Assembly (NCBI RefSeq): GCF_031769215.1
Contig: NW_026782092.1
Span: 558,001-622,000 of the forward strand
Direction of reading: 5' to 3'
DNA length: 64,000 nt
From: Ylistrum balloti
Lineage: Eukaryota
Below are positions 1-64,000 of the stretch, in pieces (position 1 is the stretch's first letter; each line of letters opens with the position of its first letter). A program made the translations under genes and the position numbers. Under the pieces are notes generated by a model. It was not told where the DNA came from. It searched no databases and saw only the letters and a program-made list of their open reading frames with translations.

Positions 1-808
1 TAGTCATATTTAGATATTTCTTTATAAAGATTCTCTTCTGTAGCACCAAACTGAAAACGGGAAGGGACGTCTCTGCTATTAAGTTTGCCACTAATGACAT
101 CTTTCATTTCCCATTTTAAAAGTCTTCTCAATAAGATCATTGATTCATCAAAACGCTCAACCAACATAACAAGATCAAGCTCTGTATTCAATTGCTGTAG
201 AAAGTTCTGGAATTTGTTTTTATCATATTTAGACATAAGCAGTTTCACCGGGTATCCGAAATCACGAGACTGACCATTAACGTATCGATATGACGGCAAC
301 ATTAAGCGAGATTTGTAGAGTTTTTCTGAAAGAAGGGTTCGCACAGGATTGGTTCCTGGAATGCTAAGTACTTCTTTCTTGTTAAAATAAACTATACTTG
401 ATGCAAATTGTTGAAAAGGTTGTCGTACGATTGCTATATAAATGGAATCATTCCAAACAAGCTTTTCAAATATCGTTCTGTTGTAGGAAGAATGAACAGA
501 CATGATATCAAACCTCGTTTGACCGGGTGGTGGTGGATAGAATTTGTCTGGTGTTACTAGTGTGGTTGGACCAAGTCCGGACCCAAGTTTGGGCTGAGCA
601 AATGTCAGATTGTAACGATAGCCGTATCGATAGAAGATGTTTTGGACACTCGTACTGGCTGCCTTGTGAACCTTAAGAAAGGTCACATGGTGTGCGGGAA
701 AATCTTTTTGCTTCATTTTTGCTTGTTTTTCTGTCTTCCCATTCTTTGGCCAACTGATAAACTGAGGAGAGCTGTCTCCGTGCGTTTCTTGTTTTTCATG
801 CCAAAAAC
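1..808 (-). CDS. Galactose-3-O-sulfotransferase (GAL3ST/galactosylceramide sulfotransferase family), main catalytic exon; 3' end runs off the window; N-terminal exon(s) not securely located
   Basis: Missed by the ORF track because there is no stop inside the window. Acceptor ttttcag at 810/809. Manual translation is open to position 1: FWHEKQ...HHVTFLKVHKAASTSVQNIFYRYG (matches the GAL3ST 5'-PSB motif FLKxHKxxSxT...N.F.R.G)...YIAIVRQPFQQFASS...LDLVMLVERFDESMILLRRLLKW...SKYD. Confidence 0.85.
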
Positions 809-3800
809 CTGAAAATAAGTGTTATCGTATGAATGTAATCTTTTAATTACACTGTTTTTATCCATTTTAGGCAAATCTTTGCACAAATCACACTACAATA
901 TCTGTATGGTATTTTTGTCACAAGGGTTATCAGTATATATGTGTATGCGATTTGGTGTTGTAGATGCCATTCTTTATTTCAAATGGAAAAAGTTCATGTA
1001 AACCTCGTTATTAGAAAGGAATATATTTAAATACAGTTTCAAAGATTATTTTATTTTTACAGAATTGTAGTGAAATCATTTACAATGTATAATAGCTGTT
1101 TTAACTTGCTCTATACCAACATGGGTTGTGTTAACATCAATAGGGCGTTATGATAGGAATTTTGTGATTTGCCGCTAATTAATGTGCATAACTGAAGATT
1201 TCATAAATACACGAAGACATTGTGACTCATTACAAATTATTATTGGAATTTAATTGGTTTGTTATCTTCTAAAGCGAAAAGAAACTTATCCAAATCAATA
1301 TTAAATTATTACACAAGTAATCAAGAACTATTTATTACGCGTTTTAATAGCCGTGATTGCGTTTAACGTTCTTACGAACAAAATTCATCCTGTATGCCAA
1401 CCAAAAAATGCTAAAATGTTATACCACATGTTATACGATATTTATGTTTATACAACAGTTGGAATGGTTATCTATGCAATGACTTTTGAGTTGAAAAACA
1501 CCAATCTACTGTGGTAGAAAGACACTTTAAACAATTACGCTTCACTCTCATGTAAAATCTACACTCAATAGCTTATGTGATATAACTATGCTAATAACAA
1601 TGAACACGAAATATCGATATTGGCCTAATAACTGGTTATTGCACTACATGATCAAAATCTGCATTGACGTAATGATGTACATATGTAATGCAAAAATGAT
1701 GTTACATCGTTGTATTCACAGTTTTCATAAGTACTGATTGCATGTACAAAAAATTCAGTTGTGTCAATTTTCTTTCATGATAATTATTCTAGTCAAATGT
1801 TCTTTGGTTTATAAAGTTGCTCTAGTTCTTGTTATTCGAAGTATACTTCAATATATGTTTAGTAAAACGATAACAAACCAAAATACGTCGGACTAAAAAT
1901 GTATAAAAGTACTCTTTTCATTATCTTTCTCAAACTGAATTTTTTTGTCCTAAATGGTGTTTGAGTACAACATGCCGTCGGAGATGCTTAGTGGTGCCCA
2001 TTTGTCTCGTCGGCGAAGTTATCTACTCTATATAATGCCATCACATTGAACAATGATAAAAACAAGCTTCAAGTCACCACTCTCGTAGTGAAGCGTGAAC
2101 AATAACATTTTTTATAGATTTGGAATTACGTTTACCTTAAGTGACAGACAGATCCTGATGATAAAATTCTCTCTGATATAGTATAGTATATAGCCATTTA
2201 AAAATAACAACCTTGAAACATCACATACACAAATTTTTTTTTTTTTTTTTTTAACTTTGCTCCTGTTTGATCTCTTGTTCAAAAGAACGACCCGGGAACT
2301 CCTGCAGCTAAATCCACAATAATAATGTATAGATTTTATCAAAAGACGACATATTCTTAATTACCGACAAAAATAATCCTTTTTAAAAGAAAAATCTAAT
2401 TTGAAAAGGAATTCATATCCAATATTAATGATACATGTCCTGATTTACATGATCACTCTCTATCTTAGTCGCTCCTTAGGTTGACGCAAGGTGGCGTACA
2501 CGTGGTTATGGCAGTCGAAGGAGTGACCACAACCACGCAGACGTCTGACGTATATAGGGGATAGATGATACCTTCAAATATCCATATTAAATCCACATGC
2601 ATATCCTCGTTCTTTCATCACTAAGTGGCTTATCAAACCAAGACCAAAAACACAATGTTTCTTTTAGCGCTGCACCGAACAACGGATGTGCTCTGTTTGT
2701 AATCTGGGTTATACTTGTTCTGAATACACAAAACCAGAGTCTGATTGAAATTGGAAAATACCATTCATTAAAAATAATAAATGACGACAGTAAATTTGAC
2801 AATTACAATTTCCTGTTCATTAACATTACAGTAATCAACTCTACTTAATGTTATCCAATCAGAGATATCCTTAAAATATACACAGGACTATAAAGATGGG
2901 GATCAAATTACGCCGCATCTTAATAGAATCCATGGCATGGATATCTCCAACAAAAGGAGGATGGGATGGGCGGTGGTGTTTACAATCCCGCACTGACCCA
3001 CGAGTGTAAAGTAATGGCGCCCAGTCAAAAAAAATTCTGAACTAACGAATGCATAGTGCCCAGCTACGGACGACAAATCTGGGTTGTTGTCCTCAGCTGT
3101 AACATACAGTGTAGTCCCCCTTACCAAAACCTGCTGTTTTATATGCATAAATTAGTCTATTTAAGAAAGTACCTTATATATACACATTTCTTGATCGTTT
3201 CTCCATATCCCATATGATCTGCTCTGTAGAAATTATCGCGAAATGTACCTTGGTAGAATATGGGAAGGTTCCAAGTCATCATATCAAAGATAAGGAATTT
3301 TTTTTCATATTGAACGCGGTGTGCTTTAAGGCTGGGCTCCCATAGGACAGAGGTGTTAAAGTTGACAATGCAACTTAAAAAGAATTAATTCTAAGATAAA
3401 AACAAAAACAAAAAACAAAAAGCAAAACAAACAACAAAACTATCCGTTGGCAAATGTTTGAAGATGTCTAAAAACGTATCTAAGGAAGTTGCGGTCATTT
3501 TAGTCTAAGCTTTGCTTGGAAACCTATCAAACCGATTTTTATTATTGCTATACCGGCAAAACGCGACTTTGCTACGAGAAGTATGCCTGGCAGTTTGGAT
3601 TATTTTGACTAATATTTGGTTTAAAATATATAGTACATCTTAGTACAATGAAACCAACAAAAATCACCCTTTGGAATAAAAAAACGTACACTATTGTTCC
3701 AAATGTGACATCTACATCGACATAATGATAAGGCAACAACAATCATGTTATCATTTGTTGTTGTTCGATGTGTATTAAATTTTCATTAGTTTAAGTACAT

Positions 3801-5689
3801 AACATAAAATCATTCAATTGTGACCTTTCATAAGAATTGCGGAAAACATTACTCAGGCATATTTCGAATATACAATAAAGATGTAGCTGAAGGGTTTTCT
3901 ATTATCTTAATCATTGTGGTATATATATGAGTGATTTATTTGTTTACTGTAAGTATATATCTATAAATATATATAATGTACATTTGTTCACAAACTTTAC
4001 TTGTAACGGAAATTGCACTAATTGTTTACGATAGTTAAATAATGTAGCATTGTAACACTAAACTCGAAATCGTCAGAAGACGTATGTGAAAGGTATCATA
4101 TTATGAGAAATATAAAATTAAGAAAGATGAAAATTAAAACAATTAAAATATTCAGTAAATCAAGAAACGAGCAAATGCTGTAACGGAAGCAAGTACATTA
4201 TATCAAAAGTGTTTTAAGTCGTGCCCTAGCGAAGAGCAATCCATATCTATTTCTGAAACCAATTAAGTTTTCTTGTAATTATTTTTGAAAGAAGTGTATT
4301 ATTTCTATTGTCATATTATATGTATAGACATGTTTTACTATAACACATAACTGTTTAATGTATCACTTGTTGTACAGGAGTGAAAGTTGTTTGTAATCGG
4401 AGTCGATTTCTTTATGAACGTCATCGTAAACACGATTACTTCAAAAGTTGTACATATATATAAATATCTATTTCTATTTTTTCGGATTAACAATTTGATA
4501 AAGGTTAAGTAATGTTATTGGTATTAGATAGATGTTATATATGGAATATTCGTTTGCTCGTCAATGAAAAAACAAATTCATATAAATTTAGATATTCGTC
4601 TTTACTTACTATTACGTATGAAGAGCCAAGCTGCTACGGTATATAAAAACTGCATCATCAAAGCAAGACTCGTTCCCGAAATCTACAGTAACCAAGATGT
4701 CAGTAACCATTTTTTTAATTGATGTAGTTTAATATTTCCATACTTATATTATGATTTTATCAGTATGTCTTTCAATGACACCGTTTGAAATTAACCTTTA
4801 TACAATGCTTATTTGCTGACGTTCCCAATCTATTAATTTGTTTAAGAATGATATCTTTGTCATTTCTTCCCAAACATTTAGGTTTCAAATATCAGTATAA
4901 TCATTTGAACAATTACACTTTCTTCGTCATTTGTAAAATCCTTGAAATCATTTTATGGTACATTATATCATGATGTTTGTATCAGCTCCGAGCAAATAAA
5001 AATTATACCGGTCATTAAACTTCTGCTGTAGTAAACACCACTGTGTCCAGTCGTGTCGACTGGGTCTTTCTGTATACGTTTGGACATCGATGTATTTCAC
5101 AATGTATGTTCGTAATTGATTATAATCATTTAAGCCGTGAGCAATTCCGATAAACTGTTCATATATCAAAATTTAAAAAAAAAAAAAAAAAATAGATGTC
5201 TTACCAGTATGACTTCGGGAATAAAAATATGAACAGTTCGGGTTATAATTTCATCTTTCAAACCATGATTAGAATACAATAACATATTACAATGAATAAA
5301 AATCGTCGTTATTGCAGTGCGTAATGGGATATTTGAAAGTTTTCTTAAATAATTGACCTGGTTAAGATGCAAAGGTACGTATTACGTATATGACGTTAGT
5401 TTCCGGCCTTCGTCATTTGGTGATTGCTTCAAGAATATTAAAAAAAACAGACAAATCGGCAAAAGGTCATATGTGTAATGACTGTGTTTATGGTACATTA
5501 CAAGATAGCTCGAAGAGAACAAAACAAAATGAAAATAAAATACATTTACATAGAAAATTAACTGTATATTAATGTTGTTAGGAAAATAAACCTGCATCAG
5601 ATTGATCTATTTACGTGGAAACGTATGTAAAATAACCCACGTTCTGTCCTTTTCATTCATCCACTTCACACCTGACTACCACCGATGTT

Positions 5690-7563
5690 TTAAGATGGTG
5701 GGTTAATGTCGTATCCAAATAAAAGAAAATCCATTTTATACAATTCCTGGATTTTTGTTATTATTCGTTTCGGGATGTTCTCGTACGCCTTGACCAAAGA
5801 TTGCCTCCGTTGCATCCTTCGCTCTGTACTTGATAAAGGGTTCGTGTTCATTGCCACGAGAACAGCTTTTGTGACACTTTCAACATTTACACTGTTATTG
5901 TCGTTGAATTTCAATAAAGGAAATGGAACGTTGGTTCTTATATAACCTTGTATTTTCAATGCTTCCCATATCTTCATTAAATACGCGACTTTGTTTTTAC
6001 AATGTTGTCGCATCCATTTCCAATCAAACAATGATAAATAGGTCTTTATCACACCTTGTAACATCTCTCTTGTACCAGGTCCATTCATTTCAGTTACCAG
6101 TTTATTCTTCATTTCATCACTGATGTTCAGCCTGTTTATGATATGTTCCATATCTCGATTGAGTGTCTCTTGTTGAATTATGATATCATAATCTACGTCA
6201 CAAACGCGGCATGAGTAATACACGGGGCACCAGTGTTGATTTATAATCTTATTCTGAAATGCATCAGTAACTATTCTATCTAACCAATCTTCAAATGTTA
6301 TATTAAAGCCGCATTTACCAGCCATTGTCATGTAATCTCCTTTACCGAAAAAATGCGCAGAAACCTGATATAACATTTGGTGTTTTAGTAGGAAATATTT
6401 GTCTATGAATGCCGAAAACAATCTTGAGTACGGATCACGAGAAACGACAATGTTTGTTGTCATAAAAGACTCCGGGTTATGCTGTTGGATCGTCGCTACA
6501 ATTTTGTGTATGTCTGACCTTCTTATCTTAAATGCTTCTTCAACTTGCAGATTCTTCTCCAGAATTAAGGCCAAAATCGACAAAAATGTACAGCCAGATT
6601 TCGCTACTTTACAGATTGTCAAATTACATTTCGTTACGCGGATGAAGTTAAATTTGTCTGGTTTATATAGATTACTTGTCATGTTTTCTTTTACTGCACA
6701 TCCTTTCTGTAGGTGTGTTATTCGTTCATTAAAGACATCCTTTACCGAATAATTCCTTGTCAAATACTTAGGTTCTAAAGATTGAAAACTCCAAGCTGAA
6801 ATAAAAGAATTGTTTCAATTGAAGATATAACTAGATATATACATTGAAATAACTTTGATTTCGTAAAGAAATCCCACATACGTAAATTTGTGTTCTCATA
6901 TTTTCCAGGAATTTTCATCACTGGCTTTCAAAAAGTCATCACCTTTGATGTTATCATAAATACGATTTAAACTGACTGTGTTTCGCTTCATCTCTCATGA
7001 AAATACTTCAATATAAATTCGATTGAGTATTTTCCTATGTTAAGATAAATCCAAGAAATATATGCTTCCTTGATTTAAAATCAAATGATATTTATAGCAA
7101 AGCATAACAAATTTAATAGTAAAGCAAAATTCTTTTGTTCGAAATCATTTTTCATTATGGTCACAAAATCTTATAGATTTAAACCATGGTTCCCATTATA
7201 GACCGATCCGTCGCGACCTACTGTTAATAAAAGTGCATATTTAGATAGTGGAGCGAGGTCATTTTAAACACGTTTACACTTACCACGCCTATTCTCATCA
7301 GCACATGTCCGATAGCGTTTTACATTAAACCTATGTACATTCTGATGTGTAGTTAAATCATATTAGTTTTAAATCTAGAGAAGAAATAAGTTAGCGCGAT
7401 ATAAATGTTTGTCGAATTAATAGTTGTTCATACTCCGGTTCAGTTCTCGATAAAAAAAGCATTTGCAATATGTTCACAATTTTGGAAACGTTTTATAATC
7501 CTTTGCGTTTTCATGTATGTAAATGTTTGATGTTTGGTGTTTTGAACGTTGTATACGCTGTAT

Positions 7564-7635
<72 letters not shown>

Positions 7636-7772
7636 TTATACTTACTTGTTGAATAGAGGAATCCAGGTACTTGACTGTATATAGACAGAGCCACAATAAA
7701 ACACATTAACACAATACGTCTACAATACCTCAGCATTGTCTTATTGAACGGTCTGTACCATTTACAATTCAT
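5690..7772 (-). CDS. Carbohydrate sulfotransferase, Sulfotransfer_2 (CHST11/HNK-1ST-like) family, type II membrane protein
   Basis: Join 7736 (or upstream ATG 7772)..7646 with 6795..5690. Exon 1 is MLRYCRRIVLMCFIVALSIYSQVPGFLYST (basic residues then a TM anchor) with donor a|gtaagt. Acceptor tttcag is phase-matched, giving 398 aa from 7736. Motifs: CKVAKSGCT (5'-PSB), SRDPYSRLFSAFIDK (3'-PB), HWCPVYYSCRVCDVDYD, YKMDFLLFGY. Confidence 0.9.
7568..7633. repeat. (AG)n microsatellite, about 33 units, in the CHST intron just past the donor
   Basis: Directly visible perfect dinucleotide run. Confidence 0.98.
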
Positions 7773-8443
7773 CTAATGCTATGAAATATTCAGTTACATC
7801 TTCATGATTGTTTTAATTACAAATGTCGACGAACTTCACTACATACAGTTTTTGCTATACGTCCAGAAATATTTCATTTACAAAAAAAATGCATCAAGCG
7901 ACACAATGTCTTCCAAACATCACTAAGAATAGACCGATGCTTGGAGCTGTTTCAGTATTTCTCGAAGTTTAAAGAACATGTAATACAGCGAATCAGATAT
8001 TCCTAGCTGATACGTCTTCCATTATACTAAGGAAATGTATGTTTCTGTCTCTTTAATATACATTGTACAAAGAACCGCAATAAACATAAAAGCCATCTAG
8101 ATGTGTGTTCAGTTTTGTGACTGGAAGCGGTAGTTAATAACATGGTTATATGGTTTCTATTTTATCACATTAACACCATCTACTTATTTTAACATATATT
8201 TTTACTGGGGAAAGTTGTAAAGATAAACGTCCGCTGGGAATATGGACATATTTCGAATAACTTCAAAGTTGTGGCTGGAAGTGATTGTCACTAATGTAGA
8301 TATATGGGTTTATTATGTTAAAATCATTCCCTCATGTGATATATACTTTGATCAGCTGTTTTTCTTTTTCAAATAGGTCAATAACTGAACGATATAATAA
8401 CAATGTTTCATTACCATTCATGTGTGTAATCACTCTTAACATG

Positions 8444-8773
8444 AGTCAGCAATCATCAGATCTGGTTGGGAAAATGGAAATTTAACATCATATTCGCCGA
8501 TAGTCAGCAACCATCAGATCTGGTTGAGAGAAAATGGGAATTTAACATCATATTCGCCCATAGTCAGCAACCATCAGATCTGGTTGAGAGAAAATGGGAA
8601 TTTAACATCATATTCGCCCATAGTCAGCAACCATCAGATCTGGTTGAGAGAAAATGGGAATTTAACATCATATTCGCCCATAGTCAGCAACCATCAGATC
8701 TGGTTGAGAGAAAATGGAAATTTAACATCATATTCGCCCATAGCGTGGATTAACAACCACTGGATCTGGCTGG
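8444..8773. repeat. 60-bp tandem repeat, 5 copies plus a degenerate tail
   Basis: Unit agtcagcaaccatcagatctggttgagagaaaatgggaatttaacatcatattcgcccat starts at 8444 (58 bp, degenerate), 8502, 8562, 8622 and 8682. It explains the repetitive ORFs 8466..8753 and 8524..8910. Confidence 0.95.
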
Positions 8774-9789
8774 GTGTTCACCATCATAGTATTCCAAGAA
8801 AGCCAAATGATTCATCCCTGAAGTCTACATTAGTACTGTTATCTTCTAGTAGCCAAGATCTCAGAAGATACGAAGCTCTTATAACCATTCTTCTAATTGC
8901 TGTATCTTAATACCTCCATAACCTGAACCTAATTCTCACACTTCATTTATCACCATGGACATCAATTTTAGAAAATTGCATTTTCTGTCTCCCATGTGTG
9001 ATTAATTGCATTATCTAAAATAAGATGGATTACAGTGTAATACCTATCACAGGTACTGGCTGTGTTTCGCTATATTGCATCTTCCTAAACCAGATGAATA
9101 ATATATTCAAAACATCGACAACTTTTTGTGATAATCTGTTGACAGATTCACTTCAAATGGTTTAGAAGACTTTCAATTGATTCCAGCACGGTAGCATCTC
9201 TGATGAACAGCTACAACAAAGTTAAAACATCACTTTTGAGGATTGTACAAAAATTAGAAATAGTTCATAAAGAGCTAAATACGGAATTAAACTCCATCAT
9301 AAAATGCTTCTTTCAATCGTCAGTTGATTTCATCATTTGGTACCGCTGTATCTATTTCTGAATTTATTTGAAAGGTATCTTTTGTACAATCATCTTAACT
9401 AGTATTATTTCGTAACATTGGTGCAATTTATCGGCAATGACTGAAAACACAAACGTTTTACGACAAAAGTAAAACGACTTTATTGTAGTGAGTAACTTGA
9501 TAATTTGAAGGTTTCTTATATCACAGACATTGTGACGATGCAAAGCTGAGTATTAAGCATATAATACAGGCTTTCGGCCTCCGCCATGTGGTGTTTGCGT
9601 TGATGGATGGATGGAATTTTCAAGAAAACAGACAAGTCGGCATTGTAATATTGAATATATCACATAGTGTAGTGTATTAAGGTAGGTTCATTGTATATGA
9701 TACTATAAGATGACTTGAAGATAGCAAAATAATGAAATTATTGATTTGTTTTAGCAAATTAATTCTGTATTAATGTTGCTCCAAAAATA

Positions 9790-10285
9790 TCTCCTGGATG
9801 TTGATACTTATTCCGCTTCGGCATGTTCTCATACGCCTTAACTAGGGCTTGTCTTCTTCGTTATGTCCGTTCTTGATTTGATAAAGGATTCGTATTTATT
9901 GCATCAAGAAGTTATCGTGACGCTGTCGACGTTTGCATCGCCATTGTCTCGAAATTTCGATAAAGAAAAATAAAACTGTCGTTCTAATAAAACCTTTTAG
10001 TTTTGATGTTAACTATATTCTTATGATATTAGCTTGTTTATTGTCACCAGACCAACTTGCCATCAAGCTTCCAATTAACTCCTTTTTGACACTTTCGAAC
10101 ACCTTGAATTTTTACAGCTCCAGATATGTTGTCCTTCATTAAAGTCTTCATTCAATCAGTGGTGTTCAACAGATTTATATGTTCTGTATTCTGGGTTAAA
10201 GTCTTTTTGCTGCATAATAAACTGGGCTCCAGTTGGGGTCGATACACTTCCCTTGTAATGCATCACTAGATATTCTATCCAGCCA
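9790..10285 (-). pseudogene. Decayed paralogue of the CHST11-like gene (C-terminal half)
   Basis: Translates in pieces to SFEYWLDRISSDA...NWSPVYY / TLTQNTEHI...TD*MKT / LKGFIRTTV / FRDNGDANVDSVT / AINTNPLSNQERT*RRRQALVKAYENMPKR, collinear with TFEDWLDRIVTDA...HWCPVYY...AMNTNPLSSTERRMQRRQSLVKAYENIPKR of the intact gene. Several stops, frameshifts and a deletion. Confidence 0.85.
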
Positions 10286-12593
10286 ATATTCAAATGATCC
10301 ATTGAGTACTTCTCAAGAAATAGCAATAACAAACTTTAGTAGACAAATCCAAGACGGCCGCCTGTCGGCTATTTTGTTTCTTTGATCAGAACCAAAATCT
10401 GGCACAACTAAGGACCAAGTAGGATTTACATGTGAAATTTGAGAAAGATCCATCCAGAGCTTCTCAACACATAGCGATAACAAACTCCACTGAAAAAATC
10501 CAAGATCCAAGATTACCAAATTAACATAATTGTAAACAAAAGAAGACCATGTGAATACACAGTATCAATTGTAAATTGGTATTTTGCTTCTGGTAATGCA
10601 AAAAATAATAAAGATATATGTAACTTTTATAAAAGTTACAATTTTAGTTGAAATGATTGTTGCACGAGTCTAAATAGATTAGTAATAAAGGAACTGTGCA
10701 ATACTTGATAAACAACGACTGTCATTGGATTTAGAATGCGGTGTCGTCAATGAAGCAGAAGACGCTTACCATTTCAGAACACTTAGTCTTAGTATTATTG
10801 TACCTTTTGAGAATCAACATATGCATTTTTTTGTTCGTATTTTGCTATAGTTCCATTGAAATTGTTAATTTGTGTAAATTCATATTCTTTAAACATGTCG
10901 TTACTTTTTTGTCTTTGTTTGTTTGTTTTTTTCTTCCTCTCACAATGTTTTTAAAAGAAGCTGAAAAAATTTAAATCTTTTGTTGTATCTTGACAAGGTG
11001 TATGATGAGCCGCCGTATTTAGACCTCTTCATATTAAAGAGTATACACAAGATATTATGAAAATACACCTTTTAATACATAGAATCAGGCACGGTATCAG
11101 AGCCAAATAAGGAATTTAATTGCATCATACAGGCTTTCATACTGGGGTTCGTCAGGGATGTTTAGAATATAAATTTTAAAATTTTGAGCTCTAGGATTCA
11201 ACTGAGATTTTTTCTTTTTAAATATGATCAAAAGAAATTTCAAAGTGTATAATGTGGATGTAGATTAGCCTCATTGTTAATAGGGTACTTTCTAGTTCGG
11301 TGTAGAAATGTTAATATTTTGCCTGTAACACAAATTATGTTCTTTTTCAATATATTTCATGGTAATTTGTTTTCCTAAAGTACCTAAGTTATTTTACCTA
11401 CTGAAAATATGGATTTTTCCCTGGAGCCTATCTTTCAAAGTCTATTTACTTCTCGTATCCCGCAGCACCAGTTGCAAATTAATTTTTTCTAAACTTTGTC
11501 ATGACCACAATCAGTGATACCAGTCTCTGGAAGGCAATGATGATAAGTCATGAGAATTGTTTTCTTTTGTGGGTGTAAACTGGAGATTCGGTGGAAAAGC
11601 TGTCTGGATCAGTCTTCAAACATGTGGTTTAATAAAAAAAAAAAAAACAACTGTAAAATTCAAGTGTGACCCACACAAATCATGTGACTTTACTGGTATG
11701 CCCACCAAACAAATCTTATTCTTTTCACTATATTATGTATCTTCATAAAATGTTGCAAATATTTTCCTGTACCCTACAATACAAATACTTTTCTGTAGAC
11801 TGAAGTACAGATGACAAATATTAATACTTGTACCAAATAAAGGTACCCATGCCATGCCCTAGTTTTGCACAAGAATAGCTCATAAAAGCCCTTTCTGCAT
11901 AAAACTGCATTGTTTATTTATAGATATAGCAGTGTCTATGTCCAAAAGAGTGAATTCAAAACAACAATGTCAAGATATCAATGATTTATTTTTCATAAAT
12001 AGGCGTCACTGAAGATCGACATATGCATAACTCCATAGCTTATGATGTATCTCATATTTAAATTGCATTTGACCTTCAAAAATATAAAGACTGCAAATTT
12101 TAAATGACAATTGACACCTATAATCCATGAGTATGACACAATAACAAAATTAAAATGAAATCTGAGTCATGATTTTATTTCATTACAAAGAATTCCTCAT
12201 CAGCAATTTCTATGAAAAGACTTAATTTGAATGCAGTTTCTGACCTTAGAAGAATAGTATGTATTATTGATTATATTCATTTCATCCCTTAACAGAGATT
12301 CTAGCACTTTCAACCAACTTGATAGGTTTCCTGTTAACATAAATAGGGAACAATCTTTCATCCTGTAATTTACAAAAATTTGCCTACTATCTAATTTGAC
12401 GTTTTAATCCTATATATACACCAGAATTTCATCCCTACCATACAAACTTGCATTAACAATAAAAACTGTTGCTATATTGAAAGAATTTTTTGGAGTCAAT
12501 TGGTTAGAAATGTTGACACAATGTCACAATAAATCTTGGAGTTCCAACAGTCACTTAAAAGATCGCAGGTTTTGAACAGTAGAATACACAGGT

Positions 12594-15500
12594 CTAATAC
12601 CTTTGTTGCTGCCTTTGATTTCGACGGCCTGAAAAATAAGAAAAAAAAATGTAAAAATATTTCACATGTTGAACACCAGCAACAGATGAATTCACACTAC
12701 AGTTAAATCAATACAACATAACTTTACTGGTTCCATAAACCAAACACAACATGCTTAACAATCATTAAATCAGATCGGTTGCAACATTTTCTTCTAAGAA
12801 AATTTATTCAGCTGTCTAAGGAACATGTTTTGCATTAAGTTTACAGACTTTGAGCAGACAACATAGCCAAGCATATCAACAAATATCCCACTAGACTATG
12901 TGATTAAGACTTATCAAAATACATGCCTTTGTCGTGTACAGCTTGTAAGTGAATTTTTGGGAATTAGATTAGACAAATTAGAGAAATATTATACTAGTGA
13001 GGATCACGTTTCTTCTAGTAGGTATTGCAATATATATGTTAGCCCTATGACAGGAGCATCATTCAACAAATACAGTAACACCAATGTTGTATCTGTTTGT
13101 TGGCTAATCCTAATAATACAGTCAAATACTTAGCATTAATGAATTAAGAATGTGTCACAGCATGGTATGTTGCATTAGCAATCAAAGTAAATCACTTTAA
13201 ATGGCTGTATCGAAGATGATGGTTTGAGAAAATCTATTGCTAAAACAGTTCAGAAAATTATAATAAATACTCATGTTGTCAGATGAAATGCAACTAGTCT
13301 TTATCAATACTTCTTCAGATTCAAATCATTATAAGAAAAGATTAGGGGTGATCAAGTGGCACAGTATTAACAAGCTTGCCATTCATCTATTCAAAGTAAG
13401 ACCCCTCACACACTTCAATCCAAGCCAATTGTTTTGCAATTGTTGTAAAATGGAGTTTAAAGAGAAGCAATAACATGCTTCTATGTTGCTAGTTGAGCAT
13501 GCCTGGCTTCAAAGTCAAATCCTATTAGAGATGATCTGGGTAATGATCATGTATACCAACCTTCCCAACTGTTCTGGTTCTGGTTGTTGTAGCCACCATA
13601 TTGTTTCCATCCTGGCTTGTTTTCCCCACCCCGGTTATCATTATAGCGGTTTTTGTTTTGCCAGTTCTTATTCTCTCCGTCATTGTAACGATTCTTATTT
13701 TGCCATCCTTTGTTGTCCCCACCACCTTCGTAACGTTTCTGAGGACCTTTGCCTTGCCAGCCACCCTGGTTCTGATTATTATTTTGATATCCGAACTGTT
13801 GGTCTGAAAAAACATCACAAATTTTAGTGTTAAATGTTTGTAACTCATGAGAAAAGTTGTATTGTCTGAAAAAGATAAGATATATTTACTACGATTTAGA
13901 ACCTATTTGCTCTTTCAAATACTTTCATTTGAAAGGAAAGCAATTCTGTAAGCAACAAACTGGACTAAGTTTACAATGAAATAAAAACAGGTGTGTGATA
14001 TCATTTAAGGACAATTGAACACTTTCAGGTTATCAAAAACACAACAGTATGTACTCATGTTAGAGAGAAATTATAATACCAAAACAAGTTAAAAGAAAAA
14101 AAAAACTGGAGCACTGTCTCCTCTCAGAAATTTTCACAAAGGTCCTACTTGTTCTTGAAATCTTAATAGATGACATTTTGAGATATCTTAAGCGACAAAA
14201 ATGAAGAGATACCACAGATTCATCAATCAGAATTGAAAATTATGAAAAAAGAGGGAAAAAAAGAAAAACGATTACCACGTACTAATTATTGTGAACATTT
14301 CAACCCGTAACAAAGTGCAAATGACACATTCCCCTAAGCTACTGGGGAAATGCTGCCAACTTTAAAGATTCTTATTCCATCACAAAATGTGCACATTATC
14401 AATAGCTGAATATTCTCTCACAGATTGAAAAAAAAAAAAAATAGATTCAGGGACAGGGAAGACCCCTAGTCTTTCCATCGAGCAAAGTGTATTTTGCTGC
14501 CTGGTGAGTGAAGTTCACATATTGACTTGCTCACCAGACAACCTTTAGGCTTATCCTTCTTCAATTCAAATGTCAATTTTCATATATTTATAATGACCTG
14601 ATCAATGCAGATGCACTGTGTAGTAATACACTAAAACCGAATCACCTGCTAAATGGAAATATGCCATAGAGCCATCATATTTCCTTTTCTGATGATATTG
14701 GAATAAACAAAACGAAAAGAATTTTGTATATATGTTTGAGTTTGTCTATAAAATGTAGGTATGGCAACAAAGAATAATTTTCATACAATAAAAGGTTGCT
14801 GAAGGAACTATGTTTCTTCTGTTGTTGTTATGGCAGTTACCATGACTATGCTACAAATTCTCCTTGCAGCATCACTACCACATACAAATGTAGTAAGTGC
14901 CGTACATGTGTATTGGTTCACCAATACATTTTAAGTAAATAATTATGTACCTGTAAATGTAAGGGAAAATTTTTATTTCTTCAACATTCACAAGGTCATA
15001 TCTGGAAACTTATGTTATTACGACCTAATGAATGTTGAAAATAGAAAAATCATTCCTTGAATTATGACGTCAACAGGACACAAAATAATCATAACACTAC
15101 CAGCCCACATCAAAGTCAAGCGGAACTTGATACTCTGGACACTGATCATCATCTACTAATTTAATAATGGATAAATAATTCTTTAGGATAGTGTAATTAA
15201 GGAGCAATAAAATTACATAAATCACAAATATATTAGAATCTGAGAAGTGTCCAGACTTATCAGGGTCCACTATACATATACTAGCAACATATATAACCAA
15301 ATTCTCCAAACCCAAAACCAAACCAGGCCATGGTAGGAAAAAGGTAGGCATTGCAACCAGATCCAACATCTTGAATATGTTGTTTCCTACAAACTTTAAT
15401 TTGATTTGCTCCTTTACAAACATTGCAGACGGAGGACACAGGCTGGGAAAAATCTTTTGACAGAACAAGGTGTAGAAGGATTGGAGATGGCAAGGGCAGA

Positions 15501-18500
15501 TAACTCACACCAAGTGAAGAAACTCACCACTCCAAGTTTAATTGCGAGTCAAATCATTTCTGTATTGAGAGAGTGTCAAGAGTTATGCTGCTAAAATATA
15601 TACACGAGACCTGTGTGCCTTGATGCTCACCTGAGTTATGATAAGTGATTTTGTTGATACTACCTTACATTATAATAATCTAATATCAATTCCTTGAGAA
15701 AAGTTGATTTTTTTTGTTCTCCTATTTCTTGTCTTTTTGTTTAGTGTTATACTATTAAACATCCATCAAACTACAATCATAATTTGAACAAAGTTGAATT
15801 TGATACCCTGCCAAAAAATAAACCTAAAAAGTGAGAATGGCTCATGTACAGAATATTTCATTACATCCCTCTCTAGAGGAATTAAAACTCAAAAATTCAC
15901 AAAATATTTCAGAGTACTTGAGGACCTATCATACAGGAAAGAATTTCACTGTATTTATCTAAAGCCCACAAATAATTTCCTTTCTTCAGTTTTGCAGAAT
16001 CGTCAATTCAAAAACATTGATTTAAATGTAGATCACAAATAAGCCTCGGTAAATCTTGTACTAAACTTTTACACTAGGGGAGGGGGCTCATTTGAGGATC
16101 CATATTGTATTTCATAAAATGAATGCCTTTATAAGACTTTTGAAATTTAAGCCAATTTGACCACTTTTGCTCATGACACTCGTCCTAAACTTTTAAAAAA
16201 TAGGTTCAGAGGTTCAGTGATATGAGGACGGACAAAAAGAGATCATGATAGATCCCAGGAGACTTCATCTCGAGTGACCTACAAAGGTAAAGCAGATTCA
16301 AGTTGTTTCCATTTCCAGAGAATTTTAGTTCTAAAGATACCGTAGGGTACACATTTAAACTTCTTTTGGGAAATGTCAGGTGTTATTCATTAAGATGTCA
16401 TGCAGTATGTAAAATATTGGGGAATTTTCCAGAAAACTCGCCTTGAACAGGAGCTACAGAACCACTTTTGATTGCTGAAATGTGGAGAAGTTCAAAACCA
16501 TATTTTTAATTAGTGTTGAAAAATTGTTTTGATAAATTGATTACATCTAGTGATAAATCTACCTTCATGCTGAGGGCAAGTATCATTACAGAATGAAACA
16601 ACTAACAGCTCGTATTCAACATAATTTCATCAGTGTTAACTTCAATCACTGTCATTTGTGTTAATATCCAATACCAGAAAATTTCATCCATCACATTTAT
16701 AAAATGATACATATAAGCAGAAACAGATTTAAACTTTTACCGATAACATTTCAAAAACAAATCACACTATTTCCTAACAACAGGATACATTTATAATCAT
16801 GATATCACACATAATGATATTTTTTAATTACAATGGAAGTTGTGAAGGGAATCAATATATAACTTCCTTGGTGACATTTTCTTCAAATTTGATACTTTTT
16901 TTTCCCCAAGAACACTGTTGAAGCTACAAAACTATATTAAAAAAACATTCTGACATATGAACAACATTTCCTATTAAGGCAACGAATTTATGATTACAAA
17001 AAATAATCAGACATGTGAAACAGGACAATTAGTTATATCAGGTATTTTTCTGAGGTCCTTTCGAGGGCCAATAATGGATCCCATTCCAATCTGAACTGGT
17101 CTTAATCTCTGAATTTCCCAAACATAGCTAACTCTTGAAAACTTGCTTCCTGAAAGGTTGCTTCCCTAAACAAGACAACTGCCTCATTCTACATCCATGG
17201 AAAAACCCCTTAGGATACAATATAGCAGTAAGGCATTGTAATCAGGAAATTATTGGACCGTCAACAACAGGTAAACTAAGATATAATATTGGAATTGTTG
17301 AAACCTAAAATCTAAGGATGTCTTTTTGCAGCAACACAGCAAAGAAGGAATACAGATCCATTTTCTATTGAGTACGTATAATGATAAAAAACAATGTAAT
17401 GAATATACCAGAAGCGAGTTCTTAAAAACTGATCTGAGTGATTTTTTGGATTAGCAATTTACTCCAATCGAAGCCTGGTTGTTATGTTGATAAGAATTTA
17501 ATATATATATCTTGATAAAAGTGGCTATGAAGGGAAGTTACTTGAATTTCTACAAATTCTCTGACACTTACTCTGTTTGCCAAAGAAGAGATTTCCCTGT
17601 TTGAGGTCCATAATCCTCTCATTGTTGTCAACAAGTGAGGAGACTTTCTCTGAGAGTTGGAGTGCCAGGGACTGGAGACGTGTTGGTTCTGTACGATGCA
17701 TCACAACTGTCTGTGTAGGCTCATCCAGGGAGGCCTGTAAATGAGGATTTATGCATGTAATAATATACTACAGATATCAAAAACTCAGTAAAATGGGTGG
17801 TCTGATGGCACAATTGTCACCCATTCACCTTTCACCTAGATGTCCAGGTGTTTCCCTGAACAGAAAAGAAAAGAGGTAACCTATCCGACCACACAGGTAT
17901 TTCCCCAGGTTCTTCAGTTTCTTCTGAAAGTAAGTCCCTAGTGTGCTTCCATCTCAGCCAACAAGAGTGATTGGTATTCATCATCTCCATGTCTATGCTG
18001 CTTTATTTTACAAATGTATGAATTCTGCCAAAAACTTGAACAGTGCCAAAATTCCCTACATAAAAAAAAGGATAACATGTGACATTTGACCCCTTGACCT
18101 TGACTGAAAACCACCTAAATCAAAACAGGAGTAGAACCTGATGGCGTGAATATGATTAAATCTGATCCAAGGTTAAAGTGATTACTTGGGCTATTATAAG
18201 AACAGTCATAATTCTCTCAACATTATCACATTTATATTCTCACTACTAACCATTAGTTCCTCGTTGAGGATCATTTTGCTGATGATGGAGTGAACAACAG
18301 AGCGTTCTAGCTCAAACATGTTGGCCAATGTGACAAGACTGAGAGAATCGTACACACTGCTGTACGTAAACAGGTAGGTACGCAGGCTTTCTTTTTGAAT
18401 CTTTGTGGTGATCATCTCCTGAACATTCAATGGCTTAAAGAACAGATCCCAAACCTACAACAAAGTTACTGTGGTGTTAACATATCTGGATAATTTCATG

Positions 18501-21500
18501 ACAATCACAACACAGACACAAGAAATTCTATTTTTTCACACTTCTACAATTTATATTGGTCAGGGCTAACTGAATTTAATCAAATTATCATAATTAACAA
18601 TAATAATAAACAAAAGAATTACAAACTTCGATAACGTGTTCTTTATTTCATTTACATTAACATTTTTTCATTATGCGAGTCTAAAAGATTATCCAAGTCA
18701 CACAAACCATCACAGGCTATGCGAAGATCCTACAAATATCACAAGCTAACAAGACAATGCTCTCAGCAGTATCTGACCTTAAATATCCCACACTCCTCGA
18801 CATACTTTCTCCCCTACCTTAGTGCTCATCTTCTCGTTGATGATGTAGTTTTTGCACTCTTTCCAATTACCAGTCTTCATTGCCTTGGAGGCAGCAACAA
18901 CATGCTCTCGCATACTCTCTGGTGGTCCTGTCAGTGTCTGTCGCTCACTCATCCGTAACACATGATGGAAATTCTTACTAATCATACGACGGCGTGCATC
19001 CATTTCATGAGCTGTTAACATGTTGACAACATAAAATAGAACTTATCTTCAAAGCGTTATCTACGTTATGCAAATGATTTGTATGAGAAAGAAAGAGTCA
19101 ACCTTTTAATTGTGGCATAATAAAGTAAATCTTACTAACATTTTTGTTCAAGGTGAAGGAGAAAACAATTTATTTAGTATTAATAATGCTATGTGTGTGA
19201 TATAATCAAACATCAACATCATCACCCTTTACAATCAATATCTGAACCATCCTTCTGATTCAACCCATGAACTTTTGACCTTGTCATCACCTTTCTGAAA
19301 CTGTCTGTCGATCTATACAGGTTGAGAATTAAAAGAAAAACCATTCGACCTTATAAGGCTTTGGCATACAAGCCATTGGGGAGATGCAATTAACTACTTT
19401 TAAAGTACAAATCTTGTTCTTAAAGCTTCTGTACATACCTGCCATGTATGGAATCTCCATAAGCATGGCGGACACCAAGTATACACACTCTAACTGTTCC
19501 AGGTTAATGTGCATGTGATAAGGTAATAGACGTCGCTTCTCAATCTTCTCCTGTTCGGGTGTTCTCTCATGTTGTCTTTGTAATAATAAACCCTAGAGAC
19601 AATAAAACCAAACAGTATAAAATAATACCCCATTTTTAAAAATGGAAATGAAGAATTGCCAAATGGTTGTTGTTACTACAGAACTTCAGGAATTTACATG
19701 ACACTTTTGTTTATTTTCCTTACCTGTGACAGTTGTCACATGACATAGCAAGAACTGGGGTATACATATTTACTTGGTAAGTTTTGAAATCCTATTCAAA
19801 CTAATATGAAATTAAGAGTTTTTGATGGAGGAGGGGGGAGGGGTTTCAAAAGTTTCCTGATAAAAAGGTCGAAGATGCTTCATATACCACTATCTTACTT
19901 TCAAGACACCAAAAATCTTGTCTTTGAGCACACAGGGCCCGCTTCATCAGTGATCAGAAGTAATGAAGTTTGACAGCATTTCAGAAAAAATTGATTGATA
20001 GAATCAACTAAACTGCCATCTTACTTGTGCCAGGAGCTCCTTGGCACGGCCTCCACTCTGGATATCGACTAGAGCATTATGGGCATCACGAGTCCTTCCT
20101 TGTCTAAAGGCACACAGACCAAGCTGTACCATAGTCCTGTTGTATAAAATCTGTGGAAGATCAAACGAAAATATGTTTAAATTCACTGGGGTTTAAGTTT
20201 TGCATTTGTGTTGATTGTGGCCAATTCAATGGGTCAAATTTTGTGATACTCCACCTTCAGAAAACATATCTTTACAAAGGTACAGAAGTATACATACTTA
20301 TAATATACTTTGTTTTTTTATCTATCAGAGATTTTGATTCATTGTGAACAATTTCTGCTGGACTTTGATTGAATGCTATCTCCAATGTCAGTGAATACTG
20401 GAAAATTCCATCTTCTGTGAATATGTCAAACTATACACATGATCAGCAATAATTAACTGGTTTTTAAATCAATTACCTTTTTCACTTTCAAAGCAATGAG
20501 GAAATCAGTAACTTCATAATTTGTTTTGTTTAAAGATGAATTATAGTATTTGTTTGCACTTATCACTTCTACTGTACATCTTCGTATAAGCTGTGTAAAA
20601 TAAGAAGCATTTGACCTAGAGCCCTTAGCTCAGAACTTCTCACAAACTATGCCAGCACCATAACTATCATGGGTTTAAGTGAATGACTTACAACAGGATC
20701 TTTTTACTTTCACATATGACCTCTAACCTCTTGATGTACAATAAAATTTTAACTTTGTCATGAAATGACTTCTGACCTGTGTTGGAACATCAGAGTGATG
20801 GATGTTGTCCTGGAGATGAGACATGAGCATGAGGTCGCGGGCCTCGTACCAGCGGTCATGAAGAGCGTGGTGGTATATCTGACACAGCATGGCTCGTGTC
20901 CTCAAACGATCAGTATTATCCTTGGCATAAATATATTTACAGAGGTCTCCCATTAGGATCTTACTTGTGTCCACTCCCTGTGAAGAAAAAGGGAAAGATT
21001 AGAATTTGTCGTCAAAAGTTCTCAACTCCGTGCAAATTTGTTTCACACTACAACACAAAAATTAGTACTACAAGTACAAGCAATACTTAATTGCCAACAT
21101 CGTATTTGTTTCACTAGAAAATTAATGAATAATTATAAAGAACCTGAATCAATATTACACTTTTACATCTGGCAATAAGTCCAAAGAAAGAACAGAGGAT
21201 GGGCTTATTACAGGCCAATGAACAACATTTGTTAGTCATTCTAAGGTTTAAGGATGGACTTATATACCAGGCATGGTCTTATTGTCAGACAAATCTGATG
21301 ACCTAGACTTTTGACAGAAGACCAGAGTGTCAATCCGAGAGCAAACATCTTCAAAGAATGAAGTTTGAATGCCATCAGTCTACAATCTGGTATCTAAATG
21401 TAATAATGTTACAAGACTAGTAGTATTTATAAAGGCAATAAAAATAAATGTTTAAGAGACACATCACATTATGTTGTGATATTCAAATAGAAACTCAGTA

Positions 21501-24500
21501 AGGTGAAACAAATTTCCAGTTCCTACTCTATTCACCATCATCATGAATCATATACTTACATCAAATCCTTCGTCAAAGATGGTACGATCAAACTGTAAAA
21601 TGAAGATTGAAAAGTTACACATAGTTCATATCTAATGAATAACATTTTGGATGATTGTGTGAACAAGCACGTATACATGTTTCTCTATTTTTCTATTCTC
21701 ATTACAACATTTATTTTCAACCAAAGAAAGTTGTGTTGAATATATTACTGTAATACAGATGAATGTTATTACTTGTTTTAAATCACACAATGAAGCCCTG
21801 TAAATAACTATGGAATAGACCATTATGGGTCTTAGGAAAGATGGACAGTCATCTCGTACAACCAAACAGTGATATATACTAGGCTGACTTCTGCCCCGTA
21901 AGTCTGAGTCTATAAACCACTGACCTGAGGTCAGATTTTCTTAGCCAGGAGACTTACCTTATAGTATGTATGTTCCACCCTGCGGAGGTAAATACGGCAT
22001 AACTCCGAAGACGTGGCTCGACATGGTTCCCCTGGTGCAGATCGGTACTCAAGATACTCTTGTAACTGCTCAAGGATGTCACACATGATTGATTCGTCCT
22101 TCAATCTACAAATAGAGTTGTCTTTTATCACATCCATCCAACACAAATCATTAAAGAATGGTACAAACAAGAGCCCATTAAAACACTAAAAAACACCACT
22201 GCTTTTCAATTCTGTGGTTGAAATATTGCGTATGTGGTACAGTACAAAATGAAAATAAAAAAAAATCACCAAATCCTAAAAACGACAAAACTTGAAACTA
22301 AAATACATATTTATATTCAACACCATCAGTATCCCTGGCCTGACCCTTGACCCCTGCCTGTTTTGGCCTAAACTTTGACCTATACCAGTCCAGAACTGAT
22401 CTTTGACTCCTACCTGTCAACATATTCTGTACTGTGAGCATCACAAGCCTGTAACATCTTGGTAAATTCTTCATCCAGCCTCTCCACTAAGGTCAGAATA
22501 CAGCCTCGCACGCGGTATGGTGAGACCTGTCAAAAATAACCACCCTAGATATTATATAATATACTGTGTTATTGACTACTTCAAAATAATCATTGCTTAG
22601 AAGTGCATGTATCAATTAAGTACAAATGGTTTGAAACAGATGTCAAATCAGTGACAAACAACTTTACTTAGATTACAATGGAATCACTTACTGTATATAA
22701 ATAGCTGTTGAGTTGACTAGACTTTTACAATTATAATATAAATCAAATCGTTTAAATTGTCCATTGTCATTTTTTGCCTATTATCAAATGCAACTTCTTG
22801 ATAAATTTATTTCATTCTTCACTCATTACTTAACAAAAGATTGATACAAACTGAGTATTTAAGTAAATATTGGACATTTTCCAAGATAAATTATATCTGA
22901 ATATCTTTACTAAAACACTAAAATAAGTTAATGAACAGATCACTCACATCCAGTATTTCACTCTCCTCCAAAATATTATCACCAATAGTGATGTCTCGAT
23001 TCTCAACTAAGACACCCAGTAATTTTTTGATGAAGGTAAGACACCTATAAAACAAAAAAACATGTTAAGGATATATGCTACTTTCCAAAAGTGGGCCACA
23101 TCATGTATATAACAAAACATCTGCAAATCTTCTATAAATGGTATGAATTTGGTATCAAAAAGCAAATTTAACACTCGACTAAAAGCAACAGATTTTAGGG
23201 GTAATGAAAAACAACTTAGACAAATAGTTCCACTGATACAGTATACTAAAGTAAACCTAGGGCTCCAAACTTAGAGGTTGTGTTATTCTTAATTCTGTAA
23301 AACAGCAGATAAAAATGGATAGGATTATATTTATTATCATACATGGGTTTATTGCCAAATAAAATTGGGAAAAGTGAATGTTAGTAGAATGTGTTAAAAT
23401 TTCAGTGTGATATACATACACTTCCCACATCTCTGTTCTCATACAGGTAGCAATATTAGGGTTGTAGTCATAAATGGCTGCCAGGATATGAAACATGATC
23501 TTTACGCTGATTGCTGGTCCTAGACTTTTACCATCAGCAATGGTCATTAGCTCCTTCAGCAACTCAATCTGTTCACTTCGGTCTGTTCCCTTTTTACCTC
23601 GGGCAGCAATGATTTCTGCCAGTTTTTTAACAACGGCCTCATGTGTGATATCTGCTTCCTTAGCGAACATAACAGTCTTTTCCTAAAACGAATCAAAATT
23701 GAAACAATAATGAATAATTTAAATTTAAATATAAACAATGGATGATTTAAAAAAAAGTTTTTTTTCCAAAAATTTTGTTAAGTTCTACAATAGCACTGTC
23801 TTTCACTTTTTTAAAAATTAACTCCCAAGTTTAGAAAACATTGGTTCTGGTAACTTATTCAAGATACAAGATATTAAGAAGTTTCAATACTTGTACTATT
23901 TAAAATCTTGACTTGAATATTTTGACAAAATAGCAAAGTAGAAAACATACAAAAAACTAAAACCTGATTCATATTTACTGTTTGACTATACATTTTGAAA
24001 TAAGTAGCTCCTTAAATTCACCTAAAATATCGTTATCTATCTGGTGGAACACAGAAATCAATGTTAGTGAATCAGAGTACTCTCTTCTTGACTGAAACTT
24101 GGGCTCAGCCAAACAAGAGTTGTTTATGCAGTAAGGTCAGATCTACTTATTTTATTTGCTTTCTGGTGAGCTTCAACTTAGCCTTTCAAGGCCTGTATTG
24201 ATATTTGAAGATCAATTTTGACTTATGCATAAAATGTTACATTTCAGGTGCAAATGAACTGATTTGTTGGCATAAACAAACAGACCCCAATGCTGGCACT
24301 GGACTTGACACATTTAAAACATATCACATCTGAGAAATTTCTCCTGTCAAATTTTCTCACTTAAAAGTTTATTTCATGGAGGGCAAAAAATTTACAGGTG
24401 TTTTCATATCTGTTTTCTTCACATCTTTAATTTAGGAAGCCTGGTTGGTGTATGTATGTGACAGAAGATCTCTGAAAAAATGTTTCAATTACAATTTTTT

Positions 24501-27500
24501 TTTAGGATAAACAAAAGAGAATTACAAGTATTTTGTCAAACACAGATACGAATAGAGATTCACAGAAGAGCATATCAACTGAACAACTGAGCAAAATTAA
24601 CATGGATACAACAAAGACATACCTTAACTGCAGAATAGGCGGGCTTCTTAACAGGTTGCCATTTGGGTCGAGATTCTTTCTTTGTCGCTCTGTCCTTCTT
24701 TCCTTCTTTCTTTGGACCTTCCTCTCCAGGTTTCCTAAAAAACAAATAAACTGTTTCTTGACACATCTAGTCTTGTAAACATTTCCAGTAAATTTCTGTT
24801 AAAAAAATATTCAAATCCTGTGTCTATTTATGTAAATTTAAACAATCTACTTTACAATGTCTTTCCTTTACAAGAAACCCTCATTAAAATACAAAAGAAC
24901 TACCAAACAATACACAGAGGACCTTACACTCACGTCCATGTACTAAGGAATTTATAACTATATTCCATGCGTTTACAAACCTTAAGCCAAGTAACTCATT
25001 ACATTATTTAACTCAGACAGTGAGTTGCTCATTACCAAGGCAATCATGCAACATCGTAAAGATTGAATTATTCATGATGTAACAATAGTGTTATTACATA
25101 GAAATGATGACAAGGTTTTATGACATGACACAACTAACAACTTAACAGCATAGACCTTGAACCCCCAACATAAATGTGGAAGGCTAGTGATAATGAGTCA
25201 AATGCCTTTACCATTTGGCCATCATGGCCCTCTTTATGTTTCACTTATAATCATCAAGAAGGGATGTAGAATGATGTTTTGTTTCAATAAGAGATTTATT
25301 CTTAACACTACAACTTGGTGATATTATATTGGAAATTTTGTCTCTTTCATAACCTGCAGTGGCTACAAAAATGATTTTGCATTGTATCATGCAAGTATAG
25401 GTATGAAAAAATACCAACTGAAAATAAAGTGCATTTCTTACTTTTTCAAGAACATAGCAAGAGTATAACCTCCAGGCCCCACTTCCATTTCATCATCTGA
25501 TGATGATGAGTCTGTTTCCGAAGAGCTCCAGTCACTAAGGTCATCATCGTCAATATCATCACCCTTCAAATACAGAACCAGAAGTACAATACCTTGAAAC
25601 AATTAAATCCCATAACAACCACTTTCACAAGAAGTCATTTACAATTTTGAGATTTGTTTTAAACATATATGACTAATAAAGATGTATATATCTACCAAGT
25701 CATGTCAACAGAAAATTCACATGATTTAAAACCACATTTGTTTCAAATTCAAATGTTTAAAGAATTTATTAAAAAAAAACCCAATCAACAGGACTGAAAA
25801 GCCTCTTTCATTATGCATAAATATACAAACCTCACACTGTATAAAGCCGAACATTTCATCTTAATTTGTATAAGTATACTGACTTTTTAATTGAAAGTAA
25901 GTGGGCATGCATTGACCAAAGTAAACTGTAAGAGACGGATTGATACACACATCTATTTTTCCCTGAAAAGTTGGCCATAAAAATGTGCAATTTCAGAAAA
26001 TAGCAGCTGAAAATCATAGACTGAAAAATTCCAATAATGGAGAAGTTAACTGATTTTGAAATGTACTGCTACACTTGGCGACAACTTTCCATCTGTTGAT
26101 AGCTAAGACAATAATAAAAAAGATTTGTTTGAAGGGGACTGACTACATCTGGTACAGAAACAACAGTGTAGCTAATTATCCTCCAGTTTACTGTCAGCAC
26201 AAATCTACAACCCTTCATCTAACAATAGAAAAAGGATATCTTATATCTGTGCCAGATCACTCTGCATTGGTAAGAGGGGGATTACAGACTTATCATTACA
26301 GGTATATTGCAATGTACATGTGTGTTTTTCAAAATACTGGTTCAAATATCAATTCAATTTTAAAATACAATGTACAAACAACATAATTAAACTGCTATGT
26401 ACATGTGTGTATCTCAAACTACTAGTTTAAATCTCAAACTACTAGTTTCAATTAATTTTAAAATACAATGTACAATTTATGTAATTATACCTCAATATAC
26501 AAAAAATATAATTATACCCTTGTGTATCTCAAAATACTTGCTTGATCTTCATTATAATTAAACCTATTTTATATTTCTGTAGTCATTTACCTATCAATAG
26601 GAACTTTACAGTACAAAGTATCACAACATTCCTAAATGTTAGGATTTTCCTTAAACTTAAAATATCCAAGAAGGAAATATCAAACTGTTCCAGTAAAAAT
26701 GTCCTTTACCCAGATATTTTCCTTCACACTAATAATACTTTCCTATGGACAAACTTTGGTCAGAGACTTTCTATATGTAACTTAAGGATTTTTAACTAAT
26801 TGGGCAAAAGATATTTAAGTAAGATTTTAAATGGAATACACACAAGATTTTCTTGAATACACTTAGCCTGAAAAATGGAAGTGAAGACAACTACAAAAAC
26901 TGTTTGAAGGGGACTGACTACATCTGGTACAGAAACAACAGTGTAGCTAATTATCCTCCAGTTTACTGTCAGCACAAATCTACAACCCTTTATCTAACAA
27001 CAGAGAAAGGATATCTTATATCTGTGCCAAATTACCCTGGTAACTTAAGGCCATTAGTACTAAACAACTTAGAGACAGTAAAGGTATACCCAGACCCCAA
27101 GAAACCTTCCCTCAAAAGTCCCTTCAACAGCATGTAAACAAGATTTTTTTTTCAAAACAACACAGGTCTGTTTATTTTTGTCCATATTGAATTTGAGAAA
27201 GATATGTTCACATTCCGAGTATTTCAATATCTACCAAATATGTACAAATTTGTAATGGAGAATCCTGTGTCATGTAGATTGTATTAAATCTTCACAATAT
27301 ATGTACAGAAAATATCAAATTGTACAACTAAAGATTTCCTTAACCATGATATTCTTTTCATTACACACAAAAATCTTTTCCTAAGGACAAACTTCAGCCA
27401 AGGACTTTTTCTAGGTAACTTTAGGATTGTTAACGGAGTTGGGCAAGAGAAACCTTAATGAAATTTTTAATGGAATATACAAAAGACTTTTGTAGTTACA

Positions 27501-30500
27501 CTAAATCTGAAAAGTGGCAGTGACAGCAACTCCAGAAACTGTTAGAAGGGGACTGACTACATCTGGTACAGAAACAACAGTGTAGCTAAATATCCTTCAG
27601 TTTACTGTCAGCACAAATCTACAACCCTTTATCTAATAGTAGAAAAAGGATACTTAATATCTGTGCCAAATTCTTTGATGTTTACAATATTTGCTTTAAT
27701 ACATCTTAAACTTCACAGACAACACTAAAGGTAAATTTTTGACACAAGAGTCTTGATCAATAGTCAATCAAAACTTCTAAAAAAATTAATAAAAGCAAAA
27801 AACATGAAGCAAACATATATTAGATCAAATAAAGTATCATTATCGAAAAAATTGGACCCATCTTACACTTCAGATAACAGAAAAAGAATTATGTATTTAT
27901 AACTATAGAAATTGCACAAAAATTGAAAACTATTATTGGTTTGAAATTGAGACCAGCTCTTCCAGATGATGGCCCACACTACCATCTTCAATAGTGAAAG
28001 CTGATACTATTTCCACTTGATTCACAGAAAATTTTGTTGGTTCCAGTTCTCGACTCAGATAAAATAAAAAGTAATTGACAGTGAAAAAGGCCTGTACATA
28101 CCTCTTGTCTCTGATAGGCAGGTACAGAATCCTGTACAACAGGAGCTGGGGCTATTTCCTCTGTGTCCACTTCTTTCTCTTCAACTACAAATACAGGAAA
28201 TCAGATCATTTGAACACCATGATGGAATTGATTCTGGACTTTTAACATGAAATTTAAAACTTTAAAAACTGTATTTTTCGGCCTATAAACCGCAACCGAG
28301 TATCAGACGCAGAGCTGGATTTTAGTGATTTTTTTTATTTGATCTGCAAATGAGATGCACTGTAATATACACTGCTCCTTCTCTTATGATGTGCTAACCA
28401 TTATGTTGACCAAAATTTGTTGATGTAACGGAAGCCAATTTATCAAGATTGTCAGTGAAACATTTAACGTAAGTTTGCAAATAAACAGATAATTCTTTAT
28501 TTCATAGACATGTTTCAAAAACATGAAATAGCAATTATCAAACTAAAAATTTTGTCTTAGCCACTGGACTTGTTGTTTACAGATAATCTGCATAATCATA
28601 ATGCAATGTCACATAAAAAATGTCATGAACTGGTCTCCTAATAAAATTTGACTTTTTACAAGAACTCTGAACCCTACGAAGATCAACTTAAACTTTTTAC
28701 TATTTCCCTTTCAATTAAAAAGCTAAAAGCTTTTAGATGTATCAAATTCATTAAAAATAGCAGTGAATGAATTATATCAAGGTGTAAGGTGCTTTACCAA
28801 ATATATTGATATACAGAAAGTTACTCTGACAACATTCAGAAACAAGTGACAACAATTACATGTGATAACATATTGTACACAATTTTTTACCTTTTTCTTC
28901 ATCATCTTCATCGCCCTCATCTGGGTGCTATAAAAGACAATTTTGTTCAATAACTATTTGTACAAATGCAGGTGAAATGGGTTGTCAGAAGGAGCTTTAT
29001 ATTTCTTGAAATCTTTTATATGTATCGAAATCATACAATTTTCGACAAAATTAATGTGTCACTCTTTCCAGTTCATAAATCATATTTTCTATGCCAGCTC
29101 TAAATACATTCTTACATAAGACTTTTTCACAAACACTAGAATAAATATTATAACAAAAAACACTTTTCAGTAATATCAAATTTTACTAACAAAGCTAGCA
29201 ACCTACCTCTTTATAGCTGCTGATTTGCTCCTCAAAGTCACGATTATACTTGCGGAGCTTCTGCCGAAGTGTGGTCAAACCCTTGGCATTGTTCTTACTC
29301 ATCTGTTTCCTACCCTCTCGGTCCTCCCAGCACTGAAAGTTATCACAACAATATAGTATACTGCCTGTAGGCTTTATAAAATTACACTACCATCCAAACT
29401 TTTTACCAATTATTTTGACTTATTTATGTAAGCTTATAAGATAATTGAAAGAAATGTAATTTCTTGAAAATATTTCATATGTTAGTGAGAGTTACAAATT
29501 ATTTCAACATAATTAGCCTCCTTGAAATAACAGAGGGATTCATTTTCTAAATGTTGAAACATGTACAAGAAAATTTTTTCAATTTTGTTGCATACAAAAC
29601 TGCACTGAAATGAGAGATTTTCAACAGGATCTTTGTCTGTGAAAAATATCCTCAAATATCAAATTTTCAGAAACTATACTTAAAATATTGGTCTAAGACT
29701 AAACACTATGAAGATGTATATGAACATCAGTGTATGTAAGCATACTATTATGAAAGTACTTGCTGTTACTTGTATCTGAAAGATTACCTCATTAACAAAG
29801 TCTTCTAACTCAGACAGACATCGAATATAGAACCGTGGACTTCCGCCCTCCTTATCAACCACCTTCTTTGCTTTATCATAGGCACGGCCTAAGTCTTCAA
29901 AGCCTGAAATACAAAGCAGCCATGCATTGTCACTTACTGTCTACAGGTACTGATTTTATGAAACTAAGCATACTATTACAGAACAAAAGCAAAATTTTCT
30001 AAGAGAATATCACTTCACAAAGAGACAATTCTAATACATATGAGTAAGTAGTAATATCCTCTTTTTTCACACTATTTCCTTACCAGTATGACCAGTATTT
30101 TTCTAAACTGAGATAAAAATGTCATTAAAATGTTTGTGAGATTAATCTGCTCCTTGTGTTAAAAGCTTGAATGTTTCAAGAATGATGTTTGAGCATTAAT
30201 GAAAAATGAGAAAATACAAAAAAAAACCAAAATGACCTCACGCAATTGTCTTTGTTTTTCTTAAGATGTTGCCAAACTTTTTACAGTAATTCCAAACAAC
30301 TGCATAATAATTAACGAACAATTTTGATGTCACTCACCTGACAAGACTTTGGACATGTCCTTGATCTTTTTGTGGTTTCCTATTAGCTTAATGATCTTTC
30401 GCAGTTCCTCATACCTGTAAAGTATTCACAGAAACATTGATATCAACTGAAACAAACATAAGCTTGAAAAATAATGTGATATTCTAAATTAATATATATC

Positions 30501-31536
30501 ATAATATATCATAAATGCAGACTTTCGCAGATGATGATTTTTTCTTTTTGTTTACCACTTTCTTCTTTTAACTTTTCAATTACAAGTTTTAAAAAGGGGA
30601 TTGAGTCTGGGATTTCATCCATTGGGAATCATTATACAATGCAAAAATAAATATCAACATATTGAAAATAATAAAGCATTCTTTTATGAATGGTCTATTT
30701 ATATAAAGCACCAAAAAATGGTTGAAATTCACTATTTTCAATTAATATTGGCCTTTTTCAACACTACTTTAGGCTCCATTTCTTTTGCAATTCCTTTCCT
30801 GCGATAATCTGCATACAAGCTCTTTCCATGTCCTTGGGGTTTAAGGCCATATGTCATTTAAGTTCTGAGACATGGATGACCCTACTTCTAAAACAGCTCA
30901 TGCAAACACTGTTATAAATTCAAGATGTTGAATAATCATGTTAAATACAGGCAGTTGAGTCCTGGAATCATACTTTGCAGGACACAATCAAACCCACTGT
31001 ATAAAATGTTCGAATGAGATATACCACTTTGGTGTAAGTATATGTGTAAAGGAAGCATACCTTTTGTCTTTAGCACTGCGAACTACTCGAGTCTGTTCCT
31101 CTTCATCATCACTCAACTGGAAAGCACTAGAACCAACAGAAAACAGGATTTAATTTCAATACTTCTATCTATTCCTATCAATTTCTCACAACACAGTAAC
31201 GCTCTGTCATCTGTGCTTCTAACAATAGCTACTCATTATTTGATACTTATTTACATATGTTACACTCAGCTTCCTATACATCTTCCTCTTTTTTTTAACC
31301 TTTTGCCTTTTTGAAGAATTCCAAATACCATTTAAAATTTTTAAATCTTGTTCTCTCAAATCTTATAATGTAGTATTTTATTCTGATTTTTTCTTTAAGT
31401 TAACTGTATGTTATATTAAAACCAAGACTTACGCTGGCCGCATAGGCCTGTCTTTCTGTGGTGCAAATGTTGGTTCATCACTATCGCTGGAACTGTCAGA
31501 CTCAGAGTCTGATCCTCGGAAGAAACGTCCCGCCAT
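12594..31536 (-). CDS. EIF3C: Eukaryotic translation initiation factor 3 subunit C (PCI domain), 22 coding exons, 938 aa
   Basis: Exons (all GT-AG, phase-consistent, total 2817 nt): 31536-31433, 31126-31061, 30414-30338, 29903-29788, 29332-29207, 28927-28891, 28184-28102, 25563-25442, 24734-24623, 23682-23420, 23044-22948, 22526-22414, 22105-21958, 21592-21560, 20977-20777, 20150-20025, 19592-19439, 19011-18818, 18454-18251, 17734-17572, 13803-13561, 12628-12594. Matches remembered eIF3c segments: [110 protein letters not shown]. Confidence 0.96.
25148..25230 (-). mobile_element. Degenerate tRNA-derived SINE-like relic in an eIF3c intron
   Basis: Minus strand reads gatggccaaatggtaaaggcatttgactc...ggttcaaggtc, resembling pol III A and B boxes. 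No intact cloverleaf. Confidence 0.4.
26123..26254 (-). ncRNA. Candidate box H/ACA snoRNA, copy 1 of 3 (eIF3c intron 7, sense)
   Basis: Hairpin 1 has lower stem ggcacagat/atttgtgct and upper stem tccttt/gaaggg. H box ACAGTA (26194-26189). Hairpin 2 has stem gctaca/tgtagt. ACA box (26128-26126) is 3 nt from the end. Length 132 nt. Confidence 0.8.
26898..27029 (-). ncRNA. Candidate box H/ACA snoRNA, copy 2 of 3
   Basis: Same 132-nt hairpin-ACAGTA-hairpin-ACA layout. Differences from copy 1 are mostly in the apical part of hairpin 1 and after the ACA box. Confidence 0.8.
27537..27668 (-). ncRNA. Candidate box H/ACA snoRNA, copy 3 of 3
   Basis: Same 132-nt layout with both boxes intact. More diverged, with one change in the hairpin-2 5' guide (TAATTA to TATTTA). 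Confidence 0.75.
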
Positions 31537-32011
31537 GATTATTCAGATTTCTATTAAATCATCAAAGTGACATTCATTAGAACAGCAAAGAAATTTCTTT
31601 TATTTTGACGGTATTACATCACAAAATTTGTTTTAATTTTTTGAAAACACTGATCTGAATTAAAGAAATAGCGGGTGATTCTTGGATTATATCAGTTTTA
31701 TCTTGGTTAAAGCAGTATTAGTGTATGGCAAATGATGAACTTTCCATCAATATAAGTGTCATCAAAGTCAAACGGCATTAATCTATTACAGAATTTACAA
31801 CATTTATACTCCATCCCCCACCCCTTTCATCCCCTCTCCTACCTTCATTGTTCTCATAATTAGTGAATTACCTCCTTACAAATACATGGAACTGAAACTT
31901 ACATTCATAGCCACAGATTTCATTTGTTACTAACAGAAAATTACTAACCACCGGGTAATTGCGTCAAAATCAAGCATATTGCAACAGAAACATACCATCC
32001 AATGCATAGTA

Positions 32012-32026
32012 CCCCCCCCCCCCCCC
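32012..32026. repeat. C15 homopolymer (G15 on the eIF3c sense strand) upstream of the eIF3c start codon
   Basis: Directly visible. Confidence 0.9.
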
Positions 32027-32750
32027 TTTTTCAGGTGGACCCGGCTCACAGTATTGTGAAACAAAATAGATACAAACTGGTATTGCTACACACTTACCCG
32101 TGATTATATATATGTATAGATGTTTTGCTTTAAGTGATCCAATATTATTTTCATAAAGCAGTTCATGAAGATGAAAATAGACAGCTGCTATAAAATTATG
32201 TCCGATATGGTCGTGAGAAATGGCGCATGCCGAAACCACATGGATCGTGTTCTACGTCATGATAATTTGTGTTGTATATTCTAAAATTAAATGGGGTGGC
32301 AAATCCGGAAAAGTTACGACGCTCTGGCACGATTTATGCCTATGCATGAAATCAGAGACGTTTCTGCTGTAAAATAGTTTATGGAAAAAAGAAATCGTTA
32401 AGTTAATTGAAGTTAATTAATATTAAAACAACGATTAACTTAATAATTATATTATGATAACGGCATGGTCAGGTGAGTGTAATGATGCGACCCGTGTAAC
32501 GTCCATCCGTTAATGTAATGAGTTTCAGTTAGCAATTAGCAAATTCCTAAATTGATATTCGAAATATAGGTAAACCAAGAGTAACATAATTTGAGAACAA
32601 TGTTCTATTTCTGCGTTAGGTGCCCTTTTCTTCTCCGCCGGAAAACCAACTATCTAATACCAATGTCATCAGTAAAGTCAACGTTACTTTCAGATTGAAA
32701 CTTTCAAAATTATGCATGGTGATTTCTTAATATTAGATAAATATGTTTTT

Positions 32751-32932
32751 ACTACGGTGGCGTATTCGGGACATCGTAATATAGCGTTGTTTAAGGGAAC
32801 GCGATATTGCGAGACCACGAGACCACGAAGCGATACCACGATAGAGCCGAAGCGAGACCGCGATACTACGGGTAGGGTTAGGGGTAGCGTTTCGTTTCGT
32901 GGTATCGTAGACTCGTTTCGCCGTATCGTAGT
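32751..32932. mobile_element. CpG-rich non-autonomous foldback element (MITE- or HINE-like)
   Basis: Imperfect termini actacggtggcg / cgccgtatcgtagt. Left part is built of cgagac/cgatac motifs, right part of the complementary gtatcg/gtttcg motifs, with gggtagggttagggg at the centre. T-rich flanks and sharp CpG contrast with the background. Confidence 0.55.
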
Positions 32933-35900
32933 TTCCCAAATCAACCACCATAGTTTACAGACAATTTCACGTTTCCAAGAGAAAGAAATACAAATTTAAT
33001 GCGTGCAATGGTATTGAGTCAGAAGCGTCAAAATTTGGAAAGAGATTATCAAATAGAAGTATGATCGATCCCCCATCACTTTCGGTATTTAATATTGTTT
33101 TTCAAATACTCTCATATGAGGTTAGGATAATGGCGATGTCACCAATATTCTAACGATATCATGATAACACCACCACACGTCTACATCGTTGTTATAGACT
33201 ATATTACTATAATTAACTAATATCATTATAATGATTACTAATATAAGGCACTGTTTCACTATTTATGGCATGGATACTTAGCTATTAATTTAGGGTGTAC
33301 ACAAGAGCTTACAGGTGCCTTCTGTGTCGCACACGTATGATACAGAAAGAAAGAAATCCATTGAGATTAGAATATTTCTTTTAATAACCATTTGTTGTTT
33401 AAAAGTAAACTAGTACATAAATTGAAATTAATAATCGTGTTGGCTGCAGTAGAATTTGTCAGTTAAATCTGAGGAAATAATATTTTTCGACGTGAAGGAC
33501 CTACACACGTCTCAATTTTTTTCTTTTTTTTTCTGTCTGGAAAACATGATCGGTATGCACATTCAATCTGGAGGCAGTGTGCCTTCTTTTCTGCGAGTTC
33601 GAAATTCTTTTGCCGCCAAGCTATACATACCAGCGGAAAAAACAGCCAGTGTGTAAAATGTTCATGCATTGTTCAATTTCCTTAACTAAAGCTTGGAACG
33701 TTACACATGTGAGTTGTGTATGCCTCTCCGTGATTTACACTGGTCAGTGCATGAGTTACGTATGTAGTTTGTCTGTCTGGCCGTGACGCATTCATCCGGC
33801 CTCACGTCCTTCCATTTGTCCAGCAACGTAACGCCACGCTGCTTCAGGTTAACGCTCGCCCGCACGTCACTGGATATGTCGCCTAAAGAACACGTGTGGA
33901 ATGACATGCATCGTCGTTTCCGCTTGTGAATATATGGAATGGTGTTCCCCAGGAATTTTCAGCACACTTGTCGCATCAGTGCTGTAAAGCATGCATCGAT
34001 TCAAATGATGGGCATACACGGCTTTAGCTGAAGTTTGTTTCGAGAACATCTGTGAAAACTGATCTCTATATAAGACGCTGTTGATGCGATAACCATATGA
34101 ATTGAGCTGGTGTTAATAAAGGTCCGATAAGACCTCGTTGATATTTTTTCCGATTTCTTATATACCTCCTCAGTTATAGCTTATTATACCCATGCACAGT
34201 TTCTTTTTCCGCTAATATTTATTTGAGTAATCAGCATTTTATTTGGTTTGGGTTTGTATTGTTTGTTTGTTTGTTACACACAAACCTAGCGTACTATTTT
34301 TTCACCGATAATATTCCATTGAACAAGAAACATTGTATCCAAACGAGTTTGTTATACTGAATTAAACTGGGTCAACCCGACATTCACTACGATGTCAAGG
34401 TTGAAAGTAATGCAACATGTTTTTGGAATGTTATTGTCCACACCTTAGAGTGTGGCTGTACTCGTCGTCATTACCAACAGGCTATTTGCAGTACACTAAA
34501 ATAAGCTCACTAGACTCGTCAACTCAAAGAAAAAAAATAAGATGTGCTGAAAGTTTATTATTACCAACATGAATAGTTTAGTCACAGTGACCATCAGCTG
34601 AAGGTCACCGCTTTCTAACATACAATTTTACAAAATCTTTTTTTATAATGAATATTTTGATATGGCATTATGAAAGAAAATTGACAGTAATCAAATGACA
34701 AGTCATCTGACCATCAGTCAAGGTCACCAGGTCAGACGTCAAGGTAAAATTTTAAAAGTATACTGGTATACATATTATGAATCATATTTGATCCAAATTA
34801 ATAGACAAGTACATTTAAATCAGGAGTAATTGTCAAAGTCACTGAGTCAAAGGTGAAGGTCATTAAATGTTTAATTTGTTAATGTTTTGTTATACCATTC
34901 TTAAGCAGATTTGATCAGAACAAAATGAGTAAGGGCATATTCAAAGGTCAAGGTCAAATTTTCTGTCTCTTAACTGTGAAATAAGGATTATTGACTTAAA
35001 CACGGAGTGACATGATCATGTCAAAATGAAGGATAAATTTATAAAATGATTGATTTCTTTAGTGTTGGTTACACTACGTTTCCATGTCTCACAGGGATAC
35101 TACAGTATGACTGATCAGTTAGGTAGTTAAGAACTGTTTAACTAAAAGCACAATCAATATCTCTGGTATTTAGTAAACTAATTACCGCATTGAGACCTAG
35201 TCGTTTAAACGTTTAAGCACATGGGATAGAATGCAGTTATACAATAATATATACATCAGCTTTCCTTCTTACCATGTCCTAAGCCTATAAGTATCATGAC
35301 CCTGGACTTCCTGATATATGAAAATATGTCTTTTAAAGGAAAATTGAACACCTTTGATTATGTTAACCTTTCATATAATCTAGGTAATTCATTTAGATAA
35401 ATTTGGTACCCAGTCATTCCAGTAATCCATCGAATTCTTGTTATCAAGGAAGGAGTCAGAACCTGCTTAAATAATTTTGATGGACCAACATTGCAGCATG
35501 CTACTTGTTGTGACAGCCAAAATAAAACCTAGTCTCCACAATACTGGTGCTATTTAGGCATTCTCAGTTTATATCTGAGGTGGCTCTGTTGTTAGTTTTG
35601 TTCCCAGATGGGATTAAGATTTCTTTGTTGGACTGACAAAGATTTGTGGGTGACATGGATGAAGTAAAGATGTCTTCCAGAACTCCTGGTCCTGTTCTTT
35701 AGATATGTCAGCATTTTCTTTTATAAACATCAACTATGTAAGTTGTGTTGAAGTGAGCTTAAAAGGGTAAATGAGTATGAGTAAACATGTCTTTGGTTAT
35801 GAAGCAGTTTTTTGAGTACATCTGAAAAAAATGGACTGCAATCTCATAGATGAGGTACAAGATATACATAACATTTCTCTTTCAAAAAATAAAACACCAG

Positions 35901-38900
35901 AACTAAAACTTTCATTTTTTATTATTAATCTCACCCTCATGAATAAAAATATTGCAAGATATTTTAATGTTCAGCATGTACATTTAAGTAACATGTAAAT
36001 AAAAATATATTATGTGTAAAACAAATGCACTTTGTAATAATGATAGGCTAACTCATGTTATACATGATTTTTGTCCATTCTAACCCCCTGGGTAAGTATA
36101 TACCGTTGTTCAGAACCGTAATTTAATAGTCTGATTGAAGTGGTTGCAGTTTTAATATCAACCAATTTATGGTTACTGATATGTCTGCGAACATTTCTTA
36201 AAACATCATCCATGAAACATTAAATGAAATATTACAAACAAAAGAAAGTATTTCTGTCATTGGTATCATATTGAAAAAAAGGTCATGACCTTTACTCTAA
36301 GAATACTGTAACACAAAACAAATTGTGTAGTGATACCACATGTACACACGTATACATAAAAAAAATACAGAAAACAGGTCAGTGAATAAATATTTGATCT
36401 TTGACTTGTGATATCAGTTTTTTGTAAATATCCTGGAATCTACCATTTTTCAACAGTCACACATCAGTTAATGTCACCAATCTATATCATACTGATAACA
36501 CAAAAACAATTTTACAATTTATAAGTACTGATTGTCATACACAAGTAACATGAGACAAATGATAAGTTAAAAAAAGGAAATTTAACTGCCACTCACCAAT
36601 TAACCCTCTTAATAGCCCTCTGTATATACTAAACTACACTAGTTAAAGCAAACTACGCCCACAAATTACAAGTGTATCCTTGTAATTCCTGAATAAGGAC
36701 TATTTCAAATGTGACAGACTTTTCCTGACTCCATTCCAAATAGAATTGTGTATTATCATAATGTAAAACCACTTGATTATGTGACTACTTTATATTTCCA
36801 CATCACAAGTTCGCAGTTACAAATTTATGAGAAACAAATTATACTACATGCATATTTTTAACCATTTCGGAACAAAAATCAGCTTGATATTCAGAATTGA
36901 GAGGGATCGGTATTGAAGTTTTCTTGCTAATTTAAAGAGGACATCATTCCACATATCATTTCCTTCTGTTGAAGAGGTGACTAAATTTGAGAAAGATCAG
37001 TGTGGGGAAGGTGACTATATAATCATTGCCCATTTTTCCTGTCTAACTTTATGATCAACTTCAAATATATCCAGTCCAGGGGATATAAGACAATTTTGTG
37101 AGCGAGAGTTAGAACACTGCAGCTAAAATCACATTCTTTCCTTATCTGATTATATTTCCCTATATGAAACACCCAACAAACAACAAAAAATGATACATTA
37201 TAAAATAGTTCTTAAGACTATCGCAACTTCTACCAATGATACAATAACATAAGAGGAAATTTTGTATATGAAGACCAGTTTTTTTTCACAGCACACCTGA
37301 TACAATCAACAGTTATTTCAAGAATGGTAATTCTTTAAGTCATGGAGAAGTTGATAAATGATTCCTTTCAATACTAGTTATAGAATGGTTTGTCAACCAA
37401 AGCTGGCCAATACTTCAGGGATGACTTATTTATTTAAACATGACTTGCCATTTTTATACAGAATTTTGTAAATATTGAAGTATTGTTGTGTACTGAAATA
37501 TTGAGATCTTGTGGACAGAACAAATTGTTCAATAATAAAAACCCTAACAAAGTGGGAGAGACCAACGTCCTGGTTGTCTTCAGTCGTCGATCGAGTCATG
37601 AAGGAATAAAAAATGGATACCTAACAGTATTCAATTGAGCCCCATCAAGGAAGGTAAATACAAATGACATTCCTTGGTGGTGTTATTATTAGTTATCTGT
37701 TTCGGCTCGGACATCAGATTGTTTATTTGTGACCCTTAATGAGAATTGGTACTTAACAAGAATGAGTTGATAAAAAAATACACTTGTTATAAACAGTTAT
37801 TAAAGCAAACACATTGTCTATTGAGATGAAATAATTACATAGATCTCTGCCTAGAAACTTTCCACTAAGAATAACTTGAACTTTCTTGTGCATGCCAACA
37901 ATGCCTGTAATGCAGTACTTGTTTGGGTTCAGAAGAAATACAACTACACAATTAAGTTTATAAGCATTTTGATAAACTTATTACAAAGTAAAATCATTTT
38001 GATTTTGAAACAAGCAAAAGACATGTCAAAGACATTTTGCATAAATAAATGTGTAAATAAAATGCATATTTACATAGTAGGTATTGGAAAGAATTGTCAA
38101 GGGAAGAGCTGTTTCATGAAGGAGATAAGCTTGTCCAAGCAGTCAAATGTTATGTCAAAGTGCCCCTTGACACACAGATATGTCATAATTCTACTAAGTA
38201 ATACCAGTAGAGACGCTCCCTGATCGGCATTACATGGTAAACACAAGCATGGCATTGGGAGAAGCATTTGAAAAAAAAATTAATTACGTCCTCTGATGAT
38301 AAAAACAAACAAAAATACATTTATAAGCAAAACTAATAACATTGGAATGTTGACACAACAATAAAAATATGTAACACTGAATAAACAGTAAAACTGAGCT
38401 CATCATAGAGGGTCAGTCATAACCAAACCTCGATATTGAGAAAATCGTCAACAATCTACCACTGTCACTCTAATCTATGTCAGATTCAGAACAAGAAAGG
38501 ACTCTGCGAACTTTTATCCATTCTTGGTACCCATTGGCTGTCAAGCAATTTACTATACAATTGTACATACTTATCTTATGCAGTTTGTGCATGGTTTCTG
38601 TATGTAAGATATATTTACCACGTTTATATTGCAGACTTTGTTTCCTTTGAAATGCTGTTAAAAAATAAACTGAAATTGAAAATATAGCAACATTGAAATT
38701 ATTTATGTGGTTCACTGTCTCACACACTTATACTCCATTGCATGCCACTTTCAGCAGATATGAAGAAAATTGTTTCTAAGTCAATAGCATAAAAAAGCTG
38801 AGAAATTTTCTCAACACTTGTAATTTTGAAGATAAATCATTGCAATTTACCTATATTAGTTTTGTTACAAAATGAGCTTCACTTCTCATTGGCTGACAAA

Positions 38901-39439
38901 ATGGCTGTGGTCAGTCAGTCAGTGCCAAATTAACTCTAGACTATATATAGCTGGAAATGAATAGGGCATAGGCAGACAAGATTAAACAACAACTGTGAAG
39001 AGAGGAGGAGAGGGACTTGATGACTTCATGCCTCGGTGAAAAATGCTTAAGTATCACCAGATAAGCCTCCAACAGCTCTCAAGTCTAGTCCCTGCATTAA
39101 TATGTCACTGTTGCATGGATCCCTGAGAAGCGATCTTGAACATGTGACAATAAGTTTGTTCTGACATTTAATAAAAGGCTTTTTCTGGTCATAAATCCAT
39201 CCATATCTATTGCAATGTGAAAATACCAACAGATGTTAAACCATTGTCCTACTCCTGACCTTTTGAATAGGAGTTCAAAATTTCCTGTTTGTTCCTCGGC
39301 CCAGGCTTACTGAAGGATAAATATCGTAATACTGACGCTCCTGTGTAGATATTAGTAATGACACTAAATCACTTCCATTCAGCAAGAATTGGTAATGATT
39401 AAAAGAGTCAATCAAAAGTCTAAGCTCATTCTTTGTATT

Positions 39440-41311
39440 TTAGAATCCCTGTAGTTCCTCAAGGTTATAGTAGGCTTGTAAGCAGTCTGGGTTTGACAGT
39501 GCCCCCTGTTGGGGAACTGGCTGACCATGGATGGCTCTTCTTACAGCTACCTCCACTTTCTTTCCACTGATGGTGTACTGTGTAAACAAAGAAAGGCAAT
39601 TCATTCTCTAGTGTACAAATTCGAATTGTGAAAACTGAAGAAAGTTAAATATACAGTTTTATTTTTTTTTTCTTCCACAATTAAACTCTGCACACAAAAC
39701 ACAAATTCTAAACTCCAACTCCATATTAAATAATAAAATAAAATGAAAGCAGTGTGGCCTAAATAATGTGTACTATGACCAAGAAGAAAAAATAATTTTA
39801 AACAAAATAATATCCTGAAATGACTCAACATTATTTGGGGGTTTCAAGATCAAGAATTGTTTGAAAACTTTGTAAGAATTTGCTAAGCATTGTTTGTAGA
39901 TAATTATTTTTCATGGAAATTTACAGAAAAACTGATTCATACATCAGTACACAAGCATCAGAAACAGCAGTTTCCTCATATATATTCATGTGGCTAAAAC
40001 TTACTACTTTTACAAAAGTAAGCATGTTAGCTGCCACCTAATTTCATGGATAACTCATACTTAATAGAATGGTACTAAAGTTTGTGTCAATCTTTATCTT
40101 ATCATTTCATAGACATATGTATTTGTGTATAAGAGTATAAATGTAAACCTAAAATGAAACAAAAATAAAACTCCGGGAACATTAATGATTGTATAGTATA
40201 CAGGGTCAAGATAAGACAAGTTCTTCAAACTGTATTTAAGAAGAGAAAATTTCCAGAGAAAATATTGAAGAATGCATAACAGGATTAGGCAGGGGGCAAT
40301 TACAGATACATATTACTGCCCAAGTAAGAACAATCTCCACAACTTACAGGGATAGCTAGTGTTTCTAGAACAATTGCTGGCATGTGTCGTGCCGATAGCT
40401 CGGCACGTATCCGTGTTCTGATGCTCGCAACTAGTTCCTTATTAAATACTCCCTCCTTGGCCATCTTGACAAATAAAACAACCCGTTCCTCTGACATATC
40501 TGCCTTCCTCTGTGCTACACACACACTGTCATCTATTTCCTTGAAAGACTCGACTATAACAAACACAAATACAAAACAATGTATTCACAGCAAAATCTCA
40601 TTAGTTTTTCATAATTGTTAACATTAGACTGCAACTTCCATTTTTAGTACTTGAATTTTTGTGTTAAGAAGATAAACAAAAATCAAGAGAGATGTATTCT
40701 ACAGTGTAGCTTAATCTTAATTTTTTTATTCTGGATGGATGGATTCTGAAACTGCCTAACTGATGGTTTATGAAAATATACATGTGCAATTTGAGAAAGT
40801 TCTCTCTAATGAATTCACAGAACTCATGACAACAAACTTCCTGCCCTGCCAGTGTGTATGTTTATATAGACTGGTGGATTGGGAATTCATGCCATTCCCT
40901 ATTGTCCTGATAGCTGTAACTGACTTCTGGTCAGTCTCCAAATTGAACTTGCTTCATAGTCCCTTGCTGTCAGTTCAGTATACATTAAGCAACATAACAA
41001 TCTATTTAGTTGAGTTAATACATGGACTTTAAAACCGAGTAAAGGATGCTCTTTTAACTTTGTGTTACTTCATATCTTCTGACCATTGTAACCATGGTGA
41101 GAAGCTTGGTGCTTTGTTTACTGCTTTCCAACAGCATAGAATCCTTCACAGAATTTGAAAGTATTCATGATGAGGTAAAAGACACAATATTCACAAGTAC
41201 ATCATAAATAATAAATAAATAATTTTTGCGGTAAATATTGTATATTTTATATTTTCGACCACATGTGAGAAGAGTCTTTGACTCAATGTGTAATCGAATG
41301 AAAATAAAGCC

Positions 41312-41342
<31 letters not shown>

Positions 41343-44300
41343 TGACACTTATGTTAGGAAAGACTAAGTGTAAATGGTACAAGCATAAAACAATATCTTA
41401 CCAACATTGTAGATTTCAGCACTACCAAACCGAACCCCATTTGGATTAAGAACACCATCACTAAAACACAAAATTTCAATATTTCATTTTCAATCACAAT
41501 AACCCTACATGACATATTACATATCTTAATCATTCCAAAAGACAATTTCTAATCTCTTGCCACGAGTTTCTGCAAATTCTTTTTCCTTTTTACTAAGTAT
41601 CAACACATATAACACAGGTGTTAAAACAATAAAAGATTTTTACCTGGCTGATAAGGCAGAACAAATTTGATTTGAAACTTGAAAAAAATTCATGCGGGAC
41701 ACTACTTATAAAATAGTTTTTGATGTTCAAAATGTTCTTACCTACGCCCCAGCATGATGATACCTCCCGTCTCCTTGTTGATACTACAAAAGTCTCCATG
41801 GGCCCAAACATCTAGAGAGACAAATTTATCAATTAAACAGTGTTGTGTAATGATCTCTTCACGTTCTACATTTGCTAAAGGCTATTTCTCATACAAATCC
41901 TAGGTGTTTTGTCAATCAGAAACCACCGAGAGAAGAGAAAATTCATCAACAACACCATATAACATTTAGCCACAATAGCTACATTCAGAACGCATTGTGC
42001 TTGATTTCATCTATGGAGTTCCAAACTGTGACAGGATATTTTATACTTCTAATGAAATCACACAAGACTTGGATACCTAAATTGTTGGTTAAAGTTGTAA
42101 CAATATTCTAGCTATTTGATCTTGTTATCCCCACATTACGAGGCCGTTATAATTCAGTTAAATCCTGATTGTTCCTATAATAGTGTTGCCCAAGGTTCAA
42201 CCTCTTTTGTGCATCCTCCAAAATGTTTATCCAAAACCAGCAACATGATGATGCCTGGTAATAACCCAAAATTCATCAACTGGTGATCATTAGAATTACC
42301 AACATTTTATGGTGTTTCATTGGTCAGTAATAAGTCCAGATAATGTTTTCTCAACAAGTAAATACAATATTTTCCAGATATATCAGATTAGTTTTAAAAA
42401 GATCATATATTACTGCAAAAAAATTTTACCTCATGGTTCAAATTTGCAAGGTTTTCAAAAATTGAAATAAAGTTTTTTTTTAAAAAAATGGAATACTGCA
42501 AAATTACTATTTTTTTGGTGGAGGATTTATTTTCACTGATTTCATTGGTATTTTTAATCACAAACCCACATATACACAAACTGTTAAAATATATATTTAT
42601 AGAGTTATATTTATCAATGAAATCAAATGTCCATGAAGTAGCAATTTTAAAAAAAGCCATGAAAATTAGGGCACATGAAATATATACGATTTTACAGTAT
42701 CTTTTTCTTCACCAATTTTGTTTTCTAGATATCTCTGCACTTGAACAATGAAACAGAAAATTACAATATTTTCAGAGCAGAGGCTATGAATCTTTCAAAC
42801 TTTTATGAAACATTTCAGTGAGCACATCTGTGAACAGCCACTTCTTCTATCACCACAGTAAAGAAATTTTTGTGTGTTATAATTTCTCAATTGCTGAATA
42901 ACCTATGAAGAATATATACAGCCTCCAGCTTGTTATCCACTTACTTTTGTGTAGGCTGAAGTAGGCCTTCTGGTACTTCGTACCATCTGGATCATTCCAG
43001 AAGAAAACAGGCATGGACGGGAATGGGGTTCGGCACACCAGTTCTCCACTCTCATTGTAAACTGGCTTACCTGTAGGTTAAAAACACGGAAGAAATGAGG
43101 TTATGAAGCATCATACATATATTATAAATGACTTACTTTTAACACTAACCTCATGTAGGTGTTAGTTACAATTACTCATGATATTGTTAAGGCACTAATG
43201 GTACTGGGCTAAAATATCATTGTGCTAATTGCAGTTTCTATATGTCCTTAATCACTTAAATTTCGTGTGGGATTTATTTTTGTATCAATGCACAAAGAGA
43301 GCCAAACACGCATTCAAGTTATTTGTACAAAAATAACCTTGGACGGCATCATGTTGGTTTGGATACCGATACCAAGTCTTGAAGTGTTCTGGTCACTAAT
43401 AGCTAATCACTTGCAAATTTTATGTCATTTCAAAATCAGAGTTCCCAAAATCATGTATTCGCAAATATGTCTGAAAAGGTAAGATCAGGAAATATAATCT
43501 AAGTGATTTACAGTAAACAACTATTGCTTTAATTTGTTCAAAACTAATGTTGTACTAGAAGTTATGCTGACTCACCTGCGTCATCCCATGCCTCCATATC
43601 ACAGCCAAGTACAAAACCCTGGACTTCACCACGATAGACAGGCACAGTCCAGTTCTGTCCCATAAAACAGGCAATGATGTCTGTGCCCCCAGATATGGAC
43701 GCTAAGAGAAGATCTTTTTTAATATCTTTGTACACATAGTCATAACTCTGGGGCTTCAGTGGGGAGCCTGTCGACAGGATTGCCTTCAAGGATGTCAATT
43801 TGTGTGTGCAACCTACAAATAAAATGATCTTGCTGGTACAAAGTTCTTTTACAGTAATCTAATAATGATTTCTGATTTCTTATCTTTTTTCTGTTTTAAG
43901 CTTCCAATCAATTCATCAAAGTTTAATCCCTTGCCTAAAAAACCAAGATATCTAATACAATTTTGTTAAAGAACCTAGGAATGTTTTTGCAATTTTTCCA
44001 CCTGTCATCATTACTTCCACAGCCAGAGCACTTGTGAGGTGAAAGATGATATCAAGTATAAAGCATGTAACATATAGTCTCCGACATTTTGGGAATATTT
44101 GTATGCCTGGACGATATCTGCACACAAGATTACAGAGAAATCTCTACCAAAGAGGCTTCTGGAGAGAAGTAAAGACCAAACTGACCTGGTGTGAGACCCT
44201 TATCCTCCATGACAGCCAGCCACTTAGCACTACTACCAAGAAATGTCACCCTGTAGAACAAACACTTACAAATCAATATAAGATCAGTATAACATATTAA

Positions 44301-47300
44301 ATGTTAAAGACAATACCCTTTATTTTATGAAATAATCTTCTTAAATATGATTGTTTCTCAAAATATCCAATTTTTCAAAGCAAAATACACATCACTTGTT
44401 TCAAACATTTCAATCAAACTTTTTTCCCCCAGGTTTTGGGAACACCTGAACAGATATGCGTGTATACTGACTTCACACATTGTGTATTTCTGTTTGAGTT
44501 TGTATTACAAAGATTTTAGTTTAAGCATATTATGGTTCTTGACAGTACTTACTAATACAGAGTTACCTAATATGTAAACAATGATGGTGATCAATCCTCC
44601 ACTTTTCTAATGTTAAATCAGTCATTTTTGTGTGGGATTTACTTTCATTGATTGCATAGGTAATCTTAATTCATAAATAGAAACATGTATGTCCATGAAC
44701 TGCTAAAATAAGTAGAATTATTGAGCTATACTTATTCAAGAATTGTCCACAAGACGGTATTATTTCTGAAAACCCTGCAAATATATCATTTTACAGCCAA
44801 AGTTTAAGCACTAAGGTATACAGTGAACAACCTACCCCACTTCATCAACAATATCCCAGAGGATGTTAGCATGTGGCACTAATGGTGAGCCATCATATAA
44901 CACAATAGCTGCTCCTACAGCAAGTACAGACACCAGCCAGTTCCACATCATCCAGCCTACCTGTAGCACAGGTAAACATCACTAATTAGCAAATTAAAAG
45001 GTCAATAATTATGTAGCGTCACTGATGTATTCATTTTGATATTTTAATGGGTAATATTTATTGTTTCAAAAAAAAAAATTCTTTCTCATCACCTAGTTTT
45101 TGTATGATTTCTGCATTACAATAAGTTTTCAGCGATAACCTTTCGTAAAATAGGGCATTAAGTGGTTTAAAATCATTAAATATTGCACCTGTCTTATTTC
45201 TGTCAATTGATTCTGAAGAAATTGTTTTGATTAATTAACAAATTGTCAAGTGATTACCATATAAAGTCAAGCCTGTCTATACAGGCCTATCAAGGAAGCA
45301 GAAAAAAGACAGGTGACCTTTCTATAAATGTTTGACCATTCCTTTCTTAAGTGAGGGGGTTGTGGGAGAGGGGGAGGGGAAGAGCAGAAAATTTCTATCA
45401 AGCAGGTAACACACATACTGTTGAGTAGTAGAGCATGACGTCATCACGGGACATGTCACTTTGTATGATGTGTTCCTCCATGTGTTTTAGTAATGTTCCC
45501 TGAAATGACAGAATTAATACATACATAAATCTATCTCAAACATAAAGGGAAGTTAGTACTATACTGGCAGCTTAAATACAAACAGGTTAATAAGCATTGT
45601 CCCAACGTTCTACATCAAAATATTATTTTACACAAAATAATTCTTATAAATCAGATCCATTATAATCTGAAGTTTGAAGACAATCTGTGGTAAAGCTATC
45701 TTTAAGACAGGATGTGCTGAGCTCTCAAAGTATCAAACATGAGGTATAAGTATACTGTGTGTCTATCTGTAATTTGTACTCAATACACGCTCCTGGTCTG
45801 ACCTGTCCATGTGTGCATGTTTACATAATACTTGAGCGAGAGAGGAATGTAAGCTCATCAAGCACCCGTGACTACATGAGCATGAATCTCGAGATTACTT
45901 GTAGTCACATGCACAGCCACATTCCCTTAAAAGCCACAATCCTTTATCCATTCATGCACAGATTAGGCACAGAAGGGAGAGGAATCCTCTCCCGAGACCT
46001 ATCCATTTGTATCATAGAGAATTTGATAATTTTTTGTAAAACACTTAACTTTCATGTTTTTTTTTTATTTTTGTTGTATTCCTTAGTACTCTAAATCCAT
46101 GCATGTCCACAAACTATCAAAATTAGTACAAGTAGATTTAGTGTAGCTATATTTATCTACAAAATCAAGTGTCCAAGAAATCAGCTTTTTTTTTTTTTTT
46201 TGAAAAACTATGAAAATCAAGCCCCATGAAATATGATTTTATAGCACTTTATGTCTCATTTCTCAACACTCCTTTACATACCCCGACTGAGTGCACCATA
46301 CACTTGGGTACTCCAGTGGTGCCTGACGAATACATGATGAATAATGGATGGTTAAATGGGACTTGTTCAAAAGTTAGCTCTGGCACCTGGTCGTCAGATT
46401 TGTTCAGGAATTCTGATAACATACAACTACAACAAAGCAAAAACAAATAAATCAAACATGGCGATGTCTTCTAAAGGTCACATCGAGGAAACTTAAAATT
46501 CTTTCCCCTAAGGTTGAAATCCCCCTATTTCATCCCTAATATTCTATTAATGGGATAAAGAAAAAGGATGTTCCAGCACTTAATACAGATCGGAAAAGAT
46601 AATAAAATGGAAGATCTACTTGTTGGTGAGTTCAATAAGTTGTCAACATAAATGACACATTATGTATGAAGGTAAATAACCCTAGTTGCTATACCAAAGA
46701 CTCACCTGTTGGAAACCTCAGAAATATCACAGTCTGCATCAGGCACGAAGGGTACCACAACGACCTTTTCCAGATCTGGTAAACCTTGAACAACCTGTTG
46801 TAGTTTGTCTAGGTGACGATGTACCTTACCATTGTACCACACCGCATTCACACTGAAAATTATCTTTGGACGTATCTGTGAAAACCTGTCAAGAACTCCC
46901 TGAAAAAGTGAAAAAACTTTTCAGTTTAAATGTTGTGTTTGCTTCTAGTTGCCTCCTTTCAGCTGAGTTACAATATAAAGTTTAATTCTTTCAATTCATA
47001 ATCATTCCAAGTGAAGGCTTTTAGGGTTTTTCTATCTGTACCGTTTTTTAGCTACTGGTATATATAAATGAAATAGCAAAAAGATGTTTCATCAAATATC
47101 TTTATGAGTACAAATCTTTGATTACAGCATTCAAAACTTTGATTGTTGACATTAAATACTTGAATGGCACTTTAAAACCAAATGTTATTGATCTATTTTA
47201 TCATTCACCCCAACAGTATCATCTAGACAACCCTTAATTCCCATTGTTCTTTTTAATAAACAAAATTTTGTTTATAATTCTACTGAAGAACTATATATGT

Positions 47301-50300
47301 GCTTATTTACATACTGGGCTTATTGTCATGTAAACACTATTTTTAATAATCAGACCATACATGACTTATCTTCTAAAGGTTACCTGTACACCAAAGTCTG
47401 GGGAAGTGGAACTCCATACAGCCCCTATACTGGCTGTAGCTAACATAGCCTCGACAGCCTCTGTACAGTTGGGGATGTAACCTACAACACATTTATAAAG
47501 TAGTTTACGTCTGTTTCTAATCTTCATTTTTGTAAATACTAGCAACAATATATTGCTTTACTAGAGAAATCTCTGGAGTTTGATTGGTTGAGTCTCAGAG
47601 TAATAAACCAGAGGTCCTGGGTTGGAATCCTAGTGGAGGCACTGAAATAATCACATCTGTTACATTTATTCAAATATTCAATCTTAAAATACAATGGCAT
47701 TAAAAATAATTCCATCATGCACTAAGAAACTTCATGTTTCTTGACACTTTTCTTAAATAACACACACTTTGTGATTTTTTATGATAGATCAGTTCCTGAA
47801 TGTGTAGTATGTATTAAAACCCATTTAGCACAAGCAAGACTTTGTATATATCCTTATAAACATTTTGCCATCTGGTTTCTAGTGGTACCTCCTTATCTGG
47901 AACTTACTAATCTGGTCTACCATAAACAATGCCTGTCTTATCTGTGATGTGTTGTAATTATCTTGTCTTTACATCAACAACATCTGTACCCTTACCCACA
48001 ACACGGTCCCCTTTTTCCACACCAAGTCTTCTCAGGGCAGCAGCGTATACCGCGACTGACTCTCGCACTTCTCGGAAGGTTTTTGTTTTGATTTCTTCAT
48101 CTTTTTTCTTACTTTTTCTTCCTTCACCTGTGATAAATACAGAAATCAAAATGTCTCAGAAAATCTTGATACCATTTGAAGCAACACTTCTATATTCACT
48201 TCGTAAGATTTGAAGTGACATCACAAGGACTAAATCTAAAGGTCCTCAGGTTGTATTGCTGATAACTAGATATATCTGGATGACAAGAATGCCCTCGACA
48301 GGCATGATTATTGTTATTGGCTCTGGGAGGTGTACTCATGACTCATGAAGTTGAAGTCCTGCCTGCAGAACATATGGTTAAGAATCTCAAATAAAACTGA
48401 TAAATTCTGCCGACAGATTACTTTTTTGTAATTCCCACTGGAATTTGACAAGGCTCTAAAATATTGATCTTACAATTTTTGTGAAAATTTTCATAATGAT
48501 TCTTGAAACTTCAATTACAATAACCTTGGAAAACATCAATTATTGATAACTACATTAAATCTCTTTCTCCTTATCATACAATCATAAACCAAATCACAGT
48601 ACTTTATCTGTATTCGTTGAAAAGAAAATGAGTAGAAACAAAATTGTGAATGAACGATGGTAGTCATCCATGCAGTGGTGTAATTTCCTTTCTTTTAATC
48701 ATTTTTGCATTTCTCTTACAGGAACTCCTCTCTGATCTTTAAACTGTAAAAGCTTGGCAGGTGAACTATGATCACCTGTAGAATAGATGGCAGTCCTGTC
48801 ATCATTGTAACGCAGAAGATTTTCGGCAAAATTTAATCTCGCTCCTTCAAACCATTCCGGATTTTCTGAAATACCTTTACTTGTATCCACAACCTGTAAG
48901 AATTGCCATAGAAAACAACAATCTTCAAATTAATTGTCTTAATACCTTCTATCACATAACTGGCCTGTTGCATCATGCCATAAGGTCATGTCATATATAT
49001 AGTATGACACAATTAATAACTCTTTTATGATGTCACCAACAAGTCACATCTTGACACTGTCACATGATTGTCTTGGTAATGAAAAAATACATCAAAGAAA
49101 ATCTGTCTCACACAGGAAATTAATTTGAAAGATTTTGATTAGTTTTCAGAAATATGATAAACAGAATCTTACACTCATGCCAATGTAGAACGAAATTTAT
49201 TACACTCATTAGAAAATTTCATATATCACAAGCCTTATGAGAGTGACATATCAAATTACTGAACTTGTTCAATAATGCCTTATGATATCTAACCTCATGC
49301 AGTTCCTCTATTTTCCTGATGAAGAACATTCTGATTTCATGAGACTCATATTTCATTTTTCCTCTTTTTTTCCCCGTTTTTTATTTGCACTAATTTCAGC
49401 ATTAAATGGTATCCATGATCCCTATATAATAATCATTCAGAGGACATATGACTTTGTGGAATAATAATACCCAAATATCAACAGAATAAAAAAACCTTAC
49501 AGTACCCATTATGATACAGGACATTCGTATCTATTTTTTTTTTGTTTCGACATATTTGTAACACTTACAATAAACAATTACAGAGGTAGGTTTTAAAATC
49601 GATATCAAACTCATGTACCTACCTTGTTATAAGGCTTTGAATGGATAATATCTGTAAAATTCCAAACTTCTTCCCAGAATTCAGCATAATGGTCACATGA
49701 CCATCGATGAAAAGCACTGTATGTCTCTGTTAAGATAAAACAACAAGAGTGAAATCTTTCTCATTCAGGTCTGCATGCATGGAGTCCAATTATTTTGGTG
49801 TTAGAATGTGCTTAATTTGATTACATTGATTAAGGTAACAGAAAGATCATTTTAGCCTTCAAAAACAGTGGGTGTCTCTAACTTTCCTCATGGTCCTCTA
49901 TTTTGAAAATCAATCAAATTTATATGGCAACAAATCCATGTCTGGTAATAAGCCCATCCATCTGTTCAGTAAAATTTCAAACAAGTCCCAGCTATTTCCT
50001 ACCCATTTATAAGCCCATCCCATGAAAGCTAAAGCAAAGCTACTAGTTACTTGAAAAGTCTTGAGGTGGCTTCAGGAGAAAAAACTGAAAAACTCTCCTC
50101 GAAAGATTACAAAGGAAGGACATCCAACTTCAAAACCAGTACAACACACCATTATGTGACTTTGGGATTTGTTTGATGTACATCCAACAATCAAATTTCT
50201 CGTCTTATCCACAATTTTGCTATGAAATGTTCCAGAGGTGTAGAGAATGATACTGTCAATAGAGAGTGTAACTCCTCGAGTATCGAGGATGAACATCTAT

Positions 50301-53300
50301 AAGCCAGAATATTCAGGGGGAGGGCTATTTTTACTATTGCATGGGCAGGGCTCTCACACCCCATTTTGGGACTGGGGCCTGGGGCCCTTAGAATTGGGAA
50401 AAATAGCAGCATTTTCCTTAGAATTGGGAAAACTTGGGGTCTAAATTGGAAAAAAGATACTATTTTGCATTGGGAATGGGACCGAATATCGGCCCAAAAT
50501 CTGGCCGATTGAGAGCCCTGATGGGTACCAAAACATTAACAGGTCAGGTTAATGTTGTTCCGTACAGTAGCTAAAATTGACTTGTACATGTGGTTGAGAA
50601 GATGCATTGATTTATTATTGATAAGTTTCCTCTCTTATTCAGCAGGTAATGTACACATGATCAAACAAAACTTGAAAAATTGCATCAGATTTTGGTGAAA
50701 ACAAAAAACACATCTTACAAGAAAAAAGAACCCAAAAATGTTTCCACATCAATTAACCTGATACCTACATGTATGTTCTCTTTTGTTTTTTCATTAAGTC
50801 TTGACCTGAAAAACACATCAGTGATATTGCTTGGCCTTTTAAACTATTGCCGCCATGTTATTGCCAGTGATATTTCTTTGTAAACACGAAGTAACACTAT
50901 TTGCATTACATGCTCTGTTTTTTGAACTCATAACAGCTTGCCAGAGCTAACATAATTTACAACATGACACTAAATACATCTCCTCATATCATATTTCTTG
51001 TTCCACTAGTATGAGGTAACCAAATTTTCTCATTTCAGACTGTCACTTTAAACACAAATTAAACTTCATTATTATTTACAAGTTCAAAAGTCCAATAAAT
51101 CCTCCAGAAATGTTACATTAATGTATTATTTCATCAAAATGAAATCAGGTGAATAAGGTCGTAATTGAATCCATGGATTTCTACCTCTATATAGAACTAG
51201 TGAAATTTCTATTTCTAATTTTAAGTTTCTGGCCATTTAAATATAAAATGTTTTGTCTGTATATGACGTGTGGTGATCAGACTCAATGAGACATCACCTT
51301 TATAAATATCCATTTAATAATTTTTTCAATCTTTAACTTCAAATTTTTAAATTTTGAATGTGAAAGTAATTAAAAAAATCACTTGAAGATTGAACCTATT
51401 TATCAAGCAAAACACTCATCCCTGATATAATAAGCTGATGTTTTTCATAAGCTGTCCAGAAGAATTACCAACAGTAACATTGCCAAGAGTAATTTACCAA
51501 TACTCTGAATTTGAGACTAGGAGAGAATGTATTGGTTCTCCTGCAGAATCTGTTCAGTTTACTGCAAAAACAAATATGTTCTTGGCAAATCAATTACCTT
51601 AAGCTTTGAATATATGCACCAGCCTGGAGATGTCAATACAATATAATGTAATTATGAGAGTACAGATGTGTCTACTATTGGCACAAACCCCTCTTAATAA
51701 TCAAATACCACAAAAACAAATATGCATGAGCATCGATAAACCAAACATTGCATTAATTATTCCTGTTGTTTAAATTACTTTTAATGAATTTGTTTTGTGG
51801 AAAAATGAACTATATTTTTCTAACATTTGGAGAACTGTTTTAATAAAATATTTGTAAAATGACTAGGAACATCAGTTGTTCTAGCTACAGACAATGAACT
51901 GTTTATCGTTCATAAAAACGTTTTGTTTGTGTTTGCATCTCATGCCTTTAGAGTCATATAAGTTCTGAGTAGTCGACTGTATCTTGTTTGCATTTATGTT
52001 TGGGATTGTTTTCCATTTGAGTCTACTTTTACGTCCATTTGCATTTAGGATAGTTTTCTGTTTGCATTTACCTCTGTTTGCATTTGTGTATGGCATCTGG
52101 AATATCAGAATGAATGCACATAAATAACTTAATATTGAACTGTATGCCGATGTCACTTTTAGCTTTTCTGTATATATAGAGAGCACATGCAAATTGAGAT
52201 TGAATTAATGTCTGCATAAATTCACACATAAATTTTCTAGCAGGGAAAAACAATAAACATTATTCACCAAATGATACACAATATTACGAATCAAAATCAT
52301 ATCAATCCGTGGAGTAAAACATCAGAACGCAGTTTATTATTTTAATCATTTTAACGTATTTAAAATTTTGAATTTGATAATGAAATTCATGTTCATTTTG
52401 TGTTTTTAAGTCATTTGATACACTGTATATATATTGTTCTTGTAATAAAAAATGCCTTACTAAAATCCCATTTTAATTATCTGAAAAACCTTTACTAACT
52501 TTTGAGTATAAAAGCTGCATGCAGTTGTATTTTGTATCGTTACTGTATCGTTTTTAGCGAGATTTCAGACAAATGACCTTAGATTTTCTGCCAAGTAGTC
52601 TTGAATAAAAGAAGCAGTAATAGATTACTGTCAAAGAGGTTAACTAGATATTCTTTAATCAAAGAAGGTGTTGACATCAATGAAAATCAAGTTTTAGACT
52701 CCTTATTCCTTATTTATGTAAACTGATTATTGTTTCTAAATCCGTTGCACTGCAATAACAATTTTAACAAACAGGGATTAATTACTCGCCAGTGTAGTTC
52801 TGCGTTATAGAATATTTGTGATGGAAATTATCCTGTGCTCACATAGCTTAGCCATTTATTAAATCAAACACCTGCATTGTTCATATTTTGTTAGCATATC
52901 ATTACAGAAAAGGCAACAAACAAGTATCTGATTTCTTTGTACAATACAATAATACATATATTGCACTGACACTTGTGTCAGATCTTCTACATTAAGTATA
53001 GTGAATGTTGCTCTGTAACTTTCTTTCCAAATTAAGGAACGTATACCAAGCACGAACATCCGACTTTGCCCTACTTCTCACAGCTAGACAATATAACGTA
53101 ACCATAATGTTGTCAGAACCACTTCATAGCTTGTAAACTGATTAGAATCTTTTATAGTAAGAATAACAATTAGTCAAGATTATTTTTAAAAACTCAACAA
53201 GAACTAAAATTCTTTTAATTTGAATGACGCATGCTGACAAGTTATTACAATAACAATACATTTGTTTCTATTTTGATCGCTTCCTGGTTCTATTTAGAGG

Positions 53301-53564
53301 ATTGTCTGCTACAGTACTTGTAAACATGTTTTGGAAGTTTGTCATGACAGGAGCCGAAACACAAGTACCATGCACGTGAGAAGGGAGATCACTCCGAAGA
53401 AAAATATGTACTACGTTAAATAAATAATCTTAGATATGGCATCACTTACGTAAGTCCACATTGTACTTGGAATTTATATTTTTCCGAAGCTTATCCATCT
53501 TCGTTTGTTTCGTTCCATCGGGTTGCCACATTACTTTGGGCTTTGATTCTTGAACGAAATCCAT
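39440..53564 (-). CDS. AACS: Acetoacetyl-CoA synthetase, 16 coding exons, 670 aa
   Basis: Exons (GT-AG, phase-consistent, total 2013 nt): 53564-53450, 49726-49623, 48893-48776, 48127-47996, 47481-47384, 46899-46706, 46426-46282, 45499-45419, 44960-44836, 44250-44186, 43812-43576, 43070-42945, 41811-41742, 41460-41402, 40553-40348, 39577-39440. AMP-binding motif [14 protein letters not shown] hallmarks: [70 protein letters not shown]-terminal ELQGF. Confidence 0.96.
41312..41340. repeat. (TAT)n microsatellite in an AACS intron
   Basis: Directly visible trinucleotide run, about 10 units. Confidence 0.9.
47574..47642 (+). mobile_element. Degenerate tRNA-derived SINE-like relic in an AACS intron
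   Basis: tggagtttgattggttgagt...gaggtcctgggttggaatcctagt resembles a tRNA head with a B box-like GGTTGGAATCC. Confidence 0.4.
50346..50520. mobile_element. 175-bp MITE with 11-bp terminal inverted repeats in AACS intron 1
   Basis: CAGGGCTCTCA ... TGAGAGCCCTG, flanked on both sides by ATGGG. Internal direct repeat ccttagaattgggaaaa occurs twice. Confidence 0.8.
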
Positions 53565-54976
53565 TTTTTAGGAGAGTTTTCAGACACGTCCGACTACAAC
53601 GTGGTCTAAGCGTGTTTTGACAGCTCATGTACAGGAAAATGGTGCGCAGCGAACACATAACAATTGATAAAACATATTAGAAATTTCTTTGTTTATATTG
53701 TCTTATGACTTAATATTATAATATAAACATATAATTATAGTACAACGTTTTATTGTAGTGGGTCTTCGTTGGTTAAATCATACCGATATAATGGTTTTTG
53801 AATAGGACTATTTTGTATATCGAAGGTCAAAAGGTGAGCGGTATAATATTAAAATTTGTGTTTTGATTGGTAGATTCGTCACAGCCCACTTTTTTTTGTT
53901 TGTGATCTTTGTAATTTTGACATTTTCACGCGCTGCTTAAAGAATGATTAAACTATGTGAAAACGCTCAATACACGTAGAAAATTATACTGTGCATGTCT
54001 GGACAGAATGTATAGACTGATGTGTTATTATAAAAACTGAAATATATGGTAATAAATGAAATCTTAATCCTACCTACAAAAAGTATCGATGAAAAGAAAG
54101 CAAAAATTACCGATAGAATTAACATGGATATTCTTTAGGAAAAAAAACAAACAAAATTAAAAAGAAAAAAAGAATAAGACGATGTGCAGATGGTCCATTA
54201 GTCCGACGCCCATCGACTCCAGACCGATATATATATAAAAAATTAAATCGATAGAACGTCAGAATAATTCGGACAAGTGCCCCAGTGGGATAAGCTTGCG
54301 TCTTCTACCTCCTGTTACACACTTATGGTGTGTCTGGAGTGATTAATAAAACTTGTAAACTTGCCTCAGGGAGGAGGACGACACCAATCCATGAAATCAA
54401 CCAATGTTACGTCACTTTCCAAAATGCACAATAATGAGGTTTGCAATAACGGAACCACCAGGCGTACTCATGAAGAACTACCTAGGCCTACTTCATATTG
54501 GTAAACGGAATATGGTGTAATTGTGACGACCATTATCAAACTAACACACTGTAATACATATTATATGGACCATGGGACTCAAAATCGTGTCCGATCCCTG
54601 TGCATTTTGCGAAAAATATCAATATTTATACACAATGTAATCAGCGCAAAAATAAATAAATATAAAAAATGTAGAGAATTTTTCATTTCTTTAACTGTTG
54701 AATAAGGAATGAAATAGAAAATCACGTGCCTCCCCTTTTCTTCAACATGTCATTCTTTTCACCCCTTGGGATGTAAATTTGTTTGAAAACCTCTTTTTTC
54801 TTCATTTTTTACGATTTCACGATCGCACTATCCATTTCTGAAAAGCCTAAATTTGACATGAGGATTCTTCCTGGCGCTGATAATCCTGGGCTTTCACAAT
54901 AAATTTTCTTCGGTTTCTCAACCTGAACAGTGTTTGGAGAGCATTTCTCAAACTTCTGCGACGCCTCTTCTCCCTC

Positions 54977-56455
54977 CCGTGAAACACATACTGTCCTTTA
55001 TATAACCCCGAATACATACAATGTAGTAACCAGAGCCCGAGAGTGTGACATTTCCTCTCCTTCCCATAGAACACATAGCTACCACAGGGGACTGTCACAT
55101 CTTCCTCCTCCCGTAAAATAGATACTGTCCTTTATATAACCCCGAATACATACAATGTAGTTACCACTGCCTGAGAGTGACATTTCCTCTCCTTCCCATA
55201 GAACACATAGCTACCACAGGGGACTGTCACATCTTCCTCCTCCCGTAAAATAGATACTGTCCTTTATATAACCCCGAATACATACAATGTAGTTACCACT
55301 GCCTGAGAGTGACATTTCCTCTCCTTCCCATAGAACACATAGCTACCACAGGGGACTGTCACATCTTCCTCCTCCCATAAAATACATACTGTCCTTTATA
55401 TAACACCGTATACATACAATGTAGTTACCACTGCCTGAGAGTGTGACATTTCCTCTCCTTCCCATAGAACACATAGCTACCACAGGGGACTGTGGCATCT
55501 TCCTCCTGCCGTAAAATACATACTGTCCTTTATATAACACCGTATACATACAATGTAGTTACCAGAGCCTGAGAGTGTGACATTTCCTCTCCTTCCCATA
55601 GAACACATAGCTACCACAGGGGACTGTCACATCTTCCTCCTCCCGTAAAATAGATACTGTCCTTTATATAACCCCGAATACATACAATGTAGTTACCACT
55701 GCCTGAGAGTGACATTTCCTCTCCTTCCCATAGAACACATAGCTACCACAGGGGACTGTCACATCTTCCTCCTTCCGTAAAATAGATTCTGTCCTTTATA
55801 TAACACCGAATACATACAATGTAGTTACCAGAGCCCGAGAGTGTGACATTTCCTCTCCTTCCCATAGAACACATAGCTACCACAGGGTACTGTGGCATCT
55901 TCCTCCTGCCGTAAAATACATACTGTCCTTTATATAACACCGTATACATACAATGTAGTTACCAGAGCCCGAGAGTGTGACATTTCCTCTCCTTCCCATA
56001 GAACACATAGCTATCACAGGGGACTGTCACATCTTCCTCCTCCCGTAAAATAGATACTGTCCTTTATATAACCCCGAATACATACAATGTAGTTACCACT
56101 GCCTGAGAGTGACATTTCCTCTCCTTCCCATAGAACACATAGCTACCACAGGGGACTGTGGCATATTCCTCCTTCCGTAAAATAGATTCTGTCCTTTATA
56201 TAACACCGAATACATACAATGTAGTTACCAGAGCCCGAGAGTGTGACATTTCCTCTCCTTCCCATAGAACACATAGCTACCACAGGGGACTGTCACATCT
56301 TCCTCCTTCCGTAAAATAGATTCTGTCCTTTATATAACACCGAATACATACAATGTAGTTACCACTGCCTGAGAGTGTGACATTTCCTCTCCTTCCCATA
56401 GAACACATAGCTACCACAGGGTACTGTGGCATCTTCCTCCTGCCGTAAAATACAT
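54977..56455. repeat. 132/134-bp minisatellite, 11 full units
   Basis: Unit starts at 54977, 55111, 55243, 55375, 55509, 55643, 55775, 55909, 56043, 56175, 56309 and a partial one at 56443. Confidence 0.97.
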
Positions 56456-56852
56456 ATATCTACCAGTGAGAACTATGACAATTCTTCCCCCTCCAACTAG
56501 AAGTAACAGTGACGTCACCTTTCCCTCCCTTAGAATACAAAGCTTCTACAGGTGCTTGTGAAACTTGTGTAGTATGGTGAACTTCACTGTAGTTTATAGA
56601 TTGTAAGTGAGGAATGTACAAGCTACAGTCCCCTGTGTGAGATTTATCAGATGGATAAAGGGAAATGTGCTTCTTCTGTCTTCTCTATGGTAAAGCTAAA
56701 AAAGGCGGATGCCGTCAATGATATGTTGTATTTGGTATAGTACCTCTAAACTTTGTCTAATTTTAGTAAAATTTGATAGCTTACAGCAGAAGTTAAACAA
56801 ATTTTAACAAAGTTTAAGAATAACAGGAATATTTATATATATATATGTAAAC

Positions 56853-57028
56853 CTCTAAGGCAGTTTGAATGCGGACTGTTTCGGAGGCATTCTGAGAGCG
56901 GACTGTTTCTGAGATATTCCGAGAGCGAACTGGTTCTTAGACAGTTTGAGAGCGGACTGTTTCTTAGACATTCTGAGAACAGAGTGTTATTGAGATATTC
57001 TGAGAGCGGGCTGATTCTGAGACGGTCT
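56853..57028. repeat. Diverged 27-bp minisatellite, about 6 copies
   Basis: Consensus gcggactgtttctgagacattctgaga, with copies from 56871 at 27-bp spacing and a partial copy before. Confidence 0.85.
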
Positions 57029-57298
57029 TTCGTGCAAGATGTCGGCAACTGACAGACAAACTCACAACATGTCTAGTGTGATATGAAGTTGGATGTGTTT
57101 GATGATCGTTATGTTCCTGGTGGTTCCGTTATTGTTCTCCTTATTCTCATTTGAGAACGCAGCATCGCTCGAATTGACAAAGATTTACATGGTATCTATC
57201 GGCGATGAAACAGAAAACGCTTACCCTTGTAACGATAATAGCAGAACTAATTTTAACAGTAATACACACACAAGAAAATGTATAATATACATCATGCA

Positions 57299-57393
57299 TG
57301 ATTGTCCTTTTAAATATATAATGACTAACAATATTAAAATTATCAGTACACTTCTCTACCGTCGGGCCAGTACTTGACACGCCTTGTGCTTCT
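57299..57393 (-). pseudogene. Relic of an HSP70 3' end (last ~16 codons, stop and start of the 3' flank)
   Basis: tcagtacacttctctaccgtcgggccagtacttgacacgccttgtgcttct matches 58119-58170 apart from a 1-bp deletion and two substitutions. The flank attgtcctttt..aatgacta.caata also matches 58078-58118. Confidence 0.85.
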
Positions 57394-58118
57394 TTATGTT
57401 GCCGTGTTAGTATTTTCTTGGTGTTTATGTTACACACGCATAAGTTCGCTCACAAATATTAAAAAAAATGTTAAAACTACACATTTTCAAGAAGTCAAAT
57501 AAATGCAGAACCTCCTTCATCTCTCGCCTATTAGAAATTGATAACCACCACAGAACAAAAGGTTTTACCGAATCTAATTTAAATAGGTATTGCAATTAGA
57601 TGAAACAGAATCTAAGACGCTCATTGGCTAATTTAGTTGCGAGAGTCCTAGAGATGAAACGCTGGTTGAATGGCCGACTGGTTGATTTCAATGTGTGTGT
57701 ATTTTTTTACACTCTTATTCACACCATGTTACTCCGGCGTTACGCTTCCTATGTTTGTAATAGAATGAGAAGATGGTTTTTAATTTCATATCGAATTGAA
57801 TAGGACTCAGTTGTATAAGAAATTAAATGCAATATAGAAAAACAAGAAAAACCTAATACTTATTTTAACAATTTTATTTAATAACAATATAAAAACGACA
57901 AAAATAACTGCTTAAACAGAGTATGATTCATTCAAACAAGATCTATCAACATTTGTTGACTGTACATCACAATTTAATTGCACATAGAATACCATTAAAA
58001 TTATATCACATATCGTCCTCGTTGTATATGTAAAACACACATATAAAAATCAAATACATGGTATATAATATTCAAGATTGTCCTTTTCAATTTACAATGA
58101 CTAGCAATAGCAAAATGA

Positions 58119-60059
58119 TCAGTACACTTCCTCTACCGTCGGGCCAGTACTTGACCCTCCTTGTGCTTCTCTACCACAACCTCCACTGGGTGCCCCGCCA
58201 TTTGACTGTGGTGAACTCCCGTGAAGTTTCTTCATGATAGGTGAACACAGTTTTTGAAATTCCTTTAGTTTATATTCGTATTCCTCCACGTCCGCCATAG
58301 TGTTACTGTCCAACCACTTCAAATTGTCCTCACATCCCTGACACACAGTGGATTTTTCCTCTGATGAAAGTTTGTCACCAACATTTTCCATCGCCTGTTT
58401 GACACTGAAAATGTAGTTCTCCAGCTGATTTCTGGCAGAAACTCTTTTCCTCTGTTTCTCGTCCTCGTCTTTGTATTTTTCTGCGTCGGCTACCATTTTC
58501 TCAATGTCTTCTTTACTCAAACGTCCCCTGTCGTTTGTGATGGTGATTTTGTTGGATTTCCCAGTACTTTTATCCTCAGCCGACACATTGAGGATTCCAT
58601 TAGCATCGATGTCGAATTGGACCTCGATTTGTGGAACACCTCTGGGTGCAGGTGGGATGCCGTTTAGTTCAAACCTTCCCAGTTGATTATTGTCCTTTGT
58701 CATGACTCGTTCTCCCTCGAACACCTGGATACTGACACCGGGCTGGTTATCAGAATACGTAGTAAACGTTTGAGATGTTTTCGTGGGAATTCTAGTGTTC
58801 CTTTCGATCAGTTTGGTCATCACACCTCCAGCTGTTTCTATTCCGAGGGACAGTGGAGCCACGTCCACCAGAAGGACGTCCTTGATGACGTCACTGCTGT
58901 CGCCGGTAAGAACGGCAGCTTGAACTGCAGCACCATACGCTACAGCTTCGTCAGGATTGATAGATTTGTTGAGCTGTTTTCCGTTCATGAAATCTTCGAG
59001 CATCTTTTGGATCTTTGGTATACGTGTAGATCCGCCAACTAAGACAATCTCGTGGATTTTCGATTTGTCCATCTTAGCATCACGAAGTGCCTTTTCCACA
59101 GGCTCTAGAGTAGCACGGAAAAGATCAGAACACAAGTCCTCAAATCTAGCTCTGGTGAGTTTACTGTAGAAATCGATTCCCTCAAACAGAGAGTCGATTT
59201 CTATACTTGCTTCGCTGCTGCTCGAAAGGGTTCGTTTGGCACTTTCACATGCGGTGCGAAGCCTTCGTAAAGCCCTGCTGTTCTTACTCAAGTCTTTTCC
59301 ATATTTCCGTTTAAACTCCTGTACGAAATGGTTCACAACTCTGTTGTCGAAATCTTCTCCACCTAAATGTGTGTCACCAGCAGTAGCTTTAACCTCGAAT
59401 ATCGATCCTTCGTCGATCGTCAAAATGGACACATCAAATGTTCCTCCTCCCAAATCAAAGATGAGGACATTTTTCTCGTCTTTGAGGTTCTTGTCTAGTC
59501 CATAGGCCAGCGCAGCAGCCGTTGGTTCATTGACAATTCTCAGGACGTTCAGTCCGGCGATGATCCCAGCGTCCTTTGTCGCCTGTCTCTGGGAGTCATT
59601 GAAGTAGGCTGGTACAGTGATCACAGCATCCTTGACCTTTTCACCAAGGAAAGCTTCAGCCGTCTCCTTCATTTTAGTAAGCACCATGGAGCTGATTTCC
59701 TCTGGTGTAAACTGCTTGGTGTCGCATTTGCTGTTCACCTGAATCTTTGGTTTACCGGAGCTATTGACCACCGTAAATGGCCAGTGTTTCATGTCCGACT
59801 GGACATTATGGTCATCGTATTTCCGACCAATTAGACGTTTTGCATCAAAGATAGTGTTCTGTGGGTTCATTGCTACTTGGCCCTTGGCAGCGTCTCCGAT
59901 CAGTCTCTCCGTGTCCGTAAAGGCCACATAACTAGGCGTGGTCCTGCTTCCCTGGTCGTTGGCAATAATCTCCACCTTCCCATGTTGGAATACTCCGACA
60001 CAGGAATATGTTGTGCCGAGGTCAATTCCAATAGCTGGAGATTTACGTGAGCCTGCCAT
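58119..60059 (-). CDS. HSP70: Inducible-type cytosolic HSP70 (HSP70 B2/HSP68-like), intronless, 646 aa, left copy
   Basis: ATG at 60059. Family signatures [37 protein letters not shown]. No introns, HSE plus TATA promoter, C-terminus GPTVEEVY. Confidence 0.97.
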
Positions 60060-60247
60060 ATTCGTCTTCAAATGTCAAATCGAAAGTAGAGTTATTGTTG
60101 TTTAGGTATTGCGTGTCGATCACTCCCTCGCTCGCAAAAGGCTGGATATATATACACACTAGTGTGTATTAAGTCCGCTGTGTGGTTATTCCAAGTAGAA
60201 CTGTCGAACTTCTTTTCTGATTCTGATCACAACTTGTGTGCACCATG

Positions 60248-60338
60248 TTTATATACCCTACTATACTATACTTTCTTGAATGATCTATATAATCGAGAAC
60301 GTTCTAGTGATCCGATTAGTCTAGAAACTTCCCGAATG
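60248..60338 (-). promoter_or_regulatory. TATA box and heat-shock element cluster of the left HSP70
   Basis: TATATAAA on the minus strand at 60255-60248. nGAAn arrays: TTCttGAA (60273-80), GAAcgTTC (60297-304), GAAacTTCccGAA (60324-36). Confidence 0.85.
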
Positions 60339-61100
60339 AATTTAGGTCAGGCTTTTTATGAGGCACCTCAAGGGAGCATACTACATTAAACGTTTCGCAG
60401 AAACATTAAAGTATATTAAAGTAATCTGACAAAATGAAGATATTCTAAACGCAGAAAATTTCAATTCATTGATGATCCGCTGGTGTATATATAATTTTGA
60501 TATGATATTTATTATTTACACTTTTAGAAAAAAATCCGTCGTGTGATCAAAGTTTACGTAAATAAGCTGTTATGAGTTGAGGAAATACAGACAATACAAT
60601 TTCCCATGGTGAGTTAAAACATCGATACTTTTTTCCAATTTCTTTTTTTATCCAAATAATTATTTAATAGCAATATCGAAGCTTATGACTCGGCATTAAT
60701 TTGTTGATAATTGATTTGAAGTTTTCACTCACATATGATCCCAAAAAGCGTTTTAAAACTATTGATTTTTTTTTCTGAAGGAACGAAATGAAATATATAG
60801 AGAGGACATATGTAGAATTTTCCCAAACCTCTAAAGCAGAACAGATCGCAGCGGTGTCACAGATATGAATTTGACGAGGTCCGTATTTCAGACAAAGATA
60901 GTGACCTACTCTAGGTTATGACCGGAACAAAGACATTATTTGACATTATACCACATGAATCCATTACAAATTAAGGAAACCTCACGTAATTTATCTTTTG
61001 ATCATAACTACTGTCTCAAGTGTCAATATTATGATATTATACGATAAACGTGCAGATTTGCATCCTTAGGGCGCCTAATCACAAAGCTAACCTGAATTGA

Positions 61101-61147
61101 CTCGAGAAGTTTCTAGATTAATCGGTCGTTCTAGAACGTTTTCGATT
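61101..61147. promoter_or_regulatory. Extra HSE module in the spacer between the HSP70 genes
   Basis: CTCgaGAAgtTTCtaGAT and TTCtaGAAcgTTTtcGAT, homologous to the promoter HSE block at 61521-61565. Confidence 0.75.
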
Positions 61148-61518
61148 ATTTACAAATGACACATATATCAATTTATTAAATTATTGTTTAATTAATTATT
61201 CTTTGATGAGAACTAAGACGTTAAAAACAGCTTAATGTCCCTTTCATAATTTTAAGCACCAAAATGAACTGGTTGTATGCAGATGTAATATGTCTGACAT
61301 TAATATGTTTATACAAGTATCATATCGAAATATTCATTGACATATACGATGTATATACTAAACATTAATTACGTAAACTAATCTTCGATGAATTGAAATA
61401 TTCTGCGTTTTGAAAAACTTCTTTTTGTCAGATTACTTCAATATACTTTAATATTTCTGCGAAACGTTTAATGTAATATGCCCCATTGAGGTGCCTCATA
61501 ACAAGGCTGACCTAAATT

Positions 61519-61609
61519 CATTCGGGAAGTTTCTAGACTAATCGGATCAATGGAACGCTCTCGATTATCTAGATCATTCAAGAAAGTATACTATAGTAGG
61601 GTATATAAA
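61519..61609 (+). promoter_or_regulatory. Heat-shock element cluster and TATA box of the right HSP70
   Basis: TTCggGAAgtTTC (61521-33), GAAcgCTC (61553-60), TTCaaGAA (61577-84), TATATAAA (61602-09). Confidence 0.85.
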
Positions 61610-61799
61610 CATGGTGCACACAAGCTGTGATCAGAGACAGAAAAGAAGTTCGACAGTTCTACTTGGAATAAACACACAGCGGACTTAATACACGCTAGTG
61701 TGTATATATATCCAGTCTTTAGCGAGCGAGGGAGTGATCGACACGCAATACCTAGACAACAATAACTCTACTTTCGATTTGAGACATTTGAAGACGAAT

Positions 61800-63740
61800 A
61801 TGGCAAGCTCACGTAAATCTCCAGCTATTGGAATTGACCTCGGCACAACATATTCCTGTGTCGGAGTATTCCAACATGGGAAGGTGGAGATTATTGCCAA
61901 CGACCAGGGAAACAGGACCACGCCTAGTTATGTGGCCTTTACGGACACGGAGAGACTGATCGGAGACGCTGCCAAGGGCCAAGTAGCAATGAACCCACAG
62001 AACACTATCTTTGATGCAAAACGTCTAATTGGTCGGAAATACGATGACCATAATGTCCAGTCGGACATGAAACACTGGCCATTTACGGTGGTCAGTAGCT
62101 CCGGTAAACCAACGATTCAGGTGAACAGCAAATGCGACACCAAGCAGTTTACACCAGAGGAAATCAGCTCCATGGTGCTTACTAAAATGAAGGAGACGGC
62201 TGAAGCTTTCCTTGGTGAAAAGGTCAAGGATGCTGTGATCACTGTACCAGCCTACTTCAATGACTCCCAGAGACAGGCGACAAAGGACGCTGGGATCATC
62301 GCCGGACTGAACGTCCTGAGAATTGTCAATGAACCAACGGCTGCTGCGCTGGCCTATGGACTAGACAAGAACCTCAAAGACGAGAAAAATGTCCTCATCT
62401 TTGATTTGGGAGGAGGAACATTTGATGTGTCCATTTTGACGATCGACGAAGGATCGATATTCGAGGTTAAAGCTACTGCTGGTGACACACATTTAGGTGG
62501 AGAAGATTTCGACAACAGAGTTGTGAACCATTTCGTACAGGAGTTTAAACGGAAATATGGAAAAGACTTGAGTAAGAACAGCAGGGCTTTACGAAGGCTT
62601 CGCACCGCATGTGAACGTGCCAAACGAACCCTTTCGAGCAGCAGCGAAGCAAGTATAGAAATCGACTCTCTGTTTGAGGGAATCGATTTCTACAGTAAAC
62701 TCACCAGAGCTAGATTTGAGGACTTGTGTTCTGATCTTTTCCGTGCTACTCTAGAGCCTGTGGAAAAGGCACTTCGTGATGCTAAGATGGACAAATCGAA
62801 AATCCACGAGATTGTCTTAGTTGGCGGATCTACACGTATACCAAAGATCCAAAAGATGCTCGAAGATTTCATGAACGGAAAACAGCTCAACAAATCTATC
62901 AATCCTGACGAAGCTGTAGCGTATGGTGCTGCAGTTCAAGCTGCCGTTCTTACCGGCGACAGCAGTGACGTCATCAAGGACGTCCTTCTGGTGGACGTGG
63001 CTCCACTGTCCCTCGGAATAGAAACAGCTGGAGGTGTGATGACCAAACTGATCGAAAGGAACACTAGAATTCCCACGAAAACATCTCAAACGTTTACTAC
63101 GTATTCTGATAACCAGCCCGGTGTCAGTATCCAGGTGTTCGAGGGAGAACGAGTCATGACAAAGGACAATAATCAACTGGGAAGGTTTGAACTAAACGGC
63201 ATCCCACCTGCACCCAGAGGTGTTCCACAAATCGAGGTCCAATTCGACATCGATGCTAATGGAATCCTCAATGTGTCGGCTGAGGATAAAAGTACTGGGA
63301 AATCCAACAAAATCACCATCACAAACGACAGGGGACGTTTGAGTAAAGAAGACATTGAGAAAATGGTAGCCGACGCAGAAAAATACAAAGACGAGGACGA
63401 GAAACAGAGGAAAAGAGTTTCTGCCAGAAATCAGCTGGAGAACTACATTTTCAGTGTCAAACAGGCGATGGAAAATGTTGGTGACAAACTTTCATCAGAG
63501 GAAAAATCCACTGTGTGTCAGGGATGTGAGGACAATTTGAAGTGGTTGGACAGTAACACTATGGCGGACGTGGAGGAATACGAATATAAACTAAAGGAAT
63601 TTCAAAAACTGTGTTCACCTATCATGACGAAACTTCACGGGAGTTCACCACAGTCAAATGGCGGGGCACCCAGTGGAGGTTGTGGTAGAGAAGCACAAGG
63701 AGGGTCAAGTACTGGCCCGACGGTAGAGGAAGTGTACTGA
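61800..63740 (+). CDS. HSP70: Inducible-type cytosolic HSP70 (HSP70 B2/HSP68-like), intronless, 646 aa, right copy
   Basis: ATG at 61800 (the ORF-track start at 61698 is a GTG in the 5' UTR). Same signatures as the left copy, C-terminus GPTVEEVY. Confidence 0.97.
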
Positions 63741-64000
63741 TCATTTTGCTATTGCTAGTCATTGTAAATTGAAAAGGACAATCTTGAATATTATATACCA
63801 TGTATTTGATTTTTATGTGTGTTTTACATATACAACGAGGACGATATGTGATAGTTTATAATTTTAATGGTATTCTATGTGCAATTAAATTGTGATGTAC
63901 AGTCAACAAATGTTGATAGATCTTGTTTGAATGAATCATACTCTGTTTAAGCAGTTATTTTTGTCGTTTTTATATTGTTATTAAATAAAATTGTTAAAAT

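What the first reader, a model, noticed from the sequence alone, without database searches (positions are those of the whole stretch)
26123..27668. Three 132-nt box H/ACA snoRNA copies in one eIF3c intron, predicted to guide a 28S rRNA pseudouridine
Seen in sequence: three copies of identical length on the eIF3c sense strand, each hairpin-ACAGTA-hairpin-ACA+3 nt. The surrounding duplicated DNA (26640-26897 vs 27330-27536) is recognisably homologous but far more diverged than the cores, which points to purifying selection on the RNA. Inference: the hairpin-2 pocket has 5' guide UAAUUA and 3' guide CAGUC, about 14 nt from the ACA box. It pairs exactly with the conserved LSU rRNA segment GACUG-UU-UAAUUA and leaves the first U in the pocket. 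From memory this is human 28S psi3616 (old numbering), the SNORA6/ACA6 target, hosted by a different gene in human. Copy 3 has one guide mismatch. I found no target for the hairpin-1 pocket (AUAAGAUA / UUGUAG). Several snoRNAs in a single intron departs from the usual vertebrate one-per-intron layout.
Basis: partly seen in the sequence, partly recalled or inferred. Interest (0 to 1): 0.75.

Follow-up and report, generated by a model that had tools for sequence, protein, structure and literature searches.

The report
Triplicated SNORA19-like snoRNA in eIF3c intron
One intron of a (reportedly scallop) eIF3c gene carries three copies of a small box H/ACA guide RNA whose second pocket matches that of vertebrate SNORA19, so it should direct one conserved pseudouridine in 28S rRNA; it looks genuine but is an ordinary new member of a known family in a known layout.

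Summary
Three 132-nt units lie on the minus (eIF3c sense) strand at 26123-26254, 26898-27029 and 27537-27668. Each folds as hairpin-ACAGUA-hairpin-ACA+3 nt. They are the only copies in the 648-Mb genome, so this is not a dispersed repeat. All three sit in one inferred GT..AG intron (25564-28101).

The best Rfam match is SNORA19 (50/45.7/40 bits, below the gathering score of 80). The hairpin-2 pocket (UAAUUA / CAGUC) is identical to the SNORA19 consensus. It pairs 6+5, Watson-Crick only, with this genome's 28S.

- This 28S reads GACUG-UC-UAAUUA, not UUU. The change is at the unpaired pocket neighbour and does not affect pairing.
- The target is the ACA19/SNORA19 site (human psi3618, chicken 28S-3128). 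It is not the ACA6/SNORA6 site psi3616, which lies two nucleotides upstream.

The vertebrate host of SNORA19 is EIF3A; here the host is eIF3c. Hairpin 1 differs from SNORA19 and has only a weak 6+3 candidate target in 28S. Copy 3 has changes in both guide pockets and may be decaying.

Several H/ACA snoRNAs in one intron are known from Drosophila and rice. Earlier unchecked notes of this scan report the same layout elsewhere in this genome. I found no RNA data, so expression and the pseudouridine remain untested.

The parts
26123..26254 (-). Copy 1 of the H/ACA snoRNA (132 nt). H box ACAGUA at 26189-26194; ACA box at 26126-26128. Hairpin-2 5' guide UAAUUA at 26173-26178 and 3' guide CAGUC at 26137-26141.
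   Evidence: SNORA19 50 bits, E = 8.3e-7. Fold -37 kcal/mol, z = -2.9. 5+6 Watson-Crick match to own 28S.
26898..27029 (-). Copy 2 of the H/ACA snoRNA. Both guide pockets are identical to copy 1. The two changes in the hairpin-1 upper stem keep pairing.
   Evidence: SNORA19 45.7 bits; fold; pair counts; same 28S match.
27537..27668 (-). Copy 3. Boxes and stems are kept. The hairpin-2 5' guide reads UAUUUA (one mismatch), the hairpin-1 5' guide reads AUUAAGU instead of AUAAGAU, and the terminal pair of the hairpin-2 lower stem is broken. Probably weakened or decaying.
   Evidence: SNORA19 40 bits; alignment; no 28S U2433 hit at the threshold.
25564..28101 (-). Inferred eIF3c intron (GT..AG, phase 0, 2538 nt) that contains all three copies.
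   Evidence: Donor GAG|gtatgt and acceptor tttgaag|GGT read. Both flanking ORF pieces are in one frame. No RNA evidence.
28102..28184 (-). Inferred upstream eIF3c exon (acidic linker, ..[27 protein letters not shown]).
   Evidence: ORF piece and splice signals. Not confirmed by alignment, because the linker is low-complexity.
25442..25563 (-). Inferred downstream eIF3c exon ([40 protein letters not shown].).
   Evidence: ORF piece and splice signals.
17558..31542 (-). Host gene eIF3c, as far as mapped.
   Evidence: Collinear tblastn hits of eIF3c proteins. Names 'EIF3C-like [Mya arenaria]' and 'Eukaryotic translation initiation factor 3 subunit C'. PF05470 eIF-3c_N on homologous exons.
26635..26897 (-). 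Non-coding flank 3' of copy 2, duplicated with 27274-27536 (3' of copy 3) at about 69% identity.

Best explanation
These are three tandem paralogues of one intron-encoded box H/ACA pseudouridylation guide snoRNA. They would be processed from the eIF3c pre-mRNA intron and assembled with the dyskerin/Cbf5 complex.

The 3' hairpin pocket (5' strand UAAUUA, 3' strand CAGUC, about 14 nt from the ACA box) pairs with 28S rRNA 5'-GACUG-[U C]-UAAUUA-3'. It presents the first U after GACUG for isomerisation. This is the site guided by the 3' hairpin of vertebrate SNORA19/ACA19 (human psi3618 in the old numbering, chicken 28S-3128; plant snoR87).

Copies 1 and 2 are fully competent by sequence. Copy 3 carries changes in both pockets and is probably weakened. 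The 5' hairpin does not carry the SNORA19 5' pocket. Its best candidate is 28S AUCUAC-[U A]-UCU, 212 nt downstream, which by distance is the chicken 28S-3340 / E2 site. That assignment is weak.

Shown here: sequence, fold, boxes, complementarity, copy number and intron position. Inferred: expression, processing and the pseudouridine itself.
For: - Architecture and boxes.
- Similarity to SNORA19: Rfam E = 8e-7 to 1e-4 in the local search and 6.4e-5 genome-wide. The lower stem of hairpin 1 (GCAC/GUGC) and the whole hairpin-2 pocket match the consensus.
- Target: own 28S holds GACUGUCUAAUUA once. The 5+6 Watson-Crick match is the best in 18S/5.8S/28S, and only 0.8% of shuffled guides reach it.
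- Family assignment: the chicken ACA19 homologues use a 6+5 nt 3'-hairpin guide for 28S-3128 (PMC2653536).
- Not a repeat family: only three copies in 648 Mb.
- Position: sense strand of one eIF3c intron.
- Conservation: the core is far better kept than the flanks. Three of four stem substitutions keep pairing.
Against: - There is no expression evidence. The only public run that holds the stretch is a DNA-like contig set covering exons and introns alike.
- All three copies score below Rfam's gathering threshold (80 bits), and the window has no match at gathering level.
- With three near-identical paralogues there is no compensatory covariation.
- No orthologue turned up in the eIF3c loci of two other, unidentified invertebrates (L014, L015).
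- The 97% core identity of copies 1 and 2 without any flank homology may reflect gene conversion or core-only copying rather than selection.
Confidence: 0.8

Rival explanations
1. The units are non-functional relics: snoRNA pseudogenes or retroposed or segmentally duplicated copies that still look intact. The 28S site would be guided by another snoRNA or not modified at all.
For: No RNA evidence. Copy 3 has mutations in both guide pockets. Copies 1 and 2 share no flank homology, as expected for core-only copying. Scores are below Rfam's gathering threshold.
Against: These are the only copies in the genome, so there is no separate 'master' gene. Copies 1 and 2 keep both boxes, all stems and a perfect 11-bp guide. 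They lie in the sense strand of a highly expressed type of host gene, as working intronic snoRNAs do.
Confidence: 0.1
2. One reading: an ACA6/SNORA6 equivalent that guides the psi3616-equivalent U.
For: The target region is the same helix. Position 3616 is attributed to SNORA6 (PMC8759569).
Against: The pocket leaves the U after GACUG unpaired, not the U inside GACUG. In chicken the ACA6 site (3126) uses a 5' hairpin, 5+6 nt, in an RPSA intron, and lies 2 nt upstream of the ACA19 site (3128; 3' hairpin, 6+5 nt). Rfam's best match is SNORA19, with the identical pocket, and no SNORA6 match appears at E <= 10.
Confidence: 0.03
3. The RNA's main target is not rRNA. It could be an snRNA or mRNA reached through hairpin 1, or the RNA could be an orphan or regulatory snoRNA. 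The 28S match would then be a retained but secondary feature.
For: Hairpin 1 has no convincing rRNA target. When G-U pairs are allowed, shuffled guides find about 5 sites each. The chicken EIF3A-hosted relative GGgACA37 pairs its 5' pocket with U6-86.
Against: The hairpin-2 pocket is perfectly kept between vertebrate SNORA19 and scallop copies 1 and 2. The hairpin-1 5' guide is free to change in copy 3. I did not scan snRNAs.
Confidence: 0.07

Closest known systems
SNORA19 / ACA19 (Rfam RF00413); chicken GGgACA17 and GGgACA37
   Same: Same overall length (131-132 nt) and box H/ACA architecture. The 3'-hairpin pocket UAAUUA/CAGUC is identical (6+5 nt) and so is the predicted 28S target (chicken 28S-3128, human psi3618). 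The hairpin-1 lower stem is similar (GCAC/GUGC). The host is a gene for a core eIF3 subunit. Chicken also has two snoRNAs for this site.
   Different: Scores are 40-50 bits against a gathering score of 80. The 5' pocket is unrelated to the SNORA19 5' pocket (28S-3709 / 18S-863 sites). The host is eIF3c, not EIF3A. Three copies lie in one intron, rather than one per intron.
SNORA6 / ACA6 (yeast snR3 function)
   Same: Acts on the same 28S segment. Its target is only two nucleotides away.
   Different: It guides the U inside GACUG (human 3616, chicken 3126) from a 5' hairpin, and is hosted in RPSA. No sequence match was found here.
[quoted passage not shown]
   Same: Several snoRNA copies (isoforms) lie inside a single intron of a protein-coding host (PMC2780460; Huang et al. 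2004 J Mol Biol, cited).
   Different: A different phylum (mollusc). The processing route was not examined here.
E2 / SNORA62 function (chicken GGgACA40, 28S-3340)
   Same: The candidate hairpin-1 target lies 212 nt 3' of the hairpin-2 target. That equals 3340-3128 in chicken.
   Different: Only 6+3 base pairs, with an extra unpaired U.U at the top of the pocket. 4.6% of shuffled guides do as well. No sequence similarity to E2 was detected.

Membership tests
Box H/ACA pseudouridylation guide snoRNA (class) | Hairpin - H box (ANANNA) - hairpin - ACA located 3 nt from the 3' end | tested here: met
   ACAGUA hinge and ACA+3 nt in all three copies. MFE and centroid folds give the two hairpins.
Box H/ACA pseudouridylation guide snoRNA (class) | Internal pocket whose two strands pair with a target on both sides of an unpaired U-N, about 14-16 nt upstream of the H or ACA box | tested here: met
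   Hairpin 2: CAGUC and UAAUUA pair with GACUG-UC-UAAUUA of own 28S. There are 13 nt between the upper stem and ACA. Copy 3 has one mismatch.
Box H/ACA pseudouridylation guide snoRNA (class) | Stable RNA of about 130 nt is expressed, and a pseudouridine is present at the target | not testable with these tools
   The single run found holds DNA-like contigs only. No modification data.
SNORA19 (RF00413) | Score at or above Rfam's gathering threshold (80 bits) | tested here: not met
   50, 45.7 and 40 bits.
SNORA19 (RF00413) | 3'-hairpin guide for the 28S site 2 nt 3' of the ACA6 site (6+5 nt) | tested here: met
   The pocket is identical to the model consensus. Chicken table. Match to own 28S.
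SNORA19 (RF00413) | 5'-hairpin guide for the 28S-3709 / 18S-863 equivalents | tested here: not met
   The 5' pocket strands differ from the consensus. Scans of own rRNA give no hit at GAAAUUCAAUCAAG or AAAAAUUAGAGUGUU.
SNORA19 (RF00413) | Hosted in an EIF3A intron | tested here: not met
   The host is eIF3c. Human and chicken hosts are EIF3A / EIF3S10.
SNORA6 / ACA6 | Guides the U inside GACUG (human 3616, chicken 3126) | tested here: not met
   The pocket geometry places the U after GACUG in the pocket. No Rfam match.
Intronic snoRNA gene cluster (Drosophila / rice type) | Two or more snoRNAs on the sense strand within one intron | tested here: met
   Three copies lie between the inferred donor at 28101 and acceptor at 25564, and no coding-like ORF lies between the copies. 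The splice sites are inferred, not confirmed by RNA.

The most novel reading that the evidence does not exclude
The scallop RNA is a mosaic guide. It combines the SNORA19 3' pocket (psi3618 equivalent) with a 5' pocket for the E2/SNORA62 site (psi3830 equivalent). This 28S guide would then have been tied to genes of eIF3 core subunits since before the protostome-deuterostome split, moving between eIF3a and eIF3c. That would be an example of pocket reshuffling and host hopping within one functional gene set.
Probability: 0.15. Interest if true: 0.4.

Novelty: new member of a known kind. Interest (0 to 1): 0.25.

Why it matters
It adds a molluscan functional homologue of SNORA19/snoR87 and predicts a conserved pseudouridine in 28S. 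It also corrects the human counterpart to SNORA19/psi3618 rather than SNORA6/psi3616. The guide pocket has stayed letter-for-letter the same between vertebrates and a bivalve, while the other pocket, the host gene and the copy number changed. That makes it a modest data point for how snoRNA guides and hosts evolve. Otherwise it is routine annotation.

Tried and rejected
- **Rfam at gathering level:** no match on the whole window. The SNORA19 and SNORA30 matches appear only in E-value mode.
- **Dispersed-repeat idea:** rejected. A DNA search, RF00413 and my own covariance model R1 all find only this locus. The one exception is a weak 34-bit hit at G000:C182:708150-708274, which folds poorly, has a poor H box and lies antisense to coiled-coil-like ORFs.
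- **Expression:** the single run found (X1) holds DNA-like contigs spanning intron and exon. It shows no joints and gives no RNA evidence. It covers all three copies at 94-98% likeness, but most differences inside the cores were not listed.
- **Orthologues:** an eIF3c exon searched against the protein representatives gave mostly short fragments.
  - The Mya arenaria protein has no locus on record.
  - Two usable genomic loci of unidentified invertebrates (L014, L015) hold no SNORA19-like unit by Rfam, by R1 or by a pocket regular expression.
  - Four further contigs were too short to be useful.
- **Hairpin-1 target:** with G-U pairs allowed, the hits are no better than for shuffled guides. The Watson-Crick-only 6+3 hit is marginal.
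- **Not done:** I did not scan snRNAs. I did not locate the scallop eIF3a gene. I did not scan the metagenome collection, because a pocket pattern general enough to be useful would also match vertebrate SNORA19 and could pull in human contaminant contigs. The two rRNA family searches in the own genome failed technically, so I took the rDNA by coordinates instead.
Full report
**What is in the sequence**

The region 26123-27668 holds three direct repeats with a sharply bounded 132-nt core. The cores lie at 26123-26254, 26898-27029 and 27537-27668.

The functional reading is on the minus strand. There each copy reads 5' hairpin, ACAGUA, 3' hairpin, ACA, then 3 nt. ViennaRNA recovers exactly this two-hairpin shape for all three copies. 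The energies are -37, -35.8 and -34.7 kcal/mol, with z-scores of -2.9, -1.9 and -2.2 against shuffles.

**Conservation of core versus flanks**

- Copies 1 and 2 differ at 4 aligned core positions, plus the 3' tail.
- Copy 3 differs from copy 2 at 10 positions.
- Units 2 and 3 share about 260 nt of duplicated 3' flank at 69% identity, against 92% in the core (Fisher p = 3e-8).
- Units 1 and 2 share 97% in the core and nothing recognisable outside it (38%, random level).

However, 97% core identity without any flank homology is better explained by gene conversion or core-limited copying on top of constraint than by purifying selection alone.

With only three near-identical sequences there are no compensatory double changes. 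Three one-sided changes keep pairing (G-U to A-U type). One terminal pair is lost in copy 3.

**Not a repeat family**

A BLAST-type search of the whole 648-Mb assembly finds only these three places. So does a covariance model (R1) built from the copies.

Rfam's SNORA19 model adds one weak place, G000:C182:708150-708274 (34 bits, genome-wide E = 0.2). It resembles the 5' half of SNORA19. But it folds no better than shuffles, has a poor H box and lies antisense to the local coiled-coil-like ORFs. I treat it as probable chance.

**Host gene and intron**

The minus strand from about 31542 to 17558 encodes eIF3c.
- eIF3c proteins align collinearly, exon by exon.
- The nearest named relative is 'EIF3C-like protein [Mya arenaria]', at 74% identity over the aligned exons.
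- Homologous exons carry PF05470, eIF-3c_N.

The copies lie between two short exons of the acidic linker.
- Upstream exon, 28102-28184: ends ...CAAGAG|gtatgt.
- Downstream exon, 25442-25563: begins tttgaag|GGTGATGAT.
- This gives a phase-0 GT..AG intron of 2538 nt, 25564-28101.

The linker is low-complexity and does not align, so the splice sites are inferred. If the upstream exon were not real, the intron would simply be longer. No coding-like ORF lies between the copies, so 'one intron' is robust.

I did not test that beyond the bivalve affinity of eIF3c.

**Family**

Rfam gives no match at gathering level. In E-value mode the best family for all three copies is SNORA19 (RF00413):
- 50, 45.7 and 40 bits against a gathering score of 80.
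- E = 8e-7 to 1e-4 locally, and 6.4e-5 for the best copy genome-wide.

The alignment shows where the similarity lies: the hairpin-1 lower stem (GCAC/GUGC), the H and ACA boxes, and the whole lower part of hairpin 2. In hairpin 2 the pocket strands UAAUUA and CAGUC are letter-for-letter those of the consensus. The hairpin-1 pocket is unrelated to the consensus.

**Target of hairpin 2**

I took an rDNA unit from the same assembly (G000:C1244) and delimited 18S, 5.8S and 28S with Rfam.

The 28S reads ...CCGACUGUCUAAUUAAAACAAAGC..., and so do all four rDNA hits in the genome. The difference (C for U) is at the second, unpaired pocket position. CAGUC pairs with GACUG, UAAUUA pairs with UAAUUA, and the first U after GACUG is left in the pocket.

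This 5+6 Watson-Crick match is the best hit in the three rRNAs. Only 0.8% of shuffled guides reach it. Copy 3 (UAUUUA) keeps only 5+3 contiguous pairs.

**Which known site this is**

The chicken snoRNA catalogue (PMC2653536) lists:
- 28S-3128 with a '6+5 nt (3')' guide. Its mammalian homologue is ACA19 and its plant homologue is snoR87. It is carried by two snoRNAs in EIF3S10 (= EIF3A) introns 8 and 9.
- 28S-3126, '5+6 nt (5')', for ACA6/snR3, in an RPSA intron.

PMC8759569 gives human position 3616 to SNORA6 and places SNORA19 in EIF3A.

A 6+5 guide made of UAAUUA and CAGUC can only present the U directly after GACUG. The ACA6 site, two nucleotides upstream, is then the U inside GACUG.

**Hairpin 1**

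The pocket strands are AUAAGAU(A) and (U)UGUAG, 15 nt from the H box.
- It does not match the SNORA19 5'-pocket targets, the 28S-3709 and 18S-863 equivalents.
- With G-U pairs allowed, its hits are no better than for shuffled guides (about 5 sites per shuffle).
- With Watson-Crick pairs only there is a single 6+3 hit, 28S AUCUAC-[UA]-UCU within CCCUAUCUACUAUCUAGCGAAACC. Only 4.6% of shuffled guides obtain such a hit.
- After removing the insertions and duplications in this rDNA copy, the site lies 212 nt 3' of the hairpin-2 target. That equals 3340-3128 in chicken, where 28S-3340 is the E2 site.

This coincidence is suggestive but weak. One arm has only 3 bp, there is an extra U.U at the top of the pocket, and the equivalence rests on distance alone. 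Copy 3 has lost this arm.

**How it most likely works**

This part is inferred from established knowledge of H/ACA snoRNPs.
- The eIF3c pre-mRNA intron is the precursor.
- Each unit is bound co-transcriptionally by the dyskerin/Nop10/Nhp2/Naf1 set and trimmed to about 132 nt.
- With three units in one intron, endonucleolytic separation or alternative protection is needed, as assumed for the Drosophila and rice intronic clusters.
- Copies 1 and 2 then guide isomerisation of the 28S U. Copy 3 is probably less efficient or inactive.

**What is missing**

There is no RNA evidence. The only public run that holds the stretch (X1) consists of DNA-like contigs running through exon and intron, at 94-98% likeness and without joints.

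Two eIF3c loci from unidentified invertebrates (L014, L015) contain no such unit by Rfam, by R1 or by a pocket pattern. L015 instead has a SNORA58-like candidate inside its eIF3c gene. Other contigs I fetched were too short.

**Novelty**

Several H/ACA snoRNAs in one intron is the 'intronic gene cluster' described for rice and Drosophila (PMC2780460; Huang et al. 2004, cited). Earlier unchecked notes of this scan report three-copy and six-copy H/ACA arrays in other introns of this same genome.

The finding is therefore a genuine-looking but ordinary new member of a known kind. Its main value is correct annotation. A smaller point of evolutionary interest is that a guide pocket is conserved from vertebrates to a bivalve while the partner pocket, host gene and copy number have changed.

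Noticed in passing
L008 (G000:C1244:35000-44999), 28S at 4178-8210; also L004-L007 and L009: The 28S copies in this assembly are interrupted downstream of the snoRNA target. The distance from GACTG|T to CTAC|TATCTAGCGAAACC is 271, 489, 530 or 1298 nt in different copies. In L008 there is a 59-nt tandem duplication, then about 140 nt of non-rRNA sequence, then a repeat of 28S resuming at ..AAAAU|AGCCAAAUGCC. From memory, that is where R2-type retrotransposons insert. This could be variably 5'-truncated insertions or assembly artefacts.
   Followed up: partly
L011 = G000:C182:706650-709774, hit at 1501-1625 (+): A weak SNORA19 hit (34 bits) through the 5' hairpin. Its pocket fits 18S AAAAA-UU-AGAGUGUU (5+8), which is the kind of site attributed to SNORA19/SNORA24 in vertebrates. 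But the fold is poor (z = -0.1), the H box is poor, and it lies antisense to neighbouring coiled-coil-like ORFs.
   Followed up: partly
L015 (ENA ERZ21930236 ctg45214l), 15644-15786 (+) and 500-629 (-): In an unidentified invertebrate, the eIF3c gene contains a SNORA58-like H/ACA candidate on the sense strand (24.8 bits). A better paralogue (43.1 bits) lies 10 kb upstream on the other strand. eIF3c may host a different snoRNA there.
   Followed up: no
window 27637 (copy 3, RNA position 32): The related DNA run X1 differs from the window by T>C here, in the apical loop of hairpin 1. It is the only listed difference inside the part of copy 3 covered by that contig.
   Followed up: no
window 26303-26552: Short AT-rich direct repeats (about 50-nt units, 60-82% alike) lie between copy 1 and copy 2. 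They look like plain intronic low-complexity repeats.
   Followed up: no
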